In this document: piece by piece, positions 1 to 64,000 of the stretch | Layout: each line of letters begins with the position of its first letter | How positions within the stretch are numbered: position 1 is the first letter of the stretch | Sequence record: PQ471460.1 | Strand: one strand, 5' to 3' | Origin: Escherichia phage vB_EcoM_JE01 | DNA: 64,000 bases | Notes under the pieces: generated by a model | Seen by the model: the letters and a program-made list of their open reading frames with translations, nothing else | The model's database searches: none | Told to the model about the DNA's origin: nothing | Made by a program: the position numbers and the translations under genes

Positions 1-166
1 ATGTTTGACTTCCTACAGGATTATCCTGAAATTTAACGTATGGTCCTTCTGCAGTAGAAAGCGGGCAAGAACCCGCTATACTTATTTTGTATCTTACTGA
101 ATTGCTTTCCGATAAAAATGGCGTTTGGACATATCCTTGTCCAAACTCTGCCATAAATTTTTCCAT
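1..166 (-). CDS. 35: Long tail fiber hinge connector gp35, N-terminal part only (CDS continues beyond window start)
   Basis: Minus-strand ATG at 166..164, 8 nt after gp34 stop; translation MEKFMAEFGQGYVQTPFLSESNSVRYKISIAGSCPLS... open to position 1; position after gene 34 as in T4. Confidence 0.7.
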   Translation of the reverse strand, partial: MEKFMAEFGQGYVQTPFLSESNSVRYKISIAGSCPLSTAEGPYVKFQDNPVGSQT

Positions 167-174
167 AATACCTC

Positions 175-3100
175 TTATTCAACCCATTCAAATTTAACCG
201 TTTTATTCACTGGGTCAGGAACAATGCGAACATTACCAATTCGTAAGAAATCACGAATAGTAAGATTACCCATTATAGCATTATCAGATGGTAAAGCACC
301 AATATCAGATGGCTGAGGAGGGTTACCCCCATCAAATACCTGAACAAAACTTGACCAAGAGTTTTTGGTTTTCTGCCATGTGCGCGTCCAGCGAGTGGTA
401 CGTGCTTCTGGCGTCGTTGGATAAGTAATCCAATCTTGGTAAAGCGAATCAAGTGTATTACCAAACTGAGTCAATGTACCAGGAGATTTAACTTCTTCGC
501 CACGTTCTAAGTATGGAAGTCCAGTCACTTCATTAGTTTTTTCAACCATTTTAAAATAACCCGGGAACTGGTTATAAGTGGCTGAATCGTTAATATCGAT
601 TGACCAGAATCCGACAGTATCAGATGTTGGTGCGCGGGTATATAAATCAGATGTTTTAGTGCCCTGAGAACGAATTCTCGAGTTAACAGTCAAACCGCCT
701 GAATTTATAGTAGCACCTTTGGCAATAATTAAGCTTTCGCCAATCGTTACTTGGCCAGATGCATTATTAATAGCTAAAGGACGTAATCCATTAAATCCAC
801 CAGTCTGATCACCTGATGCAGTAAACATAAAATTCGTTACTGATCCATCATTGCGAACAATGAAACCATAATTTCCGTTAATAGCACGGAAAGCATTTGC
901 ACTTCGAGAAATAATTTCACCAGTTGCAGTGACTGAATTACCAAATGTTGCTACACCATTTGCATTCAATGTTCCTGAAGCATTAACATTTATAGGTGTT
1001 ACTGTACCATTGATATTAAATGTTATATTTCCAGCTTTATTGCGCTGAGAATAAAAGTGATTAGACGTTTCATCACCAACTTCAAATACAGTCGAACGTG
1101 TTGTATCTGATTCCCCACTAAATTGATTACCCCACACTCTAATAGTCACCGTCTGTGCTTGGTTAGTTCCAGTTTGAGGTCCTTTCTCAAAAATCAGATG
1201 AGTTTCTGTTCCAGTATTAGAAATAGTTAGTACACTATTTGCCGAAACTGAACCACCAAACGTAGCAGTACTAGATGATACAAGAGGGGCACTCAGATTC
1301 GTTTGTTGGGTTAAGGTTAGTGAACCATTAACCGTCTGCGCAATGTCCCTACGAATGAACTGAGATGAATCTAGACCATCCAATAAATTACTATCTACAG
1401 CTTTTGCTTTTAATGGCAAATAATTTGCTAATACACGGTTTAATTCATATGGTGATACTGCATAACTATTTTTCTCATACAGTTCTAAATCTTGGGTAGA
1501 ACCGACTGTATCATTACCAACGAATGTAATTGAACCAGATGAAGTTTTAACAAAACCTCTTATCGCAGTAGTAGCTGCCCAGGTAGGTTCACTCTGCACA
1601 ATCCATTTTAAATTTTTTGGAGATACAGCAGTATTTGCTGACGTTCCAGTCACAGTTTCAGACTGAGTTGCAACTTTAATAACACCTTCTTGTGCTTCAG
1701 TAGATTTAGTACCTAAAAGCTTTTTAGGAGTTATTAAAACATTATCTAATGTTCCTGTAGCAGCTTCGACTTGTGTAGCTACACGAAGTGTACCACGCTG
1801 TGTCTCATTTGCTTCAAGAATATTAAGGGTATAATGGTCCCAGAGAGTTCCTGATTCAACTAATCCAGATAGAGCAACAACAGAAGTACGATCAGTACTA
1901 TTAAATCTGGTTTTAATTTTTAATGGTGTAGAGATACGAGTATCGTCGACGCCTGCGTCGAATTCAACCTGTGTAGCAATTTCAGCTATACCACTTAAAC
2001 TTTCAGTTGCTCTACGGTCATTTAAAGTTTTAGGAGTGACTGCACGAGTATAATCAGTTCCTGTATTAACTTCGCTTTGCGTAGCAATTTCAATTAAACC
2101 AATTCTTCCATCAGTTGATGTCTTTTTATGTAACGTTTCTGGCGTTACAACCGCATTTGCCCATCCTTCCTGACTTTGTCCAGCAATTACTTCACTTTCA
2201 ACTGCTAAAATTACTGCACCTTGTTGGGTTGGAGTAGCTTTATACTGATCCAAAGCTTTAGGTGAAACAACTAAATTATCAGTGTTTTTATTATAAACAT
2301 TCGTACCATTTAATTCACGGCTAGAAGCTGGAGTAGCACCTGCAGTAGATACAAAGGTTACAATACCAGATAATGATTCAGAACCTTGACGAGCTTGAAG
2401 CTTTTTAGGAGTGATGATTGTAGTATCATCGGTTCCTGCATTAGTTTCTTGCTGCGTAGCAATTTCAGCAACACCTCTGCGAGTTTCAGTAGCTGTTCTT
2501 TCATTCAGCTTTTTAGGAGTGATGATAATATCATCAGCAAAAGAGAATGTAGTATCCTGGTTAACTTGAGCAGTTGTTGCTATTCTTGCGATACCTCTAC
2601 GAGTTTCTGTAGCAGTACGGTTAGCTAACGTTTCTGGAGTAATTGCCAATTCTTTTTGTGGAGAATTTTCTAAATCAGCATTAGCTTGAGCTTGTGTAGC
2701 TAAAGCAATTACGCCTAATCTTGCTCTAGTAGAATCATTTAAAGAATCTACTCTTTCTACGGTTGGAACGTTTTGCTGTACAACCCAATATTTTCCATCA
2801 GAATCTTCTATATAAGCAAGCTCCAAAACTGGAACATAATTAGTTTCACCGTTAAAAACTAATTCTTGAACTGTTACCCATTCAGCTTCAGGCGGATATT
2901 CTGAGCGTTTTGGGAATTGCAACAATTGAACTGAAGAAGCAATTTTATCTTCACCTGCAGCTTTGATTTTAACTGTTTGTCCTTTTCTCATGTAATTCAT
3001 GGAAATTTTGACAGTATCACCAACAGAAATATCAGTCGGAAGCTGAAGTTCAATTGTTTGGGTTGTTCCATTATTCGCGCCAAATACCATGACTTCTTCA

Positions 3101-4044
3101 TTTGGACGAATATTAGAATTAGTTGTTATAATGCGTAAACGTGCTTTACTATCCCCGTCAAACAATCTCCACAATTTCTCATTATCATCAAACATCAAGA
3201 AACCGTCAATCGATGTACGGCCTTCAATGGAATGAGTTCCAACTTCTTGTACTGAAGTTGTTTCATCATATGTAGTAACAATTGTGTGATAAAGAGGATT
3301 TAATTTATCCAAATCAACGAAATTAATAATATCGCCATGATTGGCAAATCTTGGAAGTTTAATATTAATTGCTGATGCAGAAGTAAATCTACGTACGATA
3401 AAATCGTTTGATTGCGCCTGATAGAGACTCGCAGGCGTTACAACTACAGCTTCTCTGCTATAATCAGCAACGTACATTTGCCACAGACGATTACTAAAAA
3501 TTAAAACTATCTGTGATTTTGGATGAGTCATTAGTACTGATCGTACTTGCTGACCTCTAAAATTTACAATGCTTTGTACCGGAGCTGTAATTAAAACTTG
3601 ATTAACTCCAGGTTTTCCTCCAATATCTTGGAGAACGATAGTATCACCGTCAATTGGGGTAGATGGTAAAGTAAATGTAATGTCATTACCAGCTGCAGTA
3701 TCAACTGAAATTGATTCGCCTGATTTTAATTGATAAGGTCCTGATGAAACAGTTGTCCAGTTTGCATCAGTACGTAATGCTCTCCAGCGTACGCTATTAA
3801 AAGCTCCTGCTGGTTTTGGAATATCATTTATAGCAGCCCAAAAGCGGTTATCATAAATGATTACAAAATCTTTTAAATATCCACGAGTTGGATCGTATTG
3901 TTGAACTGTGTTTTCTTGAATTAAGTAATCAACGTTGACACCGTCAGTTCCTACGGTACGATCAGCTAAAGCTACGTTGATTATTTTATCGCCACCTGCG
4001 TCCAGACCGTCTTCTGCTCTGAACTTTCTTTTAATCTCGGCCAT
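175..4044 (-). CDS. 34: Long tail fiber proximal subunit gp34
   Basis: 1289-aa ORF with ATG start at 4044; length and repetitive fibrous sequence match remembered T4 gp34; TATAAATA late promoter upstream. Confidence 0.9.
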   Translation of the reverse strand: MAEIKRKFRAEDGLDAGGDKIINVALADRTVGTDGVNVDYLIQENTVQQYDPTRGYLKDFVIIYDNRFWAAINDIPKPAGAFNSVRWRALRTDANWTTVSSGPYQLKSGESISVDTAAGNDITFTLPSTPIDGDTIVLQDIGGKPGVNQVLITAPVQSIVNFRGQQVRSVLMTHPKSQIVLIFSNRLWQMYVADYSREAVVVTPASLYQAQSNDFIVRRFTSASAINIKLPRFANHGDIINFVDLDKLNPLYHTIVTTYDETTSVQEVGTHSIEGRTSIDGFLMFDDNEKLWRLFDGDSKARLRIITTNSNIRPNEEVMVFGANNGTTQTIELQLPTDISVGDTVKISMNYMRKGQTVKIKAAGEDKIASSVQLLQFPKRSEYPPEAEWVTVQELVFNGETNYVPVLELAYIEDSDGKYWVVQQNVPTVERVDSLNDSTRARLGVIALATQAQANADLENSPQKELAITPETLANRTATETRRGIARIATTAQVNQDTTFSFADDIIITPKKLNERTATETRRGVAEIATQQETNAGTDDTTIITPKKLQARQGSESLSGIVTFVSTAGATPASSRELNGTNVYNKNTDNLVVSPKALDQYKATPTQQGAVILAVESEVIAGQSQEGWANAVVTPETLHKKTSTDGRIGLIEIATQSEVNTGTDYTRAVTPKTLNDRRATESLSGIAEIATQVEFDAGVDDTRISTPLKIKTRFNSTDRTSVVALSGLVESGTLWDHYTLNILEANETQRGTLRVATQVEAATGTLDNVLITPKKLLGTKSTEAQEGVIKVATQSETVTGTSANTAVSPKNLKWIVQSEPTWAATTAIRGFVKTSSGSITFVGNDTVGSTQDLELYEKNSYAVSPYELNRVLANYLPLKAKAVDSNLLDGLDSSQFIRRDIAQTVNGSLTLTQQTNLSAPLVSSSTATFGGSVSANSVLTISNTGTETHLIFEKGPQTGTNQAQTVTIRVWGNQFSGESDTTRSTVFEVGDETSNHFYSQRNKAGNITFNINGTVTPINVNASGTLNANGVATFGNSVTATGEIISRSANAFRAINGNYGFIVRNDGSVTNFMFTASGDQTGGFNGLRPLAINNASGQVTIGESLIIAKGATINSGGLTVNSRIRSQGTKTSDLYTRAPTSDTVGFWSIDINDSATYNQFPGYFKMVEKTNEVTGLPYLERGEEVKSPGTLTQFGNTLDSLYQDWITYPTTPEARTTRWTRTWQKTKNSWSSFVQVFDGGNPPQPSDIGALPSDNAIMGNLTIRDFLRIGNVRIVPDPVNKTVKFEWVE

Positions 4045-4078
4045 TCTCCCGGGCTCCTATTGTGTTTTCAATAATAAG

Positions 4079-4086
4079 TATTTATA
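4079..4086 (-). promoter_or_regulatory. T4-type late promoter (TATAAATA) for gene 34
   Basis: Plus strand tatttata = minus-strand TATAAATA about 35 nt upstream of gp34 ATG. Confidence 0.6.
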
Positions 4087-4089
4087 CTT

Positions 4090-4119
4090 GTTTACTTTAA
4101 GATTTGGATAGTATATAAT
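4090..4119 (+). promoter_or_regulatory. Early sigma70-type promoter upstream of rnh (GTTTAC -35, TATAAT -10)
   Basis: gtttac at 4090..4095, tataat at 4114..4119, 18-bp spacer; T4 early promoter pattern. Confidence 0.5.
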
Positions 4120-4148
4120 AGAAATCTCACTAATTGAACGAGGTTCAT

Positions 4149-5066
4149 ATGGATTTAGAAATGATGCTGGATGAAGATTACAAAGAAGGAATTTGCTTAA
4201 TTGACTTTAGTCAGATTGCGCTTTCAACTGCTTTAGTAAACTTTCCAGATAAAGAAAAAATTAATTTATCAATGGTTCGTCATTTGATATTGAACTCAAT
4301 TAAGTTTAATGTCAAAAAAGCAAAAACTCTTGGATACACTAAAATTATACTGTGTATCGATAACGCGAAATCTGGATACTGGCGTCGTGATTTTGCTTAT
4401 TATTATAAGAAAAACCGTGGAAAAGCACGAGAAGAATCTACTTGGGACTGGGAAGGTTATTTTGAATCCAGTCATAAAGTTATAGATGAATTGAAAGCTT
4501 ATATGCCATACATTGTTATGGATATTGATAAGTATGAAGCAGATGACCACATTGCTGTTCTTGTTAAAAAATTCTCTTTAGAAGGACATAAGATTTTAAT
4601 CATTTCGTCGGATGGTGACTTTACTCAACTTCATAAATACCCAAACGTTAAGCAATGGTCACCGATGCACAAGAAATGGGTTAAAATTAAAAGCGGTTCT
4701 GCTGAAATTGACTGTATGACTAAAATCCTTAAAGGCGATAAAAAGGATAACGTTGCTTCAGTTAAAGTACGATCTGACTTTTGGTTTACTAGAGTTGAAG
4801 GTGAACGAACTCCTTCAATGAAAACATCTGTTGTTGAAGCTATTGCTAATGACCGTGAGCAAGCTAAGGTGCTTCTCACTGAATCTGAATATAATCGTTA
4901 TAAAGAAAATTTAGTTCTAATTGATTTTGATTATATTCCTGATAATATTGCTTCAAACATTGTGAATTACTATAATTCATATAAATTACCACCGCGTGGC
5001 AAAATTTATTCATATTTTGTAAAAGCGGGTCTTTCTAAATTAACTAATAGCATTAATGAATTTTGA
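4149..5066 (+). CDS. rnh: RNase H (5'-3' exonuclease / flap endonuclease)
   Basis: ORF-track start 4134 is TTG; first ATG 4149 has GAGG SD and gives a 305-aa protein MDLEMMLDEDYKEGICLIDF... matching remembered T4 RNase H. Confidence 0.9.
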   Translation: MDLEMMLDEDYKEGICLIDFSQIALSTALVNFPDKEKINLSMVRHLILNSIKFNVKKAKTLGYTKIILCIDNAKSGYWRRDFAYYYKKNRGKAREESTWDWEGYFESSHKVIDELKAYMPYIVMDIDKYEADDHIAVLVKKFSLEGHKILIISSDGDFTQLHKYPNVKQWSPMHKKWVKIKSGSAEIDCMTKILKGDKKDNVASVKVRSDFWFTRVEGERTPSMKTSVVEAIANDREQAKVLLTESEYNRYKENLVLIDFDYIPDNIASNIVNYYNSYKLPPRGKIYSYFVKAGLSKLTNSINEF

Positions 5067-5074
5067 GGTGAATA

Positions 5075-5344
5075 ATGGCTAAAAAAGAAATGGTTGAATT
5101 TGATGAAGCTATCCATGGCGAAGACTTGGCTAAATTTATTAAAGAAGCATCTGATCATAAACTGAAAATTTCCGGTTATAATGAATTGATTAAAGATATT
5201 CGAATTCGTGCTAAAGATGAACTTGGCGTTGATGGAAAGATGTTTAATCGTTTATTAGCTTTGTATCATAAAGATAACCGTGATGTGTTTGAAGCTGAAA
5301 CTGAAGAGGTAGTTGAACTTTATGACACAGTTTTCTCTAAATGA
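5075..5344 (+). CDS. dsbA: DsbA double-stranded DNA-binding protein (late transcription)
   Basis: 89-aa ORF with GAGGTG SD; size and position between rnh and gene 33 as in T4. Confidence 0.8.
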   Translation: MAKKEMVEFDEAIHGEDLAKFIKEASDHKLKISGYNELIKDIRIRAKDELGVDGKMFNRLLALYHKDNRDVFEAETEEVVELYDTVFSK

Positions 5345-5660
5345 TATTCGTCCGGTCGATGAGACCGGTCTTTCAGAAAAAGAACTTTCAATTAAGAAAG
5401 AAAAGGATGAAATTGCAAAACTGCTTGATCGTCAAGAAAATGGATTTATTATTGAAAAAATGGTAGAAGAGTTTGGAATGAGTTATCTTGAAGCTACAAC
5501 AGCATTCTTGGAAGAAAATTCTATTCCTGAAACCCAATTTGCTAAATTTATTCCTTCGGGTATAATTGAAAAAATTCAGTCAGAAGCTATCGACGAAAAT
5601 CTTTTACGTCCTTCTGTTGTTCGTTGTGAAAAAACTAATACATTAGATTTTCTACTATGA
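5322..5660 (+). CDS. 33: gp33 late-transcription co-activator
   Basis: ATG at 5322 (track start 5313 is TTG); 112 aa MTQFSLNDIRPVDETGLSEKELSIKKEKDE... matches remembered T4 gp33. Confidence 0.85.
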   Translation: MTQFSLNDIRPVDETGLSEKELSIKKEKDEIAKLLDRQENGFIIEKMVEEFGMSYLEATTAFLEENSIPETQFAKFIPSGIIEKIQSEAIDENLLRPSVVRCEKTNTLDFLL

Positions 5661-6310
5661 TTAAACTCCGCATGCCTGCTGGTGGTGAAAGATACATTGA
5701 TGGTAAATCAGTTTATAAATTATACTTAATGATAAAACAACATATGAATGGAAAGTATGATGTAATTAAGTATAATTGGTGCATGCGGGTGTCTGATGCC
5801 GCTTATCAAAAGCGAAGGGATAAGTATTTTTTCCAGAAGTTATCAGAAAAATATAAATTAAAGGAACTTGCTTTAATCTTTATAAGCAATCTGGTTGCTA
5901 ACCAGGATGCTTGGATTGGTGACATCTCTGACGCTGATGCACTTGTGTTTTATCGTGAATATATCGGACGCTTAAAGCAAATTAAATTTAAGTTTGAAGA
6001 AGATATTCGCAACATTTATTATTTTAGTAAAAAAGTTGAAGTTTCTGCTTTTAAAGAAATTTTTGAATATAATCCAAAAGTTCAATCAAGTTATATTTTT
6101 AAACTACTTCAATCGAATATAATTTCGTTTGAGACGTTTATCTTGCTTGATTCGTTTTTAAATATAATTGATAAACATGATGAACAGACTGATAATTTAG
6201 TCTGGAATAATTATTCTATAAAGTTAAAGGCTTATAGAAAAATTTTAAATATTGATTCGCAGAAAGCCAAAAGTGTTTTTATTGAAACTGTGAAATCATG
6301 CAAGTATTAA
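5657..6310 (+). CDS. 59: gp59 helicase loader
   Basis: 217-aa ORF, ATGA overlap with gene 33 stop, directly upstream of gene 32. Confidence 0.9.
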   Translation: MIKLRMPAGGERYIDGKSVYKLYLMIKQHMNGKYDVIKYNWCMRVSDAAYQKRRDKYFFQKLSEKYKLKELALIFISNLVANQDAWIGDISDADALVFYREYIGRLKQIKFKFEEDIRNIYYFSKKVEVSAFKEIFEYNPKVQSSYIFKLLQSNIISFETFILLDSFLNIIDKHDEQTDNLVWNNYSIKLKAYRKILNIDSQKAKSVFIETVKSCKY

Positions 6311-6335
6311 TTGCTTATTATAAATAGATTATAAT
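6311..6335 (+). promoter_or_regulatory. Promoter cluster upstream of gene 32: MotA-box-like TGCTT, late TATAAATA and a TATAAT -10
   Basis: tgctta 6313..6318; tataaata 6319..6326; tataat 6330..6335. Confidence 0.45.
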
Positions 6336-6343
6336 TATCTCAC

Positions 6344-6409
6344 TGACCAGCTATGAGGTCATACATCGTCATAGCACCAACTGTTAATTAAATTAAAAAG
6401 GAAATAAAA
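6344..6409 (+). promoter_or_regulatory. Gene 32 autogenous translational operator: mRNA pseudoknot plus unstructured A/U-rich leader
   Basis: Stem 1 tgacc 6344..6348 / ggtca 6357..6361; stem 2 gctatga 6350..6356 / tcatagc 6368..6374 (interleaved = pseudoknot); then ttaattaaattaaaaaggaaataaaa up to the ATG. Confidence 0.7.
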
Positions 6410-7318
6410 ATGTTTAAACGTAAATCTACTGCTGAACTCGCTGCACAAATGGCTAAACTGGCTGGAAATAAAGGTGGTTTTTCTTCTGAAGATAAAGGCG
6501 AGTGGAAACTGAAACTCGATAATGCGGGTAACGGTCAAGCAGTAATTCGTTTTCTTCCGTCTAAAAATGATGAACAAGCACCATTCGCAATTCTTGTAAA
6601 TCACGGTTTCAAGAAAAACGGTAAATGGTATATCGAAAATTGCTCATCTACCCACGGTGATTACGATTCTTGCCCAGTATGTCAGTACATCAGTAAAAAT
6701 GATTTGTATAACACTGACAATAAAGAGTACGGTCTTGTTAAACGTAAAACTTCTTACTGGGCTAACATTCTTGTAGTAAAAGACCCAGCTGCTCCAGAAA
6801 ATGAAGGTAAAGTATTTAAATATCGTTTCGGTAAGAAAATCTGGGATAAAATCAACGCAATGATTGCAGTTGATGTTGAAATGGGTGAAACCCCAGTTGA
6901 TGTAACTTGTCCGTGGGAAGGTGCTAACTTTGTACTGAAAGTTAAACAAGTTTCTGGTTTTAGTAACTACGATGAATCTAAATTCCTGAATCAATCTGCG
7001 ATTCCAAACATTGATGATGAATCTTTCCAGAAAGAACTGTTCGAACAAATGGTTGACCTTTCTGAAATGACTTCTAAAGATAAATTCAAATCGTTTGAAG
7101 AACTGAGCACTAAGTTCAGTCAAGTTATGGGAACTGCTGCTATGGGTGGTGCCGCAGCAACTGCCGCTAAGAAAGCTGATAAAGTTGCTGATGATTTGGA
7201 TGCATTCAATGTTGATGACTTCAAAACAAAAACTGAAGATGATTTTATGAGCTCAAGCTCTGGCAGTTCATCTAGTGCTGATGACACGGACCTGGATGAC
7301 CTTTTGAATGACCTTTAA
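6410..7318 (+). CDS. 32: gp32 single-stranded DNA-binding protein
   Basis: 301 aa; [50 protein letters not shown]..., acidic serine-rich C-terminus; matches remembered T4 gp32. Confidence 0.95.
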
Positions 7319-7340
7319 TAGATTATATTACTAATTAATT

Positions 7341-7366
7341 GGGGACCCTAGAGGTCCCCTTTTTTA
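7341..7366 (+). terminator. Rho-independent terminator after gene 32
   Basis: ggggaccctagaggtcccc hairpin followed by tttttt. Confidence 0.7.
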
Positions 7367-7390
7367 TTTCAAAATTTTTTTCACAAAACT

Positions 7391-7420
7391 GTTTACAACC
7401 AAAGCATACTGTGGTACTAT
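7391..7420 (+). promoter_or_regulatory. Early promoter (GTTTAC -35, TACTAT -10)
   Basis: gtttac 7391..7396, tactat 7415..7420. Confidence 0.4.
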
Positions 7421-7466
7421 ACAACTATCGGCAATACTGCTGATGATGATTAAAGAGGAAAATAAC

Positions 7467-7694
7467 ATGGCTAAAATTGATATTGATGTTGTTGATTTTG
7501 AATATATTGAAGAAATTATTCGTAATCGTTATCCTGAACTCCGTATCATAAGCGCACTAAATGATCCTAATTGCAATGTTTCAGTTGTTATTGAAGGTCC
7601 TTTAAATCGTCTTAAACAATTTATGGTTAATGAATATTGTGACGGTATGGATGCTGAAGATGTAGAATTTTACACAGGATTTATTGAGCAGTAA
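7467..7694 (+). CDS. Small early ORF in the 32-frd interval (frd.3-like), function unknown
   Basis: ATG 7467 preceded by AAGAGGA SD; ORF track lists 7443..7694. Confidence 0.6.
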
Positions 7695-7738
7695 TTATTA
7701 AGGGGCTATCAAGCCCCTATTAAAATGAGGAAAACACA

Positions 7739-8104
7739 ATGTATATTGGTAGAAAATATGAACTTGTTCCAAGACTTATTGATACATTTATTAATTATCG
7801 CCCGCGTTCTAATTCATCAATAGTTAAAATTATTCAAGAAAATGGCGGATGGTTTGAAGTTAAAGAAGCTTTCTTTGCTGATGGATTTAGAGTAATAAAA
7901 CACATTGAATGCGCTAATGGAAAGCATTTTTACTTCAACGTCTGTGAAGACGAATTTCATTGTTTCCGCGAGTATAAAGAACTGACTTCTGAAGAAGATG
8001 AAGTCGAAGACAAGATTTCTGGCGTAACAAAAATTCACTGCATTGTAGACGAAAACAATGTAGATGAAATCATTGAACTTTTGCGAAAAACTTTCAAAAA
8101 GTAG
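7739..8104 (+). CDS. Small early ORF in the 32-frd interval (121 aa), function unknown
   Basis: ATG with GAGGA SD; several Cys/His residues. Confidence 0.6.
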   Translation: MYIGRKYELVPRLIDTFINYRPRSNSSIVKIIQENGGWFEVKEAFFADGFRVIKHIECANGKHFYFNVCEDEFHCFREYKELTSEEDEVEDKISGVTKIHCIVDENNVDEIIELLRKTFKK

Positions 8105-8133
8105 TTTACAGAAGGGTAGTAGTGTGATACTAT
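8104..8133 (+). promoter_or_regulatory. Early promoter (GTTTAC -35, TACTAT -10)
   Basis: gtttac 8104..8109, tactat 8128..8133; short inverted repeat agggt/accct brackets the -10. Confidence 0.4.
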
Positions 8134-8158
8134 TACCCTATCAACTAAGGAGAATAAA

Positions 8159-8401
8159 ATGAGATTACAACGTCAGAGCATCAAAGATTCAGAAGTTAAA
8201 GGTAAATGGTATTTTAATATCATCGGTAAAGATTCTGAACTTGTTGAAAAAGCTGAACATCTTTTACGTGACATGGGGTGGGAAGATGAATGTGATGGAT
8301 GCCCTCTTTATGAAGATGGAGAAAGCGCAGGATTCTGGATTTACCATTCTGACGTTGATCAGTTTAAAGCTGATTGGAAAATTGTGAAAAAGTCTATTTG
8401 A
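8159..8401 (+). CDS. Small early ORF (80 aa), function unknown
   Basis: ATG with AAGGAG SD; contains a CDGC motif. Confidence 0.6.
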   Translation: MRLQRQSIKDSEVKGKWYFNIIGKDSELVEKAEHLLRDMGWEDECDGCPLYEDGESAGFWIYHSDVDQFKADWKIVKKSI

Positions 8402-8411
8402 GGAAAATAAT

Positions 8412-8654
8412 ATGATTTTTGTATTTGAATTTATGAATGATGAATTCGATTATGCAATTTTTAACGCATTGCATAATCCTGATTTAAATGAATTTAATGA
8501 AATGTTTTCTGACGCTTTGAGTATGTCAGAAGAATACTGCGGAGAATGTCAACGTGTTTGTGTGACAGTCTTTGAAAACAAAGAAAAGACATATGAAGAA
8601 TTATTCTTTGACGCTAATAAAGCCACTGAATGGTTTATTGAAAGGGGATTTTGA
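8412..8654 (+). CDS. Small early ORF (80 aa), function unknown
   Basis: ATG with GAGGA SD; CGEC motif. Confidence 0.55.
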   Translation: MIFVFEFMNDEFDYAIFNALHNPDLNEFNEMFSDALSMSEEYCGECQRVCVTVFENKEKTYEELFFDANKATEWFIERGF

Positions 8655-9242
<588 letters not shown>

Positions 9243-9262
9243 AATAACACGTGGCGGAAAAT

Positions 9263-9610
9263 ATGAGCTTTAATTATTACCCTATTCTATTAGAAAAAGA
9301 CGCGAAACAACCAAAATGGCAGGGTCCTCAGTTTATTAAAGGTGTCTATCAATTAGTAGTTCCTAAAGACAAAATTTATAGCAGTTGTTTCACTGAATCC
9401 GCTTGCAGTATTTTTGGTAATAGTTCTCCGTATTGGAATTTTGATATAAAGCTGGATAGAAATATCGATATTTGGTTGAAAGCTATGGATATTGGCAATA
9501 TCACGTTTGATGAGAATAATTATCATATTATTGGTCGTTTTTCCAAACGTGGTAAAGAATTATATTTCATGCCTGAAATTGAAAGAAAATTTGACGCTAA
9601 ACCGTATTGA
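9263..9610 (+). CDS. Hypothetical protein between frd and td (about 115 aa from first ATG; ORF track start 9251 is GTG)
   Basis: Uninterrupted ORF 9251..9610; no motif recognised; T4 has no gene here as I remember it. Confidence 0.5.
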   Translation: MSFNYYPILLEKDAKQPKWQGPQFIKGVYQLVVPKDKIYSSCFTESACSIFGNSSPYWNFDIKLDRNIDIWLKAMDIGNITFDENNYHIIGRFSKRGKELYFMPEIERKFDAKPY

Positions 9611-9655
9611 TTATTTAGCTTCATAAAATGTATTATAATTTATATAAGGTACTAA

Positions 9656-10204
9656 ATGAAACAATACCAAGATTTAATTAAAGACATTTTTGAAAATGGC
9701 TATGAAACCGATGACCGAACAGGCACAGGAACAATTGCTTTGTTCGGTACTAAATTACGCTGGGATTTAACTAAAGGTTTTCCTGCGGTAACAACTAAGA
9801 AGCTCGCCTGGAAAGCTTGCATTGCTGAGCTAATATGGTTTTTATCGGGAAGCACAAATGTCAATGATTTACGATTAATTCAGCATGATTCATTAATTCA
9901 AGGCAAAACAGTCTGGGATGAAAATTACGAAAATCAAGCAAAAGATTTAGGATACCATAGCGGTGAACTTGGTCCAATTTATGGAAAACAGTGGCGTGAT
10001 TTTGGTGGTGTAGACCAAATTGTAGAAGTTATTGATCGTATTAAAAAACTACCAAATGATAGGCGTCAAATTGTTTCTGCGTGGAATCCAGCTGAACTTA
10101 AATATATGGCATTACCGCCTTGTCATATGTTCTATCAGTTTAATGTGCGTAATGGCTATTTGGATTTGCAGTGGTATCAAAGAAGTGTAGATGTTTTCTT
10201 GGGT
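9656..10204 (+). CDS. td: Thymidylate synthase, exon 1
   Basis: MKQYQDLIKDIFENGYETDDRTGTGTIALFG...QRSVDVFLG matches remembered T4 TS exon 1; the in-frame TAA at 10205..10207 is the first codon of the intron. Confidence 0.9.
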
Positions 10205-11220
10205 TAATTGAGGCCTGAGTATAAGGTGACTTATACTTGTAATCTATCTAAACGGGGAAACTCTCTAGTAGACAATCCCGTGCTAAATTGTAGGACCACC
10301 CTTTAATAAATACCTTTATATTTAAAGAGGTATTTATGAAAAGTGGAATTTATCAGATTAAAAATACTTTAAACAATAAAGTATATGTAGGAAGTGCTAA
10401 AGATTTTGAAAAGAGATGGAAGAGGCATTTTAAAGACTTAGAAAAAGGATGCCATTCTTCTATAAAACTTCAAAGGTCTTTTAACAAACACGGTAATGTG
10501 TTTGAATGCTCTATTTTGGAAGAAATTCCATATGAGAAAGATTTGATTATTGAACGAGAAAATTTTTGGATTAAAGAGCTTAATTCTAAAATTAATGGAT
10601 ATAATATTGCTGATGCAACGTTTGGTGATACATATTCTGTGCATCCATTAAAAGAAGAAATTATTAAGAAACGTTCTGAAACTGTTAAAGCTAAGATGCT
10701 TAAGCTTGGAACTGATGGTCGGAAAGCTCTTTACGGTAAACCCGGAAGTAAAAACGGACGATGGAATCCAGAAAAACACAAATTTTGTAAGTGCGGTGTT
10801 CGTATACAAACTTCTGCTTATACTTGTAGTAAATGCAGAAATCGTTCAGGTGAAAATAATTCATTCTTTAATCATAAGCATTCAGACATAACTAAATCTA
10901 AAATATCAGAAAAGATGAAAGGTAAAAAGCCTAGTAATATTAAAAAGATTTCATGTGATGGGGTTATTTTTGAATGTGCAGCTGACGCAGCTAGACATTT
11001 TGAAATTTCATCCGGATTAGTTACTTACCGTGTAAAATCTGATAAGTGGAATTGGTTCTACATAAATGCCTAACGACTATCCCTTTAGGGAGTAGGGTCA
11101 AGTGACTCGAAACGATAGACAACTTGCTTTAACAAGTTGGAGATATAGTCTGCTCTGTATGGTGACATGCAGCTGGATATAATTCCGGGATAAGATTAAC
11201 GACCTTATCTGAACATAATG
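10205..11220 (+). mobile_element. td group I self-splicing intron (1016 nt) carrying the I-TevI ORF
   Basis: Begins taattgaggcctgagtataaggtgac... and ends ...gaacataatg (terminal G) as remembered for the T4 td intron; length equals the T4 value. Confidence 0.85.
10336..11073 (+). CDS. I-TevI GIY-YIG homing endonuclease (intron-encoded)
   Basis: 245 aa; N-terminal GIY-YIG module KSGIYQIKN...KVYVGSAKD; Zn finger CKCGVRIQTSAYTCSKC; inside the td intron. Confidence 0.9.
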   Translation: MKSGIYQIKNTLNNKVYVGSAKDFEKRWKRHFKDLEKGCHSSIKLQRSFNKHGNVFECSILEEIPYEKDLIIERENFWIKELNSKINGYNIADATFGDTYSVHPLKEEIIKKRSETVKAKMLKLGTDGRKALYGKPGSKNGRWNPEKHKFCKCGVRIQTSAYTCSKCRNRSGENNSFFNHKHSDITKSKISEKMKGKKPSNIKKISCDGVIFECAADAARHFEISSGLVTYRVKSDKWNWFYINA

Positions 11221-11532
11221 CTTCCATTCAACATTGCATCATATGCTGCATTAGTTCATATTGTAGCTAAGATGTGTAATCTTATTCCAGGAGATTTGAT
11301 ATTTTCTGGTGGTAATACTCATATCTATATGAATCACGTAGAACAATGTAAAGAAATTTTGCGTCGTGAACCTAAAGAGCTCTGTGAACTGGTAATAGGC
11401 GGATTGCCTTATAAATTCCGCTATCTTTCTACTAAAGAACAATTGGAATACATTCTTAAACTCAGGCCTAAAGATTTCGTTCTCAAAGATTATCAGTCCC
11501 ATGGTGTCTTGAAAGGAAAAATGGCGGTGTAA
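11221..11532 (+). CDS. td: Thymidylate synthase, exon 2
   Basis: LPFNIASYAALVHIVAKMCNLIPGDLIFSGGNTHIYMNHV... continues the TS frame; exons 1+2 total 286 aa. Confidence 0.9.
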   Translation, partial: LPFNIASYAALVHIVAKMCNLIPGDLIFSGGNTHIYMNHVEQCKEILRREPKELCELVIGGLPYKFRYLSTKEQLEYILKLRPKDFVLKDYQSHGVLKGKMAV

Positions 11533-11555
11533 TTTTAATTTAATTGAGAGGATAT

Positions 11556-11819
11556 ATGATTTTACGATTTAAGGATACTTCTGGTGTCGTTCTTTTTACA
11601 CTTCCTAACCCAAGTGAGTTAGAAGTTCCAGGACCAAATCAGCCTATTATCATTTATGGCAAAAAATATTATACTCATAAAATGACCCGTGAGTATTTTG
11701 ATAATAAAATTTCCACAGTTAAAACTTCTTCTGACTGTTATTATGATATTACTGTTTTAACGGAAAAACAATATGACGAATTATCACCGCACGGGCCGTC
11801 TATGCCAGGTAGTGAATAA
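11556..11819 (+). CDS. Small ORF between td and nrdA (nrdA.2-like), function unknown
   Basis: ATG 11556 with GAGAGGA SD (track start 11544 is TTG). Confidence 0.6.
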
Positions 11820-12099
11820 ATATAAATCCGACTTTGATGTTAATATTCACCGTGGTACATTTTGGGGAAATTACGTCGGTAAAGATGCTGGCAGCCGGGA
11901 GGCTGCCATTGAATTATTCAAAAAAGATTTTATACGTCGAATTAAATCCGGAGAAATAACTAAAGCACATTTAGAGCCTTTACGTGGAATGAGGCTAGGA
12001 TGCACATGTAAACCAAAGCCGTGTCATGGTGATATAATAGCTCATATAGTTAACCGATTGTTTAAAGACGATTTTCAAGTTGAGGACTTATGCAATTAA
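11773..12099 (+). CDS. Small ORF between td and nrdA (nrdA.1-like), function unknown
   Basis: 108-aa ORF overlapping neighbours; CxC...CHGD motif. Confidence 0.55.
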
Positions 12100-14354
12100 T
12101 TAATGTTATCAAAAGTAGTGGTGTTTCTCAGAGCTTTGACCCGCAAAAAATTATTAAAGTTTTATCTTGGGCAGCTGAAGGAACATCTGTAGATCCTTAT
12201 GAATTATATGAAAATATTAAATCATATCTCCGTGATGGAATGACAACTGATGACATTCAGACTATTGTCATTAAGGCTGCTGCGAATTCTATTTCAGTTG
12301 AAGAGCCTGATTATCAATACGTAGCCGCTCGCTGTTTAATGTTTGCTCTTCGTAAGCATGTTTACGGACAATATGAACCACGTTCATTTATTGACCATAT
12401 TTCTTACTGTGTAAATGAAGGTAAATATGACCCTGAACTGCTGTCAAAATATTCAGCAGAAGAAATTACATTTTTAGAATCAAAAATTAAGCACGAGCGG
12501 GATATGGAATTTACTTATTCCGGGGCGATGCAATTAAAAGAAAAATATCTCGTTAAAGATAAAACCACTGGTCAAATTTATGAAACTCCGCAGTTTGCAT
12601 TTATGACTATTGGAATGGCATTGCATCAAGATGAACCCGTTGATAGACTAAAACACGTTATTCGTTTTTATGAAGCAGTATCTACTCGACAGATTTCACT
12701 GCCAACTCCTATTATGGCTGGTTGTCGTACTCCAACTCGGCAGTTTAGTTCATGCGTTGTTATTGAGGCAGGTGATTCGCTGAAGTCTATCAATAAGGCT
12801 TCCGCTTCAATTGTTGAGTATATTTCTAAACGAGCTGGAATTGGCATTAACGTTGGTATGATTCGTGCCGAAGGTTCTAAGATTGGCACAGGTGAAGTGC
12901 GTCATACTGGTGTTATTCCTTTTTGGAAACATTTTCAGACTGCTGTTAAATCATGCTCACAGGGTGGAATTCGTGGCGGCGCTGCTACTGCTTATTATCC
13001 TATTTGGCATTTGGAAGTTGAAAATCTTCTCGTTTTGAAAAATAACAAAGGCGTAGAAGAAAACCGTATTCGTCATATGGATTATGGCGTTCAACTGAAT
13101 GACCTAATGATGGAACGATTCGGAAAGAACGACTACATTACCTTGTTCAGTCCGCATGAAATGGGTGGCGAGCTTTATTATTCTTATTTTAAAGACCAAG
13201 ACCGTTTCCGTGAATTATATGAAGCCGCAGAAAAAGACCCTAATATTCGTAAAAAGCGTATTAAAGCCCGTGAACTGTTTGAATTGCTCATGACTGAACG
13301 ATCAGGAACAGCAAGGATTTATGTACAGTTCATTGATAATACGAATAACTATACTCCATTTATTCGTGAAAAGGCACCTATTCGTCAGAGTAACTTGTGT
13401 TGTGAAATTGCTATTCCAACAAATGATGTGAATAGTCCTGATGCTGAAATTGGATTGTGTACCCTTAGCGCATTCGTGTTGGATAACTTCGATTGGCAAG
13501 ACCAAGATAAAATTAATGAATTAGCAGAAGTTCAAGTTCGCGCTCTTGATAATCTTTTGGATTACCAAGGATATCCAGTTCCTGAAGCAGAAAAAGCTAA
13601 AAAGCGTCGAAATCTTGGTGTAGGTGTTACTAACTATGCAGCTTGGCTGGCAAGTAACTTTGCTTCTTATGAAGATGCTAACGATTTAACACATGAACTA
13701 TTTGAGAGATTACAGTATGGACTCATTAAAGCATCCATTAAGCTCGCCAAAGAAAAAGGACCTTGCGAATATTATTCAGACACTCGTTGGTCTCGAGGCG
13801 AATTACCTATCGACTGGTACAATAAAAAGATTGACCAAATCGCAGCTCCAAAATACGTTTGTGACTGGTCGTCGCTGCGGGAAGACCTTAAGCTCTTTGG
13901 CATCCGTAATAGCACATTATCAGCACTTATGCCATGTGAGTCATCTTCCCAAGTTTCTAACAGTACAAACGGTATCGAGCCTCCACGTGGACCAGTCTCT
14001 GTTAAAGAATCAAAAGAGGGTTCCTTTAATCAAGTCGTGCCCAATATTGAGCATAACATAGACCTCTATGATTATACGTGGAAATTAGCTAAGAAAGGCA
14101 ATAAACCTTATCTTACGCAGGTAGCTATTATGCTGAAATGGGTATGTCAATCAGCTTCAGCGAATACATATTATGACCCGCAGATTTTTCCAAAAGGAAA
14201 GGTTCCAATGTCTGTAATGATTGATGACCTTTTGTACTTTTGGTATTTTGGCGGAAAAAATTTCTATTATCATAATACCCGCGACGGTTCTGGTACTGAT
14301 GATTATGAAATAGAAACTCCAAAAGCTGAAGATTGTTCATCCTGTAAATTATGA
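12090..14354 (+). CDS. nrdA: Aerobic ribonucleotide reductase large subunit
   Basis: 754 aa; ATP-cone N-terminus and catalytic region (CEIAIP, C-terminal CSSCKL); matches T4 NrdA length. Confidence 0.95.
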   Translation: MQLINVIKSSGVSQSFDPQKIIKVLSWAAEGTSVDPYELYENIKSYLRDGMTTDDIQTIVIKAAANSISVEEPDYQYVAARCLMFALRKHVYGQYEPRSFIDHISYCVNEGKYDPELLSKYSAEEITFLESKIKHERDMEFTYSGAMQLKEKYLVKDKTTGQIYETPQFAFMTIGMALHQDEPVDRLKHVIRFYEAVSTRQISLPTPIMAGCRTPTRQFSSCVVIEAGDSLKSINKASASIVEYISKRAGIGINVGMIRAEGSKIGTGEVRHTGVIPFWKHFQTAVKSCSQGGIRGGAATAYYPIWHLEVENLLVLKNNKGVEENRIRHMDYGVQLNDLMMERFGKNDYITLFSPHEMGGELYYSYFKDQDRFRELYEAAEKDPNIRKKRIKARELFELLMTERSGTARIYVQFIDNTNNYTPFIREKAPIRQSNLCCEIAIPTNDVNSPDAEIGLCTLSAFVLDNFDWQDQDKINELAEVQVRALDNLLDYQGYPVPEAEKAKKRRNLGVGVTNYAAWLASNFASYEDANDLTHELFERLQYGLIKASIKLAKEKGPCEYYSDTRWSRGELPIDWYNKKIDQIAAPKYVCDWSSLREDLKLFGIRNSTLSALMPCESSSQVSNSTNGIEPPRGPVSVKESKEGSFNQVVPNIEHNIDLYDYTWKLAKKGNKPYLTQVAIMLKWVCQSASANTYYDPQIFPKGKVPMSVMIDDLLYFWYFGGKNFYYHNTRDGSGTDDYEIETPKAEDCSSCKL

Positions 14355-14405
14355 TATAATTTGACTCACGGACGAGTCACTATCTATTAACTAAGCGGAA
14401 AATTT

Positions 14406-15584
14406 ATGAGCACAGTTTTTAATACAAACCCAGTTGATGTTTTAAAAGAACCTATGTTCTTCGGTTCAGGTCTTGGTATTGCGCGTTATGATATTCAACG
14501 TCATAAAGTTTTTGAAGATTTAACCGAAAAGCAGTTGTCATTTTTCTGGCGTCCTGAAGAAGTAAACTTAATGATGGATGCTGCACAATTTAACAAGCTT
14601 CCTCAATATCAGCAAGATATTTTTACTAATAATCTGAAGTATCAATCACTTCTAGATAGCATTCAGGGTCGTGCGCCATCTGCTGTACTTATGTCATTAA
14701 TTTCAGACCCAAGTCTTGATACATGGGTTGCTACATGGACTTTTAGTGAAACTATTCACAGTCGTTCATATACTCATATCATGCGAAATCTTTATACTGA
14801 TCCATCGAAGGTATTTGATGAGATTGTACTAGATGAAGCTATCATGAAACGTGCTGAATCTATCGGTCGCTATTATGATGATGTTCTGACTAAAACCCGT
14901 GAATGGGAAAATGCTAAAGAATTTACAGAACTAGCTAAAGAATCTCCTGATGCTGTTTTTCGTTTAAATCGAGCTATTAAACAAGAAGCCGAAGCTAAAC
15001 GAGCACTAATGAAATCTCTTTACCTCTGTTTGCACGTTATTAATGCCTTAGAAGCTATTCGTTTTTATGTATCTTTTGCATGTACCTTTAACTTCCATAA
15101 GAACATGGAAATCATGGAAGGTAATGCCAAGATTATGAAGTTCATTGCACGTGATGAGCAGCTTCACCTTAAAGGCACACAATATATTATTCGTCAACTT
15201 CAATCCGGTACTGATGGCGATGAATGGGTTAAAATTGCTCAAGAGTGTGAACAAGAAGCAGTTGATATTTTCATGGAAGTTAACCGCCAAGAAAAAGATT
15301 GGGCAGTTCATTTATTTAAAGATGGCGATGTTCCTGGATTAAATACAAATAGCATGTGGAGCTTTATTGATTACTTAACTGTATCTCGTATGAAACAGTG
15401 CGGTCTTCCATGCCCAATTACCGATGCTCCGGTTAAACATCCATATCCTTGGATTCGTGAATATCTTAATTCTGATAATGTTCAATCCGCGCCACAAGAA
15501 GTAGAACTGTCATCTTACCTTGTTGCACAGATTGATAATGATGTTGATGATAAAGTTATGATGAGTTTTAAAAAATACTTTTAA
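14406..15584 (+). CDS. nrdB: Aerobic ribonucleotide reductase small subunit (continuous, no intron)
   Basis: 392-aa uninterrupted ORF with di-iron/tyrosyl-radical R2 features. Confidence 0.9.
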   Translation: MSTVFNTNPVDVLKEPMFFGSGLGIARYDIQRHKVFEDLTEKQLSFFWRPEEVNLMMDAAQFNKLPQYQQDIFTNNLKYQSLLDSIQGRAPSAVLMSLISDPSLDTWVATWTFSETIHSRSYTHIMRNLYTDPSKVFDEIVLDEAIMKRAESIGRYYDDVLTKTREWENAKEFTELAKESPDAVFRLNRAIKQEAEAKRALMKSLYLCLHVINALEAIRFYVSFACTFNFHKNMEIMEGNAKIMKFIARDEQLHLKGTQYIIRQLQSGTDGDEWVKIAQECEQEAVDIFMEVNRQEKDWAVHLFKDGDVPGLNTNSMWSFIDYLTVSRMKQCGLPCPITDAPVKHPYPWIREYLNSDNVQSAPQEVELSSYLVAQIDNDVDDKVMMSFKKYF

Positions 15585-15587
15585 GGA

Positions 15588-15607
15588 GTGGGCCGCAAGG
15601 CCCATTT
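15588..15607 (+). terminator. Stem-loop with GCAA tetraloop and T-run between nrdB and denA; sits between the denA SD and ATG
   Basis: tgggccgcaaggccca followed by tttt; AAGGAG SD at 15584..15589 lies about 22 nt from the denA ATG unless the hairpin forms. Confidence 0.55.
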
Positions 15608-15611
15608 TATT

Positions 15612-17199
<1,588 letters not shown>

Positions 17200-17202
17200 G
17201 CT

Positions 17203-17256
17203 GTTTACAAGTCCCTCGTGTTGTGTTATAGTAGACTTACTGACATAACATGAGGA
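17203..17256 (+). repeat. Copy A of a ~54-bp repeat containing an early promoter (GTTTAC...TATAGT) and SD, upstream of alc
   Basis: gtttacaagtccctcgtgttgtgttatagta[gac]ttactgacataacatgagga; near-identical copy at 32896..32949. Confidence 0.8.
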
Positions 17257-17260
17257 CTTT

Positions 17261-17767
17261 ATGATGGATTTACAGCTTATTACTACTGAAATGGTCGTTG
17301 AAGCATATGGTGATACTACAGATGGGATTTCTGTATTTAAAGGAAATCGTCGAGTTGGATATATCACCGATCTTAAGAAAGATTTAGCTAAGCAAGTCAA
17401 GCGGAAAACGACCATTAAAGAATATCGAAATCGTCGTCTTGAGCAAGCCCGTGATATGCTTCCTGATGCGGTTGAGGAGATGAAAGTCTTTTTAGAAAAT
17501 CAGCTTGCGAAATATGATTGTGATGTGTTCATTAATCAGACTCAACCTAATGTTCATATCAATAATTGTAAATGCTACATCATCGTTAATCCTTTGACGG
17601 GAAAACATCGTCTTGGAATTAGTAATCCAAATCGTAGTGCATCAGATATGGCAGAAGATGTTGAGGCATGCTTTAAAATTTCTAAATCTCCGGCTGAACA
17701 TCATATTTTAATTAACGGTCTTTCTCAAGACGATATTGTAGAGGTTATTAAAACTTTATGCAATTAA
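17261..17767 (+). CDS. alc: Alc, inhibitor of host transcription elongation
   Basis: 168-aa ORF immediately after rnlA, as in T4 (Alc 167 aa). Confidence 0.8.
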   Translation: MMDLQLITTEMVVEAYGDTTDGISVFKGNRRVGYITDLKKDLAKQVKRKTTIKEYRNRRLEQARDMLPDAVEEMKVFLENQLAKYDCDVFINQTQPNVHINNCKCYIIVNPLTGKHRLGISNPNRSASDMAEDVEACFKISKSPAEHHILINGLSQDDIVEVIKTLCN

Positions 17768-18111
17768 GTAATACGACAGCAGGTTTGTTATTAATTGTAA
17801 TTGCATTGGGCGGAACTTCTTTAATTTTAAAAAATAAAATTGAAAGATTAGAAACGTCTGTTGTAGAAATTACAAAAACGGCCAATGAAAACGCTTTAGC
17901 ATTAGATAATTTGCGAATTCAGTATAATTATATTGATGCGATGAATAATAAAAATCGTGAGGCAATTGCTGCTATTGAGCGTGAAAATGAAAAACTGCGC
18001 AAAGACGCAAAGAAGGCGGATGTGGTGGCTCATAAGCCAGGATTGGTTGAAAAACAAATCAACAACTCCTTCAACAAGTTCGCAGAAGACATCCAGGACC
18101 TTTCTAAATGA
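17758..18111 (+). CDS. Predicted membrane-anchored coiled-coil protein (117 aa)
   Basis: N-terminal hydrophobic segment TAGLLLIVIALGGTSLIL, then charged helical region. Confidence 0.55.
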   Translation: MQLSNTTAGLLLIVIALGGTSLILKNKIERLETSVVEITKTANENALALDNLRIQYNYIDAMNNKNREAIAAIERENEKLRKDAKKADVVAHKPGLVEKQINNSFNKFAEDIQDLSK

Positions 18112-18407
18112 TTAAACTATCGGCAGTAATATTATCTATTGGTCTTCTAGTTGGTTGTTCGACAAAGCCTCTAGAAGTAAAGAAAGAAACAGTTCATCCT
18201 AATTGGCCTGTGCAAATAAAGTCATATGACGAAGCTAAACTATCTTGGCAAGTTAAAGTTATTGATGGTAAAGCTTGGGTCGGTATGCCATTTGAAGATT
18301 CCCAGGAATTTCGCATTTGGCTTAATGATGTAAAACGATATGTACATGACCAGAAAACTATGATATGTTATTATCGTCAAGAGCTAAAAGAGGATAAATG
18401 TAAATGA
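18108..18407 (+). CDS. Predicted lipoprotein (99 aa)
   Basis: Signal peptide MIKLSAVILSIGLLVGC with lipobox LVGC. Confidence 0.55.
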   Translation: MIKLSAVILSIGLLVGCSTKPLEVKKETVHPNWPVQIKSYDEAKLSWQVKVIDGKAWVGMPFEDSQEFRIWLNDVKRYVHDQKTMICYYRQELKEDKCK

Positions 18408-18630
18408 TTTCATGGCATCAATTTGAACATCTCAAAGGATTGATTTATGAATCCGAGATGGCTGCAATGATTTATGGACGCCAGATTCAACGATTAGAAT
18501 CTTTGCCTCCAACTAATGATGTTTTATTAGCTCAATCACGCGCTAATCTTAAAAATGAATACCAAAATAAGTGGGGTAAAGCATCTAAAGACCTGCATGA
18601 TTATATTCAATCATTGGTTGAGAAAAATAA

Positions 18631-18634
<4 letters not shown>
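18404..18634 (+). CDS. Small early ORF (76 aa), function unknown
   Basis: ATG overlapping previous stop. Confidence 0.5.
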
Positions 18635-19852
<1,218 letters not shown>

Positions 19853-19853
<1 letters not shown>

Positions 19854-20050
19854 TGGCTTTGCATCATGAAACTTGGGCTATTGTTATTGTAAATAGCGGT
19901 TTAGTTGGTACTAGTAATGGGCAATTTTGTGTATTCACTAGTGAAATTAGAGCTTGGGAGGAATGTCTTAAATTAAGAGAAAAGAATCCTGATGTTGAAC
20001 TAACAGTAAAGAAAACTAAACTGCCTTTACCATGGAAAACTTATGAATAA
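19853..20050 (+). CDS. Small early ORF (65 aa), function unknown
   Basis: Translationally coupled ORF in pseT-cd interval. Confidence 0.5.
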
Positions 20051-20243
20051 CATAGAAAAGATTTATCGACTTTGTGATAAAATTGAAAAAGAAAAGAAAT
20101 ATCTATTTTGTTTATGGCCTATTGTTGATGGAAGAGTAGGCTTAGATGTTCTTGATTATGAAACAGAAGACAAAGTAGATGGTTCAGTTTTTGATAACGC
20201 TTTGGATGTTATTGATTGGCTTGAAGAAAATTATGTGAGGTAA
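20043..20243 (+). CDS. Small early ORF (66 aa), function unknown
   Basis: Overlaps neighbours. Confidence 0.5.
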   Translation: MNNIEKIYRLCDKIEKEKKYLFCLWPIVDGRVGLDVLDYETEDKVDGSVFDNALDVIDWLEENYVR

Positions 20244-20245
20244 AT

Positions 20246-20521
20246 ATGTTTCCGACTTATTCTAAAATCGTAGAAGTAGTGTTTAGCCAAATTATCGCTA
20301 ATAATATGTTTGAAAAGCTTGATACCGCAGCTGAGCTTCGAATCCACGCTCAAGTGACTCATGTATTGAACGCTTTGCTTCCAGACCAAGTGGATTCTAT
20401 TGCAATTACGCTGTATCCAGGTTCCGCGCATATCATTGTCGTATTTGGTCTTGATGCTGAGTTAGTTATCAAGGGCGATATTCGCTTTGAATCACAGACA
20501 TCAGAATTCAAAGCAATTTAA
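20246..20521 (+). CDS. Small early ORF (91 aa), function unknown
   Basis: ATG 3 nt after previous stop. Confidence 0.5.
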   Translation: MFPTYSKIVEVVFSQIIANNMFEKLDTAAELRIHAQVTHVLNALLPDQVDSIAITLYPGSAHIIVVFGLDAELVIKGDIRFESQTSEFKAI

Positions 20522-20523
20522 CA

Positions 20524-20553
20524 GTTTACTTTACGATAGAGTTGTGATATTAT
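20524..20553 (+). promoter_or_regulatory. Early promoter (GTTTAC -35, TATTAT -10)
   Basis: gtttac 20524..20529; tattat 20548..20553; inverted repeat tagag/ctcta brackets the -10. Confidence 0.4.
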
Positions 20554-20583
20554 AGCTCTACCAAAACAAATGAGGAAATTGAA

Positions 20584-21111
20584 ATGAGCGAATGGTTTGA
20601 AGAAGGTAAGGTTTATCGCTTTAAAGCTGGATATAAAGATATTTTTAATGAAACTTGCGGGGCTAATAAACGAATTGCCCAGTTTATTGGGGAAAATTCA
20701 TTTAAAGTAAAAATAGATCCTGCGAAAAATGTTATTAGCATTAAACGCGAAATTGATGATTGTTGGTATAAAGCTGTTGATGTAATGGGTGAATCCTATA
20801 AAGTTAGCCCGTTATTTTCAATTGCCTATATGTTAGAATATTCTTTTTTCGAAGAAGTTCAAAAAGATGATTCTGTCAGTAAATTTGAAATTAAAGCTGA
20901 TAAAGAAATTAAGTGGAAAGTAGTAGGTATTACTGGTTGTATGTTCTATATCTATGCTCAAACTGATACGAAGGAAGAAGCTAAACAGAAAGCTCTAGAA
21001 TATCTTGAAGAGTATGAAGAAGGTCCGGTAATGATTACTCAAGATGCTGAATTAGTTTCTGTCAAATTAGTTAAAAACGTTGAAAGTAAGGAGCTAGGAT
21101 CAACATGCTAA
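20584..21111 (+). CDS. Hypothetical protein (175 aa)
   Basis: ORF with GAGGA SD. Confidence 0.55.
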   Translation: MSEWFEEGKVYRFKAGYKDIFNETCGANKRIAQFIGENSFKVKIDPAKNVISIKREIDDCWYKAVDVMGESYKVSPLFSIAYMLEYSFFEEVQKDDSVSKFEIKADKEIKWKVVGITGCMFYIYAQTDTKEEAKQKALEYLEEYEEGPVMITQDAELVSVKLVKNVESKELGSTC

Positions 21112-21341
21112 GTGAAAAACCAATTACTGTTAAAGAATTCCAAGAAAAAGTTAAACTATTTGCTCAAGAATTGGTAAATAAGGTTTCTGAACGATTTCCT
21201 GAAACGTCGGTTCGTGTTATTACCGAAACTCCTCGTTCAGTATTAGTAATTGTGAATCCAGGTGATGGTGACCAAATAACACATCTTAAACTGGATTTTG
21301 ATGGATTAGTTGAAGCACAAAGGGTGTATGGCGTACTATGA
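21105..21341 (+). CDS. Small early ORF (78 aa), function unknown
   Basis: Overlapping start/stop with neighbours. Confidence 0.5.
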   Translation: MLSEKPITVKEFQEKVKLFAQELVNKVSERFPETSVRVITETPRSVLVIVNPGDGDQITHLKLDFDGLVEAQRVYGVL

Positions 21342-21676
21342 TGAATTTAACTGATATAATTGATAATTGTCTTGAAAATGATACTGGCGATCATAGAGCG
21401 CTTGATTCTGAAACAGCTCAGTTCATTAGAATAACTTTAATGAACGATACTCTAGTGAATAGTATTCATCCTTCTGTGTATGATGCTATTATTGTGACGA
21501 AGTACCCAGTTGAGCTTCACAAAAAGATGGCTGGTGCAATTTTTATTGATAAGAAAAACCGCTTTAAAGACGGGCAGAATATAATTAGTTCTGTTATTAA
21601 AAGTATAACTAAACTTCGTCACGAAATTTATCGTGTTGAAACTGCTAAATCTGCTTATCTGGTGATTATGAAATGA
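21338..21676 (+). CDS. Small early ORF (112 aa), function unknown
   Basis: ATGA overlap with cd. Confidence 0.5.
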   Translation: MMNLTDIIDNCLENDTGDHRALDSETAQFIRITLMNDTLVNSIHPSVYDAIIVTKYPVELHKKMAGAIFIDKKNRFKDGQNIISSVIKSITKLRHEIYRVETAKSAYLVIMK

Positions 21677-22254
21677 AAGCGAGTACAGTACTTCAAATTG
21701 CATATTTAGTATCACAAGAATCCAAATGTTGCTCCTGGAAGGTAGGAGCGGTAATTGAAAAGAATGGACGTATTATTTCTACTGGATATAACGGTTCTCC
21801 GGCAGGTGGTGTGAATTGTTGTGATTATGCTGCCGAGCAAGGTTGGTTGCTGAATAAGCCTAAATATACTATCATTCAAGGTCATAAGCCTGAATGCGTA
21901 TCGTTTGGTTCAACTGACCGTTTTGTTTTGGCGAAAGAACACCGCAGCGCTCACTCTGAATGGTCGTCTAAAAATGAAATTCATGCTGAACTAAATGCGA
22001 TTTTGTTTGCTGCACGAAATGGTTCTTCAATTGAAGGTGCTACTATGTATGTAACACTTTCTCCTTGCCCAGATTGCGCAAAAGCGATAGCTCAATCTGG
22101 AATTAAAAAGTTGGTTTATTGTGAAACATACGATAAAAATAAACCTGGCTGGGATGATATTCTGCGAAATGCGGGTATTGAAGTGTTTAATGTTCCTAAG
22201 AAAAACTTGAATAAGTTAAACTGGGAAAATATCAACGAATTCTGTGGTGAATAA
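21673..22254 (+). CDS. cd: dCMP deaminase
   Basis: 193 aa; zinc-binding HAE (HAELNAI) and PCxxC (SPCPDCAKAI) motifs. Confidence 0.9.
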   Translation: MKASTVLQIAYLVSQESKCCSWKVGAVIEKNGRIISTGYNGSPAGGVNCCDYAAEQGWLLNKPKYTIIQGHKPECVSFGSTDRFVLAKEHRSAHSEWSSKNEIHAELNAILFAARNGSSIEGATMYVTLSPCPDCAKAIAQSGIKKLVYCETYDKNKPGWDDILRNAGIEVFNVPKKNLNKLNWENINEFCGE

Positions 22255-22490
22255 TGAAATTTCGTTTGGTACAACTCACAGCAATTAGTTCTTATTCCAA
22301 CGAGAACATTTCATTTGCTGTAGAGTATAAGAAGTATTTTTTCTCTAAATGGAAGCAGTATTATAAGTCAAACTGGGTTTGTATTGATAGACCGCATAGT
22401 TGGAAGTCTGATTTAGAAAAATGCCAAAAATTGCTTTCCACTCTTAAAGAACGTGGAACAACTCATATTAAAACTGTAATAGGTAAATAA
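22254..22490 (+). CDS. Small ORF between cd and 31 (78 aa)
   Basis: ATGA overlap with cd stop. Confidence 0.5.
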   Translation: MKFRLVQLTAISSYSNENISFAVEYKKYFFSKWKQYYKSNWVCIDRPHSWKSDLEKCQKLLSTLKERGTTHIKTVIGK

Positions 22491-22799
22491 ATGAAACTGA
22501 CAACTGAACAGAAAGTAGCAATTCGTGAAATTTTGAAAACTAAATTGTCCATGGGTATTTCAAACGTGGTTTTTGAAAAGTCTGATGGTACTATTCGTAC
22601 CATGAAAGGTACTCGTGATGCAGACTTTATGCCAACCATGCAAACTGGTAAATTGACTGAATCTACTCGGAAAGAATCTACTGATATGATTCCAGTATTT
22701 GATGTTGAGCTTGGTGCATGGCGAGGTTTTTCTATTGACAAATTGATTTCCGTTAATGGTATGAAAGTTGAGCATTTGCTTCAATTTATTGGTAAATAA
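22491..22799 (+). CDS. Small ORF between cd and 31 (102 aa)
   Basis: ATG directly after previous stop. Confidence 0.5.
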   Translation: MKLTTEQKVAIREILKTKLSMGISNVVFEKSDGTIRTMKGTRDADFMPTMQTGKLTESTRKESTDMIPVFDVELGAWRGFSIDKLISVNGMKVEHLLQFIGK

Positions 22800-22855
22800 A
22801 TGCTTTAAGAATTATTTGTTATTATTAATTCATCTGTTAACAAAAAGGAAAAACG

Positions 22856-23191
22856 ATGTCTGAAGTACAACAGCTACCAATTCGTGCTGTCGGTGAATAT
22901 GTTATTTTAGTTTCTGAACCTGCACAAGCCGGTGATGAAGAAGTTACAGAATCAGGACTTATTATCGGTAAACGTGTTCAAGGTGAAGTTCCTGAACTGT
23001 GTGTAGTTCACTCTGTTGGTCCTGATGTTCCTGAAGGTTTCTGTGAAGTTGGTGATTTGACTTCTCTTCCAGTTGGTCAAATTCGAAACGTTCCGCATCC
23101 TTTTGTAGCTCTGGGTCTTAAGCAGCCAAAAGAAATTAAACAAAAATTTGTTACCTGTCACTATAAAGCTATTCCGTGTCTTTATAAGTGA
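22856..23191 (+). CDS. 31: gp31 GroES-like co-chaperonin for capsid folding
   Basis: 111 aa [30 protein letters not shown]... matches remembered T4 gp31. Confidence 0.9.
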
Positions 23192-23338
23192 TATAAATAA
23201 TAATATGAATTGGGTGTCGGAATAATAAGTTAACCGAACAATTCTATGTGGTAGTCTACAACTGAGAGATCTGTCGAAAGAAGATGAAATTCAGAAGAAC
23301 GTGGCTACCGAGTTTTAATCTCTAACGAGAATTTTTAA

Positions 23339-23587
23339 ATGATTAAACAATTACAACACGCTCTCGAACTGCAACGAAACGCATGGAATAATGGTCACGA
23401 AAACTATGGCGCATCTATTGATGTTGAAGCCGAAGCTCTTGAAATCCTGCGTTATTTCAAACATCTGAATCCTGCTCAAACTGCACTAGCTGCTGAGCTC
23501 CAGGAAAAAGATGAACTTAAATATGCTAAGCCTCTGGCTTCTGCTGCACGAAAAGCAGTTCGTCACTTTGTGGTAACACTGAAGTAA
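23339..23587 (+). CDS. rIII: RIII lysis-inhibition accessory protein
   Basis: 82-aa ORF between gene 31 and the 30.x block as in T4. Confidence 0.75.
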   Translation: MIKQLQHALELQRNAWNNGHENYGASIDVEAEALEILRYFKHLNPAQTALAAELQEKDELKYAKPLASAARKAVRHFVVTLK

Positions 23588-23707
23588 TTATGTTGACGAG
23601 GTTTATGGTTATCCTGTCGGTAAATATTCAAAACCTAAGTACCCCTTTGAGGGCTTTCGCAGGCAATGCCAATAAGTCCTGCATTTTCATTTAAAAGAGA
23701 ATTTATA

Positions 23708-23884
23708 ATGGCAAAACAAGCTAAAGCAAAGAAAGCAGTTGAAAAGAAAGTTGGTGATTCTAAACGCGCTGGTTACAAGCGTGGGTCGAACTCTCGTATC
23801 AATCAAACTGTTGAGAAGATCATGCGCCGAGCACGTGCGGTTCTTCGAGATGATGCTTCTCGTTTTGGTAAGCAGAAAGCATAA
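23708..23884 (+). CDS. Small basic protein (30.9-like), function unknown
   Basis: ATG 23708 (MAKQAKAKKA...), Lys/Arg-rich; ORF track starts further upstream at 23666. Confidence 0.5.
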   Translation: MAKQAKAKKAVEKKVGDSKRAGYKRGSNSRINQTVEKIMRRARAVLRDDASRFGKQKA

Positions 23885-23890
23885 GTTGAG

Positions 23891-23913
23891 GACTCCTTCG
23901 GGAGTCCTTTTTT
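23891..23913 (+). terminator. Rho-independent terminator (UUCG tetraloop hairpin + T-run)
   Basis: gactccttcgggagtcc followed by tttttt. Confidence 0.75.
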
Positions 23914-23937
23914 ATTTTCCAAAGATTGCACAAAGTT

Positions 23938-23967
23938 GTTTACAGTATGGTTCCTTTGTGATAGTAT
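23938..23967 (+). promoter_or_regulatory. Early promoter (GTTTAC -35, TAGTAT -10)
   Basis: gtttac 23938..23943; tagtat 23962..23967; inverted repeat cctttgt (23953..23959) / acaaagg (23980..23986) overlaps the downstream SD. Confidence 0.45.
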
Positions 23968-23994
23968 TATCTTACACAAACAAAGGAGAATAAA

Positions 23995-24327
23995 ATGAAA
24001 ACGATTAATCTGAACGCTGCGGTTAAAACTAAATGCTTCAATGGTAAATATGATGAAACTATGTGGTTCTTAATGGCAGTTGAAGGTGATATTATTGAAG
24101 TAGAAACAACAGAAGGTATGGGAACAGATTTCACCTTTACAATTCAAGTTCATAATTTCTTTACTGGTTGGATTTATGAATTGAATACAGTAATCGTTGG
24201 AAAAATTGAACAAAATGAATTAGGTGAATGGTATTATGTTACAGCTCGCCAACGTGCAGAACGCTTAATTGAGAAGATGAAAAAAGTTGGCAAACTTGAC
24301 ATGCAGCACTGGAAAGTAGTAAAATAA
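23995..24327 (+). CDS. Hypothetical protein (30.8-like, 110 aa)
   Basis: ATG with AAGGAG SD. Confidence 0.55.
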   Translation: MKTINLNAAVKTKCFNGKYDETMWFLMAVEGDIIEVETTEGMGTDFTFTIQVHNFFTGWIYELNTVIVGKIEQNELGEWYYVTARQRAERLIEKMKKVGKLDMQHWKVVK

Positions 24328-24329
24328 TT

Positions 24330-24358
24330 GTTTACTTTGGTACAGGATATGATATTAT
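24330..24358 (+). promoter_or_regulatory. Early promoter (GTTTAC -35, TATTAT -10)
   Basis: gtttac 24330..24335; tattat 24353..24358; 8-bp inverted repeat ggtacagg/cctgtacc flanks the -10. Confidence 0.45.
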
Positions 24359-24394
24359 ATACCTGTACCGCAATTAAACATCTTGGAGAATAAA

Positions 24395-24760
24395 ATGAAC
24401 TACATCAACTTTGAACGTAAATATGTTTCTAATGGTATTGCAGGTTCTATTGATACTATCTGCCTTTGGAAACATCAAAATGGATCAGTATGCGAAATTG
24501 AACAGTATATGACTCCTAACTACGTTTATATGCGATTTGAAAATGGCATCACGGTTTCAATCACGAAAGAAGGTTCTTCTTTTAAAATCGCATTAGATGA
24601 TGATTTCCGTCAACGCGATTTAGGTACTCATCCTTGCTGGAATGGCGTCAATCGTAAGCTTCTGGTTAAAACTTGGATTCGTCATATTCTGAGTAACAGA
24701 GCTAAACCTGAGCATCTTGAAGCAATCTTTGATGTAGTTCTTAACGAATTTGATATTTAA
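24395..24760 (+). CDS. Hypothetical protein (30.7-like, about 121 aa)
   Basis: ATG 24395 with GGAGA SD (track start 24383 is TTG). Confidence 0.55.
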   Translation: MNYINFERKYVSNGIAGSIDTICLWKHQNGSVCEIEQYMTPNYVYMRFENGITVSITKEGSSFKIALDDDFRQRDLGTHPCWNGVNRKLLVKTWIRHILSNRAKPEHLEAIFDVVLNEFDI

Positions 24761-24767
24761 AATAAAA

Positions 24768-24786
24768 CAGGGGCTTCGGCCCCTTA
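24768..24786 (+). terminator. Stable UUCG-tetraloop hairpin (terminator or RNA-stability element)
   Basis: acaggggcttcggcccctt. Confidence 0.5.
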
Positions 24787-24800
24787 CTGAGGAAAATACT

Positions 24801-25088
24801 ATGTTTATGACTACTTATTTTGATACCCGCAAAAATTTCTGTGAAGTGGTTTTCTCTAAGGCACCTAAAGACCTTCCTGCTCATTTGCAACCTACCAGTG
24901 AATCAATTAAAAACTATGTTAATACAGTCTGCCCTTTAGAGTTTCGTACTGTAAATGGGCGTGATACTCTAGCTATCGCTAAACTCAATCGTGAAATTGA
25001 CATTGACCCTTCAATTGCGCGTGAAATTAACATTTCTGACATTGGTGGCGGTAATGTTAAATCGCACGGTTTTCAGATGAGGTTCTAA
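24801..25088 (+). CDS. Hypothetical protein (30.6-like, about 95 aa)
   Basis: ATG 24801 with GAGGA SD (track start 24750 is TTG and runs through the hairpin). Confidence 0.5.
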   Translation: MFMTTYFDTRKNFCEVVFSKAPKDLPAHLQPTSESIKNYVNTVCPLEFRTVNGRDTLAIAKLNREIDIDPSIAREINISDIGGGNVKSHGFQMRF

Positions 25089-25285
25089 TGAAATTCTTTT
25101 TAGGTCAAACTGTTGAATTAAAGGGAGTCGGTATACCTGGATTAATTTCTAAGGTTTTGCCTGCATTTAAATGGAGAGACGTTCAAATAAAAGAAGCTTA
25201 TATTGTTTCCTGGGTAGATGGAAATGAAGACCTTCGTATGGGTGATGAATTATCTCCTATTTACGGATTAAAGGAATTAGTATGA
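25088..25285 (+). CDS. Small ORF (65 aa)
   Basis: ATGA overlap. Confidence 0.5.
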   Translation: MKFFLGQTVELKGVGIPGLISKVLPAFKWRDVQIKEAYIVSWVDGNEDLRMGDELSPIYGLKELV

Positions 25286-25488
25286 ATATAATTAATAAGA
25301 TTTTTGGAATTCAGTACATTAAGGTCACATATAAAGTAACGTATAAAGGTCCGTATACCGATGAATATGAAGAGCCACAAGTTCAGTCTATTATATTAGA
25401 AAAGGACCCTAACTGGCCAGTTGAATTTCGTCTTCCTTGCTATGGTCATTGGGCTGATGTTGAAATTATAAGTATTGAAAATGTCTGA
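25282..25488 (+). CDS. Small ORF (68 aa)
   Basis: ATGA overlap. Confidence 0.5.
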   Translation: MNIINKIFGIQYIKVTYKVTYKGPYTDEYEEPQVQSIILEKDPNWPVEFRLPCYGHWADVEIISIENV

Positions 25489-25939
25489 GCTAGAGATAAG
25501 AAGCAATTTTAGATGGCCATCATGTGCATTAAGCAATTTCGCCCAATGGCCTTTCGTTATGGATGGTATCCAATTTGGAGGTCTAGAAGGATTCCTCCAA
25601 GGATGTAAGGTGAAAAATGTTGAACAGCAAAGACGTATATTTGGGTTATCCGGGCTTGCCGCCCAACAAGCTGGAAGGTCTTATGCTAGAGCTCAGGACC
25701 GTGGCACGTTGTTCTGGCTTGGAACTCCGTTTTCAAGATATTCCGAAGCATGGAAAGAATTATACACAAATGCATATTTTGAAGCAGCGATCCAAAACAG
25801 GGGTTTTCGTGATGCATTACAAGCCTCGAAAGGAAAAGTTTTGAAGCACAGCATGGCTAGTGGTCTAACAAAAGATGATACAATACTAACCGAAGCTGAA
25901 TTTATTGATGTGTTAAACCTATTAAGAGACTCTCTATGA
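25480..25939 (+). CDS. Hypothetical protein (30.3-like, about 152 aa)
   Basis: ATG 25480 (track start 25475 is TTG). Confidence 0.55.
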
Positions 25940-26775
25940 AGCCAACTATTTTGACTGATATTGATGGAGTATGTTTAAGCTGGCAATCAGGCCTTCCTTA
26001 TTTTGCTCAGAAATATAATCTTCCATTAGAACATATTTTAAAAATGATCCAAGATGAGAAATTTATTTCTCCAGGTAAGCTCTTTAATTGTGATGAAGAA
26101 CTTGGCGTCAAGTTAATTGAAAAATACAATCGTTCAGATTTTATTCGTTACTTGTCTCCGTATAAAGATGCCCTGTGTGTAATTAACAAATTAAAAGAAG
26201 ATTATAATTTTGTAGCTGTTACAGCATTGGGTGATTCTATTGACGCTCTGTTGAATCGTCAATTTAATTTGAACGCTCTTTTTCCTGGTGCCTTCTCAGA
26301 AGTAATGATGTGTGGTCATGATTCTTCAAAAGAAGAGCTGTTCAAAAAGGCAAAAGAGAAATATAACGTAATTTGTTATATTGACGATCTCGCCCATCAC
26401 TGCGATCATGCGAGTGAAATATTAAATGTTCCAGTTTATTGGATGGCTCGAGGAGAGCGTGACAATATTCCAAAAACTGCGCAGCGAGTTTATACATGGA
26501 ATGATGTAGAAAATAAGCTTTTTTCGCCGAAGGAAAATAAAGAAAGTTTTGATAGTGAAAAAGCTATAAAAGATTTAATTGAGAAGATGGTTAAAAACGA
26601 TTCTTTTCCTTGGAACACTACCTGGAGAACGCCTGGATTTAATCCTTATAATCATCTATATCATCCATATCAGACACATCCGTTTCAGACATGGAACTAT
26701 ATTAAACCTGGTGGCATAGAGTATTTGTATAATAGACCTACTAGTGGTGATAATATTTTTCAAGGAGCATTCTAA
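25936..26775 (+). CDS. Hypothetical protein with HAD-like N-terminal motif (30.2-like, 279 aa)
   Basis: N-terminus MKPTILTDIDGVCLSW resembles HAD motif I (DxDG); possible nucleotidase/phosphatase. Confidence 0.55.
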   Translation: MKPTILTDIDGVCLSWQSGLPYFAQKYNLPLEHILKMIQDEKFISPGKLFNCDEELGVKLIEKYNRSDFIRYLSPYKDALCVINKLKEDYNFVAVTALGDSIDALLNRQFNLNALFPGAFSEVMMCGHDSSKEELFKKAKEKYNVICYIDDLAHHCDHASEILNVPVYWMARGERDNIPKTAQRVYTWNDVENKLFSPKENKESFDSEKAIKDLIEKMVKNDSFPWNTTWRTPGFNPYNHLYHPYQTHPFQTWNYIKPGGIEYLYNRPTSGDNIFQGAF

Positions 26776-27044
26776 TGTTTGTTGTTCATACTATTTATGA
26801 AAATGAAGGTAATACTACACGTGATTACGGTCACGTAAATCAATTTTTTAGATGCAATCCAGAATTCCGTGCTCAAAAAGACGAACGAATTTTTAAAAAA
26901 TGTGTAGAACAAGGTTTCATTTACGTCAAGCATTGGATGCAAGGAAATAAAGTTAGAACTACATATCATAAGTCTTTGCCTGAGCTTAATGATGAATTGA
27001 TTTATAATAGAGATGTAAATCAAACTCTGAAGGATGAACAATGA
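26775..27044 (+). CDS. Small ORF (30.1-like, 89 aa)
   Basis: ATGA overlap with ligase start. Confidence 0.5.
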   Translation: MFVVHTIYENEGNTTRDYGHVNQFFRCNPEFRAQKDERIFKKCVEQGFIYVKHWMQGNKVRTTYHKSLPELNDELIYNRDVNQTLKDEQ

Positions 27045-28504
27045 TTCTTAAAATTCTGAATGAAATAGCATCTATTGGATCAACTAAACAGAAGCAAGCA
27101 ATTCTTGAAAAGAATAAAGATAATGAATTGCTTAAACGAGTATATCGTCTGACTTATTCTCGTGGGTTACAGTATTATATCAAGAAATGGCCTAAACCTG
27201 GTATTGCTACCCAGAGTTTTGGAATGCTGACTATTACCGATATGCTTGACTTCATTGAATTCACATTAGCTACTCGGAAATTGACTGGAAACGCGGCAAT
27301 TGAGGAATTAACTGGATATATCACCGATGGTAAAAAGGATGATGTTGAAGTTTTGCGTCGAGTTATGATGCGAGACCTTGAATGCGGTGCTTCAGTATCT
27401 ATTGCAAACAAAGTTTGGCCAGGTTTAATTCCTGAACAACCTCAAATGCTGGCAAGTTCTTATGATGAAAAAGGCATTAGTAAGAATATCAAGTTTCCAG
27501 CTTTTGCGCAGTTAAAAGCAGATGGAGCTCGGTGTTTTGCTGAAGTCAGAGGTGATGAATTAGATGATGTTCGTCTTTTATCACGAGCTGGCAATGAATA
27601 CCTAGGATTAGATCTTCTTAAGGAAGAGTTAATCAAAATGACTGCTGAAGCCCGCCAGATTCATCCAGAAGGCGTGTTAATCGATGGCGAATTGGTATAC
27701 CATGAGCAAGTTAAAAAGGAACCAGAAGGCCTAGATTTTCTTTTTGATGCTTATCCTGAAATTAGTAAAGCTAAAGAATTCGCCAAAGTAGCGGAATCTC
27801 GTACTGCTTCTAATGGAATCGCCAATAAATCCTTAAAAGGAACCATTTCCGAAAAAGAAGCCAAATGCATGAAGTTTCAGGTCTGGGATTATGTCCCGTT
27901 GGTAGAAATATACGGTCTTCAGGCGTTTCGTTTAAAATATGATGTACGTTTTTCTAAACTAGAACAAATGACATCAGGATATGATAAAGTAATTTTAATT
28001 GAAAACCAGGTAGTAAATAACCTAGATGAAGCTAAGGTAATTTATAAAAAATATATTGACCAAGGTCTTGAAGGTATTATTCTCAAAAATACCGATGGAT
28101 TGTGGGAAAATGCTCGTTCAAAAAATCTCTATAAATTTAAAGAAGTAATTGATGTTGATTTAAAAATTGTAGGAATTTATCCTCACCGTAAAGACCCTAC
28201 TAAAGCGGGTGGATTTATTCTTGAATCAGAGTGTGGAAAAATTAAAGTAAATGCAGGTTCAGGCTTAAAAGATAAAGCCGGTGTAAAATCGCATGAACTT
28301 GACCGTACTCGCATTATGGAAAACCAAAATTATTATATTGGAAAAATTCTAGAGTGCGAATGCAACGGTTGGTTAAAATCTGATGGCCGCACTGATTACG
28401 TTAAATTATTTCTTCCGATTGCGATTCGTTTACGTGAAGATAAAACTAAAGCTAATACATTCGAGGATGTATTTGGTGATTTTCATGAGGTAACTGGTCT
28501 ATGA
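27041..28504 (+). CDS. 30: ATP-dependent DNA ligase
   Basis: 487 aa; adenylation lysine motif KADGAR; matches remembered T4 DNA ligase. Confidence 0.95.
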   Translation: MILKILNEIASIGSTKQKQAILEKNKDNELLKRVYRLTYSRGLQYYIKKWPKPGIATQSFGMLTITDMLDFIEFTLATRKLTGNAAIEELTGYITDGKKDDVEVLRRVMMRDLECGASVSIANKVWPGLIPEQPQMLASSYDEKGISKNIKFPAFAQLKADGARCFAEVRGDELDDVRLLSRAGNEYLGLDLLKEELIKMTAEARQIHPEGVLIDGELVYHEQVKKEPEGLDFLFDAYPEISKAKEFAKVAESRTASNGIANKSLKGTISEKEAKCMKFQVWDYVPLVEIYGLQAFRLKYDVRFSKLEQMTSGYDKVILIENQVVNNLDEAKVIYKKYIDQGLEGIILKNTDGLWENARSKNLYKFKEVIDVDLKIVGIYPHRKDPTKAGGFILESECGKIKVNAGSGLKDKAGVKSHELDRTRIMENQNYYIGKILECECNGWLKSDGRTDYVKLFLPIAIRLREDKTKANTFEDVFGDFHEVTGL

Positions 28505-28689
28505 AAGCTTACTTAGAAACAATTGTCGTGGCTCAAAAAGAAGGTGGAGATGTTTCTACTTCTGTATCACAAATCGTTCTCGAATTTGTAGATGCATATG
28601 CTTATAATAAATTTACAGAAACATTTGATGCCTATGAAAAAGGGCCAAAGTTTGAAATATATCGTACTCTCTTACCATTAGATTATTAA
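28501..28689 (+). CDS. Small ORF after ligase (62 aa)
   Basis: ATGA overlap with gene 30 stop. Confidence 0.45.
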   Translation: MKAYLETIVVAQKEGGDVSTSVSQIVLEFVDAYAYNKFTETFDAYEKGPKFEIYRTLLPLDY

Positions 28690-28705
28690 AGGCCTTCGGG
28701 CCTTT
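28688..28705 (+). terminator. UUCG-tetraloop hairpin terminator
   Basis: aaaggccttcgggccttt followed by T-rich tract. Confidence 0.6.
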
Positions 28706-28710
28706 AATTT

Positions 28711-28718
28711 TATAAATA
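28711..28718 (+). promoter_or_regulatory. Late promoter (TATAAATA) upstream of alt
   Basis: tataaata about 24 nt upstream of the alt ATG; Alt is a virion-packaged late protein. Confidence 0.6.
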
Positions 28719-28741
28719 GAATAAACACTAGAGAGGATATG

Positions 28742-30835
28742 ATGGAACTTATTACAGAATTATTTGACGAAGATACTACTCTTCCGATTACAAACTTAAA
28801 TCCAAAGAAGAAAATACCGCAAATTTTTTCAGTTCATGTTGATGACGCAATTGAACAACCAGGCTTTCGTTTATGTACCTATACATCTGGAGGTGATACT
28901 AATCGCGATTTAAAAATGGGCGATAAAATGATGCATATTGTTCCTTTTACATTAACTGCTAAAGGTTCAATTGCTAAATTAAAAGGTCTCGGTCCAAGCC
29001 CAATTAATTACATCAATTCAGTTTTTACTGTTGCAATGCAGACGATGCGTCAGTATAAAATTGATGCCTGTATGCTCCGTATTCTTAAGTCTAAAACTGC
29101 TGGTCAAGCTCGACAAATTCAAGTTATTGCTGATAGACTTATCCGTAGTCGTTCAGGTGGCAGATACGTCCTTCTTAAGGAACTCTGGGATTATGATAAA
29201 AAGTATGCATATATTCTTATACATCGCAAAAATGTATCACTAGAAGACATTCCAGGAGTTCCTGAAATTAGTACCGAGCTCTTTACTAAAGTTGAATCGA
29301 AAGTCGGCGATGTTTATATCAATAAAGATACTGGAGCTCAAGTAACTAAAAATGAGGCAATTGCTGCTTCTATTGCACAAGAAAATGATAAACGTTCTGA
29401 CCAAGCTGTAATCGTTAAAGTTAAAATTTCCCGTAGAGCAATTGCACAAAGTCAGTCATTGGAATCTTCTAGATTTGAAAGTGAATTATTCCAGAAATAT
29501 GAATCTACCGCAGCTAATTTCAATAAACCTGCTACAGCTCCTTTAATTCCCGAAGCAGAAGAAATGAAGCTTGGAATTAATTCATTAGCTTCTAAAACTA
29601 AGGCAGCAAAAATTATTGCCGAAGGAACCGCAGATGAACTTCACTATGACTATAAATTCTTTTCAAAAAGTGAGGTTAATGAAGTTTCTGAAAAAATTAA
29701 AGATGTAATTCTCAATGCGATTAAAAATGAACCAACCACTTCAATAAAATGTTTAGAGAAATACGCAGCAGCTGTTAATCAATTCTTTGAAGAATATAAA
29801 GATAATTGGCTTGATAAACATAATAAAACCCGTAAAGGACAGCCAGATGAAGTCTGGGAAGAAATAACTAAAAATTCCTGGAACGCAGCAAAAACTAAAT
29901 TCCTCAAACGAATGATTTATAGCTTTTCTGGAATTGGTGCAGGTCCAATGATTGATATTACTATTGCCCGTGATGGTTCTAAATATACTCCATCGCAAAA
30001 GCGCGGCATTAGAGAGTATTGTGGATCAGGATATACTGACATCAATAATCTTCTTTTAGGCCGCTACAATCCAGAACGATATGATGTAATGAGTGAAAAA
30101 GAAATTGAATCTGCGATAAATAATTTAGATTCAGCTTTTGAAAATGGTGACCGTATACCAGAAGGCATTACAGTTTATCGTGCTCAAAGTATGACTGCTC
30201 CTATATACGAAGCGCTAGTTAAAAATAAAGTGTTCTATTTCAGAAATTTTGTATCTACTTCTTTAACTCCTATCATTTTTGGACGTTTTGGAATTACACA
30301 TGCTGGCATCGGTCTTTTAGAACCAGAAGCTCGTAATGAATTAACAGTTGATAAAAATGAAGAAGGAATAACTATTAATCCAAACGAAATAAGAGCGTAT
30401 AAAGAAAATCCTGAATACGTTAAAGTTCAAATAGGATGGGCAATTGATGGAGCTCATAAAGTTAATGTTGTATATCCAGGAAGTCTCGGAATAGCAACAG
30501 AAGCTGAAGTTATTCTACCACGCGGATTGATGGTCAAAGTTAATAAAATAACTGATGCTTCTAATAATGACGGAACAACATCTAATAATACAAAACTCAT
30601 TCAAGCTGAAGTTATGACTACGGAAGAACTCACTGAATCGGTAATCTATGATGGAGACCATTTAATGGAAACTGGTGAAGTAGTTGCAATGACAGATGAT
30701 ATTGAAATAGAAGACAGAGTTGACTTTGCATCATTTGTTTCATCAAATGTTAAACAGAAAGCAGAATCATCTCTTGGAATTATTGCGTCTTGCATAGATA
30801 TTACAAACATGCCTTACAAGTTCGTTCAAGGATAA
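28742..30835 (+). CDS. alt: Alt-type ADP-ribosyltransferase (head-packaged), paralog 1
   Basis: About 697 aa; MELITE N-terminus; C-terminal ART hallmarks: Arg in GITVYRAQS, STS motif FVSTSL, ExE-type motif ATEAEVILPRG. Confidence 0.85.
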   Translation: MELITELFDEDTTLPITNLNPKKKIPQIFSVHVDDAIEQPGFRLCTYTSGGDTNRDLKMGDKMMHIVPFTLTAKGSIAKLKGLGPSPINYINSVFTVAMQTMRQYKIDACMLRILKSKTAGQARQIQVIADRLIRSRSGGRYVLLKELWDYDKKYAYILIHRKNVSLEDIPGVPEISTELFTKVESKVGDVYINKDTGAQVTKNEAIAASIAQENDKRSDQAVIVKVKISRRAIAQSQSLESSRFESELFQKYESTAANFNKPATAPLIPEAEEMKLGINSLASKTKAAKIIAEGTADELHYDYKFFSKSEVNEVSEKIKDVILNAIKNEPTTSIKCLEKYAAAVNQFFEEYKDNWLDKHNKTRKGQPDEVWEEITKNSWNAAKTKFLKRMIYSFSGIGAGPMIDITIARDGSKYTPSQKRGIREYCGSGYTDINNLLLGRYNPERYDVMSEKEIESAINNLDSAFENGDRIPEGITVYRAQSMTAPIYEALVKNKVFYFRNFVSTSLTPIIFGRFGITHAGIGLLEPEARNELTVDKNEEGITINPNEIRAYKENPEYVKVQIGWAIDGAHKVNVVYPGSLGIATEAEVILPRGLMVKVNKITDASNNDGTTSNNTKLIQAEVMTTEELTESVIYDGDHLMETGEVVAMTDDIEIEDRVDFASFVSSNVKQKAESSLGIIASCIDITNMPYKFVQG

Positions 30836-30838
30836 ATC

Positions 30839-32896
30839 ATGGAACTTATTACAGAATTATTTGACGGCGCTTCGGCGCCGGTTGTTAACTTAAATCCTAA
30901 GCATAAAATACCTCAAATTTTTGCTATTCAAGCAGGTGAAGAAAGCGTGCTTCCTGGATTTAGATTTTGTACATACACCTCTGGCGGTGATACAAACAAA
31001 AACGTTAAGCCAGGCGATAAAATGATGCATATCGTAATGATAGGTGTTAATGAGAAACTATCATTAGTTAAACTTAAAAACTTGGGTGGAAATCCAATTG
31101 GTGTTATTAATGCAGTTTTTGATACTGCTCTTCAAACAATGAAACAGTATAAAATTGACGCATGCCTATTCCGCGTACTAAAGAGTAAAACAAACGGTGC
31201 AGCTCGTCAAATGCAAGTTATTGCCGACCGTTTAGTACGTACTAAAGGAGCAGGTCGATATGTTCTTTTAAAGGAAATCTGGGACTATGATAAGAAATAT
31301 GCATATATTATGGTTTATCGTAAAAATGCCAATTTAGAAGACATTCCAGGTGTACCTCCTATTTCAACTGAGTTATTCACAAAGGTTGAATCAAAGGTTG
31401 GTGATGTTTATGTAGATGTTAAAACAGGTAATGCTGTTCCTAAAGCTGTTGCTGTTGCTGCTTCTATTGCTTTAGAAAATGATAAGCGCACGGATCAAGC
31501 TGTAATTCAAAAAACTAAAATTAGTCGTCGATTAGCAGCACAAGCTCAATATTCTACTGTCGATGCTTCACTTCAGGGTGATAGCTTCGCTGCTAAGAAA
31601 TACCAAGAGTTTGAATCTAAAGTTCCGGTATATAAAGCAGAAGGACCAATGAACTCCGGCGTTATTCAGGTTGGTTCAAACTTCAGCAAAGGAGCTATCG
31701 GTGGTATGAGAAGTGCTTCTCGTTTTAAATCTAATGATTATGAACTAGAAAGCTTCCGAAATCATATTGCATTGGCTCATGCACGTTTACGTGATCCATC
31801 TATCAAGTTACAGAGCGATATAACATATCAAGGTTCTCAAGAATATTTAAAGAATAAAGAATTTTTTGATTATAAAACTGATAAAATTTTAAGCGATCTT
31901 GCTGACATTAATATTTCTAATAGCTTTGATGTTATTAAGAAAATCGTCAATGATTTAGTTAAAGGTTCTAAAGCCACGCCAGATGAAAAGGTAGCTATTG
32001 TTCAATTTGTCATGAATGGCGTGTATAAATTGATTAATGAGTCTGCTTCTCAAGCGTATGAATATGCAAGTACTGAAGTACCCCCAAAAGGATTAACTCA
32101 GGCTGAGTCTGATGTAATTGAAGATTATTGTGCAGATTCATATGTTGAAATGAACTCGTTCCTTTTAGGTAAACCGGATTCTACCCGTGAAGAATATATG
32201 GAACGAGCTATTAAACACATCGAGACAATGGATTCTGCCTTTGCCAAAGGATCAGTTCTTCCTCCAGGAACTACACTTTACCGTGGGCAAGAAGTTACTT
32301 TTAAAACTTTACGTCATAATATTGAAAATAAAATGTTCTATTTCAAGAACTTCGTATCCACATCGCTTAAACCAAATATCTTCGGTGAGTATGGTAAAAA
32401 CTATATGGCTCTAGATGATTCCAGTACAGTATTTTCTGGTGAAGGAGAAGGTTCAGTTGATGCTGAAGATTTAATGCATATGGGTAGTCACTCTGCTTAT
32501 GCGAATGAAGATGCTGAAACTAGCGTAGGTATGGTAATTAAAGGGGCTGAGCGAATTAAAGTTATCGTTCCAGGTCATTTATCAGGATTTCCATCAGAAG
32601 CTGAAGTTATTTTACCACGTGGAATTTTGCTGAAGATTAATAAAGTGAGTACGTACATGATGAAAGAAACTGCTTATAACAAGTATCTAATCGAAGGCAC
32701 AATCGTTCCTCCTTCTGAACAATTAGAAGAATCGGTATATGATGGCGACCACCTGATGGAAACTGGTGAAGTTCGTCCAATGACTGGGTTTAATCAATTC
32801 CTTGTAGAAGAATCAAAAGAAGAGGAAAACGAAGTTTCTCAAATCTTGGCTTCTTTGATTAACATCAACGGAATGTCTAAAAAGTTCAAAATGTAG
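30839..32896 (+). CDS. Alt-type ADP-ribosyltransferase, paralog 2 (tandem)
   Basis: 685 aa; N-terminal about 200 aa closely similar to paralog 1; retains YRGQE, FVSTSL, SEAEVILPRG and conserved YDGDHLMETGEV; central region divergent. Confidence 0.8.
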   Translation: MELITELFDGASAPVVNLNPKHKIPQIFAIQAGEESVLPGFRFCTYTSGGDTNKNVKPGDKMMHIVMIGVNEKLSLVKLKNLGGNPIGVINAVFDTALQTMKQYKIDACLFRVLKSKTNGAARQMQVIADRLVRTKGAGRYVLLKEIWDYDKKYAYIMVYRKNANLEDIPGVPPISTELFTKVESKVGDVYVDVKTGNAVPKAVAVAASIALENDKRTDQAVIQKTKISRRLAAQAQYSTVDASLQGDSFAAKKYQEFESKVPVYKAEGPMNSGVIQVGSNFSKGAIGGMRSASRFKSNDYELESFRNHIALAHARLRDPSIKLQSDITYQGSQEYLKNKEFFDYKTDKILSDLADINISNSFDVIKKIVNDLVKGSKATPDEKVAIVQFVMNGVYKLINESASQAYEYASTEVPPKGLTQAESDVIEDYCADSYVEMNSFLLGKPDSTREEYMERAIKHIETMDSAFAKGSVLPPGTTLYRGQEVTFKTLRHNIENKMFYFKNFVSTSLKPNIFGEYGKNYMALDDSSTVFSGEGEGSVDAEDLMHMGSHSAYANEDAETSVGMVIKGAERIKVIVPGHLSGFPSEAEVILPRGILLKINKVSTYMMKETAYNKYLIEGTIVPPSEQLEESVYDGDHLMETGEVRPMTGFNQFLVEESKEEENEVSQILASLININGMSKKFKM

Positions 32897-32949
32897 TTTA
32901 CAAGTCCCTCGTGTTGTGTTATAGTAATCTTACTGACATAACATGAGGA
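32896..32949 (+). repeat. Copy B of the ~54-bp promoter-containing repeat
   Basis: gtttacaagtccctcgtgttgtgttatagta[atc]ttactgacataacatgagga; matches 17203..17256 with a 3-nt difference. Confidence 0.8.
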
Positions 32950-32956
32950 ACACAAA

Positions 32957-33247
32957 ATGAAATCTTCTTTGCGCTTTTTAGGTCAAGAACTTGTAGTTGA
33001 AGGCGTTATTCCTGCTGATAACGCCTTTAATGAAGCAGTTTATGATGAATTTATCAAAATTTTTGGAACAGATAAAAAGTTCGGAATTTTTCCTTCTGAA
33101 AATTTTTCAAAGCCAGAGCAGACTGAAAGTATTTTCCAAGGTGTAGTAACAGGTAAATTTGAGTCAGAAGCTCCAGTAAAAATTGAAGTTTATATTGAAG
33201 ACAGTTTAGTTGCTTCAGTTTCTGCTTTTATTTCATTCCGTAAATAA
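32957..33247 (+). CDS. Small ORF downstream of the alt pair (96 aa), function unknown
   Basis: ATG with GAGGA SD inside the repeat; ends at a bidirectional terminator. Confidence 0.55.
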   Translation: MKSSLRFLGQELVVEGVIPADNAFNEAVYDEFIKIFGTDKKFGIFPSENFSKPEQTESIFQGVVTGKFESEAPVKIEVYIEDSLVASVSAFISFRK

Positions 33248-33251
33248 AAAT

Positions 33252-33273
33252 ATGGGGACCTTTCGGTCCCCAT
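33252..33273. terminator. Bidirectional hairpin terminator between convergent genes
   Basis: atggggacctttcggtccccat palindrome between the + ORF and gene 54 (-). Confidence 0.65.
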
Positions 33274-33275
33274 TG

Positions 33276-34241
33276 TTATATTGCTCCTAATATTTTACTT
33301 TGCGAATTGACAATTCCCGTCATAGTATTAATGTTTGAAATGCTTCCTGCAGTTCCTCCTAATCTACTAAGTCGTGAAAGCGAATTAGATAGTCCAGTAA
33401 CACCTCCACTATTTCCGAGAACGCTTTGAATGCCATTTATAGCAGCAGATTCAAGCCACTCAAGCGCAGCCTGTCTATCAACTGACCCAGCCTGCATGAC
33501 TCTATACGCAAAAGTAACATCAAATGTAGTTATTTGGTTATCTCCATCATATGATAACTCAGGAGCGCTCACTGACACTGGAATGCATCCAGTGAACATC
33601 ACCGCAGTATGAGGTAATCCATTACGAGCATGAAGATTAACCTGAATATCTGCCTCGACATCTTGTGGCAAAGCACGCAATCCAGTTACTGGGTCTTGAA
33701 CAGCGTTAACCCAGTCTTGCATTGCACGATAATTACATGCTTCTGAATCCATTCTAAATGAAATAACCAAAGGGTCTAATTCTCTCCCAGTTATACGAAT
33801 ATTAGGAGAATTATAGTTCCAGTCAGTTTCATAGGATAATCTATTCTCTGGCATTTTTACAGAATATATCATCAATCCAGATGAGTTATATGCCATGTTA
33901 AAGAAGTCAATTAAATATGTACCAACTGTAAATGAGCCCAATAAACTTTGAACTGTACGTTGACTCATGGCACCAATAAGATATTTACTAACCCCTGATT
34001 TTCTTATCAGTTTTTGTGTGCCAGCAGTAATTAGCGTGGTAATTCCCTGATTAATATCGCCTTGAGTCAATCCTAACCATTCTGAATTTAGACCCAAGTT
34101 ATTATAAGAAAAGTTGCTAATTGAACTTATCAACGAAGAGCTTTTAGTTGATGGAGTTGTCGCAAAAACGCAGCTAAACATATTATTACGTTGGAAATCT
34201 GCGTTTATTGCTTGATTATTAAATTCCTCTAAAGAATACAT
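33276..34241 (-). CDS. 54: gp54 baseplate tail-tube initiator
   Basis: 321-aa ORF, position and length as T4 gp54; ATGA-coupled to gene 48. Confidence 0.85.
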   Translation of the reverse strand: MYSLEEFNNQAINADFQRNNMFSCVFATTPSTKSSSLISSISNFSYNNLGLNSEWLGLTQGDINQGITTLITAGTQKLIRKSGVSKYLIGAMSQRTVQSLLGSFTVGTYLIDFFNMAYNSSGLMIYSVKMPENRLSYETDWNYNSPNIRITGRELDPLVISFRMDSEACNYRAMQDWVNAVQDPVTGLRALPQDVEADIQVNLHARNGLPHTAVMFTGCIPVSVSAPELSYDGDNQITTFDVTFAYRVMQAGSVDRQAALEWLESAAINGIQSVLGNSGGVTGLSNSLSRLSRLGGTAGSISNINTMTGIVNSQSKILGAI

Positions 34242-35335
34242 TAAAAAGTCCCCGCATATAAAGAAGCACGGTTTAACGTGATAATTTCTCTCATAGTAAT
34301 CTCAAGGGTAAATGTACTAGGGAGGTTTGGAGCAATAGCTAATCCGTTAAAGTTACCATTAGGTGTTTTATCAAATCTGATACTCTGTATTTGACATGGA
34401 CCAAATATTTCCGTTTTTCCATCAAACTTAGATGTTGCACCAAAGTTTTTCACCATCCAAATTGTCGGGTTTGAAACTACTAGAACGTTAGTTAAACTCG
34501 ATGTCATTTTCTCAAATAGTGTTTTATTTTTAGCTGCGTCTTCCGGAGATAAAGGTTCAATTAATGTAGAACGATACCAATCATCTAAATACCCCTTTAT
34601 TTCAGCAGCATATTGAGATTTGCCCGTTTCACCATAAGAAAAATAGTTAAAATATTGATAGATATTAATAATAGCCATTAAATCTTCTGTGGAACGTGGA
34701 GTCAAATCCCATGTGAACACTTTAGTTCTATTTTCAGCACCACCATACATACTTCTGGCTGTCGTATAAATCTGTTCATTATTATCAGCCATTATACCTT
34801 GCGTTATACTTTCTAGCGCACCAAATACTGCAGTTGAAGCAATATTACTTAGCACACCAGTGGCAGTACCTCCACCTCTGCTGATAAGACTTTCTTGAAC
34901 ATCATTAAATCTATGTGATGATGTATCAACATCGGATTTAGATCTTGGTAAAAGAATATTTGCAACAGGTGCTTTACTTATTGTTCCTGAATTATTATCT
35001 GATATTAATCCATTTGATAGTTTTGATACTGTACTACTAATAGTGTTTCTGGCTGTACGTAAAATACTCGAAGATGAAGAAGAGTAGTTAGATCTCATCG
35101 ATCTAAGACTTCCAGAATCCCTAGATGACATATTGTATGCAGTAAATAATAATCCATTCTTATATAGATCTGTTACCTGGAAGTCCCCTGTAGTGTCATT
35201 ACCACTAGCACGCCCAGTTGGAAACTGGGCAGTGTATGTTTTAGTTGCTACTTCTGATTTAGTACTCTGTCCGGCTGAAATTTTCTCACCGGACTTTTTA
35301 ATTAAATCAGCAGTTATTTCTTTAACAATTGCCAT
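34241..35335 (-). CDS. 48: gp48 baseplate tail-tube junction protein
   Basis: 364-aa ORF in the 29-48-54 order. Confidence 0.85.
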   Translation of the reverse strand: MAIVKEITADLIKKSGEKISAGQSTKSEVATKTYTAQFPTGRASGNDTTGDFQVTDLYKNGLLFTAYNMSSRDSGSLRSMRSNYSSSSSSILRTARNTISSTVSKLSNGLISDNNSGTISKAPVANILLPRSKSDVDTSSHRFNDVQESLISRGGGTATGVLSNIASTAVFGALESITQGIMADNNEQIYTTARSMYGGAENRTKVFTWDLTPRSTEDLMAIINIYQYFNYFSYGETGKSQYAAEIKGYLDDWYRSTLIEPLSPEDAAKNKTLFEKMTSSLTNVLVVSNPTIWMVKNFGATSKFDGKTEIFGPCQIQSIRFDKTPNGNFNGLAIAPNLPSTFTLEITMREIITLNRASLYAGTF

Positions 35336-35343
35336 ATTATTCC

Positions 35344-37116
35344 TTAATTAACTCCAGTCGCATCAAATACACCAGGAGCAGTCGTGCTCGTTACGGGTGT
35401 CATATTATGAACGACAGTATTTTTCTTAACAACATTATTAGTATTATTGATCGAAGGAGATGCTTGTTGAACAGGAGCTTGTTGTGCTTTGTTCTTTTCA
35501 ATAACCTGGACTTGTTTTGCTTCTGGCGATTTAGCAGAAGTTTCAGGTTTGGCATTAGGCTGATTTTTCTTGAGCTCTTGATAAGTAGCATCAATTTTAG
35601 AAAATCTAGCAGCAAGCTCTTTTTTAACTGCCGGTGAATTATTTAAATCCGGATCATCCATCCGTTTTTTAAGGTCTTCATAGGCAGCTTCAACTGATTT
35701 AACTGTTGAGTCTTTACTCATATCAGCTGAATCGGCATATTGATCAAAACGATTCATAGCAGCACGAGCTTCATTAGCTTTCATTAAAGCAATTTTAGCT
35801 TCCTCCGGAGAAAGTTGCTTTAATTTTTCTTCTTCCTCTGCCCTCTCTTCATCAGTCGTTAGTGCTTCTTTATTATCAACACCACGAATCCAGTTAGATG
35901 CACGAGTTTTCCAGTTCGCAATTTTGTCTAGTCCTTTTGCTATCGGACCAAGTTCTCCATTCATTCTTTTATATTGATAGTTTGCAACTTTTTCTTGGTC
36001 TTCTTTGTTAAGAGAAGCATTTGTAGTATTTTGGAAATTTTCTAGTGCTCTTCCTTCTACTTCATCAGCGGTATCCTTCATGCCAGGAATGACTCGAAGA
36101 ATTGCAGCAGATAATTTAGCCATACCTAATTGAATAAGCTCTCCTAAATTAAAAAGAACCTTTCCAAGCCCTTCTACAATAGCTACAGTCAAACCACCCC
36201 AGTCTCCCGCTTCCCAGAATTTTTTAATTTCATCGATAGAACTAAAGATGCTTTGTAATAAAGGACCCCATGTTCCGGTTTCGCTAGAGAATTTAGTAAA
36301 GTCTGTACTAAACAAATCCCAAGCTTGCGAAAATTTATCTGACCAATATTTAAAGTGAACCATCAGCAGGTCTATTCCGACAACAACAGCCAATATCATT
36401 GCTGTCATTTTAGCAGCTTCAATAGCAGCACTGACGGTATACTTAAATAACATGCTTGATATTTTATCAGTAATTGAAATGGATTTCTTAAATCCAAAAT
36501 CAACAGTCTTTGTTAATTTATCTAAAGCTTGAGATAATTTTAAGTTAAATGCGTCTTTTTTCTGTTTTTCTTCTGGCGATTCTTGTTTGGGCTCAACTGG
36601 CTGAGGGGTAGGGAAAAAATCAGCATCAGGATCATTATTAACTGCTTCAGGAGCTGGTAATAAAGGACCCACAGATTCAGCTGTATCGTCCTCAACAACT
36701 TTAACAGGAATAGCGCTTTCAACTGTGGCTAAACTAGTTCCAGTCTGTTGAATTCCAGCTGTCTGAATTTTTTGCTCTAGTAAACTTGTTAATTTATCTA
36801 ATTTGCTCCCGAGTGATTCACCAATTTCTTTATTAATATTGTTGCCAATTTCGACAGTTTCAGCAATTAACTCAGAACCAGCAGTAGTATCACTCACTGC
36901 GCTTTCTACGTTGTCAATTGCTCCAATTATTTCATTCGATTTTTCTTCGACAGTTTGAGCAATTAATTCAGAAGCAGCTTGAGCATCATCCAATTTCGTA
37001 GATATATCGTTAAGTCCAGATAAAGTGTTAGAAGCGGATTTAGCCGCTTCCTGTGTTGGTTTATTATCTGAAATAACTTTTCTACGCATCGTTTGCATTT
37101 CTTGTGGCTTTTTCAT
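35344..37116 (-). CDS. 29: gp29 tail-length tape measure / baseplate hub protein
   Basis: 590-aa ORF, helical, with central hydrophobic segment; length as T4 gp29. Confidence 0.85.
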   Translation of the reverse strand: MKKPQEMQTMRRKVISDNKPTQEAAKSASNTLSGLNDISTKLDDAQAASELIAQTVEEKSNEIIGAIDNVESAVSDTTAGSELIAETVEIGNNINKEIGESLGSKLDKLTSLLEQKIQTAGIQQTGTSLATVESAIPVKVVEDDTAESVGPLLPAPEAVNNDPDADFFPTPQPVEPKQESPEEKQKKDAFNLKLSQALDKLTKTVDFGFKKSISITDKISSMLFKYTVSAAIEAAKMTAMILAVVVGIDLLMVHFKYWSDKFSQAWDLFSTDFTKFSSETGTWGPLLQSIFSSIDEIKKFWEAGDWGGLTVAIVEGLGKVLFNLGELIQLGMAKLSAAILRVIPGMKDTADEVEGRALENFQNTTNASLNKEDQEKVANYQYKRMNGELGPIAKGLDKIANWKTRASNWIRGVDNKEALTTDEERAEEEEKLKQLSPEEAKIALMKANEARAAMNRFDQYADSADMSKDSTVKSVEAAYEDLKKRMDDPDLNNSPAVKKELAARFSKIDATYQELKKNQPNAKPETSAKSPEAKQVQVIEKNKAQQAPVQQASPSINNTNNVVKKNTVVHNMTPVTSTTAPGVFDATGVN

Positions 37117-37646
37117 TCAAATAATCCAATAATATTGCCAATTCCGGTTATTGGACCATTAGGGCCAGGAATTGCTAAAGTTGTAAAAATATCATTTGCC
37201 CATTTTAAAACGAATGCTGGCATCTCAAGAAAATTAATTTCTTTAACTTCATCATTGACCTTAAGCAAGCACTTGGATAACATATCGCTCACCGTTAAAA
37301 ATTGTTCAAATTTTCCAGGAGGTCTAAAATAAAATGTATTTCCTTGGTATTGAAATTCCAATCTTTGGCATACATAAACATCATTAATGTCATAAGTATA
37401 ACCATCTATTTCTTTACGAGATTTAATCTTTCCATTAAATTCCAATAAATGAATAGAAACGAAATCAACTTCTGCCGGTGATAAATTTGGACAAATAGAA
37501 TCGATCAAAAGTTTTAAATTTTCATCGGGTCCTTTAACATCTTTTAAAATGTTATAATGTTTAAGACCCATTTTAGGAATAGAAACTTCTTTATTGCTTA
37601 TTGGAAGAACTACTTTCTTCAGTGGTAGTATCAGATTTAAATTCAT
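37113..37646 (-). CDS. 28: gp28 baseplate hub distal subunit
   Basis: 177-aa ORF. Confidence 0.8.
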
Positions 37647-38766
37647 TTTTAACCTTAACTGGGTCTATTGTTTCCAGTTTCGTTGCATTAGTGAACATAT
37701 ATAGATGAGTTACTGAATTATTATTGGATAATTCATGGATGACTTCATCAACGTAAAATTCTGTTTTAAATTGGTTTTTACTATCATTAAAAATAATTTT
37801 AACGCCAGGAGTCAAGTTAAAATTACCGACAGTAGAACATTTAGCATAGCCGTCATATTGTGCCATAGTTTGAAGACGAATAGCTTCTTCATATCCATTC
37901 CTATAAGTCATTTCAGAATAAGCACCTGACCTTGACACTACAATAGAGTTTTCGCCTTTTCCTGTAGTAATCATTGGCAATGAAGAATCTAAAAATGAAT
38001 GCGCGTAGATAGTAGCGTTTTTCATTGGGTCACGTTTGTGAGGATTCGATTTAGTCAACCAAACGAAATCATATGCTAATGGATATTTTAATTCTTGGAT
38101 GAATTGACCTATTAAAGATGGCTCACCGACAATCATTGGATACGGTTCTTGATTTATCATCATATCATAGTCCATCATGTTAACTCCCATGATGTCTTGC
38201 CATACAAATACAAATTTGTCACTTCCTACAGCTAGAGCAACTTCTCTGACATATGACAAATAGTTTTCAAATGTACTAGTCCATGGAATATCAGGAACAT
38301 AAGCATTTATAGCATTTATCGCTGGAGTTAATAGTGTGCGATCTTGATAAATGACACCAAGCATTTCTTTTATAGATTCACCTGCATCAGGGAAAAACGG
38401 TCTGCCAAATTTAAGATTTTCTATAGAATGAATAGTTCCCAATTCAATAGCAATGATGTTATCACCTTTTGAATCTACTGACACTGAAAAATGCTTACAT
38501 CCATAAATTCTTGTTTTAACATTATTAATATCGTTTGCATTAGCTACAGAAATCTGAATTATTTCATTTCCATCCATTTTTGTATGGATATTTTTAGAAT
38601 CATAAAACTGCAACATTCCTTCATTTCGGCCATAAAGAGAATCCCGCATAGTTAATGTGGTAATAGTAGCAGCTAATTCAACAAATCTATTATTACTCCA
38701 AGCGTCGTAGCTATCAAACAATTTAACGCTGAGATTTGGATATCCTGGGCGTTGCAACATACTCAT
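37591..38766 (-). CDS. 27: gp27 baseplate hub subunit
   Basis: 391-aa ORF. Confidence 0.85.
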
Positions 38767-39515
38767 TATTGTTTATCCTTCTCAATCAGTTTTAATACGA
38801 ATCCGCGCTCGGCAGGAATCATTTTCATTATTGAATTTAAGCTATAATTACTTTTTACAAGTGTGTGATTAATTTGATAAAAAGTAAATATCTCATCTGG
38901 GTTAACTAATAGCTTAAACACATCTACTATATCAGTGTATTTTTTTACATACTTATCACAGCATGACATGTGTAGCGTTAAATTAATAGGATTCATTGCA
39001 TCGAGAATTTTTTCTAATGTTTCTATCTCGATGGCGTCAACAAGCTCTATTTGACTTGATTCGCTAATTTCCTTCCAATCATACCATGTTTCATCTACTT
39101 GAACAGAATGAATATTTTCAGTAATCATCTTTGCTTTATTTTCATAAAACTCAGAAGGAAACTTTAATTTAATTTTAACATTAGCTACATCAAAAACAGG
39201 TTCCTTTAATTCTTTTTGATATATTTCAAATGGAACTGTCTTTTCTTTTTTACATTTTGGACATACAAATGTGACCGGTACTTTAGTTTTACCTATTGAC
39301 CCTACAAATACCTGCAAAAATATAAATGGTTGCCAAGTCTTCGGATAGTCTCCAAAATAATCAGCAATTAAATCAGCAATTATTTCTTTTTGTTCTTGTG
39401 GTGACCGATGTTCTATATCGTTTCGAACTAACAAAAAATCTCGATAATCTTCTACCGTAAATGGTTTAAAACGATGAACACCATCTGGTAATTTACAACG
39501 AATAATGTTTGCCAT
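38766..39515 (-). CDS. 51: gp51 baseplate hub assembly catalyst
   Basis: 249-aa ORF; CPKCKK and CCDKY motifs. Confidence 0.8.
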
Positions 39516-39532
39516 AGATGCTCCTTTTATTC

Positions 39533-39544
39533 TATTTATAAATA
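39533..39544. promoter_or_regulatory. Overlapping divergent late promoters (gene 51 leftward, gene 26 rightward)
   Basis: tatttataaata: minus-strand TATAAATA at 39533..39540 and plus-strand TATAAATA at 39537..39544. Confidence 0.6.
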
Positions 39545-39565
39545 TGATAAATAAAGGAGCTAAAT

Positions 39566-40192
39566 ATGTATGAATACAAATTTGACGTGAGAGTTGGTTC
39601 TAAAATAATCAACTGTCGCGCATTTACTCTTAAAGAATATCTAGAACTTATTACTGCTAAAAAGAATGGTTCAGTCGAAGAGATCGTTAAAAAGCTAATT
39701 AAAGACTGTACAAATGCAAAAGATTTGAACCGCCAAGAATCAGAACTCTTGTTGATTCATTTATGGGCGCATTCTCTTGGGGAAGTTAATCACGAAAACT
39801 CCTGGAAGTGCACCTGCGGAACTGAAATACCAACCCATATAAATCTATTACATACGCAAATAGATGCACCAGAAGACCTCTGGTATACACTGGGTGACAT
39901 TAAAATTAAGTTCCATTACCCTAAAATTTTTGATGATAAAAATATAGCCCACATGATAGTATCATGTATAGAAACAATTCATGCTAACGGGGAAAGCATT
40001 CCAATTGAAGACTTAAATGAAAAAGAGTTGGAAGATTTATATTCTATCATCACAGAGTCAGATATTGTAGCTATAAAAGATATGCTTTTAAAGCCTACTG
40101 TTTATTTGGCTGTTCCAATTAAATGTCCAGAGTGTGGAAAATCTCACGCTCATGTAATAAGAGGACTCAAAGAATTCTTTGAGCTATTGTAA
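39566..40192 (+). CDS. 26: gp26 baseplate hub subunit
   Basis: 208-aa ORF, AAGGAG SD. Confidence 0.8.
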
Positions 40193-40590
40193 TGGCAAAT
40201 ATTAATAAGCTTTATTCTGACATTGACCCAGAAATGAAAATGGATTGGGACAAAGATGTTTCTAGATCCCTTGGATTAAGGTCAATCAAAAATAGCCTTT
40301 TGGGAATTATTACAACCAGAAAAGGGTCAAGACCATTTGACCCAGAATTTGGATGTGATTTATCTGATCAACTTTTTGAGAATATGACTCCTCTTACTGC
40401 TGATACAGTTGAGCGTAACATTGAAAGCGCAGTAAGAAACTACGAGCCACGTATTGATAAATTAGCAGTTAATGTAATACCGGTTTATGATGATTATACT
40501 CTGATAGTAGAAATACGCTTTTCAGTCATCGATAACCCTGATGATATTGAGCAGATAAAACTACAACTGGCTTCCAGTAACAGAGTATAA
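40192..40590 (+). CDS. 25: gp25 baseplate wedge subunit
   Basis: 132-aa ORF with ATGG overlap. Confidence 0.85.
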   Translation: MANINKLYSDIDPEMKMDWDKDVSRSLGLRSIKNSLLGIITTRKGSRPFDPEFGCDLSDQLFENMTPLTADTVERNIESAVRNYEPRIDKLAVNVIPVYDDYTLIVEIRFSVIDNPDDIEQIKLQLASSNRV

Positions 40591-40616
40591 TGCTTCACGT
40601 ATAAACGTGGTATAAT
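40588..40616 (+). promoter_or_regulatory. MotA-dependent middle promoter of uvsY (probable core of the ori(uvsY)/oriF origin)
   Basis: MotA box taaTGCTTcA 40588..40597, 13-bp spacer, TATAAT 40611..40616. Confidence 0.7.
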
Positions 40617-40656
40617 GAATCTAAGTCCATCCAATAACAATTGAATAGAGAACAAT

Positions 40657-41070
40657 ATGAGATTAGAAGATCTTCAAGAAGAATTGAAGAAAGATGTGTT
40701 TATAGATTCGACTAAATTACAGTATGAAGCAGCTAATAATGTGATGTTATATAGTAAATGGCTTAATAAGCATTCAAGTATTAAAAAGGAAATGCTTAGA
40801 ATTGAAGCACAGAAAAAAGTTGCTCTTAAAGCTAAATTAGACTACTACTCGGGACGAGGAGATGGTGATGAATTTAGTATGGATCGTTATGAAAAATCAG
40901 AAATGAAGACAGTTCTATCAGCTGATAAGGATGTTTTAAAAGTTGATACTTCATTACAATATTGGGGAATTTTATTGGATTTCTGTAGCGGAGCTCTTGA
41001 TGCTATTAAATCACGTGGATTTGCTATTAAGCATATTCAAGACATGCGAGCATTTGAGGCTGGAAAATAA
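40657..41070 (+). CDS. uvsY: UvsY recombination mediator
   Basis: 137-aa ORF MRLEDLQEELKKDVFIDSTKLQYEAANNVM... Confidence 0.9.
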   Translation: MRLEDLQEELKKDVFIDSTKLQYEAANNVMLYSKWLNKHSSIKKEMLRIEAQKKVALKAKLDYYSGRGDGDEFSMDRYEKSEMKTVLSADKDVLKVDTSLQYWGILLDFCSGALDAIKSRGFAIKHIQDMRAFEAGK

Positions 41071-41294
41071 TGAAATATAGCATTGATGATGCTTTTAATT
41101 ATGAAGAAGAATTCGAAACGGAAATTCAATTCTTAATGAAAAAGTATAATCTCAAGCGTCAGGATATTCGTATCCTGGCCGACCACCCATGCGGTGAAGA
41201 TGTCCTTTATATTAAAGGAAAATTTGCCGGATATCTTGATGAATATTTTTATTCTAAAGATATGGGCATTGATATGCATATGAGAGTTATATAA
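41070..41294 (+). CDS. Small ORF downstream of uvsY (74 aa)
   Basis: ATGA overlap with uvsY; CGED motif. Confidence 0.55.
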   Translation: MKYSIDDAFNYEEEFETEIQFLMKKYNLKRQDIRILADHPCGEDVLYIKGKFAGYLDEYFYSKDMGIDMHMRVI

Positions 41295-41322
41295 ATAGAT
41301 ATATAATTTAGAGGAGACAATC

Positions 41323-41490
41323 ATGTCAGATAAGATTTGTGTTGTCTGTAAAACTCCAATCGATTCTGCATTGGTTGTTGAAACAGACAAAGGTCCTGTA
41401 CATCCTGGGCCTTGCTATAATTATATTAAAGAACTACCAGTTTCAGAAAGTTCGGAAGAACAATTAAATGAAACTCAACTTTTGCTATAG
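41323..41490 (+). CDS. Small Cys-rich (zinc-ribbon-like) ORF, 55 aa, not in the ORF track
   Basis: ATG 41323 with GAGGAG SD; MSDKICVVCKTPIDSALVVETDKGPVHPGPCYNYIKEL... Confidence 0.5.
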   Translation: MSDKICVVCKTPIDSALVVETDKGPVHPGPCYNYIKELPVSESSEEQLNETQLLL

Positions 41491-41545
41491 TGTGACCTTT
41501 AGTCTATAGTTTTGGCCCTTCCTTTTTGGTTGGGCCTTTTTTAAT

Positions 41546-41776
41546 TTAAAAGCTTTCTTCTACTTCATCGTCTGAATCTTCTAATTCAGCTCTTTTTCCT
41601 GCCAAAGCATCTCTCACAGAGATGTCATCAGTATCTTTTAATTCAGTTTCTTTAACTCTTTTCTTGTAATAAGCTTCAAGTTCTTCTAGACCTTCTAATG
41701 TTTGACAAGAGGCAATTTTACCCATAAATTCATCAATAGAAGCTTCATAAAGAAATTGTTTAAATTCTAGTAACAT
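41546..41776 (-). CDS. UvsW.1 small acidic protein
   Basis: 76 aa from ATG 41776 (track start 41788 is TTG); adjacent to uvsW as in T4. Confidence 0.7.
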   Translation of the reverse strand: MLLEFKQFLYEASIDEFMGKIASCQTLEGLEELEAYYKKRVKETELKDTDDISVRDALAGKRAELEDSDDEVEESF

Positions 41777-41801
41777 CTTTTTCTCCAAAGGGCCGAAGCC
41801 C

Positions 41802-43310
41802 TTATAAATTAACTGTTTTCATTACGTAATTAAATTTTTCATCTGCGTAGCGCTGAATACGATCAATGCCGTGTTTTAAAAGATAGTTCAAATGAACATA
41901 TTTCTTTTTCGTATTAGCAGATTTTGGCTTGACGCCACAATCATCAATGAGGTCCCAGACCGTTGCGATTGTTTTAGAACCATGCTTACGTAATACACGA
42001 CCTATTGTTTGCAATACAATAATTTTAGATTTAACGCCGTGCGCTAAAACAACGTGATGCAGATTTTTAACTGAAATACCAGTAGAAAATACACCATAAC
42101 TAGCTACTATAATTATTCCTTTACCGTTTTCAGCTAAGGTTTTCATTACGTTGCGTGTTTCAGTATCAACTTCCCCTGATACGTAATAAACTTTATCGTA
42201 TTCATTTTTAATTAAATCGAAAATAGCTTTACCATGTGATACATGTTTAAACATGACAAAAGCGTTTTCATCTTTTTGTGCAAGTTTAATAGCTAATTTA
42301 GCGATCCATTTATTTCTTTTACTGAGCCCAGTAATAATTTTTATTTCTTCTTGGTAAGTTTTTCCCTTTAATTTAGTAGTGAACTCATCAGGATAGCGAA
42401 GAAAAATACTATTAATTTTTAACTCAGTTACTTGTCCATCTTCCATTAATTTAGAAGTCGTTACTGGCTTAAATATTTCACCAAACATTCCAACATACTG
42501 CATGATATTAGCTTTGCCATCACGCAATGAACCCGATAGACCAAATTTGAACATGCAGTTATTTAAACCTGATATGATAGATGAAATACTTTTTCCTGTG
42601 GCAAGATGGCATTCATCATTCATCATCATTCCAAACTGCGAGAACCATTCTTTTGGTTGTTTTACTACAGTTTGCCATGTACCAACAATTACCGGTGCAT
42701 CATTTTTATATTTATCATCTTTTGATGCTCCGCCGCCGATTTTCTTTATCATTGCATGACTGAATAAACGATAATCAACAAAGTCATCAGCCATCTGAGT
42801 TGTTAAAGCAGTTGTTGGAACAATGATAAGAATTTTACCTTCATAATTTTCCAAATAATAACGTGCAAGCAAAGCTTGAATTAAAGATTTACCTGCGGAT
42901 GTTGGAAGATTAAGAATTCTACGACGATTAACTAACCCTTCGAACACTGCATCTTTTTGATACCAATGCGGTTCAATTCTTTTATTTCCTGAATAGATTT
43001 CTAACTTAGAAAGCCATTCATCAAAATCTTTTCTTGATAATTCTTCTTTTTCGTTAATTTGCGGGTCAATCCAAGCTTTATAGCCAAAGTTATCACAGAA
43101 CTTTTTAATTTGTCCGACTAAACCAAACGGAAGAAGGCGATTATAATCTAAAAGACGGATTCGTCCATCCCAGTTGCCATATCTGAAGCGAGGATTAAAC
43201 CTATATCCATCGGCCTCAAACGAAAAGAAATCTCTTAATTCGTGGAACGTGCTCTCTTCACAATCGATGCGTACATGACTGAAGTCGTGAAAATGTACTT
43301 TAATATCCAT
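41802..43310 (-). CDS. uvsW: UvsW SF2 DNA helicase
   Basis: 502 aa; Walker A TSAGKS, DEAH-like NDECH; matches remembered T4 UvsW. Confidence 0.95.
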   Translation of the reverse strand: MDIKVHFHDFSHVRIDCEESTFHELRDFFSFEADGYRFNPRFRYGNWDGRIRLLDYNRLLPFGLVGQIKKFCDNFGYKAWIDPQINEKEELSRKDFDEWLSKLEIYSGNKRIEPHWYQKDAVFEGLVNRRRILNLPTSAGKSLIQALLARYYLENYEGKILIIVPTTALTTQMADDFVDYRLFSHAMIKKIGGGASKDDKYKNDAPVIVGTWQTVVKQPKEWFSQFGMMMNDECHLATGKSISSIISGLNNCMFKFGLSGSLRDGKANIMQYVGMFGEIFKPVTTSKLMEDGQVTELKINSIFLRYPDEFTTKLKGKTYQEEIKIITGLSKRNKWIAKLAIKLAQKDENAFVMFKHVSHGKAIFDLIKNEYDKVYYVSGEVDTETRNVMKTLAENGKGIIIVASYGVFSTGISVKNLHHVVLAHGVKSKIIVLQTIGRVLRKHGSKTIATVWDLIDDCGVKPKSANTKKKYVHLNYLLKHGIDRIQRYADEKFNYVMKTVNL

Positions 43311-43312
43311 AA

Positions 43313-43930
43313 TTATGCCTTACTAAATTTGCCTTTAGAGTCTCTTTTCATGAGACGACCTTTAATAAATCCGTCGGGAATAATACCGTCTGGTTGTATT
43401 AATTTATTTATTGCTCCATTATTGACCCAAAAAGTTCCTGTGGTAGTCGGTTTGACTTTACATCCTTTTCTGGACTTTCTATTAAGATGAACCATCCCTT
43501 TTACAAATCCTTCTGGAACAAGTTCTCCAGGTTTAATAAAAATATTTTTAGTTCCATTGGTGTAACAAGTTGTACCTAATACCGTGCCCGGTGAGTTTTC
43601 AAATCTCTTAGCGGAAGATTCTTTCATCTTTGCTATAACCTCTGCAGTCATAACAATTCCACCAATTCCACCAGGTTTCATATTATAATAATTTTTGCTT
43701 TTTATTAGTTCAGGAGTTATAATTTCTTCTTCATACATGTACGCTTCTTCGGAAGTTTTAAACTCTTTTAGTATTGTTCTAGAGAAATTCTTTTCACCAT
43801 ATTTCTTTATAGCCTGCTGAATTGCTTTACCGGAACCAAGGTAGCCATCATTCAAGTCATCAGTAGAGTGTTTTCCTATATACTTTTTACCATTTATTAG
43901 ATTTGTCGTTTCATATACAAAGTGGTACAT
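43313..43930 (-). CDS. segE: SegE-like GIY-YIG homing endonuclease
   Basis: 205 aa; N-terminal GIY-YIG module YHFVYETTN...KKYIGKH; located between uvsW and hoc. Confidence 0.8.
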   Translation of the reverse strand: MYHFVYETTNLINGKKYIGKHSTDDLNDGYLGSGKAIQQAIKKYGEKNFSRTILKEFKTSEEAYMYEEEIITPELIKSKNYYNMKPGGIGGIVMTAEVIAKMKESSAKRFENSPGTVLGTTCYTNGTKNIFIKPGELVPEGFVKGMVHLNRKSRKGCKVKPTTTGTFWVNNGAINKLIQPDGIIPDGFIKGRLMKRDSKGKFSKA

Positions 43931-43979
43931 ACTATTTTCCGAGTAATAAATATATCTATATTTATACTGAGGAAATATT

Positions 43980-44660
43980 ATGATAGATAAAGATTATATT
44001 GCAGAGCTGAAGGCTCTTGATGATAATAAAGAAGCTAAGGCTAAATTAGCTGAATATGCTGAACAGTTTGGTATAAAGGTCAAAAAGAATAAATCTTTTG
44101 ATAATATCGTTATTGATATTGAAGAAGCCCTCCAGAAGCTCGCTAGTGAACCTATGCCAGAGACTGATGGGTTATCTATTAAAGACTTAATCAATGCTGC
44201 TGATGCCGCAGAGGGATTAAAATATGACGATGAAGAAGTCAATCCAGAAGCGGCACTTCTGATTGATTCTCCGGTTAAATCTGACATTAAAATTGAAGTA
44301 GTAGAAACGGATAAAATTCCCGAAAATACCGATGTTTTGATTGAAGATACTCCTTTTGTTGAAGAAAAATTTGAACAGGCTGTAGCTGAGATTATTGAAT
44401 CTGAAAAGCCGTCTGTATTTACTCTTCCGGAAAACTTTAGCCCGAATCTTCAGTTGATTGGAAAAAATCCAGGATTCTGTACTGTTCCTTGGTGGATTTA
44501 TCAATGGATTGCTGAAACTCCGGATTGGAAATCTCACCCAACTAGTTTTGAACATGCGTCGGCGCATCAAACTTTGTTTAGCTTAATTTACTACATTAAT
44601 CGTGACGGATCAGTTCTAATTCGTGAAACACGTAATTCTTCTTTCGTAACATTAAAATAA
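43980..44660 (+). CDS. inh: Inh, inhibitor of prohead protease
   Basis: 226-aa ORF adjacent to hoc. Confidence 0.7.
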   Translation: MIDKDYIAELKALDDNKEAKAKLAEYAEQFGIKVKKNKSFDNIVIDIEEALQKLASEPMPETDGLSIKDLINAADAAEGLKYDDEEVNPEAALLIDSPVKSDIKIEVVETDKIPENTDVLIEDTPFVEEKFEQAVAEIIESEKPSVFTLPENFSPNLQLIGKNPGFCTVPWWIYQWIAETPDWKSHPTSFEHASAHQTLFSLIYYINRDGSVLIRETRNSSFVTLK

Positions 44661-44669
44661 GGATAACTT

Positions 44670-45800
44670 ATGGCTTTTACAGTTGATATAACTCCTAAAA
44701 CACCTACTGGAGTTATAGATCAGACTCAGCAGTTTACTGCTACACCCAGTGGTGAAACTGGAGGTGGAACTATTACCTATGCTTGGACTGTAGACGACGC
44801 TCCACAGGAAGAAACGTCAGCAACTTTTAGTTATGTACTAAAAGGACCTGCCGGGCAAAAGACCATTAAAGTAGTTGCAACCAATCAAGTTGCCGATAGT
44901 AGTCCCGAAACAGCTGAAATTAGTACAACTATCACAGTTCAAAATAAGACACAGACAACTACCTTAGCTGTAACTCCTGATAGTCCTGCTGCTGGAGTGA
45001 TTGGAACTCCTGTTGAATTTACTGCTGCTTTAGCTTCTCAACCACCAGGCGCATCTGCTACGTATCAGTGGCATGTAGATGATTCTCCTGTTAGTGAAGC
45101 AACTTCCGCTACATTTAGCTATACTCCAACTACAAGTGGAGTAAAAAGAATTAAATGCGTAGCCCAAGTAACAGCGACAGATTATGATGCAAAGGAAGTT
45201 ACTTCTAATGAAGTATCACTGACTGTTAATAAGAAGACAATGAATCCACAAGTTACATTGACTCCTCCTTCTATTAATGTTCAGCAAGATGCTTCGGCTA
45301 CATTTACTGCTAACGTTACGGATGCTCCGGAAGAAGCACAAATTACGTATTCATGGAAGAAAGATTCTTCTCCTGTAGAAGGGTCAACTAATGTATACAC
45401 CGTTGATACATCATCTATTGGAAGTCAAACTATTGAAGTTACTGCAACTGTTACAGCAACTGACTATGATAGCAAAACTATTACAGCAGAAGGTCAAGTT
45501 CAGGTAACTGATAAAGTTGCTCCGGAACCGGAAGGTGAATTGCCTTATGTTCATCCTCTTCCACATCGTACTTCAGCTTATATCTGGTGCGGTTGGTGGG
45601 TTATGGATGAAATCCAAAAAATGACTGAAGAAGGTAAAGATTGGAAAACTGACGATCCAGATAGTAAGTACTACTTGCATCGTTACACTCTTCAGAAGAT
45701 GATGAAAGACTATCCAGAAGTTGATGTTCAAGAATCGCGTAATGGATACATCATTCATAAAACTGCTTTAGAAACTGGTATCATCTATACCTATCCATAA
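44670..45800 (+). CDS. hoc: Hoc, highly immunogenic outer capsid protein
   Basis: 376 aa with tandem Ig-like repeats (TYAWTVDD, TYQWHVDD, TYSWKKD). Confidence 0.9.
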   Translation: MAFTVDITPKTPTGVIDQTQQFTATPSGETGGGTITYAWTVDDAPQEETSATFSYVLKGPAGQKTIKVVATNQVADSSPETAEISTTITVQNKTQTTTLAVTPDSPAAGVIGTPVEFTAALASQPPGASATYQWHVDDSPVSEATSATFSYTPTTSGVKRIKCVAQVTATDYDAKEVTSNEVSLTVNKKTMNPQVTLTPPSINVQQDASATFTANVTDAPEEAQITYSWKKDSSPVEGSTNVYTVDTSSIGSQTIEVTATVTATDYDSKTITAEGQVQVTDKVAPEPEGELPYVHPLPHRTSAYIWCGWWVMDEIQKMTEEGKDWKTDDPDSKYYLHRYTLQKMMKDYPEVDVQESRNGYIIHKTALETGIIYTYP

Positions 45801-45804
45801 TCTC

Positions 45805-45826
45805 AGGGGCTTCGGCCCCTTTCTTC
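45805..45826 (+). terminator. UUCG-tetraloop hairpin terminator after hoc
   Basis: aggggcttcggcccct followed by T-rich tract. Confidence 0.65.
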
Positions 45827-45888
45827 ATTTTGAAAGCACACAAAACACAATCAGAAAACGATGTATATAATGGCACCAACTCGATAAC

Positions 45889-46104
45889 ATGAGATTGATT
45901 ATGAGAACTGAGGTTGTGGTGTTTACACTCCATGAGTCTGGAAAGTCATTCATTGAAATTGCTCGTGAATTGAACTTACAGGCAAAGGAAGCGGCTGTAT
46001 TATGGGCTCGAGCTATGACTGCTAAGAATAAATTTGAGACTCGAGAAAAAGTTGTCTATAGAAAAAGACATATTAATAAGAAGGTGAAAAATGGAACAGT
46101 ATGA
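45889..46104 (+). CDS. Small basic ORF (71 aa), 24.3-like
   Basis: ORF between hoc and rnlB. Confidence 0.5.
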   Translation: MRLIMRTEVVVFTLHESGKSFIEIARELNLQAKEAAVLWARAMTAKNKFETREKVVYRKRHINKKVKNGTV

Positions 46105-46369
46105 TCTTTATGAAAATGAATCTTTTGCTAATCAATTACGCGAAAAAGCACTTAAAAGCAAACAGTTTAAGCTAGAGTGTTTTATTAAAGATTTTTCGGA
46201 ACTTGCTAATAAAGCAGCTGAACAAGGTAAAACATATTTTAGTTATTATTGCACTGCTCGTGATAAATTGATTACTGAAGAAATTGGTGATTGGCTGAGA
46301 AAAGAAGGATTTAGCTTTAAAGCCAATAGTGACCAGCGTGATGGTGATTGGTTAGAAATTACATTTTGA
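46091..46369 (+). CDS. Small ORF (92 aa), 24.2-like
   Basis: ORF between hoc and rnlB. Confidence 0.5.
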   Translation: MEQYDLYENESFANQLREKALKSKQFKLECFIKDFSELANKAAEQGKTYFSYYCTARDKLITEEIGDWLRKEGFSFKANSDQRDGDWLEITF

Positions 46370-46378
46370 GGATTAATT

Positions 46379-47377
46379 ATGTTTAAAAAGTATAGCAGTC
46401 TTGAAAATCATTACAATTCTAAATTCATTGAAAAACTTTACAGTTTAGGATTGACTGGCGGCGAATGGGTAGCTCGTGAAAAGATTCACGGTACAAACTT
46501 TTCATTGATTATTGAGCGTGATAAAGCAACTTGTGCTAAACGTACTGGACCGATTCTTCCTGTTGAAGATTTCTTTGGGTATGAAATTATTCTAAAGAAT
46601 TATGCTGATTCCATTAAAGCAGTACAAGATATCATGGAAACTTCAGCAGTTGTATCTTATCAAGTCTTTGGCGAATTTGCTGGACCTGGCATTCAGAAGA
46701 ATGTCGATTATGGTGATAAAGATTTTTATGTATTTGACATTATTGTTACTACCGAAAGTGGTGATGTGACTTATGTCGATGATTATATGATGGAATCATT
46801 CTGTAATACATTTAAAATGGCTCCACTTTTGGGTCGCGGTAAATTTGAAGAGCTTATTAAATTGCCAAATGATTTAGATTCTGTCGTCCAAGATTATAAT
46901 TTTACAGTAGACCATGCTGGATTAGTTGATGCAAATAAATGTGTTTGGAATGCCGAAGCAAAAGGCGAAGTATTTACCGCTGAAGGTTATGTATTGAAAC
47001 CTTGTTATCCTTCTTGGATGCCTAATGGCAATCGCGTAGCAATTAAATGCAAGAACTCTAAATTTAGTGAAAAGAAAAAGTCTGATAAGCCTATTAAAGC
47101 TAAAGTTGAATTGTCAGAAGCTGATAACAAGCTGATGGGAATTTTAGCTTGCTACGTTACACTGAACCGAGTAAATAACGTTATTTCTAAAATTGGAGAA
47201 ATTAGTCCAAAAGATTTTGGAAAGGTGATGGGACTAACTGTTCAAGATATTTTGGAAGAAACTTCTCGTGAAGGTATTACTCTAACTCAAGCGGATAATC
47301 CTTCTTTAGTTAAAAAGGAATTAGTTAAAATGGTACAAGATGTACTTCGTCCGGCTTGGATTGAATTGGTAAGTTAA
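46379..47377 (+). CDS. rnlB: RNA ligase 2
   Basis: 332 aa; adenylation lysine motif EKIHGTN; matches remembered T4 Rnl2. Confidence 0.9.
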
Positions 47378-47383
47378 ATAAAA

Positions 47384-47406
47384 AGGGACCTTTCGGTCCC
47401 TTTGTT
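47384..47406. terminator. Bidirectional hairpin terminator between convergent rnlB and gene 24
   Basis: agggacctttcggtccct flanked by A-run and T-run. Confidence 0.7.
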
Positions 47407-48690
47407 TTATTCATCAACGATAATTTTTGGTAGCTTAACACCCAATAAAACAGACAGATCTGAACGACCCGCCATTTTATCCATGTCTCCGCCATCAATT
47501 ATTCTTGCTTCTTTTTCATCTTTTGCTACAGTGTAAGGATTTGCAGATAAAGCATATCTAACTAATAAACCGATAGATGGCTGCAAACTTTCTGGATCAA
47601 CTACAACTTTAAATGCACCTACATGTTCAGGGTCATCTAAGTCAAGACCTTCTGTATACGGAGCATAGAAAATTGATCCAACAATTTCTTTTTCGCCAAT
47701 ATTTTCTACCACGCCAACGATTACATAATCTAATGGGCTGTTAGTATCGCAATAAAGCGGTAAACCATTAGCTAAGAACCCGTAGGCATTTTGTGAAAGA
47801 TATTTATCATCTTCTGGTTTATGTTTTAACCAACCTGATGCAGCAAGAATCGCAGCAGCACGAGCTGAAGCAACACAGAACGTTGCTGTATAAGTTGATT
47901 CTTTTTGGATATGTGAAACCATTTCACATACCATTCGGTATAATGAACGACCGGCTTCAGGTGCAGATGCATAGCTCAAATCAATGAATCCAGTATCAGT
48001 AATTCCTGTAACTTTATATCGTTTTGATACTGTAATCAAAGACTGTAAAATATCTTTATTGATTTCATCCGCCATTTCAGTTGCAAGCAAATCTTCCAAG
48101 AAATTAGGAGCATCGAATCCATTTGCTTCTAAATCTTGTGCCAATTCAACTGTGATGCCAGTTTTAAGTTTACGAGATTTAACTGCGGTTTGCCATTTAT
48201 TAATCTGGAATCTAGCATCCGCAATTTCGCTATCAGAGCTTTCAAATTTGCTCGTTGACGCTGCGTCAGAAAATAGACGAACCTTTAAAAGAACAATTGC
48301 AATCTGAAGAGCTAATTCTAAATCGCTTTCTTCAATAGTAGCAAATGGTGTATCTTCTAATACTTTATAGACGATATTATTGTATTTGAATAAATCGCCT
48401 TTATTGAGAGTTAATTTAGACTCTTCTGTTAATTCTGTGATTTGTTCTCGGTCTACATACCCAGCTTCGCCAGCGTAAGTAGCACCAGTTTTAAAAGTAA
48501 ATTCGTTATCTGGATTAAGGTATTTGATACCATAAAAAGCAGCAACAGGTTGATTAGTTCTTTGCGTTGCTACAATGTCAGAATATATTAATTTAGTGGT
48601 AGCGCGAGTCAAAGCAACGAGATTTGGGCGACCGATTGAGTTGCTATTCGTTGTGGTTGATTCGCGCAAAAGTTCGTTGATTTTAGCCAT
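47407..48690 (-). CDS. 24: gp24 head vertex protein
   Basis: 427-aa ORF with sequence similarity to the gp23 capsid fold. Confidence 0.9.
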   Translation of the reverse strand: MAKINELLRESTTTNSNSIGRPNLVALTRATTKLIYSDIVATQRTNQPVAAFYGIKYLNPDNEFTFKTGATYAGEAGYVDREQITELTEESKLTLNKGDLFKYNNIVYKVLEDTPFATIEESDLELALQIAIVLLKVRLFSDAASTSKFESSDSEIADARFQINKWQTAVKSRKLKTGITVELAQDLEANGFDAPNFLEDLLATEMADEINKDILQSLITVSKRYKVTGITDTGFIDLSYASAPEAGRSLYRMVCEMVSHIQKESTYTATFCVASARAAAILAASGWLKHKPEDDKYLSQNAYGFLANGLPLYCDTNSPLDYVIVGVVENIGEKEIVGSIFYAPYTEGLDLDDPEHVGAFKVVVDPESLQPSIGLLVRYALSANPYTVAKDEKEARIIDGGDMDKMAGRSDLSVLLGVKLPKIIVDE

Positions 48691-48718
48691 TGCGCTTTCC
48701 TTGTTGAGAGTATATGTT

Positions 48719-48726
48719 TATTTATA
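48719..48726 (-). promoter_or_regulatory. Late promoter (TATAAATA) for gene 24
   Basis: Plus-strand tatttata about 30 nt upstream of gp24 ATG. Confidence 0.6.
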
Positions 48727-48733
48727 AAAGTTG

Positions 48734-48762
48734 TTTACAGCAAGGTTATCACATGTTACTAT
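48734..48762 (+). promoter_or_regulatory. Early promoter (GTTTAC -35, TACTAT -10)
   Basis: gtttac 48734..48739; 17-bp spacer; tactat 48757..48762. Confidence 0.45.
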
Positions 48763-48792
48763 AGACCTATCAAAAACATGAGGAGATTAAAA

Positions 48793-49059
48793 ATGAACAA
48801 GTTAAACTTTATTCGTACTACTCTGTCCGCTCTTGATAAAGACATCAAAGCCCTGGTAGAAAAATATGGTTCCAATCCTAACGGTAATGCAGTGAATGCC
48901 CTAGTTAAGAAATATGAAACCATGGCTTATGCTACTGACTTCTGGTGGAACGGTGAATATTCTACCCATACCAAAGACAAATCTGGTAACTGGCTGAAAA
49001 TCCAAGAAAATCGTATTGACTTCCGTGACATCATCAACCGTCGAGTTAAGATTGCGTAG
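48793..49059 (+). CDS. Hypothetical protein between genes 24 and 23 (about 88 aa)
   Basis: ATG 48793 with GAGGAG SD; own promoter and terminator; no endonuclease motif. Confidence 0.55.
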   Translation: MNKLNFIRTTLSALDKDIKALVEKYGSNPNGNAVNALVKKYETMAYATDFWWNGEYSTHTKDKSGNWLKIQENRIDFRDIINRRVKIA

Positions 49060-49062
49060 TAT

Positions 49063-49084
49063 AGAAACAAGAATGGGAGACCGA
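49063..49084. terminator. Bidirectional hairpin terminator
   Basis: atgggagaccgaagtctcccat between the + ORF and gene 23 (-). Confidence 0.65.
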
Positions 49085-49108
49085 AGTCTCCCATAATAAG
49101 GTTATATC

Positions 49109-50674
49109 TTAGATACCTTTAACATATACACGGCGGAAGTAAGCGTTTTTACCAAGGCTATTCAGAATAGAAGGCATACCGCTCTGGATGCGAGAAGCCG
49201 GAGCCTGAGCAGCGGATTCTGCAAATGGGTTGATACCGATACCGTAACGAGTTTTGAATCCCATTACTGGTTGGAAGTTCTTCGGATCGGAACCACGCAG
49301 CGGAGTCAGAGCTACATATGGAGCGTAGTAAATACCAGCATCCATTTCGTTCGGACCTTTATAACCTACAGTGAAATAATCCTGTTTAGCATACTGGTCG
49401 ATATATACACGATATTTACCACCCAGAACACCAGCAAATACTGACTTGGTAGTATCAGTGTTAAAGCCGGTAGCCAGACCCTGTGCAGCATAAGAAATGC
49501 CAGTATCAACTGAAGCCAGAACGTTAACTACGTTACGGGAAGCGATAATGAAGTTACCTTCACCACGACCGGTCTGACGAGCAATTTCAACTGCTTCTTT
49601 GTCAATCTGGAACAACAGAGCTTTAAAGGATTCACCCGCCCAGCGAGCACCACGAATATCAATCGGATCCTGGAAGTCAAATACACCAGCTTTAGAACCT
49701 GGAGTCAGGGTCATACCAGATTTACCAACCTGAGCTGAGTAGTTAATCCAATCAACAACTTCGCGGTTGATTTCCAGCATGATTTCGGTAGCTAGAATAC
49801 CAGACAGTTCAGCATCAGCATCCATACCGTGAACAGCGCGGAGGTCTTGTGCTAATTCGATAGAGTAAGCAGCTTTCAGCTGGCGAGATTTAGCTTCGAT
49901 AACTTGTTTATCGATACGGAAGCCCATTTCATTCCATGGGTTATCGGTAGAACCGTTGAAACCTTCCTGAAGTTCAGCGATAGAAGTAGCCATACCTTCA
50001 GCGATTTCTACTAGTACACCAGCTTCCATTTGTTTCTTAATTTCAGCATCTAATTTAGCTGCATCAGTTGCGCTTGCACTAATTGTTACTTGAGCAGAAG
50101 CCTGCAGATACACAGTACCAGTGTCCTGGAAGAAGTGAGTATAGATATCACCTACTGTGGTTTCTGTGCTAGCAGCCAGCGCCGGGAATTTCTTAGCAGC
50201 ACCCTGACCAGAGAACATTGCATCTGGACCATACATTGGGTGGAATGCTTCTTTAGCGCCGGCAGCGATTGGGTCTTTACCATATACTGCGCGCAGTGCG
50301 AATACCTGACCAGTTGGGCTGTTCATCGGCTGAACACCGCAAATATCAAAAGCAATCAGGTTAGGAATAGCACGACGTACCATACCCATAACAGCTGGGC
50401 CAATCTGAGTTACTGCGCCAGAAGTCTGACCAGCAGCGATGTTAGTAGCGTTGTAACCGTGGTCACCACCGATTTCAGCTTCTGTTAAGAAAGAACCGAA
50501 CGCCTGAGCGATTTTTTCGTCTTTGTACTCTGGAGCTGTCTGGAAATCTTTTTCCTGGTTTTCAAAGATTTTAGCGATAATCGCTTGTTTGCTATTAGCA
50601 ATTTCCGGTAAACCTTCACCTTCCAGTAATGGCTTCCATTTGTTCAAAAGTTCAGCTTTAGTTTTGATAGTCAT
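49109..50674 (-). CDS. 23: gp23 major capsid protein
   Basis: 521 aa MTIKTKAELLNKWKPLLEGEGLPEIANSKQ... matches remembered T4 gp23. Confidence 0.95.
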   Translation of the reverse strand: MTIKTKAELLNKWKPLLEGEGLPEIANSKQAIIAKIFENQEKDFQTAPEYKDEKIAQAFGSFLTEAEIGGDHGYNATNIAAGQTSGAVTQIGPAVMGMVRRAIPNLIAFDICGVQPMNSPTGQVFALRAVYGKDPIAAGAKEAFHPMYGPDAMFSGQGAAKKFPALAASTETTVGDIYTHFFQDTGTVYLQASAQVTISASATDAAKLDAEIKKQMEAGVLVEIAEGMATSIAELQEGFNGSTDNPWNEMGFRIDKQVIEAKSRQLKAAYSIELAQDLRAVHGMDADAELSGILATEIMLEINREVVDWINYSAQVGKSGMTLTPGSKAGVFDFQDPIDIRGARWAGESFKALLFQIDKEAVEIARQTGRGEGNFIIASRNVVNVLASVDTGISYAAQGLATGFNTDTTKSVFAGVLGGKYRVYIDQYAKQDYFTVGYKGPNEMDAGIYYAPYVALTPLRGSDPKNFQPVMGFKTRYGIGINPFAESAAQAPASRIQSGMPSILNSLGKNAYFRRVYVKGI

Positions 50675-50692
50675 TTGTGTTAACCTTTAAAA

Positions 50693-51502
50693 TTAGAAAC
50701 GAGATGCGACTTTCGCATATACACTTACAATATCTTCTGCACCAGGTGCAGCTTTATCTTCTACAGCTTCAGTGACGAAATTCAGTCCGGCTGCTTCAGT
50801 ATCAGGAGTATTTATACCCTCAGTAATAGTGCTTTCATCTTTATTAGACTTCTTCACCATTTCTACGATGGCACTCAATTTATTTGAGAATTCATCTGAA
50901 TAATCCATACCTTCGACCAGAGCAGAGACTTTTTCTTTTTGAGACTCAGTCAGATCTTTAGTACTTTCGCTCAATGCCACTTCACGCTGCACATAATTGA
51001 TATATGCGTCACGCTTATTGAGTTCTTCGAACAGACGAGCTGATTCTTCTTTATGTTCTTGCAGCTCTTCTTCCATTTCAGCCACAACATCAACTGATTC
51101 TTCTGGAACAACAACGTTGTGTTCAACAAAGAGCTCTTTTAATCCACCAAGCATGGATTCAAACAGTTCGGCTTTGATGCCTTTATCAACTGCTAATTTA
51201 TTTTCAGCGAGCCATTCTTTCGCAAGATGGTCGATGAATTTAGAAGCTTGCTCAGCGATTTTCTTCTCAGCTTTTTCTTCGGCTTCTTCTTTATTTTTTT
51301 CTACTTCTTCTTCTGCTTTTTCAGCAATTTTAGCGATATGAGATTCAGCTAATTTAACGGCGTGCTGCTTGACGGTAGCTTCGAATACAGTGCCGAAAGT
51401 TTCTTTTGCTTCCGGAGAAATATTAACTGATTCGAAAATACTATCAAGAGCAACGGAAGCATCAATTTTTTGCGCTTCAGCAATCAGTTGTTCTTTAAGC
51501 AT
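50693..51502 (-). CDS. 22: gp22 prohead core scaffolding protein
   Basis: 269 aa, highly charged alpha-helical. Confidence 0.9.
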   Translation of the reverse strand: MLKEQLIAEAQKIDASVALDSIFESVNISPEAKETFGTVFEATVKQHAVKLAESHIAKIAEKAEEEVEKNKEEAEEKAEKKIAEQASKFIDHLAKEWLAENKLAVDKGIKAELFESMLGGLKELFVEHNVVVPEESVDVVAEMEEELQEHKEESARLFEELNKRDAYINYVQREVALSESTKDLTESQKEKVSALVEGMDYSDEFSNKLSAIVEMVKKSNKDESTITEGINTPDTEAAGLNFVTEAVEDKAAPGAEDIVSVYAKVASRF

Positions 51503-51529
51503 TTTGTAGTCCTGTTGTTTAGATAATAA

Positions 51530-51537
51530 TATTTATA
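51530..51537 (-). promoter_or_regulatory. Late promoter (TATAAATA) for gene 22
   Basis: Plus-strand tatttata about 30 nt upstream of gp22 ATG, overlapping the end of gene 21. Confidence 0.6.
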
Positions 51538-52171
51538 ACGCTTTTTTCATGGCCTCTGCGAGAGCCATATAGGCGTCATCGGCACTTGTATCGGCTTCCG
51601 CCGTCTGTGATTCGGTAATTTCCTTAGGAGTTACCCATGCATCTGGAGCACTTGGACCCCATACTGCATCAACACCTACAGTTAATTTGAATCCTTCGTT
51701 TACGATACGATAACCTTTATTTGTGTCAGTCAATGAACCTAATCCACGAGAAGAAACTCCTGGAATCCATCCGGCACGAATATTAGCTGCTAATTTATCT
51801 CCAGGACCGTGGTCACCTTCAATAACACGAGCTCGTCCGTATACGTCATTTCCTTTCCACCACATATCTTCTATAATGATAGCGGCTTGCATCGGGTCAA
51901 CATTAGCGCGTGGAGGATGATTTAATTCTCCGAGAGCTTGTTTAGTTAAAACTTGCTCATTAATATAGTCTTTTACCGCTTTTTCTAATATGCGTTTTGG
52001 ATAAAGACGTTTATTTCTATTGACGACTTCTGCTTGCATGAATATTCCTTCGATGTATAAACCAGGTTTTAAACCTAAGTCTTTTCCATCGTGGGATTCA
52101 AGCATTGGCACACCATCAATAATTTCGCCAGGTTGACCCCAAGTTTCAATTAGTAATTGGGGTTCATTCAT
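51533..52171 (-). CDS. 21: gp21 prohead protease
   Basis: 212-aa ORF in the 20-67-68-21-22-23 order. Confidence 0.9.
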   Translation of the reverse strand: MNEPQLLIETWGQPGEIIDGVPMLESHDGKDLGLKPGLYIEGIFMQAEVVNRNKRLYPKRILEKAVKDYINEQVLTKQALGELNHPPRANVDPMQAAIIIEDMWWKGNDVYGRARVIEGDHGPGDKLAANIRAGWIPGVSSRGLGSLTDTNKGYRIVNEGFKLTVGVDAVWGPSAPDAWVTPKEITESQTAEADTSADDAYMALAEAMKKAL

Positions 52172-52596
52172 TAGCTTAATCCTAATGCTTTACGGCGTTT
52201 AAGAGCTTTTTTACGCTTACGCTGAGCACGAGATTGACCTGCTGGATTGGCAATCTTCGTTTTGGTAGCTTTGCGAGCAATTTGTCTACGTTTTGCTTTA
52301 GACAGCCCAGTGGTTTGAAATGCATTACGTTCGCGTGTTTTGCGATCTTTAGTACGTGTAATTTCACCACGAGCTGAAACGTGCTTAACAATGAATTCAT
52401 TTAACGGCATGTTTTCATTAATAGAAGCTAATGCAACTGCTAAATCAGTTTCATCATCAAGCATATTCTCGACAATTGTATTTATATCGTCTTTATTTAA
52501 AGCAGAAGACAATTCGTCAAAGCGACCCTGTGCTTCAGGAATAAGTGCTTCGACATTCTCGAGAACTAATTCATGAGTTTCAGGGATCAGAAGCAT
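52171..52596 (-). CDS. 68: gp68 prohead core protein
   Basis: 141 aa, basic C-terminus. Confidence 0.8.
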
Positions 52597-52837
52597 TATT
52601 CATCATCCTCGTCTTCGTCATCTTCGTCAGAGTCTTTGTCTTTTTTGTCGTCTTTATCATCACCGTCTTCGTCATCATCCTCGTCTTTAGGTTCTTCACC
52701 TTCGATTAAGAAATTACGAGCGATAGCGATTTTTTCTTCTTTAATTAAATCAATCGTTCTTGCAGCCATGGCTTCAGCAAATAATTTACGAGCGGCTACG
52801 AGGTCGTTTGATTTAATAGCTTCAATTAAACCTTCCA

Positions 52838-52838
<1 letters not shown>
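52596..52838 (-). CDS. 67: gp67 prohead core protein (highly acidic)
   Basis: 80 aa ending in an Asp/Glu-rich tail. Confidence 0.8.
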
Positions 52839-54463
<1,625 letters not shown>

Positions 54464-54495
54464 TTAAGCAGGATGGGGATTTCTCCCCATTCATT

Positions 54496-54987
54496 TTATT
54501 CCCAATAATCGAGAGCGAGAGTTACTTCAAAGGTTTGGATTTCATTGTTTGAATCCCAATCTAACTGAAGTTCACCCACGTTAGTAGGCCACAGGCCTTT
54601 AATTTCGACTTCTTTTGTTACAGTTTTAGCGTCACGAGCATATTGGCGTACAATAGCACTCTTTTTATACTCTGCTGGTTTTCCACCAGTAATTTCGTTT
54701 CCTTGTCCAGCAGCGATGCTTTGCCAGTCAACAAACTTCTGGCGTGCATCATGCGCCTCATCATTCATTACTGTAATAGTCCAGTCATCGAATGTACGAT
54801 CGCCTGCTACGTTAATTTTACGGTTCATAAATCCGACTGGAATTTTTTCTACAATACCAGCTGGTAAAGCAGTGGCTTTACATTGAAACGTAAAATTTTG
54901 TCCAAGATAAGAAATTTCTACTTGGAATAAGTTAGGTCGAGCAAAATCACCAGATTCAAACGCTCGTGTTACATCATCTACAAACAT
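54496..54987 (-). CDS. 19: gp19 tail tube protein
   Basis: 163-aa ORF. Confidence 0.9.
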   Translation of the reverse strand: MFVDDVTRAFESGDFARPNLFQVEISYLGQNFTFQCKATALPAGIVEKIPVGFMNRKINVAGDRTFDDWTITVMNDEAHDARQKFVDWQSIAAGQGNEITGGKPAEYKKSAIVRQYARDAKTVTKEVEIKGLWPTNVGELQLDWDSNNEIQTFEVTLALDYWE

Positions 54988-55060
54988 ATTAGCCTCTGTA
55001 GTATTTATATCCCTATGTTTAACCTAGGGCATATAGAATTAAAGAATTAAGGATATAGTG

Positions 55061-55068
55061 TATTTATA
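55061..55068 (-). promoter_or_regulatory. Late promoter (TATAAATA) for gene 19, next to a GAAA-loop hairpin
   Basis: Plus-strand tatttata 55061..55068; hairpin ggcctgccgaaacaggcc 55071..55088. Confidence 0.6.
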
Positions 55069-55094
55069 TGGCCTGCCGAAACAGGCCTTTAGAA

Positions 55095-55652
55095 TCATTC
55101 TAGTAAATCCCAAAGATCTACGCTATTTCTTTTTGACTTTTCTCGGTTAGATTCCCAAGTGATTATTTCTAAATTTTTTACGCTTGCTATAATTTCCGGC
55201 GGAATTAAATTATCAAATCCATATTTGATAGATACTTTATGATCGAGTTGGTAAGCACCTTCTACACCGCACACTCCTATTTTATCAGCATTCGGCCATT
55301 TTGACCAAATTTTTCTTATTTTAGCTGACTTAGTTATAGAATGAACTCTACTAGCATATAATGCAAACTCTTTTCTTTTACCAGTCCATCGAGGATGTTT
55401 ATCGCCTCTTTGCCATGGTCTGCTTATTCCGGATTGAACTTCCGAATTTTTAATAGCAACTTGTTTAATGCTGCATTTTCTACACGCATGTGTGGGTGTT
55501 CTATTTAAAAGCTGAATGCTTCTACTAAATTTAATACCGCATAAATCACATTTAGCGTCAACTATTTTATTACTATTCTTTGGCATTAATTCTATTGGAA
55601 CAGATACTGTATCATGATATGATACTTCATATCCTAGAATTGCCGACCACAT
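55095..55652 (-). CDS. HNH-family endonuclease, putative free-standing homing endonuclease (start uncertain)
   Basis: HNH core AYQLDHKVSIKYGFDNL...ITWESNREKSKRN; Zn-finger-like CDLCGIKF...CRKC; first ATG 55652 (track start 55739 is TTG and overlaps the gp18 terminator hairpin). Confidence 0.65.
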   Translation of the reverse strand: MWSAILGYEVSYHDTVSVPIELMPKNSNKIVDAKCDLCGIKFSRSIQLLNRTPTHACRKCSIKQVAIKNSEVQSGISRPWQRGDKHPRWTGKRKEFALYASRVHSITKSAKIRKIWSKWPNADKIGVCGVEGAYQLDHKVSIKYGFDNLIPPEIIASVKNLEIITWESNREKSKRNSVDLWDLLE

Positions 55653-55717
55653 TTTTGAATGATTTCTTGGTTTTATTGTAACAAACTTAGAAATAATCAC
55701 TTGTTTCCTCGAGAATA

Positions 55718-55731
55718 GGGGCCGAAGCCCC
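55718..55731 (-). terminator. UUCG-tetraloop hairpin immediately after gene 18
   Basis: Minus-strand GGGGCTTCGGCCCC; weak U-tract, so may be an RNA-stability element rather than a terminator. Confidence 0.45.
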
Positions 55732-55739
55732 ACAATCAA

Positions 55740-57719
55740 TTAACCTGCAAGACCAGTTAACTCATCGAAATCTGCACCAGTAGCAGTTGCGACGAAATTA
55801 AGTTGGATATAATTTATACTACGAGCCGGTTGGATGTAGAATGTTGCAACAAACTCATTTCTATCAATTACTGACGGAGTGTTATTTGTTGTATCGCAAA
55901 CTACACGATATTCATAAATTCCACCGAGAGCTTTAATTCCCTGTAAGTATTGGGCAGTTTCTGTGCGGAATGATGAACGAGTAAACGCGTTGTTTAATTC
56001 GAACAAACGATATTTTGAACTACGTCCGATATTCGTTTTCAACATATTAAACAGACGACGAACATTAATACGATCAAATGGAGAAGGAACAGAAGTAGCT
56101 GTTTTATCACCATACAATACGTAACCATCACCACCTGTACCGGTTACCGGGTTGATAGCTTCTTGGTATAAACGGTCGCGCTGCGCCTGGCGAGTTTCAA
56201 TAGCAAGTTTAATAACGTTAAGAATCTGGCCACGATTATAACCAGCTGGAGACATCCAAGTCTGAGAAACGTTATCGGTTCTTGCACATAAACCAGCAAT
56301 ATCAGCTGCTAATGGAACCCAACGATTCACATCATTATATTTGTCATACTGATATTTGTAGTTACCATCAATTGCTGCGTAGGTTGAACTGATATTAAAG
56401 TTATTATCAGTGTATGAACCCGTTGCAGTTCTCCAATTGACTAAGTTATCGACAGCACGAGTTACAGGAATTCCAACTACAGTTTCACGCGGTGGTGAGC
56501 ACAATACTAAGCAATCTTGGCGAGCATCCCCAATTGAAACGACGTGTTTTTGGACAGTAGATGCTGTTTCTAAAGATTCACCGGCACAAGAACCCGCAAT
56601 AAACAACTGAACGTCAACAGATTCACGGTCAGCAAAGAAGTCCCAGGCTTCCATCAAATCTCCTGCTGTTACTTCAGCATTTGATGATAATCCACCAGAC
56701 AGAGTTAAAATTCCAGAGAAGCCTTCTGGCCAGTTTTGTGCAGTTGCAAAAATATATTCTGAACCACCTTTTGCGAAAAAGTCATCAATATAGATGTTGC
56801 TATCGTAAATATCTTTTTCACCATGCTTTGTTGAAAGAACAACGCTTTGAACAATAGCATCATTACGACGAACTATAATAGCGTATTGTGAATCAGTTTG
56901 TGGTCCATATCCAAATACTGCTTTGGCAGTAGATGCGCGTGTTCCGCCACCTGGATAAATTGGGAGTAATGCAGAAGCTCCTTTTGCGTAGTCAGCTTTA
57001 GATACAATTTCGATTTCAATTTTATCGCCTAACTCGCCTGGATAAAGAGCTACTACTCCTGGAATTCCATATTTTTCGAGATTTGCTTGAAATTCAACCG
57101 CTGTCACAGCAGCTTCAGCATTTTCAATTTCAGCTAATAAAATACCGGAATCAGTAATAATTTTTCCAAGAGTTATTACTGCAGCTAAACCAGAGGAAGA
57201 CGAAGAAATTTCCGCGGTCCAGTTAGAACCTAATGCTGGATATTCACCGACTTCTTTCGCTTTAGCGATAATTTTTGCGGTAGGAATATTAATTTTCTTA
57301 ATTTTTCCATCAGCATCTACTTCGGTAATTTTACCCTCTGTTTCAACATTTTCTGAAACATACTTAACCGTGATTTTATCTCCAACCGCGTAGTTACTAC
57401 CTGGGGCTGAAATAGTGTATTCAATATTACCAGCAATCGGAGATGAGTTTTTAGCGGTATCTCTATCGACAGCACGCACAACTCGCAAATCATTTCCATA
57501 TTGTAAGAAATTCATTGCAGACATAAAATAATCAGCAGTTTCAGCTGTAGGTTGACCAAAAGTATTAACTAAATCTACTTCATTTGTAACCTGTTTAATC
57601 TGAAAAGCAGGACCCCACTGGAATTTACCGGCCAAAGCTGCTGTACCAGTAGAGTTATTAACAACGGTGCTTTGAACCGTAGTTTCTTTGAGCTCAATGC
57701 CCGGAGATAATAAAGTCAT
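55740..57719 (-). CDS. 18: gp18 contractile tail sheath protein
   Basis: 659-aa ORF. Confidence 0.95.
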   Translation of the reverse strand: MTLLSPGIELKETTVQSTVVNNSTGTAALAGKFQWGPAFQIKQVTNEVDLVNTFGQPTAETADYFMSAMNFLQYGNDLRVVRAVDRDTAKNSSPIAGNIEYTISAPGSNYAVGDKITVKYVSENVETEGKITEVDADGKIKKINIPTAKIIAKAKEVGEYPALGSNWTAEISSSSSGLAAVITLGKIITDSGILLAEIENAEAAVTAVEFQANLEKYGIPGVVALYPGELGDKIEIEIVSKADYAKGASALLPIYPGGGTRASTAKAVFGYGPQTDSQYAIIVRRNDAIVQSVVLSTKHGEKDIYDSNIYIDDFFAKGGSEYIFATAQNWPEGFSGILTLSGGLSSNAEVTAGDLMEAWDFFADRESVDVQLFIAGSCAGESLETASTVQKHVVSIGDARQDCLVLCSPPRETVVGIPVTRAVDNLVNWRTATGSYTDNNFNISSTYAAIDGNYKYQYDKYNDVNRWVPLAADIAGLCARTDNVSQTWMSPAGYNRGQILNVIKLAIETRQAQRDRLYQEAINPVTGTGGDGYVLYGDKTATSVPSPFDRINVRRLFNMLKTNIGRSSKYRLFELNNAFTRSSFRTETAQYLQGIKALGGIYEYRVVCDTTNNTPSVIDRNEFVATFYIQPARSINYIQLNFVATATGADFDELTGLAG

Positions 57720-57747
57720 TTTTAATCCTCTTTAATATGCTTTAATA

Positions 57748-60888
<3,141 letters not shown>

Positions 60889-60929
60889 GATTTCTCCTAA
60901 TCTGGGCTTTAATTAGTTTATAATATTTA

Positions 60930-62631
<1,702 letters not shown>

Positions 62632-62644
62632 TTAAAAATCCTTT

Positions 62645-62660
62645 GGGGCCTTGCGGCCCC
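62645..62660. terminator. Hairpin between wac and gene 13
   Basis: ggggccttgcggcccc palindrome. Confidence 0.5.
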
Positions 62661-62663
62661 ATG

Positions 62664-64000
62664 TTATGCTGGTGATAAAAAGGTAGAAAGTAGTACCCAT
62701 TCGCCGTCTTTACGAACGTAAGCTTGGCCATCTTTTGGAGCTTCAGGGATATAACCTGCTTCCTGTAAAGTCTGAACATCCCCCTGTAATGAAGATACAT
62801 TACTTTTAATACTACGCATTTCTTGATTAATAGAAGAAATGTTAGTTTCATTAGCTTTTATTGAATTAGTTAATCCGCGCTCTTCTACCGTTGAACCATT
62901 TGGATTTGTGCCGCTTACTAGTTTATTTAGTGCAACAACTTGGCCTTTAATTCCAGTAGTGTTATTACCAATTTCAACTTGTAAGTTTTGAACATCATTG
63001 TTCAGTCTATTAACTGAAGTTTCAACAGTTGAAACCCTATTTAAAAGAGACCCAGGAGGAGAAGGCTGACCTCCACTAGAATCAGTTCCAACGATTTGGT
63101 TTAGCCATGAAACGTTTGCTCGTAGTCCAGATGAAGTGTTTTCACCAACAATTCCATTTAAAAACTCAATTGATGTGGTATTATCTTTAATTCTACCTTT
63201 AATACTAGAAGGAATATCATCTGAGCCAATTGACGTTTCAATGACAGTCAATCGTTGTTTAATACCTCCGCTTTTATTTAGTTCATCATTTAAAGCTGAA
63301 ACTTCTCGTGTATTAGTGTTAACATCTGTGATTATTGAAGTATTTCCTGGATATCCAATAGAAGTTTTGATAGATTTAATTTCGGAACTAAGATTAATCT
63401 GCGATTGATCTAAATTATGAACACGTGAATATATGCTTTCACTGAATGAAGATGGTCTTTGTCCAAGTTCTTGTCTAAGATTTCCGACTTCAATTGTCAG
63501 TGAACCTACATCAGATTCAATAAATTTTTCTTCCAAATCACTTAGACGTATTCCTTGGGAAGTTATAGCATCTGTATTATTAATGATGCGGTGCTTCATA
63601 CCCGTGCTGCTATTTCCTACAACAGGAAGACCATTAATGTCTTGCCCAGCATATTGTCCTAATTCTCTTTTAATCCATAACAAATCATTTCTAATCGTTC
63701 TATAAACTGAATTTGCTTGCGAATTAAATGGACCAATATCAGAAAGAATATTATCAACCGTAGTATTTGTGCCATTTAATATATCAGTGTGTTCATTCGT
63801 GAGTGTCTTTAAATTTGATATATCATTTTTATTAATGCTGATCTGTGATAGCGCTTCTATATCTCCTGATACATCTAAAATGCCTTGAATGGTTTTAATA
63901 TCTTCCTGAGATGTTTCAATGGCAGTTTTAAGAATTCCTACATTTTCGTCGAGAACCTCGACATTTTTAAACACGGAAACAGTTGGTCTATTCATTGACC
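62664..64000 (-). CDS. wac: Fibritin (whisker antigen control), C-terminal part; N-terminus lies beyond the window end
   Basis: Coiled-coil segments and C-terminal foldon [30 protein letters not shown]; open frame continues to 64000. Confidence 0.9.

Follow-up and report, generated by a model that had tools for sequence, protein, structure and literature searches.

Probable vertical inheritance of an accessory gene between frd and td of Escherichia phage vB_EcoM_JE01, with the frd/td overlap of T4 as its likely repeat-mediated deletion state

In phage T4, the genes frd (dihydrofolate reductase, DHFR) and td (thymidylate synthase) overlap by the four nucleotides ATGA; in NC_000866, frd lies at 145109-145690 and td ends at 145112. 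This overlap was described correctly in an earlier note on the DNA studied here, a stretch of 64,000 nucleotides from Escherichia phage vB_EcoM_JE01 (PQ471460.1; the window). In the window, frd runs to 9242 and td begins only at 9656, with an open reading frame (ORF) of 115-119 codons between the two, coordinates that all held. The locus raises the question of what this ORF, here called gene A, represents, and of whether its segment was inserted into a tightly coupled operon, as the earlier note proposed, or was lost from T4. The analysis indicated that the segment very probably is a vertically inherited accessory gene and that the T4 overlap is probably the state left by a repeat-mediated deletion.

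The features of the locus are given in Table 1. The gene A frame was open from GTG 9251 (119 codons) or from ATG 9263 (115 codons) to the stop codon at 9608-9610. ATG 9263 is the likely start, because GGCGGA stands before it at a 4-nt spacing, the homologs open with MNFNYYP, and the T2 gene is annotated from the same ATG. GGCGGA would act as the ribosome-binding site of gene A, and the spacer between frd and gene A was near-identical across seven Tequatrovirus alleles. The Frd protein of the window shared 87% identity with the Frd of T2 and of T4, and 96-99% with that of WilhelmHis and of the IMG/VR contig L012. Over positions 5000-25000, the window, the DNA of a Tequatrovirus, was identical to none of the phage-collection records and closest to vB_EcoM_IME340 among them (96.6% over 99% of 20 kb). 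The Rfam scan of 8000-12200 returned the group I intron of td only, with no match in the frd-td gap. The intron was matched by Intron_gpI at 10942-11172 with 31.6 bits. This score falls short of the gathering threshold (50), and the presumable reason is that the ribozyme core is split by the ORF inside the intron.

Table 1. Positions of the frd-td features in the window
Feature	Position	Strand	Basis or remark
frd (dihydrofolate reductase, 194 aa)	8658..9242	+	ORF list; DHFR annotation in all matching phage records
Direct repeat TAAATGAAA, left copy	9236..9244	+	Spans the frd stop; repeat search and T4 alignment
frd-to-gene-A spacer, 20 nt	9243..9262	+	Weak Shine-Dalgarno-like GGCGGA
Gene A, 115 aa, PHROG 1928 family, predicted single beta-rich domain	9263..9610	+	PHROG match, dN/dS, HMMER, AF2
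Sigma-70-like hexamers TTGATT-18-TATTAT	9607-9636	+	
Gene-A-to-td spacer, 45 nt	9611..9655	+	Conservation; candidate td promoter and ribosome-binding site
Candidate MotA-type middle promoter	9614..9641	+	Box TTTAGCTTCA 9614-9623; -10 TATAAT 9634-9639 or TAATTT 9636-9641
Putative td Shine-Dalgarno AAGG	9646-9649	+	6 nt upstream of the td ATG
Direct repeat TAAATGAAA, right copy	9653..9661	+	Spans the td start codon
td exon 1 (thymidylate synthase)	9656..10204	+	ORF list, locus comparison, Rfam
td intron, group I	10208-11217		Contains a full-length 245-aa I-TevI ORF at 10336-11073
td exon 2	about 11218-11532		

Gene A is already known as an annotated, conserved accessory gene, and it is recorded as a hypothetical protein in T2, T6, RB14 and about 360 Tequatrovirus records. 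By tblastn, it was detected in 554 phage records. At least 90% amino acid identity was found in 362 of them, including T2, RB14 (where the feature is labelled RB32ORF229c), RB7 and RB33, and less than 60% in the other 192, which were Klebsiella, Enterobacter, Citrobacter and other T4-like phages. The T6 genome carries the segment too, with a coverage of 100% for the junction query. Alignment of the junction with T4 bore out the ATGA overlap there; the ORF, presented in the earlier note as an extra one, was present, annotated and conserved at this site in T2, T6, RB14, RB7 and RB33. In the literature on RB32ORF229c, the frd-td junction and Tequatrovirus accessory or anti-defence genes, nothing relevant was found, and the ORF is not discussed in the review of Petrov 2010.

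The PHROG 1928 profile matched gene A with an E value of 2.7e-35, and residues 4-111 were aligned to profile positions 2-125 of 126. The motifs of this family, whose domain measures about 95-120 aa, are Q(K/P)KW, HG(I/V)Y, GN and IGRFxKxGxxxxF, and all were present in gene A. In the alignment of 23 family members, Q16, W19, G27, G91, K95 and G97 were invariant. Gene A had no match in Pfam (run on the ORF and all 23 members), NCBIfam or PADLOC, and none in the PDB by sequence, with either a single-sequence or a profile query. The remark that the ORF belongs to no recognisable family held for these four collections and failed for PHROG. Searches seeded with distant members reached Erwinia phage Cronus, Pectobacterium phage PM2 and Serratia phage CHI14, as well as Salmonella phage S16, Cronobacter phage Pet-CM3-4, Kosakonia phage Kc304 and others. 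Moreover, only about 20 true clusters, all of single-domain proteins of 95-119 aa, came out when HMMER was run exhaustively against 1.84 billion representative proteins, while the word-indexed homolog search recovered 3 proteins only. The family was confined to T4-like phages of Enterobacterales, and no paralog of gene A was found elsewhere in the window.

Selection on gene A was estimated with seven Tequatrovirus alleles (window, T2, WilhelmHis and four IMG/VR contigs). For allele pairs at dS of 0.2-0.3, the dN/dS was 0.03-0.08, indicating strong purifying selection. In addition, mononucleotide shuffling of the 413-bp gap, repeated 20,000 times, produced 115 or more consecutive codons without a stop in only 20 cases (frequency 0.001). 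The idea that the ORF stayed open merely by chance within a non-coding spacer, which would fit its lack of a Pfam family, is hardly credible given this selection and this frequency, the homologs that retain the conserved motifs down to 26% identity, and the confident fold prediction described below. As a side observation, an indel at the 3' end of gene A (about 3340-3354) in the contigs L012 and L013 changed the C-terminus from ...AKPY* to ...AKPLII*. It shifts the stop codon into the conserved spacer and leaves the spacer sequence unaltered.

The surroundings of gene A were compared in related loci from GenBank (Jiaodavirus, Kanagawavirus, Marfavirus and Moonvirus), 14 IMG/VR contigs and two Logan contigs. 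Gene A stood directly 3' of frd in 24 of the 24 loci with a homolog. The order frd-A-(B)-(C)-td was found in all 23 loci that extend far enough, the contig of L025 ending before td. Distant homologs (26-65% identity) were located 3' of frd in at least six other genera. In these genera, the identity to the window proteins was 42-54% for Frd, 26-65% for gene A and 78-86% for Td, as expected from the co-inheritance of a fast-evolving small gene. The start of gene A overlapped the frd stop in most loci outside Tequatrovirus, which suggests translational coupling of the two genes in those phages.

Between frd and td, as many as three small genes formed an array with the fixed order A, B and C. Gene B, which is paralogous to A (hhalign probability 99.1%) and stands in tandem with it, also belongs to PHROG 1928. 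Gene C, of 68-69 aa, is not related to A and belongs to PHROG 9550. The full array A-B-C, with C between B and td, was found in L024, L014, L015 and Marfavirus F48. A and B were found in Kanagawavirus IME523, Moonvirus CF1, L016 and L018-L023. Gene A alone was carried by the window, T2, T6, most Tequatrovirus, Jiaodavirus and L017, and gene C alone by the EC121-type Tequatrovirus (135 records with an identity of at least 90%). The T4-type junction, with none of the three, accounted for 32 records. The counts of 362 (A), 135 (C) and 32 (empty) roughly cover the 536 records that matched the junction region. Since C follows A and B in L024, L014, L015 and F48, the two Tequatrovirus alleles would be alternative survivors of one array.

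Some further observations concern gene C and the neighbouring boundary. Gene C was located at 1340-1546 in L009 (EC121), at 4670-4879 in L024 and at about 2648-2848 in L007. It was better conserved across genera than A and B, the L024 copy being 81-84% identical to those of L007, L014 and L015, and the unrelated Phapecoctavirus phages, phAPEC8 among them, had homologs with 40-44% identity. The F48 record annotates only a 42-aa piece of gene C, although almost all of the gene was aligned by tblastn. Between frd.1 (8159-8401) and frd, the window has a second small ORF that T4 lacks (8412-8654, 80 aa, PHROG 3183). The corresponding place in T4 is filled by an unrelated sequence of about 70 nt, frd.1 and frd almost abut in L012 from IMG/VR, and L010 likewise lacks the 80-aa ORF. 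Because this ORF is variably present, the frd.1-frd boundary is another presence/absence slot.

The empty junction was rare. A 45-mer across the T4 junction was found in 32 records only, about half of which were T4 itself or T4 fragments; the others were RB55, RB59, vB_EcoM_112, HY03, SG1, G28, F1, JEP6, FN, FL18, FL12 and G2133. The two copies of TAAATGAAA in the window were 417 bp apart, being exact over 9 bp and extending to 13 of 15 positions over 9236-9250. The T4 junction held one repeat copy, and when one copy was taken out of the window along with the sequence between the copies, 417 bp in all, the T4 sequence GTATATAAATGAAACAATACC resulted exactly. Over the terminal 150 nt of frd and the initial 150 nt of td, T4 and the window were 96-97% identical, and the frd stop codon and the td start codon were the same. 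In T4, the loss of DNA between short direct repeats is a classic and well documented mutational route, reportedly treated in the work on rII deletions (Pribnow et al. 1981; Singer and Westlye 1988).

Which of the two junctions is older was judged from their distribution. All outgroup genera had an occupied slot, so that by parsimony the empty T4 junction is derived. The T4 ATGA overlap therefore appears to be secondary, a deletion derivative, with a polarity taken from phylogenetic distribution rather than from a formal ancestral-state reconstruction. The opposite reading would make the overlap ancestral and the 417-bp ORF segment an insertion in the JE01 lineage, with TAAATGAAA duplicated at the target site or through microhomology. 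In formal terms, a segment between two repeats is symmetric, and an insertion at microhomology would leave the same 9-15-bp repeats, which flank the segment exactly here; the left copy also resembles a truncated td start (ATG AAA TAA), and the slot is clearly plastic. We nevertheless consider an insertion improbable. The same slot 3' of frd was filled by homologs in every other genus examined, with a divergence that tracks Frd, and the segment had neither a mobility gene nor a convincing terminal inverted repeat. The empty site was neither the majority state nor, by the outgroups, the ancestral one, and it was limited to near-identical records whose flanks nest among A-bearing alleles. The T4 frd was nearest to the A-bearing L010 and L013 (96-97% DNA identity) and the T4 td exon 1 to the A-bearing window and T2 (96%), although such nearest-relative arguments are weakened by the mosaic nature of the region. 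The claim of an insertion into a tightly coupled operon was thus reversed in its polarity, the T4 overlap being the rare and apparently derived state. The T4 junction could alternatively have come from the C-only allele via AATGA repeats. The mosaicism itself was observed by comparing 8658-9242 and 9656-10204 of the window with L001, L004, L005 and L009-L013. Two allele classes were seen among Tequatrovirus for frd (about 87-88% and 95-98% DNA identity to the window) and two for td exon 1 (about 83-85% and 92-97%), and they combined independently, which points to local mosaicism around the slot.

The second suggestion of the earlier note, a remnant of a mobile element, was not supported. The segment's only ORF showed no similarity to a transposase, integrase or nuclease in Pfam and NCBIfam, the best inverted repeat near the segment ends was an AT-rich one of 18 nt with 78% complementarity, and the gene was fixed in position under purifying selection. 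The supposed link to the td intron was also contradicted, for T2 has the ORF and an uninterrupted td, T4 has the intron without the ORF, and the window has both. A more specific form of this idea is that gene A is a degenerate or novel homing endonuclease, or what is left of one, which would fit the neighbourhood of the td intron. The label "putative homing endonuclease" is indeed attached to gene A in the BASEL phages WilhelmHis, TadeuszReichstein, AugustSocin and KarlGJung and in ValerieMcCarty04, and a short G(I/V)YQL string in the protein resembles the N-terminus of I-TevI. We hold this reading to be very improbable. In hhalign, the family profile matched the I-TevI of the window with a probability of 0.6% over 8 residues (G-I/V-Y-Q), the second half of the GIY-YIG motif was not conserved in the family, and the GIY-YIG, HNH and LAGLIDADG models of Pfam were matched by none of the 23 members. 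Furthermore, the presence of gene A was independent of the td intron. Homing endonuclease genes occur sporadically, and gene A, with its purifying selection, fixed position and vertical co-divergence, behaves in the contrary way. The label in these records (MZ501113 bas35_0069, MZ501106, MZ501052, MZ501089 and OR271596 VMC04_249) was not supported by the profile and structure comparisons. The same applied to the label "putative dihydrofolate reductase" in HMD-9, Kelasse and ESCO58.

The spacer between gene A and td was 100% identical in seven of the seven Tequatrovirus alleles, while the adjoining ORF had a dS of 0.2-0.3. This invariance next to diverged synonymous sites indicates constraint. 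A MotA-box-like arrangement, GCTTCA-N12-TAATTT, was placed at 9618-9641 and is, under the MotA box consensus of T4, a lead for a middle promoter. The window contained 20 occurrences of the pattern GCTTYA-N10-13-TANNNT where 9.7 were expected, a number attained in none of the shuffles; the sites likely include real middle promoters of the JE01 phage. Thirteen of the 20 sites were on the + strand, and examples stand at 1811, 21561, 40592, 41742 and 53832. For td in the A-bearing phages, a separate ribosome-binding site is probable and a separate middle promoter possible. Gene A is presumably co-transcribed with frd and td, because it lies on the same strand and no terminator-like site was found in 8000-10400. 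T4 lacks the 417 bp between the repeats and with them the td spacer, the putative ribosome-binding site and the candidate promoter, and its td would be start/stop-coupled to frd.

The AlphaFold2 model of gene A, built from the alignment of 23 members, had a mean pLDDT of 92.2 and a pTM of 0.84, with eight strands and one helix. Comparison of the model with PDB structures gave no significant match. The weak hits were mostly OB folds (HIN, Cdc13, Teb1, S1, SSB, RPA14/32 and Stn1-Ten1), and the strand-helix order was compatible with an OB fold, the best of these hits being below significance. The family was mildly basic (median pI 8.6) and aromatic-rich, with W19, Y29, F93, F102, K95 and R92 invariant or nearly so, and no catalytic motif was evident. 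As modelled, the product would be a soluble, mildly basic protein of about 13 kDa with one compact beta-rich domain, possibly OB-like. Gene A is dispensable, because T4 and the C-only phages lack it, and on this point the accessory gene named in the earlier note was the right description. Any role would be conditional, since growth is possible in its absence, as in T4 with its relatives and in the 135 C-only records.

Several functions can be considered for this protein. Tentatively, gene A may encode a binding protein that is dispensable, has no enzymatic activity and is produced along with DHFR. It would be a putative partner or adaptor of Frd or of the machinery for dNTP precursors, or a binder of a ligand or nucleic acid. 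A putative role in host takeover, counter-defence or host adaptation, functionally independent of frd and td and with the slot being merely permissive, is about equally plausible and no less tentative. The latter would suit a gene that T4 and the C-only phages do without, that is small and fast-evolving (26-65% where Td keeps about 80%), that has a tandem paralog and lineage-specific losses, and whose family is restricted to T4-like phages of Enterobacterales; many small early genes of the T-even phages likewise sit in permissive slots. It is harder to reconcile with the adjacency to frd, which was kept across all genera, often with the start overlapping the frd stop, and there was no similarity to a known anti-defence protein and no match related to PADLOC. 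That gene A is a putative single-stranded nucleic-acid-binding protein with an OB-like fold is a rather unlikely proposal, drawing on the weak structural hits. More speculative still, A and B might be an undescribed small beta-fold, coupled stoichiometrically to DHFR, that modulates folate/thymidylate or dNTP synthesis or shields this pathway from a host defence or an antifolate-like stress. If this were true, the textbook T4 would be a natural knockout of the system.

Taken together, the history of the locus may be outlined as follows. Gene A would have taken its place immediately 3' of frd before the split of the enterobacterial T4-like genera and stayed there, and the A-B-C array would have been trimmed differently by lineage. 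Most Tequatrovirus would have kept A, the phages of about 135 records C alone, and the small T4 clade none. The ATGA overlap of T4 would have arisen by the loss of 417 bp between the TAAATGAAA repeats, which lie in the frd stop and td start contexts. Gene A may be useful in some hosts and unneeded in the laboratory hosts of T4. This history would correct a T4-centred expectation, in that the frd/td overlap appears as a derived state of a small clade and not as the ground plan of the T-even phages. The slot also illustrates neatly how small accessory genes are lost from T4-like genomes, with the breakpoints falling exactly on start/stop junctions. The product of gene A, a confidently folding orphan domain kept beside frd in many genera, is a reasonable candidate for functional study. 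Nothing at this slot pointed to a new kind of system.

The comparison with known systems was in agreement with this. The PHROG 1928 members RB32ORF229c (RB32/RB14), EcT2_00240/BBF63391.1 of T2 and bas35_0069 of BASEL are the same gene as gene A of the window. The T2, RB14 and RB7 proteins were 96-99% identical to it, had equal length and occupied the same frd-td position. Relative to T2, the window has S2 for N2 and M103 for T103, with no other material difference. In the EC121-type allele, the slot and the gene-boundary junctions are those of the window, and they are filled with the small gene C of PHROG 9550. This gene overlaps frd by ATGA and td by TAATG, and its protein is unrelated to gene A. 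Like OB-fold domains such as SSB, RPA, S1 and HIN, the gene A product is predicted to be small and beta-rich with one helix between strands, but neither a significant structural match nor a sequence relationship connects them. The seg and mob genes of the T-even phages and I-TevI resemble gene A in being small ORFs between conserved nucleotide-metabolism genes whose presence varies among close relatives. Unlike them, gene A has no nuclease domain and is deeply conserved at a fixed position under strong purifying selection.

Follow-up and report, generated by a model that had tools for sequence, protein, structure and literature searches.

Two kinds of elements that join a promoter to a stem-loop have been described in T4-like phages. 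In PeSLs (Arbiol et al., 2010, PMC2839356; Comeau et al., 2014, PMC4122927), which are composite elements of intergenic regions, a stop codon is followed by an early promoter of the sigma-70 type, a stem-loop, an SD and an ATG. Such units are repeated in the genome and have been proposed to move as cassettes via recombination at conserved motifs. In RB49 and phi1, the stem-loops are located between -35 and -10, or over the -10, and contain G-T pairs; the authors read promoter-embedded stem-loops as transcription attenuators, a role that was shown for one RB49 element (PMC2839356). In the T4/PST pair, PeSLs were catalogued from self dot-plots, and the stem-loops lie just upstream of the promoter with the consensus AGNA...TCNT (PMC4122927). 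The second kind is the hairpin that hides a ribosome-binding site. In the long transcripts of T4 e, soc, 49 and I-TevI that come from upstream, a helix hides the SD and/or the AUG, and a promoter in the DNA of the 5' strand or the loop gives rise to a shorter, translated RNA that lacks the 5' strand (PMC3014915). In addition, T4 early promoters in general have an extended consensus that reaches beyond the -35 and -10 boxes (Hinton, 2010, PMC2988021).

Here, we analyzed 64,000 nucleotides from Escherichia phage vB_EcoM_JE01 (PQ471460.1; this whole stretch is referred to as the window), a Tequatrovirus that shows 97.5% identity to phage EcNP1 across 18 kb and has its early genes on the + strand. 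A nearly identical early-promoter cassette precedes two of these genes, alc and the homolog of T4 alt.-3 (Table 1), and this element belongs to both of the known kinds, the PeSL cassettes and the T4 hairpins that hide ribosome-binding sites. Similar to PeSLs, it is repeated in the genome, displays the order of stop codon, early promoter, stem-loop, SD and ATG, and has a stable predicted stem-loop of 18-22 bp joined to the promoter and enclosing the -10, in a location and with G-U pairs that resemble those of RB49 and phi1. The copy event that we infer for it would have ended in the -35 and SD motifs, as in mapped PeSL crossovers. When compared with the T4/PST PeSL promoter, TTTACW-N17-TAYWAT, the -35 and the spacing match, whereas the -10 (TATAGT) has G and not A at position 5. 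The layout is different from that of the T4/PST stem-loops in that the cassette stem encloses the -10 and the start and pairs an anti-SD with the SD; no stem-loop upstream of the -35 was found at either copy (z = -1.55 and +0.27). Besides, the two copies flank 15.7 kb with essential genes and not a small dispensable ORF, and no indel was seen. The alc/alt.-3 pair may already have been catalogued among the PeSLs of T4/PST.

With the hairpins of e, soc, 49 and I-TevI the cassette shares the predicted geometry: GAGG pairs with a CCUC upstream, and the RNA made from its own promoter is predicted to be open. The difference lies in the internal promoter, which is late (TATAAATA) in those genes and delays translation, but is a strong early promoter of the host sigma-70 type in the cassette. 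Translation would thus be limited to the early period, and the element is family-like and not a classical member. Neither alc nor alt.-3 is among the examples of sequestering hairpins given in the review of these genes (PMC3014915). As for T4 early promoters in general, the GTTTAC -35, the 17-nt spacer, TGn and TAnnnT are all present; however, ordinary members of this class share consensus positions only, whereas the cassette pair shares the whole spacer and leader.

The repeated cassette and its two loci

A repeat search of the window revealed a 54-nt direct repeat with a spacing of 15,693 nt, in agreement with a first-pass annotation that had reported a near-identical repeat of about 54 bp at the same two loci, 15.7 kb apart. 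Self-alignment, suggested there as a check for many more mismatches, counted only two (GA at 17234-17235 vs AT at 32927-32928). The 3-nt differing block that had been described is therefore in the right place but too long, as its C is common to both copies. No third copy was present in the window at up to 3 mismatches, the only sites being these two (0 and 2 mismatches), and 0.00 matches to the 54-mer are expected by chance (100 dinucleotide shuffles). The edges of the repeat are abrupt, with the G of GTTTAC on the left and the end of GAGGA on the right. The second alt paralog ends in TAG, and the G of this stop codon is at the same time the first base of copy 2.

As previously annotated, each copy contains a complete early promoter and the SD of the next gene: the -35, TGn, -10 and GAGGA are all present twice, with GAGGA located 7 nt ahead of the ATG at both loci. 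Both promoters score 10/12 matches plus TG, and their starts are predicted, from geometry, about 7 nt behind the -10, near A17239 in copy 1 and A32932 in copy 2. An AT-rich sequence, ttttttgaaaaattataaaaaattt, is found upstream of the -35 of copy 1, and copy 2 has only ctaaaaagttcaaaatgta, inside the coding end of alt.-2. The gene context had also been read correctly. Copy 1 lies between the rnlA stop codon and alc, copy 2 lies ahead of a small ORF after the alt pair, which we identified as T4 alt.-3 (DUF5498), and the genes listed for the interval (pseT, cd, 31, rIII, 30 and alt) are all there.

Table 1. Location of the cassette copies, their components and the neighboring features in the window
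Feature	Position	Strand	Details
rnlA (gene 63)	16075..17199	+	Expected origin of the read-through RNA that enters alc; terminator scan finds none in between
Cassette copy 1 (alc locus)	17203..17256	+	Early promoter, leader and SD; begins 4 nt after the rnlA stop (17197-17199)
Promoter of copy 1	17204..17232	+	-35 TTTACA 17204-17209; 17-nt spacer; TGt 17224-17226; -10 TATAGT 17227-17232
alc RNA hairpin, predicted	17209..17259	+	-24.4 kcal/mol; z -5.5; 0/200 shuffles as stable
Lower stem of alc hairpin, predicted	17209-14 with 17254-59		AAGUCC with GGACUU; reaches 3 nt past the 3' end of the repeat
Main stem of alc hairpin, predicted	17216-27 with 17242-53		
Upper stem of alc hairpin, predicted	17230-33 with 17238-41		Tetraloop 17234-37
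SD of alc	17252..17256	+	GAGGA, within the 3' arm of the hairpin
alc	17264..17767	+	167 aa; Pfam ALC PF17527; alternative ATG at 17261
Late-promoter motif before the first alt paralog	28711..28718	+	TATAAATA; sequence match
Second alt paralog	30839..32896	+	Stop overlaps copy 2; represented in T4 by the remnants alt.-1/alt.-2
Cassette copy 2 (alt.-3 locus)	32896..32949	+	52/54 identical to copy 1
Promoter of copy 2	32897..32925	+	-35 32897-32902; -10 TATAGT 32920-32925
alt.-3 RNA hairpin core, predicted	32907..32948	+	CCUCGUGUUGUGUU 32907-20 with GACAUAACAUGAGG 32935-48; loop 32927-30
SD of alt.-3	32945..32949	+	GAGGA, within the 3' arm of the hairpin
alt.-3 homolog	32957..33247	+	96 aa; DUF5498; T4 alt.-3 match
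Two-way terminator-like hairpin between alt.-3 and gene 54	33252..33273	.	Closes the promoter-ORF-terminator module

In T4, early RNA and early protein have been reported for both alc and alt.-3, while alt is late and alt.-1 and alt.-2 give middle RNA (PMC9697503). That alt.-3 is early though it is located behind late and middle genes fits an active early promoter directly before it. The T4 GenBank/RefSeq records AF158101 and NC_000866 contain no promoter feature at either locus. Similarly, the Rfam search assigned no family to either cassette, with just two sub-threshold chance matches elsewhere.

The cassette is widespread in the genus. Using the 54-mer as a query, blastn detected 997 places in 499 phage records, about two per genome and all at least 90% identical, and the record counts match those of records with close alc and alt.-3 genes. 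T4, T6, RB14 and RB9 are among these records. The genus consensus is the same at both loci (GTTTACAAGTCCCTCGTGTTGTGTTATAGTAGTCTTACTGACATAACATGAGGA). Each copy in the window has one private change relative to it, the copies of some genomes are 54/54 identical, and T4, with GTC at the mismatch block in both copies, differs at one other base.

The predicted hairpin and its conservation

The most informative feature of the cassette is the hairpin. A 6-bp hairpin had been pointed out in the first-pass annotation; a hairpin is indeed present, but its predicted stem is far longer, with 18-22 bp. When folded alone as RNA, the 54-mers reached -22 kcal/mol each (z = -5.0 and -5.8, with none of 200 shuffles as stable). 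The value listed for alc in Table 1 is that of copy 1 plus flank (17203-17263), and the hairpin at alt.-3 gave -22 to -23 kcal/mol (z = -5.4 to -5.8). By comparison, z ≤ -5 was observed in just 0.5% of random 62-nt windows. In cassette numbering, positions 12-25 (CCUCGUGUUGUGUU) pair with positions 40-53 (GACAUAACAUGAGG); above this main stem, a bulge (AU) and an upper stem of 4 bp (AGUA/UACU) lead to the tetraloop (32-35). The 5' arm sits in the promoter spacer directly after the -35 and carries an anti-SD, CCUC. The upper stem and loop hold the -10 box, the discriminator and, at about position 37, the predicted start. The transcribed leader forms the 3' arm, with the SD, GAGG, in it. The two mismatches between the copies in the window are both in the hairpin loop. 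DNA folding gave -9.6 kcal/mol for the sense strand and -5.1 kcal/mol for the antisense strand; this poor antisense fold and the three G-U pairs of the stem favor the sense RNA as the folding molecule.

Variation within Tequatrovirus was seen in 12 haplotypes. Six variable paired sites stay paired by one-sided changes (G-U to A-U or G-C; G-C or U-A to G-U), C12A and G29A each break a pair, and three variants are unpaired, in a bulge or loop. Altogether, 98.6% of cells were paired in this within-genus pair count. However, no double compensatory change was found within the genus, so the pair counting is compatible with the hairpin and statistically uninformative. Some natural variants carry the -10 TATAAT. 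Pattern scans gave 8 loci in IMG/VR and 9 in JGI metagenomes, a number sufficient for haplotypes but not for testing gene conversion at the population level.

To compare the alc locus across T4-like lineages, we collected the alc-upstream regions of 26 IMG/VR contigs plus IME08, ATK47, VR25 and Melville. A long hairpin beginning right after TTTACA and enclosing the -10 was predicted in approximately ten alc lineages, including Tequatrovirus, Dhakavirus, VR5, Gelderlandvirus-like contigs, EcS1, mar005P1-like contigs and four more (z = -3.6 to -6.6; 0/300 shuffles as stable in each). The design is not universal: folding detected no long alc hairpin in Mosigvirus or in lineages L051 and L039, and an extra ORF is inserted in the alc-upstream region of VR25/VR20.

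The two arms are unrelated across lineages and complementary within each of them (e.g., TCCTCATTTTGTTG/CAACAAAATGAGGA, TCTCCGTTT/AAACGGAGA and ACCTCTCATTTT/AAAATGAGAGGT). Duplexes between the 5' and 3' arms of the same lineage had a mean of -20.2 kcal/mol, as against -11.0 kcal/mol (sd 4.1) for arms taken from different lineages, and the observed mean was reached in 0 of 20,000 permutations of arm pairing. Double compensatory changes were found between close relatives, namely TTTTGTTG/CAACAAAA vs TTTCGTT/AACGAAA and CAT/ATG vs CAG/CTG. MAFFT alignment of 13 alc cassettes followed by RNAalifold returned no consensus structure because stem registers differ between lineages; per-lineage shuffles and the comparison of own-arm with cross-lineage-arm duplexes were used in its place. 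A DNA operator for a sequence-specific dimer was rejected, as the arms have no shared sequence between lineages. On these folding results, we regard the predicted hairpin as real and conserved, and the sequence comparison indicates that the hairpin-promoter design is old at alc and has been maintained by co-varying arms in many T4-like genera.

The SD lies inside the predicted stem in eight of the ten hairpin lineages, with differences in opening cost of 8-12 kcal/mol. In the remaining lineages, L037/L050 and L043, a gap of 1-3 nt separates the end of the stem from the SD, and the cost differences are 2.7 and -1.3 kcal/mol, respectively.

Proposed SD occlusion and its alternatives on the RNA level

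The computed cost of opening the region from SD to AUG depends strongly on where the RNA begins. For alc it is 14.0 kcal/mol on read-through RNA vs 3.0 kcal/mol on RNA from the cassette's own promoter, and for alt.-3 the corresponding values are 12.2 and 4.6 kcal/mol. The own-promoter leaders are predicted to be unstructured (-2.6 and -2.2 kcal/mol, z about 0). A terminator scan found no terminator between the upstream gene and the cassette at either locus. In T4, the middle promoters PnrdB and PI-TevIII have been mapped upstream of rnlA, and none has been mapped at alc or alt.-3 (PMC2988021). Considering the lack of terminators, these upstream middle promoters and the motif TATAAATA before alt, transcription from upstream into both cassettes is expected. 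Judging from its sequence, this motif is likely the source of late read-through RNA towards alt.-3.

The mechanism that we propose is as follows. RNA derived from upstream, i.e., middle-mode nrd-rnlA transcripts at alc and late alt transcripts at alt.-3, would hold both arms; it would fold, the SD would be buried and the downstream gene would remain untranslated from that RNA. RNA from the own promoter would start inside the hairpin and carry the 3' arm only, leaving the SD free. In this way, alc and alt.-3 would depend on the early promoter for their expression and be shielded from transcription that arrives from upstream. According to the folding calculations, SD occlusion on read-through RNA appears to be the best-supported mechanism, and we lean slightly towards accepting it. 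The same anti-SD/hairpin signature was found at no fewer than one further promoter of the window, at 23938.

The main rival is that the hairpin acts on transcription or RNA processing, by attenuation or pausing or as a 3' stabilizer or RNase site, and that its overlap with the SD is secondary. We consider this unlikely, even though several observations agree with it. In RB49, one PeSL reduced the output of a transcriptional lacZ fusion by as much as the rrnB T1 terminator did, and stem-loops with such a position relative to -35 and -10 are known from RB49 and phi1 (PMC2839356). Moreover, the hairpins of two early promoters of the window, at 8104 and 24330, span the -10 and do not touch the SD, which implies that such hairpins may have a more general role. 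The hairpins of alc lineages L037 and L043 exclude the SD as well. On the other hand, the stem lacks a following U-tract in copy 2 and in all of the ten alc lineages, the stem tails are A-rich (e.g., AACACAAAAUG and AAAACAAAAUG), and the hairpins are not called by the terminator scan. Without a U-tract, a terminator role is doubtful, and an intrinsic terminator in the canonical sense was rejected on the same sequence signature. Furthermore, eight of the ten alc lineages have an anti-SD right behind the -35 that changes in step with the SD region, and an attenuator would have no need of one.

Origin and history of the second copy

At alt.-3, comparison of the loci showed the long hairpin only in Tequatrovirus (z = -4.7 to -6.4). 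In the outgroups, the promoter spacer at alt.-3 contains a short palindrome instead (z = 0 to -1.6), with an opening-cost difference of about 0-1.5 kcal/mol. Within these genomes, the cassettes of the two loci have 57-75% identity, near the level of unrelated early cassettes: five other early cassettes of the window, compared from -35 to SD, are 59-73% identical and have unrelated spacers. The suggestion of the first-pass annotation that a promoter cassette was transferred between loci is supported by these data, since the outgroup genera have unlike promoters at the two sites and the alc-type element is found at alt.-3 in Tequatrovirus only. Percent identity to IME08 (75% at alc vs 72% at alt.-3) gives no direction of transfer. 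Only at alc does the lower stem extend beyond the repeat, into the flank (AAGUCC/GGACUU); this, together with the alc-type architecture being ancestral at alc, points to copying from alc to alt.-3. In one alt.-3 variant (L056, C11T), the stem extends into its own flank, GUUCC/GGAAC. In the ancestor of Tequatrovirus, the segment flanked by the shared motifs GTTTACA and (A)TGAGGA, approximately 40 nt long, was probably copied from alc to alt.-3, which would have made the 54-nt repeat, and the two copies have since drifted independently via single substitutions.

Another reading is that the repeat is chiefly a recombination substrate that deletes, duplicates or circularizes the 15.7 kb in between, as had been suggested in the first-pass annotation for deletion and duplication. 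The copies are 54-bp direct repeats, homology of under 50 bp is reported to be enough for recombination in T4 (Singer, 1982, via PMC2839356), and PeSL pairs of RB49 and phi1 yield mini-circles with crossovers between the -10 and the SD (PMC2839356), so that such events are mechanistically possible. However, natural genomes lend them no support, and we consider this reading improbable: among the 499 records with their 997 copies, no third copy, deletion or duplication was seen, and both alt.-3 and alc are single-copy in every record. Genes 30 and 31, which lie inside the interval, are essential, and a 15.7-kb duplication would exceed the headful capacity of T4.

Even less probable, in our view, is concerted evolution, in which ongoing gene conversion would maintain the likeness of the copies; the alternative is a single old transfer with slow drift thereafter. 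Loop variants do occur at either locus in different genomes: T33A was seen at alc in three of them (the window, ZN18 and EcNP1) and at alt.-3 in RB9, and G32A, which is usually located at alt.-3, is found at alc in L019. These shared sites are loop positions free of constraint, at which the same mutation could plausibly recur, and the majority of variants are confined to one locus (alc: T27C and G16A; alt.-3: G29A and G40A). The divergence per copy, about 1/54, is like that of the flanking DNA (2.5-4%). Most directly, none of the 9 genomes in which both copies were read had a derived variant common to both, which implies independent drift and not ongoing homogenization, and exchange that is rare at most.

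Finally, convergence for promoter strength under the T4 early-promoter consensus alone is very improbable and, like chance, is effectively refuted by the shuffles and the cassette comparison: T4 early promoters do share an extended consensus (PMC2988021), but the pair is 96% alike, as against the 59-73% of the five other early cassettes of the window and the 57-75% of the same two promoters in outgroups, which implies a similarity that goes beyond consensus. The + strand of the window has seven more early promoters of the GTTTAC type, whose resemblance to the cassette is limited to the -35, TG/-10, the SD and a cTTAc-like start region.

Considering the explanation as a whole, we find it somewhat probable that the element is a self-contained early cassette with an SD-hiding hairpin, which is old at alc and was copied to alt.-3. 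The narrower claim, that it is an 'early-only' translational insulator, ancient at alc and copied to alt.-3 as a working module, is put forward more tentatively.

If true, this would be a further temporal control in the best-studied lytic phage, with translation limited to the immediate-early period by a hairpin in which the promoter's own spacer serves as the 5' arm. It would explain why Alt.-3 is an early protein although its gene is at the end of a late transcription unit, and how the synthesis of Alc is uncoupled from the long-lived nrd-rnlA middle transcripts. It would also mean that a functional regulatory cassette has moved within a phage genome. If the mechanism fails, an ordinary pair of PeSL-type early promoters remains. 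If it holds, the 54-nt unit could be useful in phage engineering as a compact 'own-promoter-only' expression insulator. The inferred natural copying of a promoter-leader unit, which would have ended in the conserved -35 and SD motifs, lends support to the view that the exchange of regulatory cassettes rewires T4-like genomes.

The alt paralogs and the terminator hairpins

The two alt paralogs of the window show about 58% identity over their full length, and their first 28 nt are identical, including synonymous sites, and encode the peptide MELITELFD. Such identity could have arisen by local gene conversion, or else the 5' end or the capsid-targeting peptide could be constrained. The T4 late-promoter motif located upstream of the first paralog is consistent with alt encoding a protein that is made late and packaged in the virion. 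The second paralog is intact in the window (30839-32896, 685 aa), whereas T4 (L002, 32886-33271) has only two short remnants of it, alt.-1 and alt.-2. Because of this reduction, the two copies of the 54-nt early-promoter cassette, upstream of alc and of alt.-3, are 13.2 kb apart in T4 versus 15.7 kb in the window.

The self-repeat search of the window also recovered a pair of terminator hairpins as repeat family D8, the first of which is a two-way terminator separating alt.-3 from gene 54.

Features in the window and in outgroup phages
Feature	Position	Sequence or structure	Remark
Terminator hairpin pair	33224-33270; 47354-47400	common core GGGACCTTTCGGTCCC	14 kb apart
Identical start of both alt paralogs	28742-28769; 30839-30866	ATGGAACTTATTACAGAATTATTTGACG	28 nt
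T4 late-promoter motif	28711-28718	TATAAATA	20 nt upstream of first alt paralog
Early promoter	23938-23997	spacer with anti-SD	before ORF 23995-24327 (T4 30.8-like)
Early promoter inside hairpin	8104-8140	hairpin encloses -10 box	z -3.0
Early promoter inside hairpin	24330-24372	hairpin encloses -10 box	z -4.1
Outgroup palindrome, ATK47	L013 15940-16000	spacer palindrome	alt.-3
Outgroup palindrome, IME08	L003 19940-20000	spacer palindrome	alt.-3
Outgroup palindromes, L017/L018		spacer palindrome	upstream of alt.-3
Outgroup palindromes, L040 and L051		spacer palindrome	at alc

Cassette sites in related phages

In VR25 (L017, 15486-15560), VR20 and the related contig L052 (records L017, L034, L035 and L052), an additional 77-aa ORF was found between rnlA and alc. 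In VR25, VR20 and L052, it is an ORF insertion exactly at the cassette site, and it is preceded by a stem (GGGG-TGTACAAG-CCCC) and a T-run lying over a degenerate -35 box, an element that looks like a classic PeSL.

Separately, outgroup promoters were observed to carry a short palindrome limited to the -35/-10 spacer. The five palindromes (ACACAT-GG-ATGTGT, CCACAT-GG-ATGTGG, GCAC-AAGGAA-GTGC, CATCC-ATGGAA-GGATG and ACACC-AAGGAA-GGTGT) have co-varying stems with GGA within the loop and, if read as RNA, would resemble a CsrA-type GGA hairpin.

Hairpins at other early promoters

In the early promoter before the T4 30.8-like ORF, the spacer contains an anti-SD, TCCTTTG, complementary to CAAAGGA, and the predicted cost of opening SD..AUG is 10.8 kcal/mol in the read-through RNA versus 0.7 in the own-promoter RNA. 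By these predictions, its signature is the same as that of the alc cassette, although a terminator (23888-23909) lies immediately upstream. At 23840-23923 the Rfam scan gave a weak match (31 bits, gathering score 50) to the Rhizobiales sRNA Atu_C8. This match overlaps the terminator, and it almost certainly reflects a chance resemblance to a hairpin.

Two further early promoters lie inside hairpins whose stems leave the SD outside and untouched. Fold stability this far above that of shuffled sequence (z <= -3) occurred in only 3% of random 62-nt windows; therefore, promoter-embedded hairpins seem common among the early promoters of phage vB_EcoM_JE01, and they may do more than occlude the SD.

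Follow-up and report, generated by a model that had tools for sequence, protein, structure and literature searches.

A T2/T6-type tandem alt locus in Escherichia phage vB_EcoM_JE01 probably encodes two head-delivered ADP-ribosyltransferases

Alt of phage T4 (gpAlt, NP_049811) is a head-packaged and injected NAD+:arginine mono-ADP-ribosyltransferase, whose gene lies between alt.1 and alt.-3/gene 54. It is cleaved at ITE-6 and LTE-619 (PMC5694885). ModA and ModB are paralogous to Alt and resemble the proteins described here in being ADP-ribosyltransferases (ARTs) with an R-S-E active site, but they are not delivered by injection from the head (PMC5512222) and, judged by their description, T4 ModA and ModB are without the N-terminal domain, the middle region and the propeptides. 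Paralogues of alt in T4-like phages were noted earlier, and ORF187c of phage 44RR was described as a duplicate of alt in full length (Nolan et al. 2006, PMC1524935). Alt paralogues also stand in tandem at the alt locus as alta/altb in JS98/IME08-type phages and as a triple in Dhakavirus LHE83; the proteins of these three groups are more distant (about 45-50% identity to the second protein reported here), and the copy number is one to three.

We analysed a 64,000-nt stretch of Escherichia phage vB_EcoM_JE01 (PQ471460.1), called the window here, and compared its alt locus with these systems (Table 1). The ORF list agreed with the initial annotation of two co-oriented ORFs of 697 and 685 aa separated by 3 nt, named here gene 1 and gene 2; gene 1 starts at the second ATG (MELITE...). 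The locus is shared with T4 alt, and the gene order 30 - alt.1 - alt - (alt) - alt.-3 - 54 - 48 is the same in T4, T2 and T6. It is very likely an ordinary T2/T6-type Tequatrovirus alt locus, in which two late genes would encode four-part, head-delivered ARTs with partly or fully different targets. Each protein would consist of a conserved N-terminal alpha/beta domain with the MELITE propeptide, a variable helical middle region, a C3/VIP2-like R-S-ExE ART domain and a conserved C-terminal propeptide. T4 Alt has the same four-part layout and shares the MELITE start, ITE-6, the C-terminal LxE, the YDGDHLMETGE motif and the R / STS / ExE residues with the window proteins; however, T4 Alt is the biochemically studied enzyme, which neither window protein is.

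Table 1. Features of the alt locus in the window, with predicted protein parts
Feature	Position	Strand	Evidence
alt.1 homologue, 62 aa, upstream neighbour	28501..28689	+	ORF; Pfam PF24647; phrog_1976; T4 alt.1 position matches
GC-rich hairpin AAAGGCC-TTCG-GGCCTTT, then AATTTT	28688..28708	+	read directly from sequence
T4-type late promoter motif TATAAATA	28711..28718	+	24 nt upstream of gene 1 start
Gene 1, Alt paralogue 1, 697 aa + stop, T2/T6-type alt allele	28742..30835	+	PF03496 E = 1.8e-37; phrog_802 E = 4.5e-273
Gene 1 N-terminal alpha/beta domain, aa 1-238, with MELITE propeptide and gp21 site ITE-6	28742..29455	+	alignment; AlphaFold model
Gene 1 variable all-helical middle region, aa 239-420	29456..30001	+	alignment; helices H248-H408 in AlphaFold model
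Gene 1 ART domain, aa 421-632, R480, S505/S507, E587/E589, ends LTE-632	30002..30637	+	invariant columns; motif positions
Gene 1 C-terminal propeptide, aa 633-697, with YDGDHLMETGEV motif	30638..30832	+	aligned to the 63 residues gp21 removes from T4 Alt
Gene 2, Alt paralogue 2, 685 aa + stop	30839..32896	+	PF03496 E = 2.6e-20; phrog_802 E = 6.1e-255
Gene 2 N-terminal alpha/beta domain, aa 1-237, with MELITE propeptide	30839..31549	+	alignment; AlphaFold model
Gene 2 variable all-helical middle region, aa 238-418	31550..32092	+	hhalign; helices H250-H413 in AlphaFold model
Gene 2 ART domain, aa 419-631, R482, S507/S509, E587/E589, ends LEE-631	32093..32731	+	invariant columns; motif positions
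Gene 2 C-terminal propeptide, aa 632-685, with YDGDHLMETGEV motif	32732..32893	+	alignment
Segment missing from T4, 1,699 nt	31187..32885	+	blastn, window vs T4; junction sequences
Sigma-70 / T4-early-like promoter: TTTACA, 17 nt, TATAGT, with TG	32897..32925	+	consensus match only
alt.-3 homologue, 96 aa, DUF5498, downstream neighbour	32957..33247	+	ORF and profile matches; T4 alt.-3 position matches
Bidirectional terminator hairpin, alt.-3 / convergent gene 54	33252..33273	.	terminator scan

The start of the alt.1 homologue overlaps the 3' end of DNA ligase gene 30 (27041..28504). The hairpin after alt.1 was absent from the output of the consensus terminator scan; phage DalCa has a rho-independent terminator annotated at the corresponding position, and a conserved terminator upstream of alt was reported (Nolan et al. 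2006, PMC1524935). This hairpin is a probable terminator that keeps the transcript of gene 30 and alt.1 apart from the alt operon. A scan of both strands of 27001..34300 found TATAAATA only once, which bears out the single late promoter annotated initially. Between the two genes, the consensus scan gave no terminator-like site on the + strand. The AAGGA ribosome-binding site of gene 2 overlaps the 3' end of gene 1, and the codon before the TAA stop forms its last bases. Genes 1 and 2 are probably co-transcribed from the TATAAATA motif.

Both proteins matched PF03496 (ADPrib_exo_Tox) above the curated cut-off of 23.4 bits, gene 1 with 129 bits and gene 2 with 73 bits. The phrog_802 match spans aa 1-696 of gene 1 and aa 1-685 of gene 2, including the N-terminal non-catalytic domain. 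The ART motifs named initially (Arg, FVSTSL and EAEVILPRG) were found at aligned positions, which are YRAQ-479, FVSTSL-503 and EAEVILPRG-587 in gene 1 and YRGQ-481, FVSTSL-505 and EAEVILPRG-587 in gene 2; for both genes, the catalytic R, S-T-S and E-x-E do not vary among 24 diverse homologues. By these profiles and residues both genes encode ARTs of the Alt type whose catalytic residues are intact. AlphaFold modelling, with only 24 sequences as input, reached moderate confidence (mean pLDDT about 76). Foldseek matched the gene 1 model with Vis, CDTa, iota, VIP2 and C3, and the gene 2 model with Vis, C3, Certhrax, VIP2 and CDTa, at E = 1e-5 to 4e-8 and with target-normalised TM-scores of about 0.6-0.7 for the single-domain Vis and C3. 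The ART fold of both predicted models is thus common to C3 exoenzymes, Vis and the enzymatic components of VIP2, iota and CDTa, but the sequence identity of these toxins to the window proteins is 14-21%, and they are delivered via secretion or binary-toxin pores and not by a phage head.

The two proteins are 41% identical over the full length (BLASTP E = 4e-160), a resemblance far above chance. Both begin with MELITELFD, as does T4 Alt. The N-terminal part of about 200 aa had been called near-identical, but identity is about 67% over about 238 aa (55-75% per 40-aa block; DNA 68-69%). The centres were indeed unrelated as claimed, with 12-20% identity and no similarity in the profile-profile comparison (hhalign probability 0.3%, E = 0.23), though over about 180 aa (about aa 239-420) and not about 250; both are predicted to be all-helical in the AlphaFold models. 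The ART domains are about 33-45% identical.

Compared with T4 Alt, gene 1 showed 70% identity overall: 237 of 238 residues match in the N-terminus, which is the presumed head-incorporation module, and the remaining 458 aa or so (middle region, ART domain and tail) are about 54% identical. The gene 1 middle region has 31% identity to that of T4 Alt (mostly 11-35% per 40-aa block, with 64% in the first), and the DNA of 29548-29978 could not be aligned with T4 by blastn. The gene 1 ART domain is 62% identical to that of T4 Alt and 33% to that of gene 2. Gene 2 has 42% identity to T4 Alt overall, with 67% in the N-domain, about 36% in the ART domain and an unalignable middle. If a similar middle region and ART domain mark a functional orthologue of T4 Alt, neither gene is one, and because of this low identity their substrates, e.g. 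the RNA polymerase alpha subunit, cannot be assumed to be equivalent.

The MELITE start fits the (L/I)xE consensus in both proteins as proposed at first, at the level of the motif, and ITE-6 is identical in both. T4 LTE-619 is aligned with LTE-632 of gene 1 and with LEE-631 of gene 2; the Glu at the position of T4 E619 is invariant among 24 homologues. The computed mass of T4 Alt residues 7-619, 68.2 kDa, agrees with PMC5694885. The motif YDGDHLMETGEV had been listed as an ART hallmark, but in both proteins the Pfam ART match does not include it, and it comes after the site that aligns with T4 LTE-619; its position therefore assigns it to the C-terminal propeptide and not to the catalytic core. 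Model confidence is low in this propeptide of gene 1, and in gene 2 pLDDT is <50 over aa 630-647. By analogy with T4 Alt, both proteins (about 76-78 kDa) would be incorporated into the prohead core and trimmed by the prohead protease gp21 after ITE-6 and after LTE-632 or LEE-631, respectively. The mature proteins of about 70 kDa (gene 1) and 69 kDa (gene 2) would be injected together with the DNA and would use NAD+ for mono-ADP-ribosylation of arginines in host proteins immediately at the onset of infection. The analysis establishes the genes, their domain layout, the catalytic and cleavage motifs, purifying selection, synteny, the wide distribution and the link to alt.-1/alt.-2 of T4, whereas we infer that the genes are expressed and that their products are packaged, cleaved, injected, active as enzymes and different in their targets. 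The literature searched yielded no paper or proteomic report on the second paralogue and no direct evidence of translation, packaging, cleavage or enzyme activity of gene 2. Two processed, packaged enzymes with different specificities are a reasonable reading, because the predicted ARTs are intact, the cleavage motifs are present, there is a single late promoter, and the centres and ART domains have diverged.

T2 (MH751506) and T6 (NC_054907) carry the same annotated gene pair. In T2, T6, PP01 and about 350 other Tequatrovirus records the genes have 2,094 and 2,058 nt, a 3-nt gap and flanking genes identical in layout, with 95-98% nucleotide identity to the window and no difference of substance. 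At least 80% of the 4.9-kb locus was covered at one place in 351 phage records. The cargo, meaning everything after the N-terminal domain, was found at 95% identity or more in about 401 records for gene 2 and about 312 for gene 1. The pair also carries the existing annotation 'Alt-like RNA polymerase ADP-ribosyltransferase (x2)'. The second gene of T2 is labelled just 'hypothetical protein, alt.-1'. The tandem alt pair is already known, and the two-gene state is common in Tequatrovirus.

T4 has only one intact alt gene, as stated in the initial annotation, and it also carries the small ORFs alt.-1 (NP_049810) and alt.-2 (NP_049809) downstream of alt. At the matching position, these show 95% and 98% identity to gene 2 over aa 1-56 and aa 62-116, respectively. 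In the T4 annotation itself they are described as an old duplicate of the initial part of alt. By this match alt.-1/alt.-2 are remnants of a second alt gene, which is full length here. The T4 deletion is bounded by the 9-nt repeats CTAAAGAGT (31178-31186) and CTAAAAAGT (32877-32885); it is out of frame, and together with a frame disruption it interrupts the second gene. From the junctions, the single-gene state of T4 is a secondary deletion of about 1.7 kb, and T4 is the exception. The initial view of a new duplication unlike T4 is not supported, in either its novelty or its direction. It had also held that the pair would be ordinary if T4 and most relatives carried it annotated; this is largely the case, with the pair annotated in T2 and T6 and the gene 2 cargo conserved in about 400 records, though T4 keeps the remnants only.

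Genes 1 and 2 are intact in the window, PP01, T6, T2 and DalCa and have a dN/dS of 0.02-0.06 (0.03-0.05 for gene 1 vs PP01, T6 and T2; 0.02-0.06 for gene 2, with dS up to 0.27). Both genes are under strong purifying selection, and because they are intact with such a low dN/dS, both are judged to be functional.

That gene 2 is a redundant, decaying duplicate, which has the function of gene 1, is held by linkage alone and is heading for loss as in T4, is very unlikely. T4 did lose it and is still fully viable, and in phage PST the pair has collapsed into one hybrid gene. However, the hybrid keeps the gene 2 cargo and drops that of gene 1, and the intact ORF, the low dN/dS at this dS, the invariant catalytic residues, the unrelated middle regions and the conserved cargo in about 401 records all speak against decay. 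Since T4 grows well without gene 2, its role is dispensable in laboratory hosts. It is also highly improbable that gene 2 is an active ART which is not packaged and injected, acting late in the producing cell, or that it serves the prohead core as a structural or scaffolding protein independently of catalysis. Head packaging of its product is a prediction, and a passage of PMC11404850 cites an importance of Alt in the core that is separate from its catalysis. But gene 2 keeps the whole N-terminal domain, the MELITE propeptide, LxE at the aligned C-terminal site and the conserved C-terminal propeptide motif, together with late co-transcription signals, and these retained delivery features are sensible mainly for a head protein processed by gp21.

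For a T2/T6-type locus with two head-delivered enzymes, the targets are most likely sets of host proteins that differ or overlap only in part, because the middle regions are unrelated and the ART domains have diverged; distinct host targets are plausible. For T4 Alt itself, modification of many proteins has been reported (PMC5512222), so differences in the middle and ART domain need not imply different targets. T4 Alt is needed to evade Mokosh type I and restores plating against it, whereas the Alt variant of Bas37 does not (bioRxiv 10.1101/2025.11.20.689424), which makes functional divergence between Alt variants plausible. The same result favours the view that the pair serves mainly counter-defence and not RNA polymerase reprogramming, with each cargo neutralising a different immunity or toxin-antitoxin system at an arms-race cassette site; a part of that preprint also cites work tying Alt to MazF, and the swapped cargo modules described below fit such a site. 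However, each cargo type is 95-99% conserved with low dN/dS, unlike ongoing positive selection, and no defence system was linked to either protein in the window. We regard counter-defence as possible but doubtful; it is compatible with an ordinary T2/T6-type alt locus and does not exclude it.

Dhakavirus LHE83 shares 94% identity with gene 1 in the ART domain but only 46% in the N-domain; T4-type or gene 1-type cargo is found on an identical N-domain; and the locus has one to three copies. Judged from these comparisons, the PST hybrid and the three-gene loci show that variable modules are exchanged between conserved flanks. We propose tentatively, at somewhat below even likelihood, that the T-even alt locus is a cassette-exchange site and that gene 2 is an injected effector with a target unlike that of T4 Alt. 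The conserved head-delivery domain and C-terminal propeptide would flank an interchangeable cargo (helical middle and ART), and homologous recombination would swap, duplicate or delete cargo modules. If true, gene 2 would be an uncharacterised effector that escaped notice through its deletion from the model phage T4, and the cargo of the well-studied T4 Alt would be the minority allele.

Downstream of the pair, the promoter-like site, which directly follows the stop codon of gene 2 and precedes alt.-3, had the top scan score (10/12 matches), and phage DalCa has an annotated terminator at the place matching the hairpin between alt.-3 and gene 54.

The window comes from a T4-like (Tequatrovirus) genome, and the gene order around its alt pair is the order in T4. 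Gene 1 and gene 2 are separated by a gap of 3 nt, both products start with MELITELFD, and the two proteins align over their full length with 41% identity (E = 4e-160). The initial annotation had placed both ORFs correctly, as judged from the ORF listing and from the start shared with annotated relatives. The ORF lister begins gene 1 3 nt earlier, at an additional ATG (MMELITE), and the second ATG is the annotated start in T4, T2, T6 and PP01. Upstream of the pair, the start codon of alt.1 overlaps the ligase stop (ATGA), and the label "siderophore-interacting protein" on alt.1 in some GenBank records looks like a propagated mis-annotation.

Features of the alt locus and its neighbours in the window
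Feature	Position	Strand	Remarks
DNA ligase gene 30	27041..28504	+	ORF listing
alt.1, 62 aa	28501..28689	+	Pfam PF24647 "Phage blade protein", E = 1e-29
Late-promoter motif TATAAATA	28711..28718	+	upstream of gene 1
Gene 1, 697 aa	28742..30835	+	ORF listing
C-terminal propeptide motif	30647-30682		gene 1 aa 636-647
Gene 2, 685 aa	30839..32896	+	ORF listing
C-terminal propeptide motif	32738-32773		gene 2 aa 634-645
Sigma-70 / T4-early-like promoter match	32897-32925		TTTACA, 17 nt, TATAGT, TG before; best of region
alt.-3 (DUF5498)	32957..33247	+	ORF listing
Baseplate genes 54 and 48	downstream of alt.-3	minus, convergent	ORF listing

The identification of the pair as Alt-type ADP-ribosyltransferases (ARTs) was also right. 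PF03496 (ADPrib_exo_Tox) matched the two proteins with 129 bits and 73 bits, above the Pfam cut-off of 23.4 bits, and the "Alt-like RNA polymerase ADP-ribosyltransferase" PHROG matched both from end to end. The catalytic Arg, Ser-Thr-Ser and Glu-x-Glu were invariant in an alignment of 24 diverse homologues, and correspond to R480, S505/S507 and E587/E589 in gene 1 and to R482, S507/S509 and E587/E589 in gene 2. The AlphaFold models (mean pLDDT 75.6 and 76.6) are alike in layout, with an alpha/beta domain at aa 1-~238, an all-helical region at ~240-415, an ART domain at ~420-625 and a low-confidence tail. Foldseek matched both modelled ART domains, which have the ART fold, with the Vis, C3, VIP2, iota and CDTa toxin structures. 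No solved Alt structure was present among the Foldseek PDB matches or in the sequence search of solved structures, which gave a single marginal match (Vis, E = 0.8), and NCBIfam gave no match. Foldseek against PDB and BFVD gave no identity by fold for the N-terminal and middle domains, the matches being mainly to ART domains or to the Alt family. A second Pfam family, PF26846, is present on all full-length Alt homologues among the homologous proteins P0001-P0120 according to precomputed annotations, and is absent from the Pfam scan of the window proteins; presumably it corresponds to the N-terminal domain. In the numbering of RefSeq T4 Alt, no Glu stands at the position of "Alt E577A", an inactivating mutation from the literature (PMC11404850): the ExE pair is E574/E576, and position 577 is a Val. 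The mismatch is probably a one-residue numbering offset.

The N-terminal parts of the two paralogues had been described as near-identical, which did not hold: the two N-terminal domains share 55-75% of their residues per 40-residue block and about 67% in all, with 68-69% identity between the DNA sequences. Because the DNA identity is only this high, a recent duplication of alt was ruled out. The centre was unrelated as claimed, and hhalign of separate family alignments revealed no hidden homology there (probability 0.3%), but the centre covers ~180 residues and not ~250; only the all-helical character of the models is common to both. Gene 2 could also be considered as a pseudogene or chance ORF. 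This was ruled out, because its ORF is intact in five genomes, its dN/dS is 0.02-0.06 and its catalytic residues are invariant. The dN/dS of gene 1 is 0.03-0.05, dS in the comparisons of the two genes goes up to 0.27, and the sequence is stable within each cargo type, cargo being everything after the N-terminal domain.

The direction of evolution is the reverse of that implied by the initial annotation, which derived the pair from a single alt gene as in T4, because it is T4 that lost the second gene. Residues 1-56 of gene 2 are 95% identical to T4 alt.-1 and residues 62-116 are 98% identical to alt.-2, and the T4 record itself describes alt.-1 and alt.-2 as duplicating the first part of alt. 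Compared with the window, T4 misses 1,699 nt between CTAAAGAGT (31178-31186) and CTAAAAAGT (32877-32885), which are near-identical 9-nt direct repeats. T4 still has the final ~20 nt of gene 2, stop codon included, which form the tail of alt.-2 in a different frame, so the out-of-frame deletion accounts for the odd tail of this ORF.

The 4.9-kb locus matched 544 phage records by megablast, 351 of them with at least 80% of the query covered at one place, and most of the listed records have two annotated Alt-like ADP-ribosyltransferases. T2 and T6 carry exactly the window pair (2,094 and 2,058 nt, 3-nt gap), and the window and these two phages are collinear throughout the 7.3-kb region, with 95-96% identity. 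By tblastn at ≥95% identity, gene 2 cargo (query aa 240 to end) was found in about 401 records, gene 1 cargo in about 312 and T4-type cargo in about 159. The initial annotation had regarded the pair as ordinary if T4 and most relatives shared it; most relatives do, and T4 itself does not. T4 is the exception, and the arrangement of the window is the ordinary one and has been annotated before. As early as 2006, Nolan et al. gave a list of alt paralogues from T4-like phages, with a full-length duplicate in 44RR. A two-gene alt is the default state of Tequatrovirus genomes and, as an arrangement, is of little importance.

Judged by its sequence, gene 1 is not simply "T4 alt". Among the first 238 residues 237 match T4 Alt; farther along, the DNA cannot be aligned at 29548-29978. 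Identity to T4 Alt falls to 11-35% in most 40-residue blocks of the middle, the first of which still has 64%, stands at about 62% in the ART domain and returns to 85-95% in the C-terminal tail. DalCa has T4-type cargo at position 1 together with an intact gene 2. In Yersinia phage PST (L006 2281-4341) the single alt gene is a clean hybrid, identical to gene 1 over residues 1-100 and gene 2-type over residues 101-686, as would result from unequal crossing-over of the two tandem N-terminal domains. The metagenomic proteins P0004, P0006 and P0007 are hybrids similar to PST alt. In Dhakavirus LHE83 (L007) alt-type genes stand three in a row (4284-6368, 6372-8417 and one across the record start). 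Its first gene is 94% identical to gene 1 in the ART domain but only 46% in the N-terminal domain, which points to exchange of the cargo module between genera. Taken as a group, these genes show what looks like exchangeable cargo between conserved flanks, with a presumed delivery domain at one end and the C-terminal propeptide at the other.

According to mass spectrometry (PMC5694885), the prohead protease gp21 cleaves T4 Alt at two sites, ITE-6 and LTE-619, the second cut removing 63 C-terminal residues, and the mass we computed for residues 7-619, 68.2 kDa, is the value in that paper. The sites aligned with LTE-619 are LTE-632 in gene 1 and LEE-631 in gene 2, and the Glu of this site is invariant in 24/24 homologues. 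The N- and C-terminal cleavage motifs are both retained in both paralogues, which supports the earlier suggestion that both may be processed head proteins. The motif YDGDHLMETGEV, proposed before as an ART catalytic hallmark, lies just downstream of the aligned C-terminal cleavage site, in the removed part, and outside the Pfam match; for these reasons that role was rejected. The propeptide motif Y-D-G-D-x-x-x-E-x-G-E is invariant in all 24 aligned homologues, more conserved than much of the enzyme, and has a second (L/I)xE motif (HLME) inside. It could serve as an additional gp21 site, for targeting or as an autoinhibitory element.

The biochemistry of injected phage ARTs comes almost all from T4 Alt. 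This enzyme is incorporated in the prohead core at about 40 copies per head, trimmed by gp21 and ejected with the DNA, and it ADP-ribosylates the RNA polymerase alpha subunit and other proteins (PMC9958956, PMC9026906, PMC5512222). By analogy, both window products would be made late, enter the prohead via their shared N-terminal part, lose both ends to reach about 70 and 69 kDa (computed masses) and, once injected, ADP-ribosylate arginines of the host. With their helical regions unrelated and their ART domains diverged, the two paralogues are likely to differ in substrate sets. There is indirect support for this from a 2025 preprint (10.1101/2025.11.20.689424), in which T4 Alt was needed for evasion of Mokosh type I and the Bas37 Alt variant was no replacement. 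Our literature searches found no publication on the second Alt paralogue and no virion proteomics in which two Alt proteins appear.

T2, T6 and most other T-even relatives would inject a position-1 cargo that differs from T4's (about 54% identity over the cargo), and probably also inject a second, unstudied enzyme. Since recent transposon-sequencing work shows that Alt variants do not substitute for one another against the Mokosh defence, the substrates of the paralogues are a tractable route to how injected enzymes shape host range. They would extend a known theme and would not be a new kind of system; the remaining interest is in the function of the second predicted injected enzyme and in the modular cargo exchange at the alt locus.

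The late-promoter motif before gene 1 is the sole copy of TATAAATA in 27001..34300, with both strands scanned. A GC-rich hairpin lies immediately upstream of it and is not listed by the terminator consensus scan; a terminator is annotated in DalCa where the window has this hairpin, and Nolan et al. reported a conserved terminator upstream of alt. The scan gave no terminator-like site on the + strand between genes 1 and 2, an AAGGA ribosome-binding site overlaps the end of gene 1, and a bidirectional terminator is present downstream of alt.-3. With one late-promoter motif, the upstream hairpin, no terminator between the genes and a terminator after alt.-3, the simplest reading is that the pair would be co-transcribed as a late operon. 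The early-like promoter match begins at the base following the gene 2 stop codon, so alt.-3 may be expressed early, independently of the late alt operon. This promoter sequence is kept in T4, beside the deletion junction. In the whole 64-kb window TATAAATA occurs 17 times against 9.3 expected, a number reached in none of 100 shuffles. Of the 12 copies from 39533 to 57755, 11 are on the minus strand, which fits with blocks of late genes transcribed leftward.
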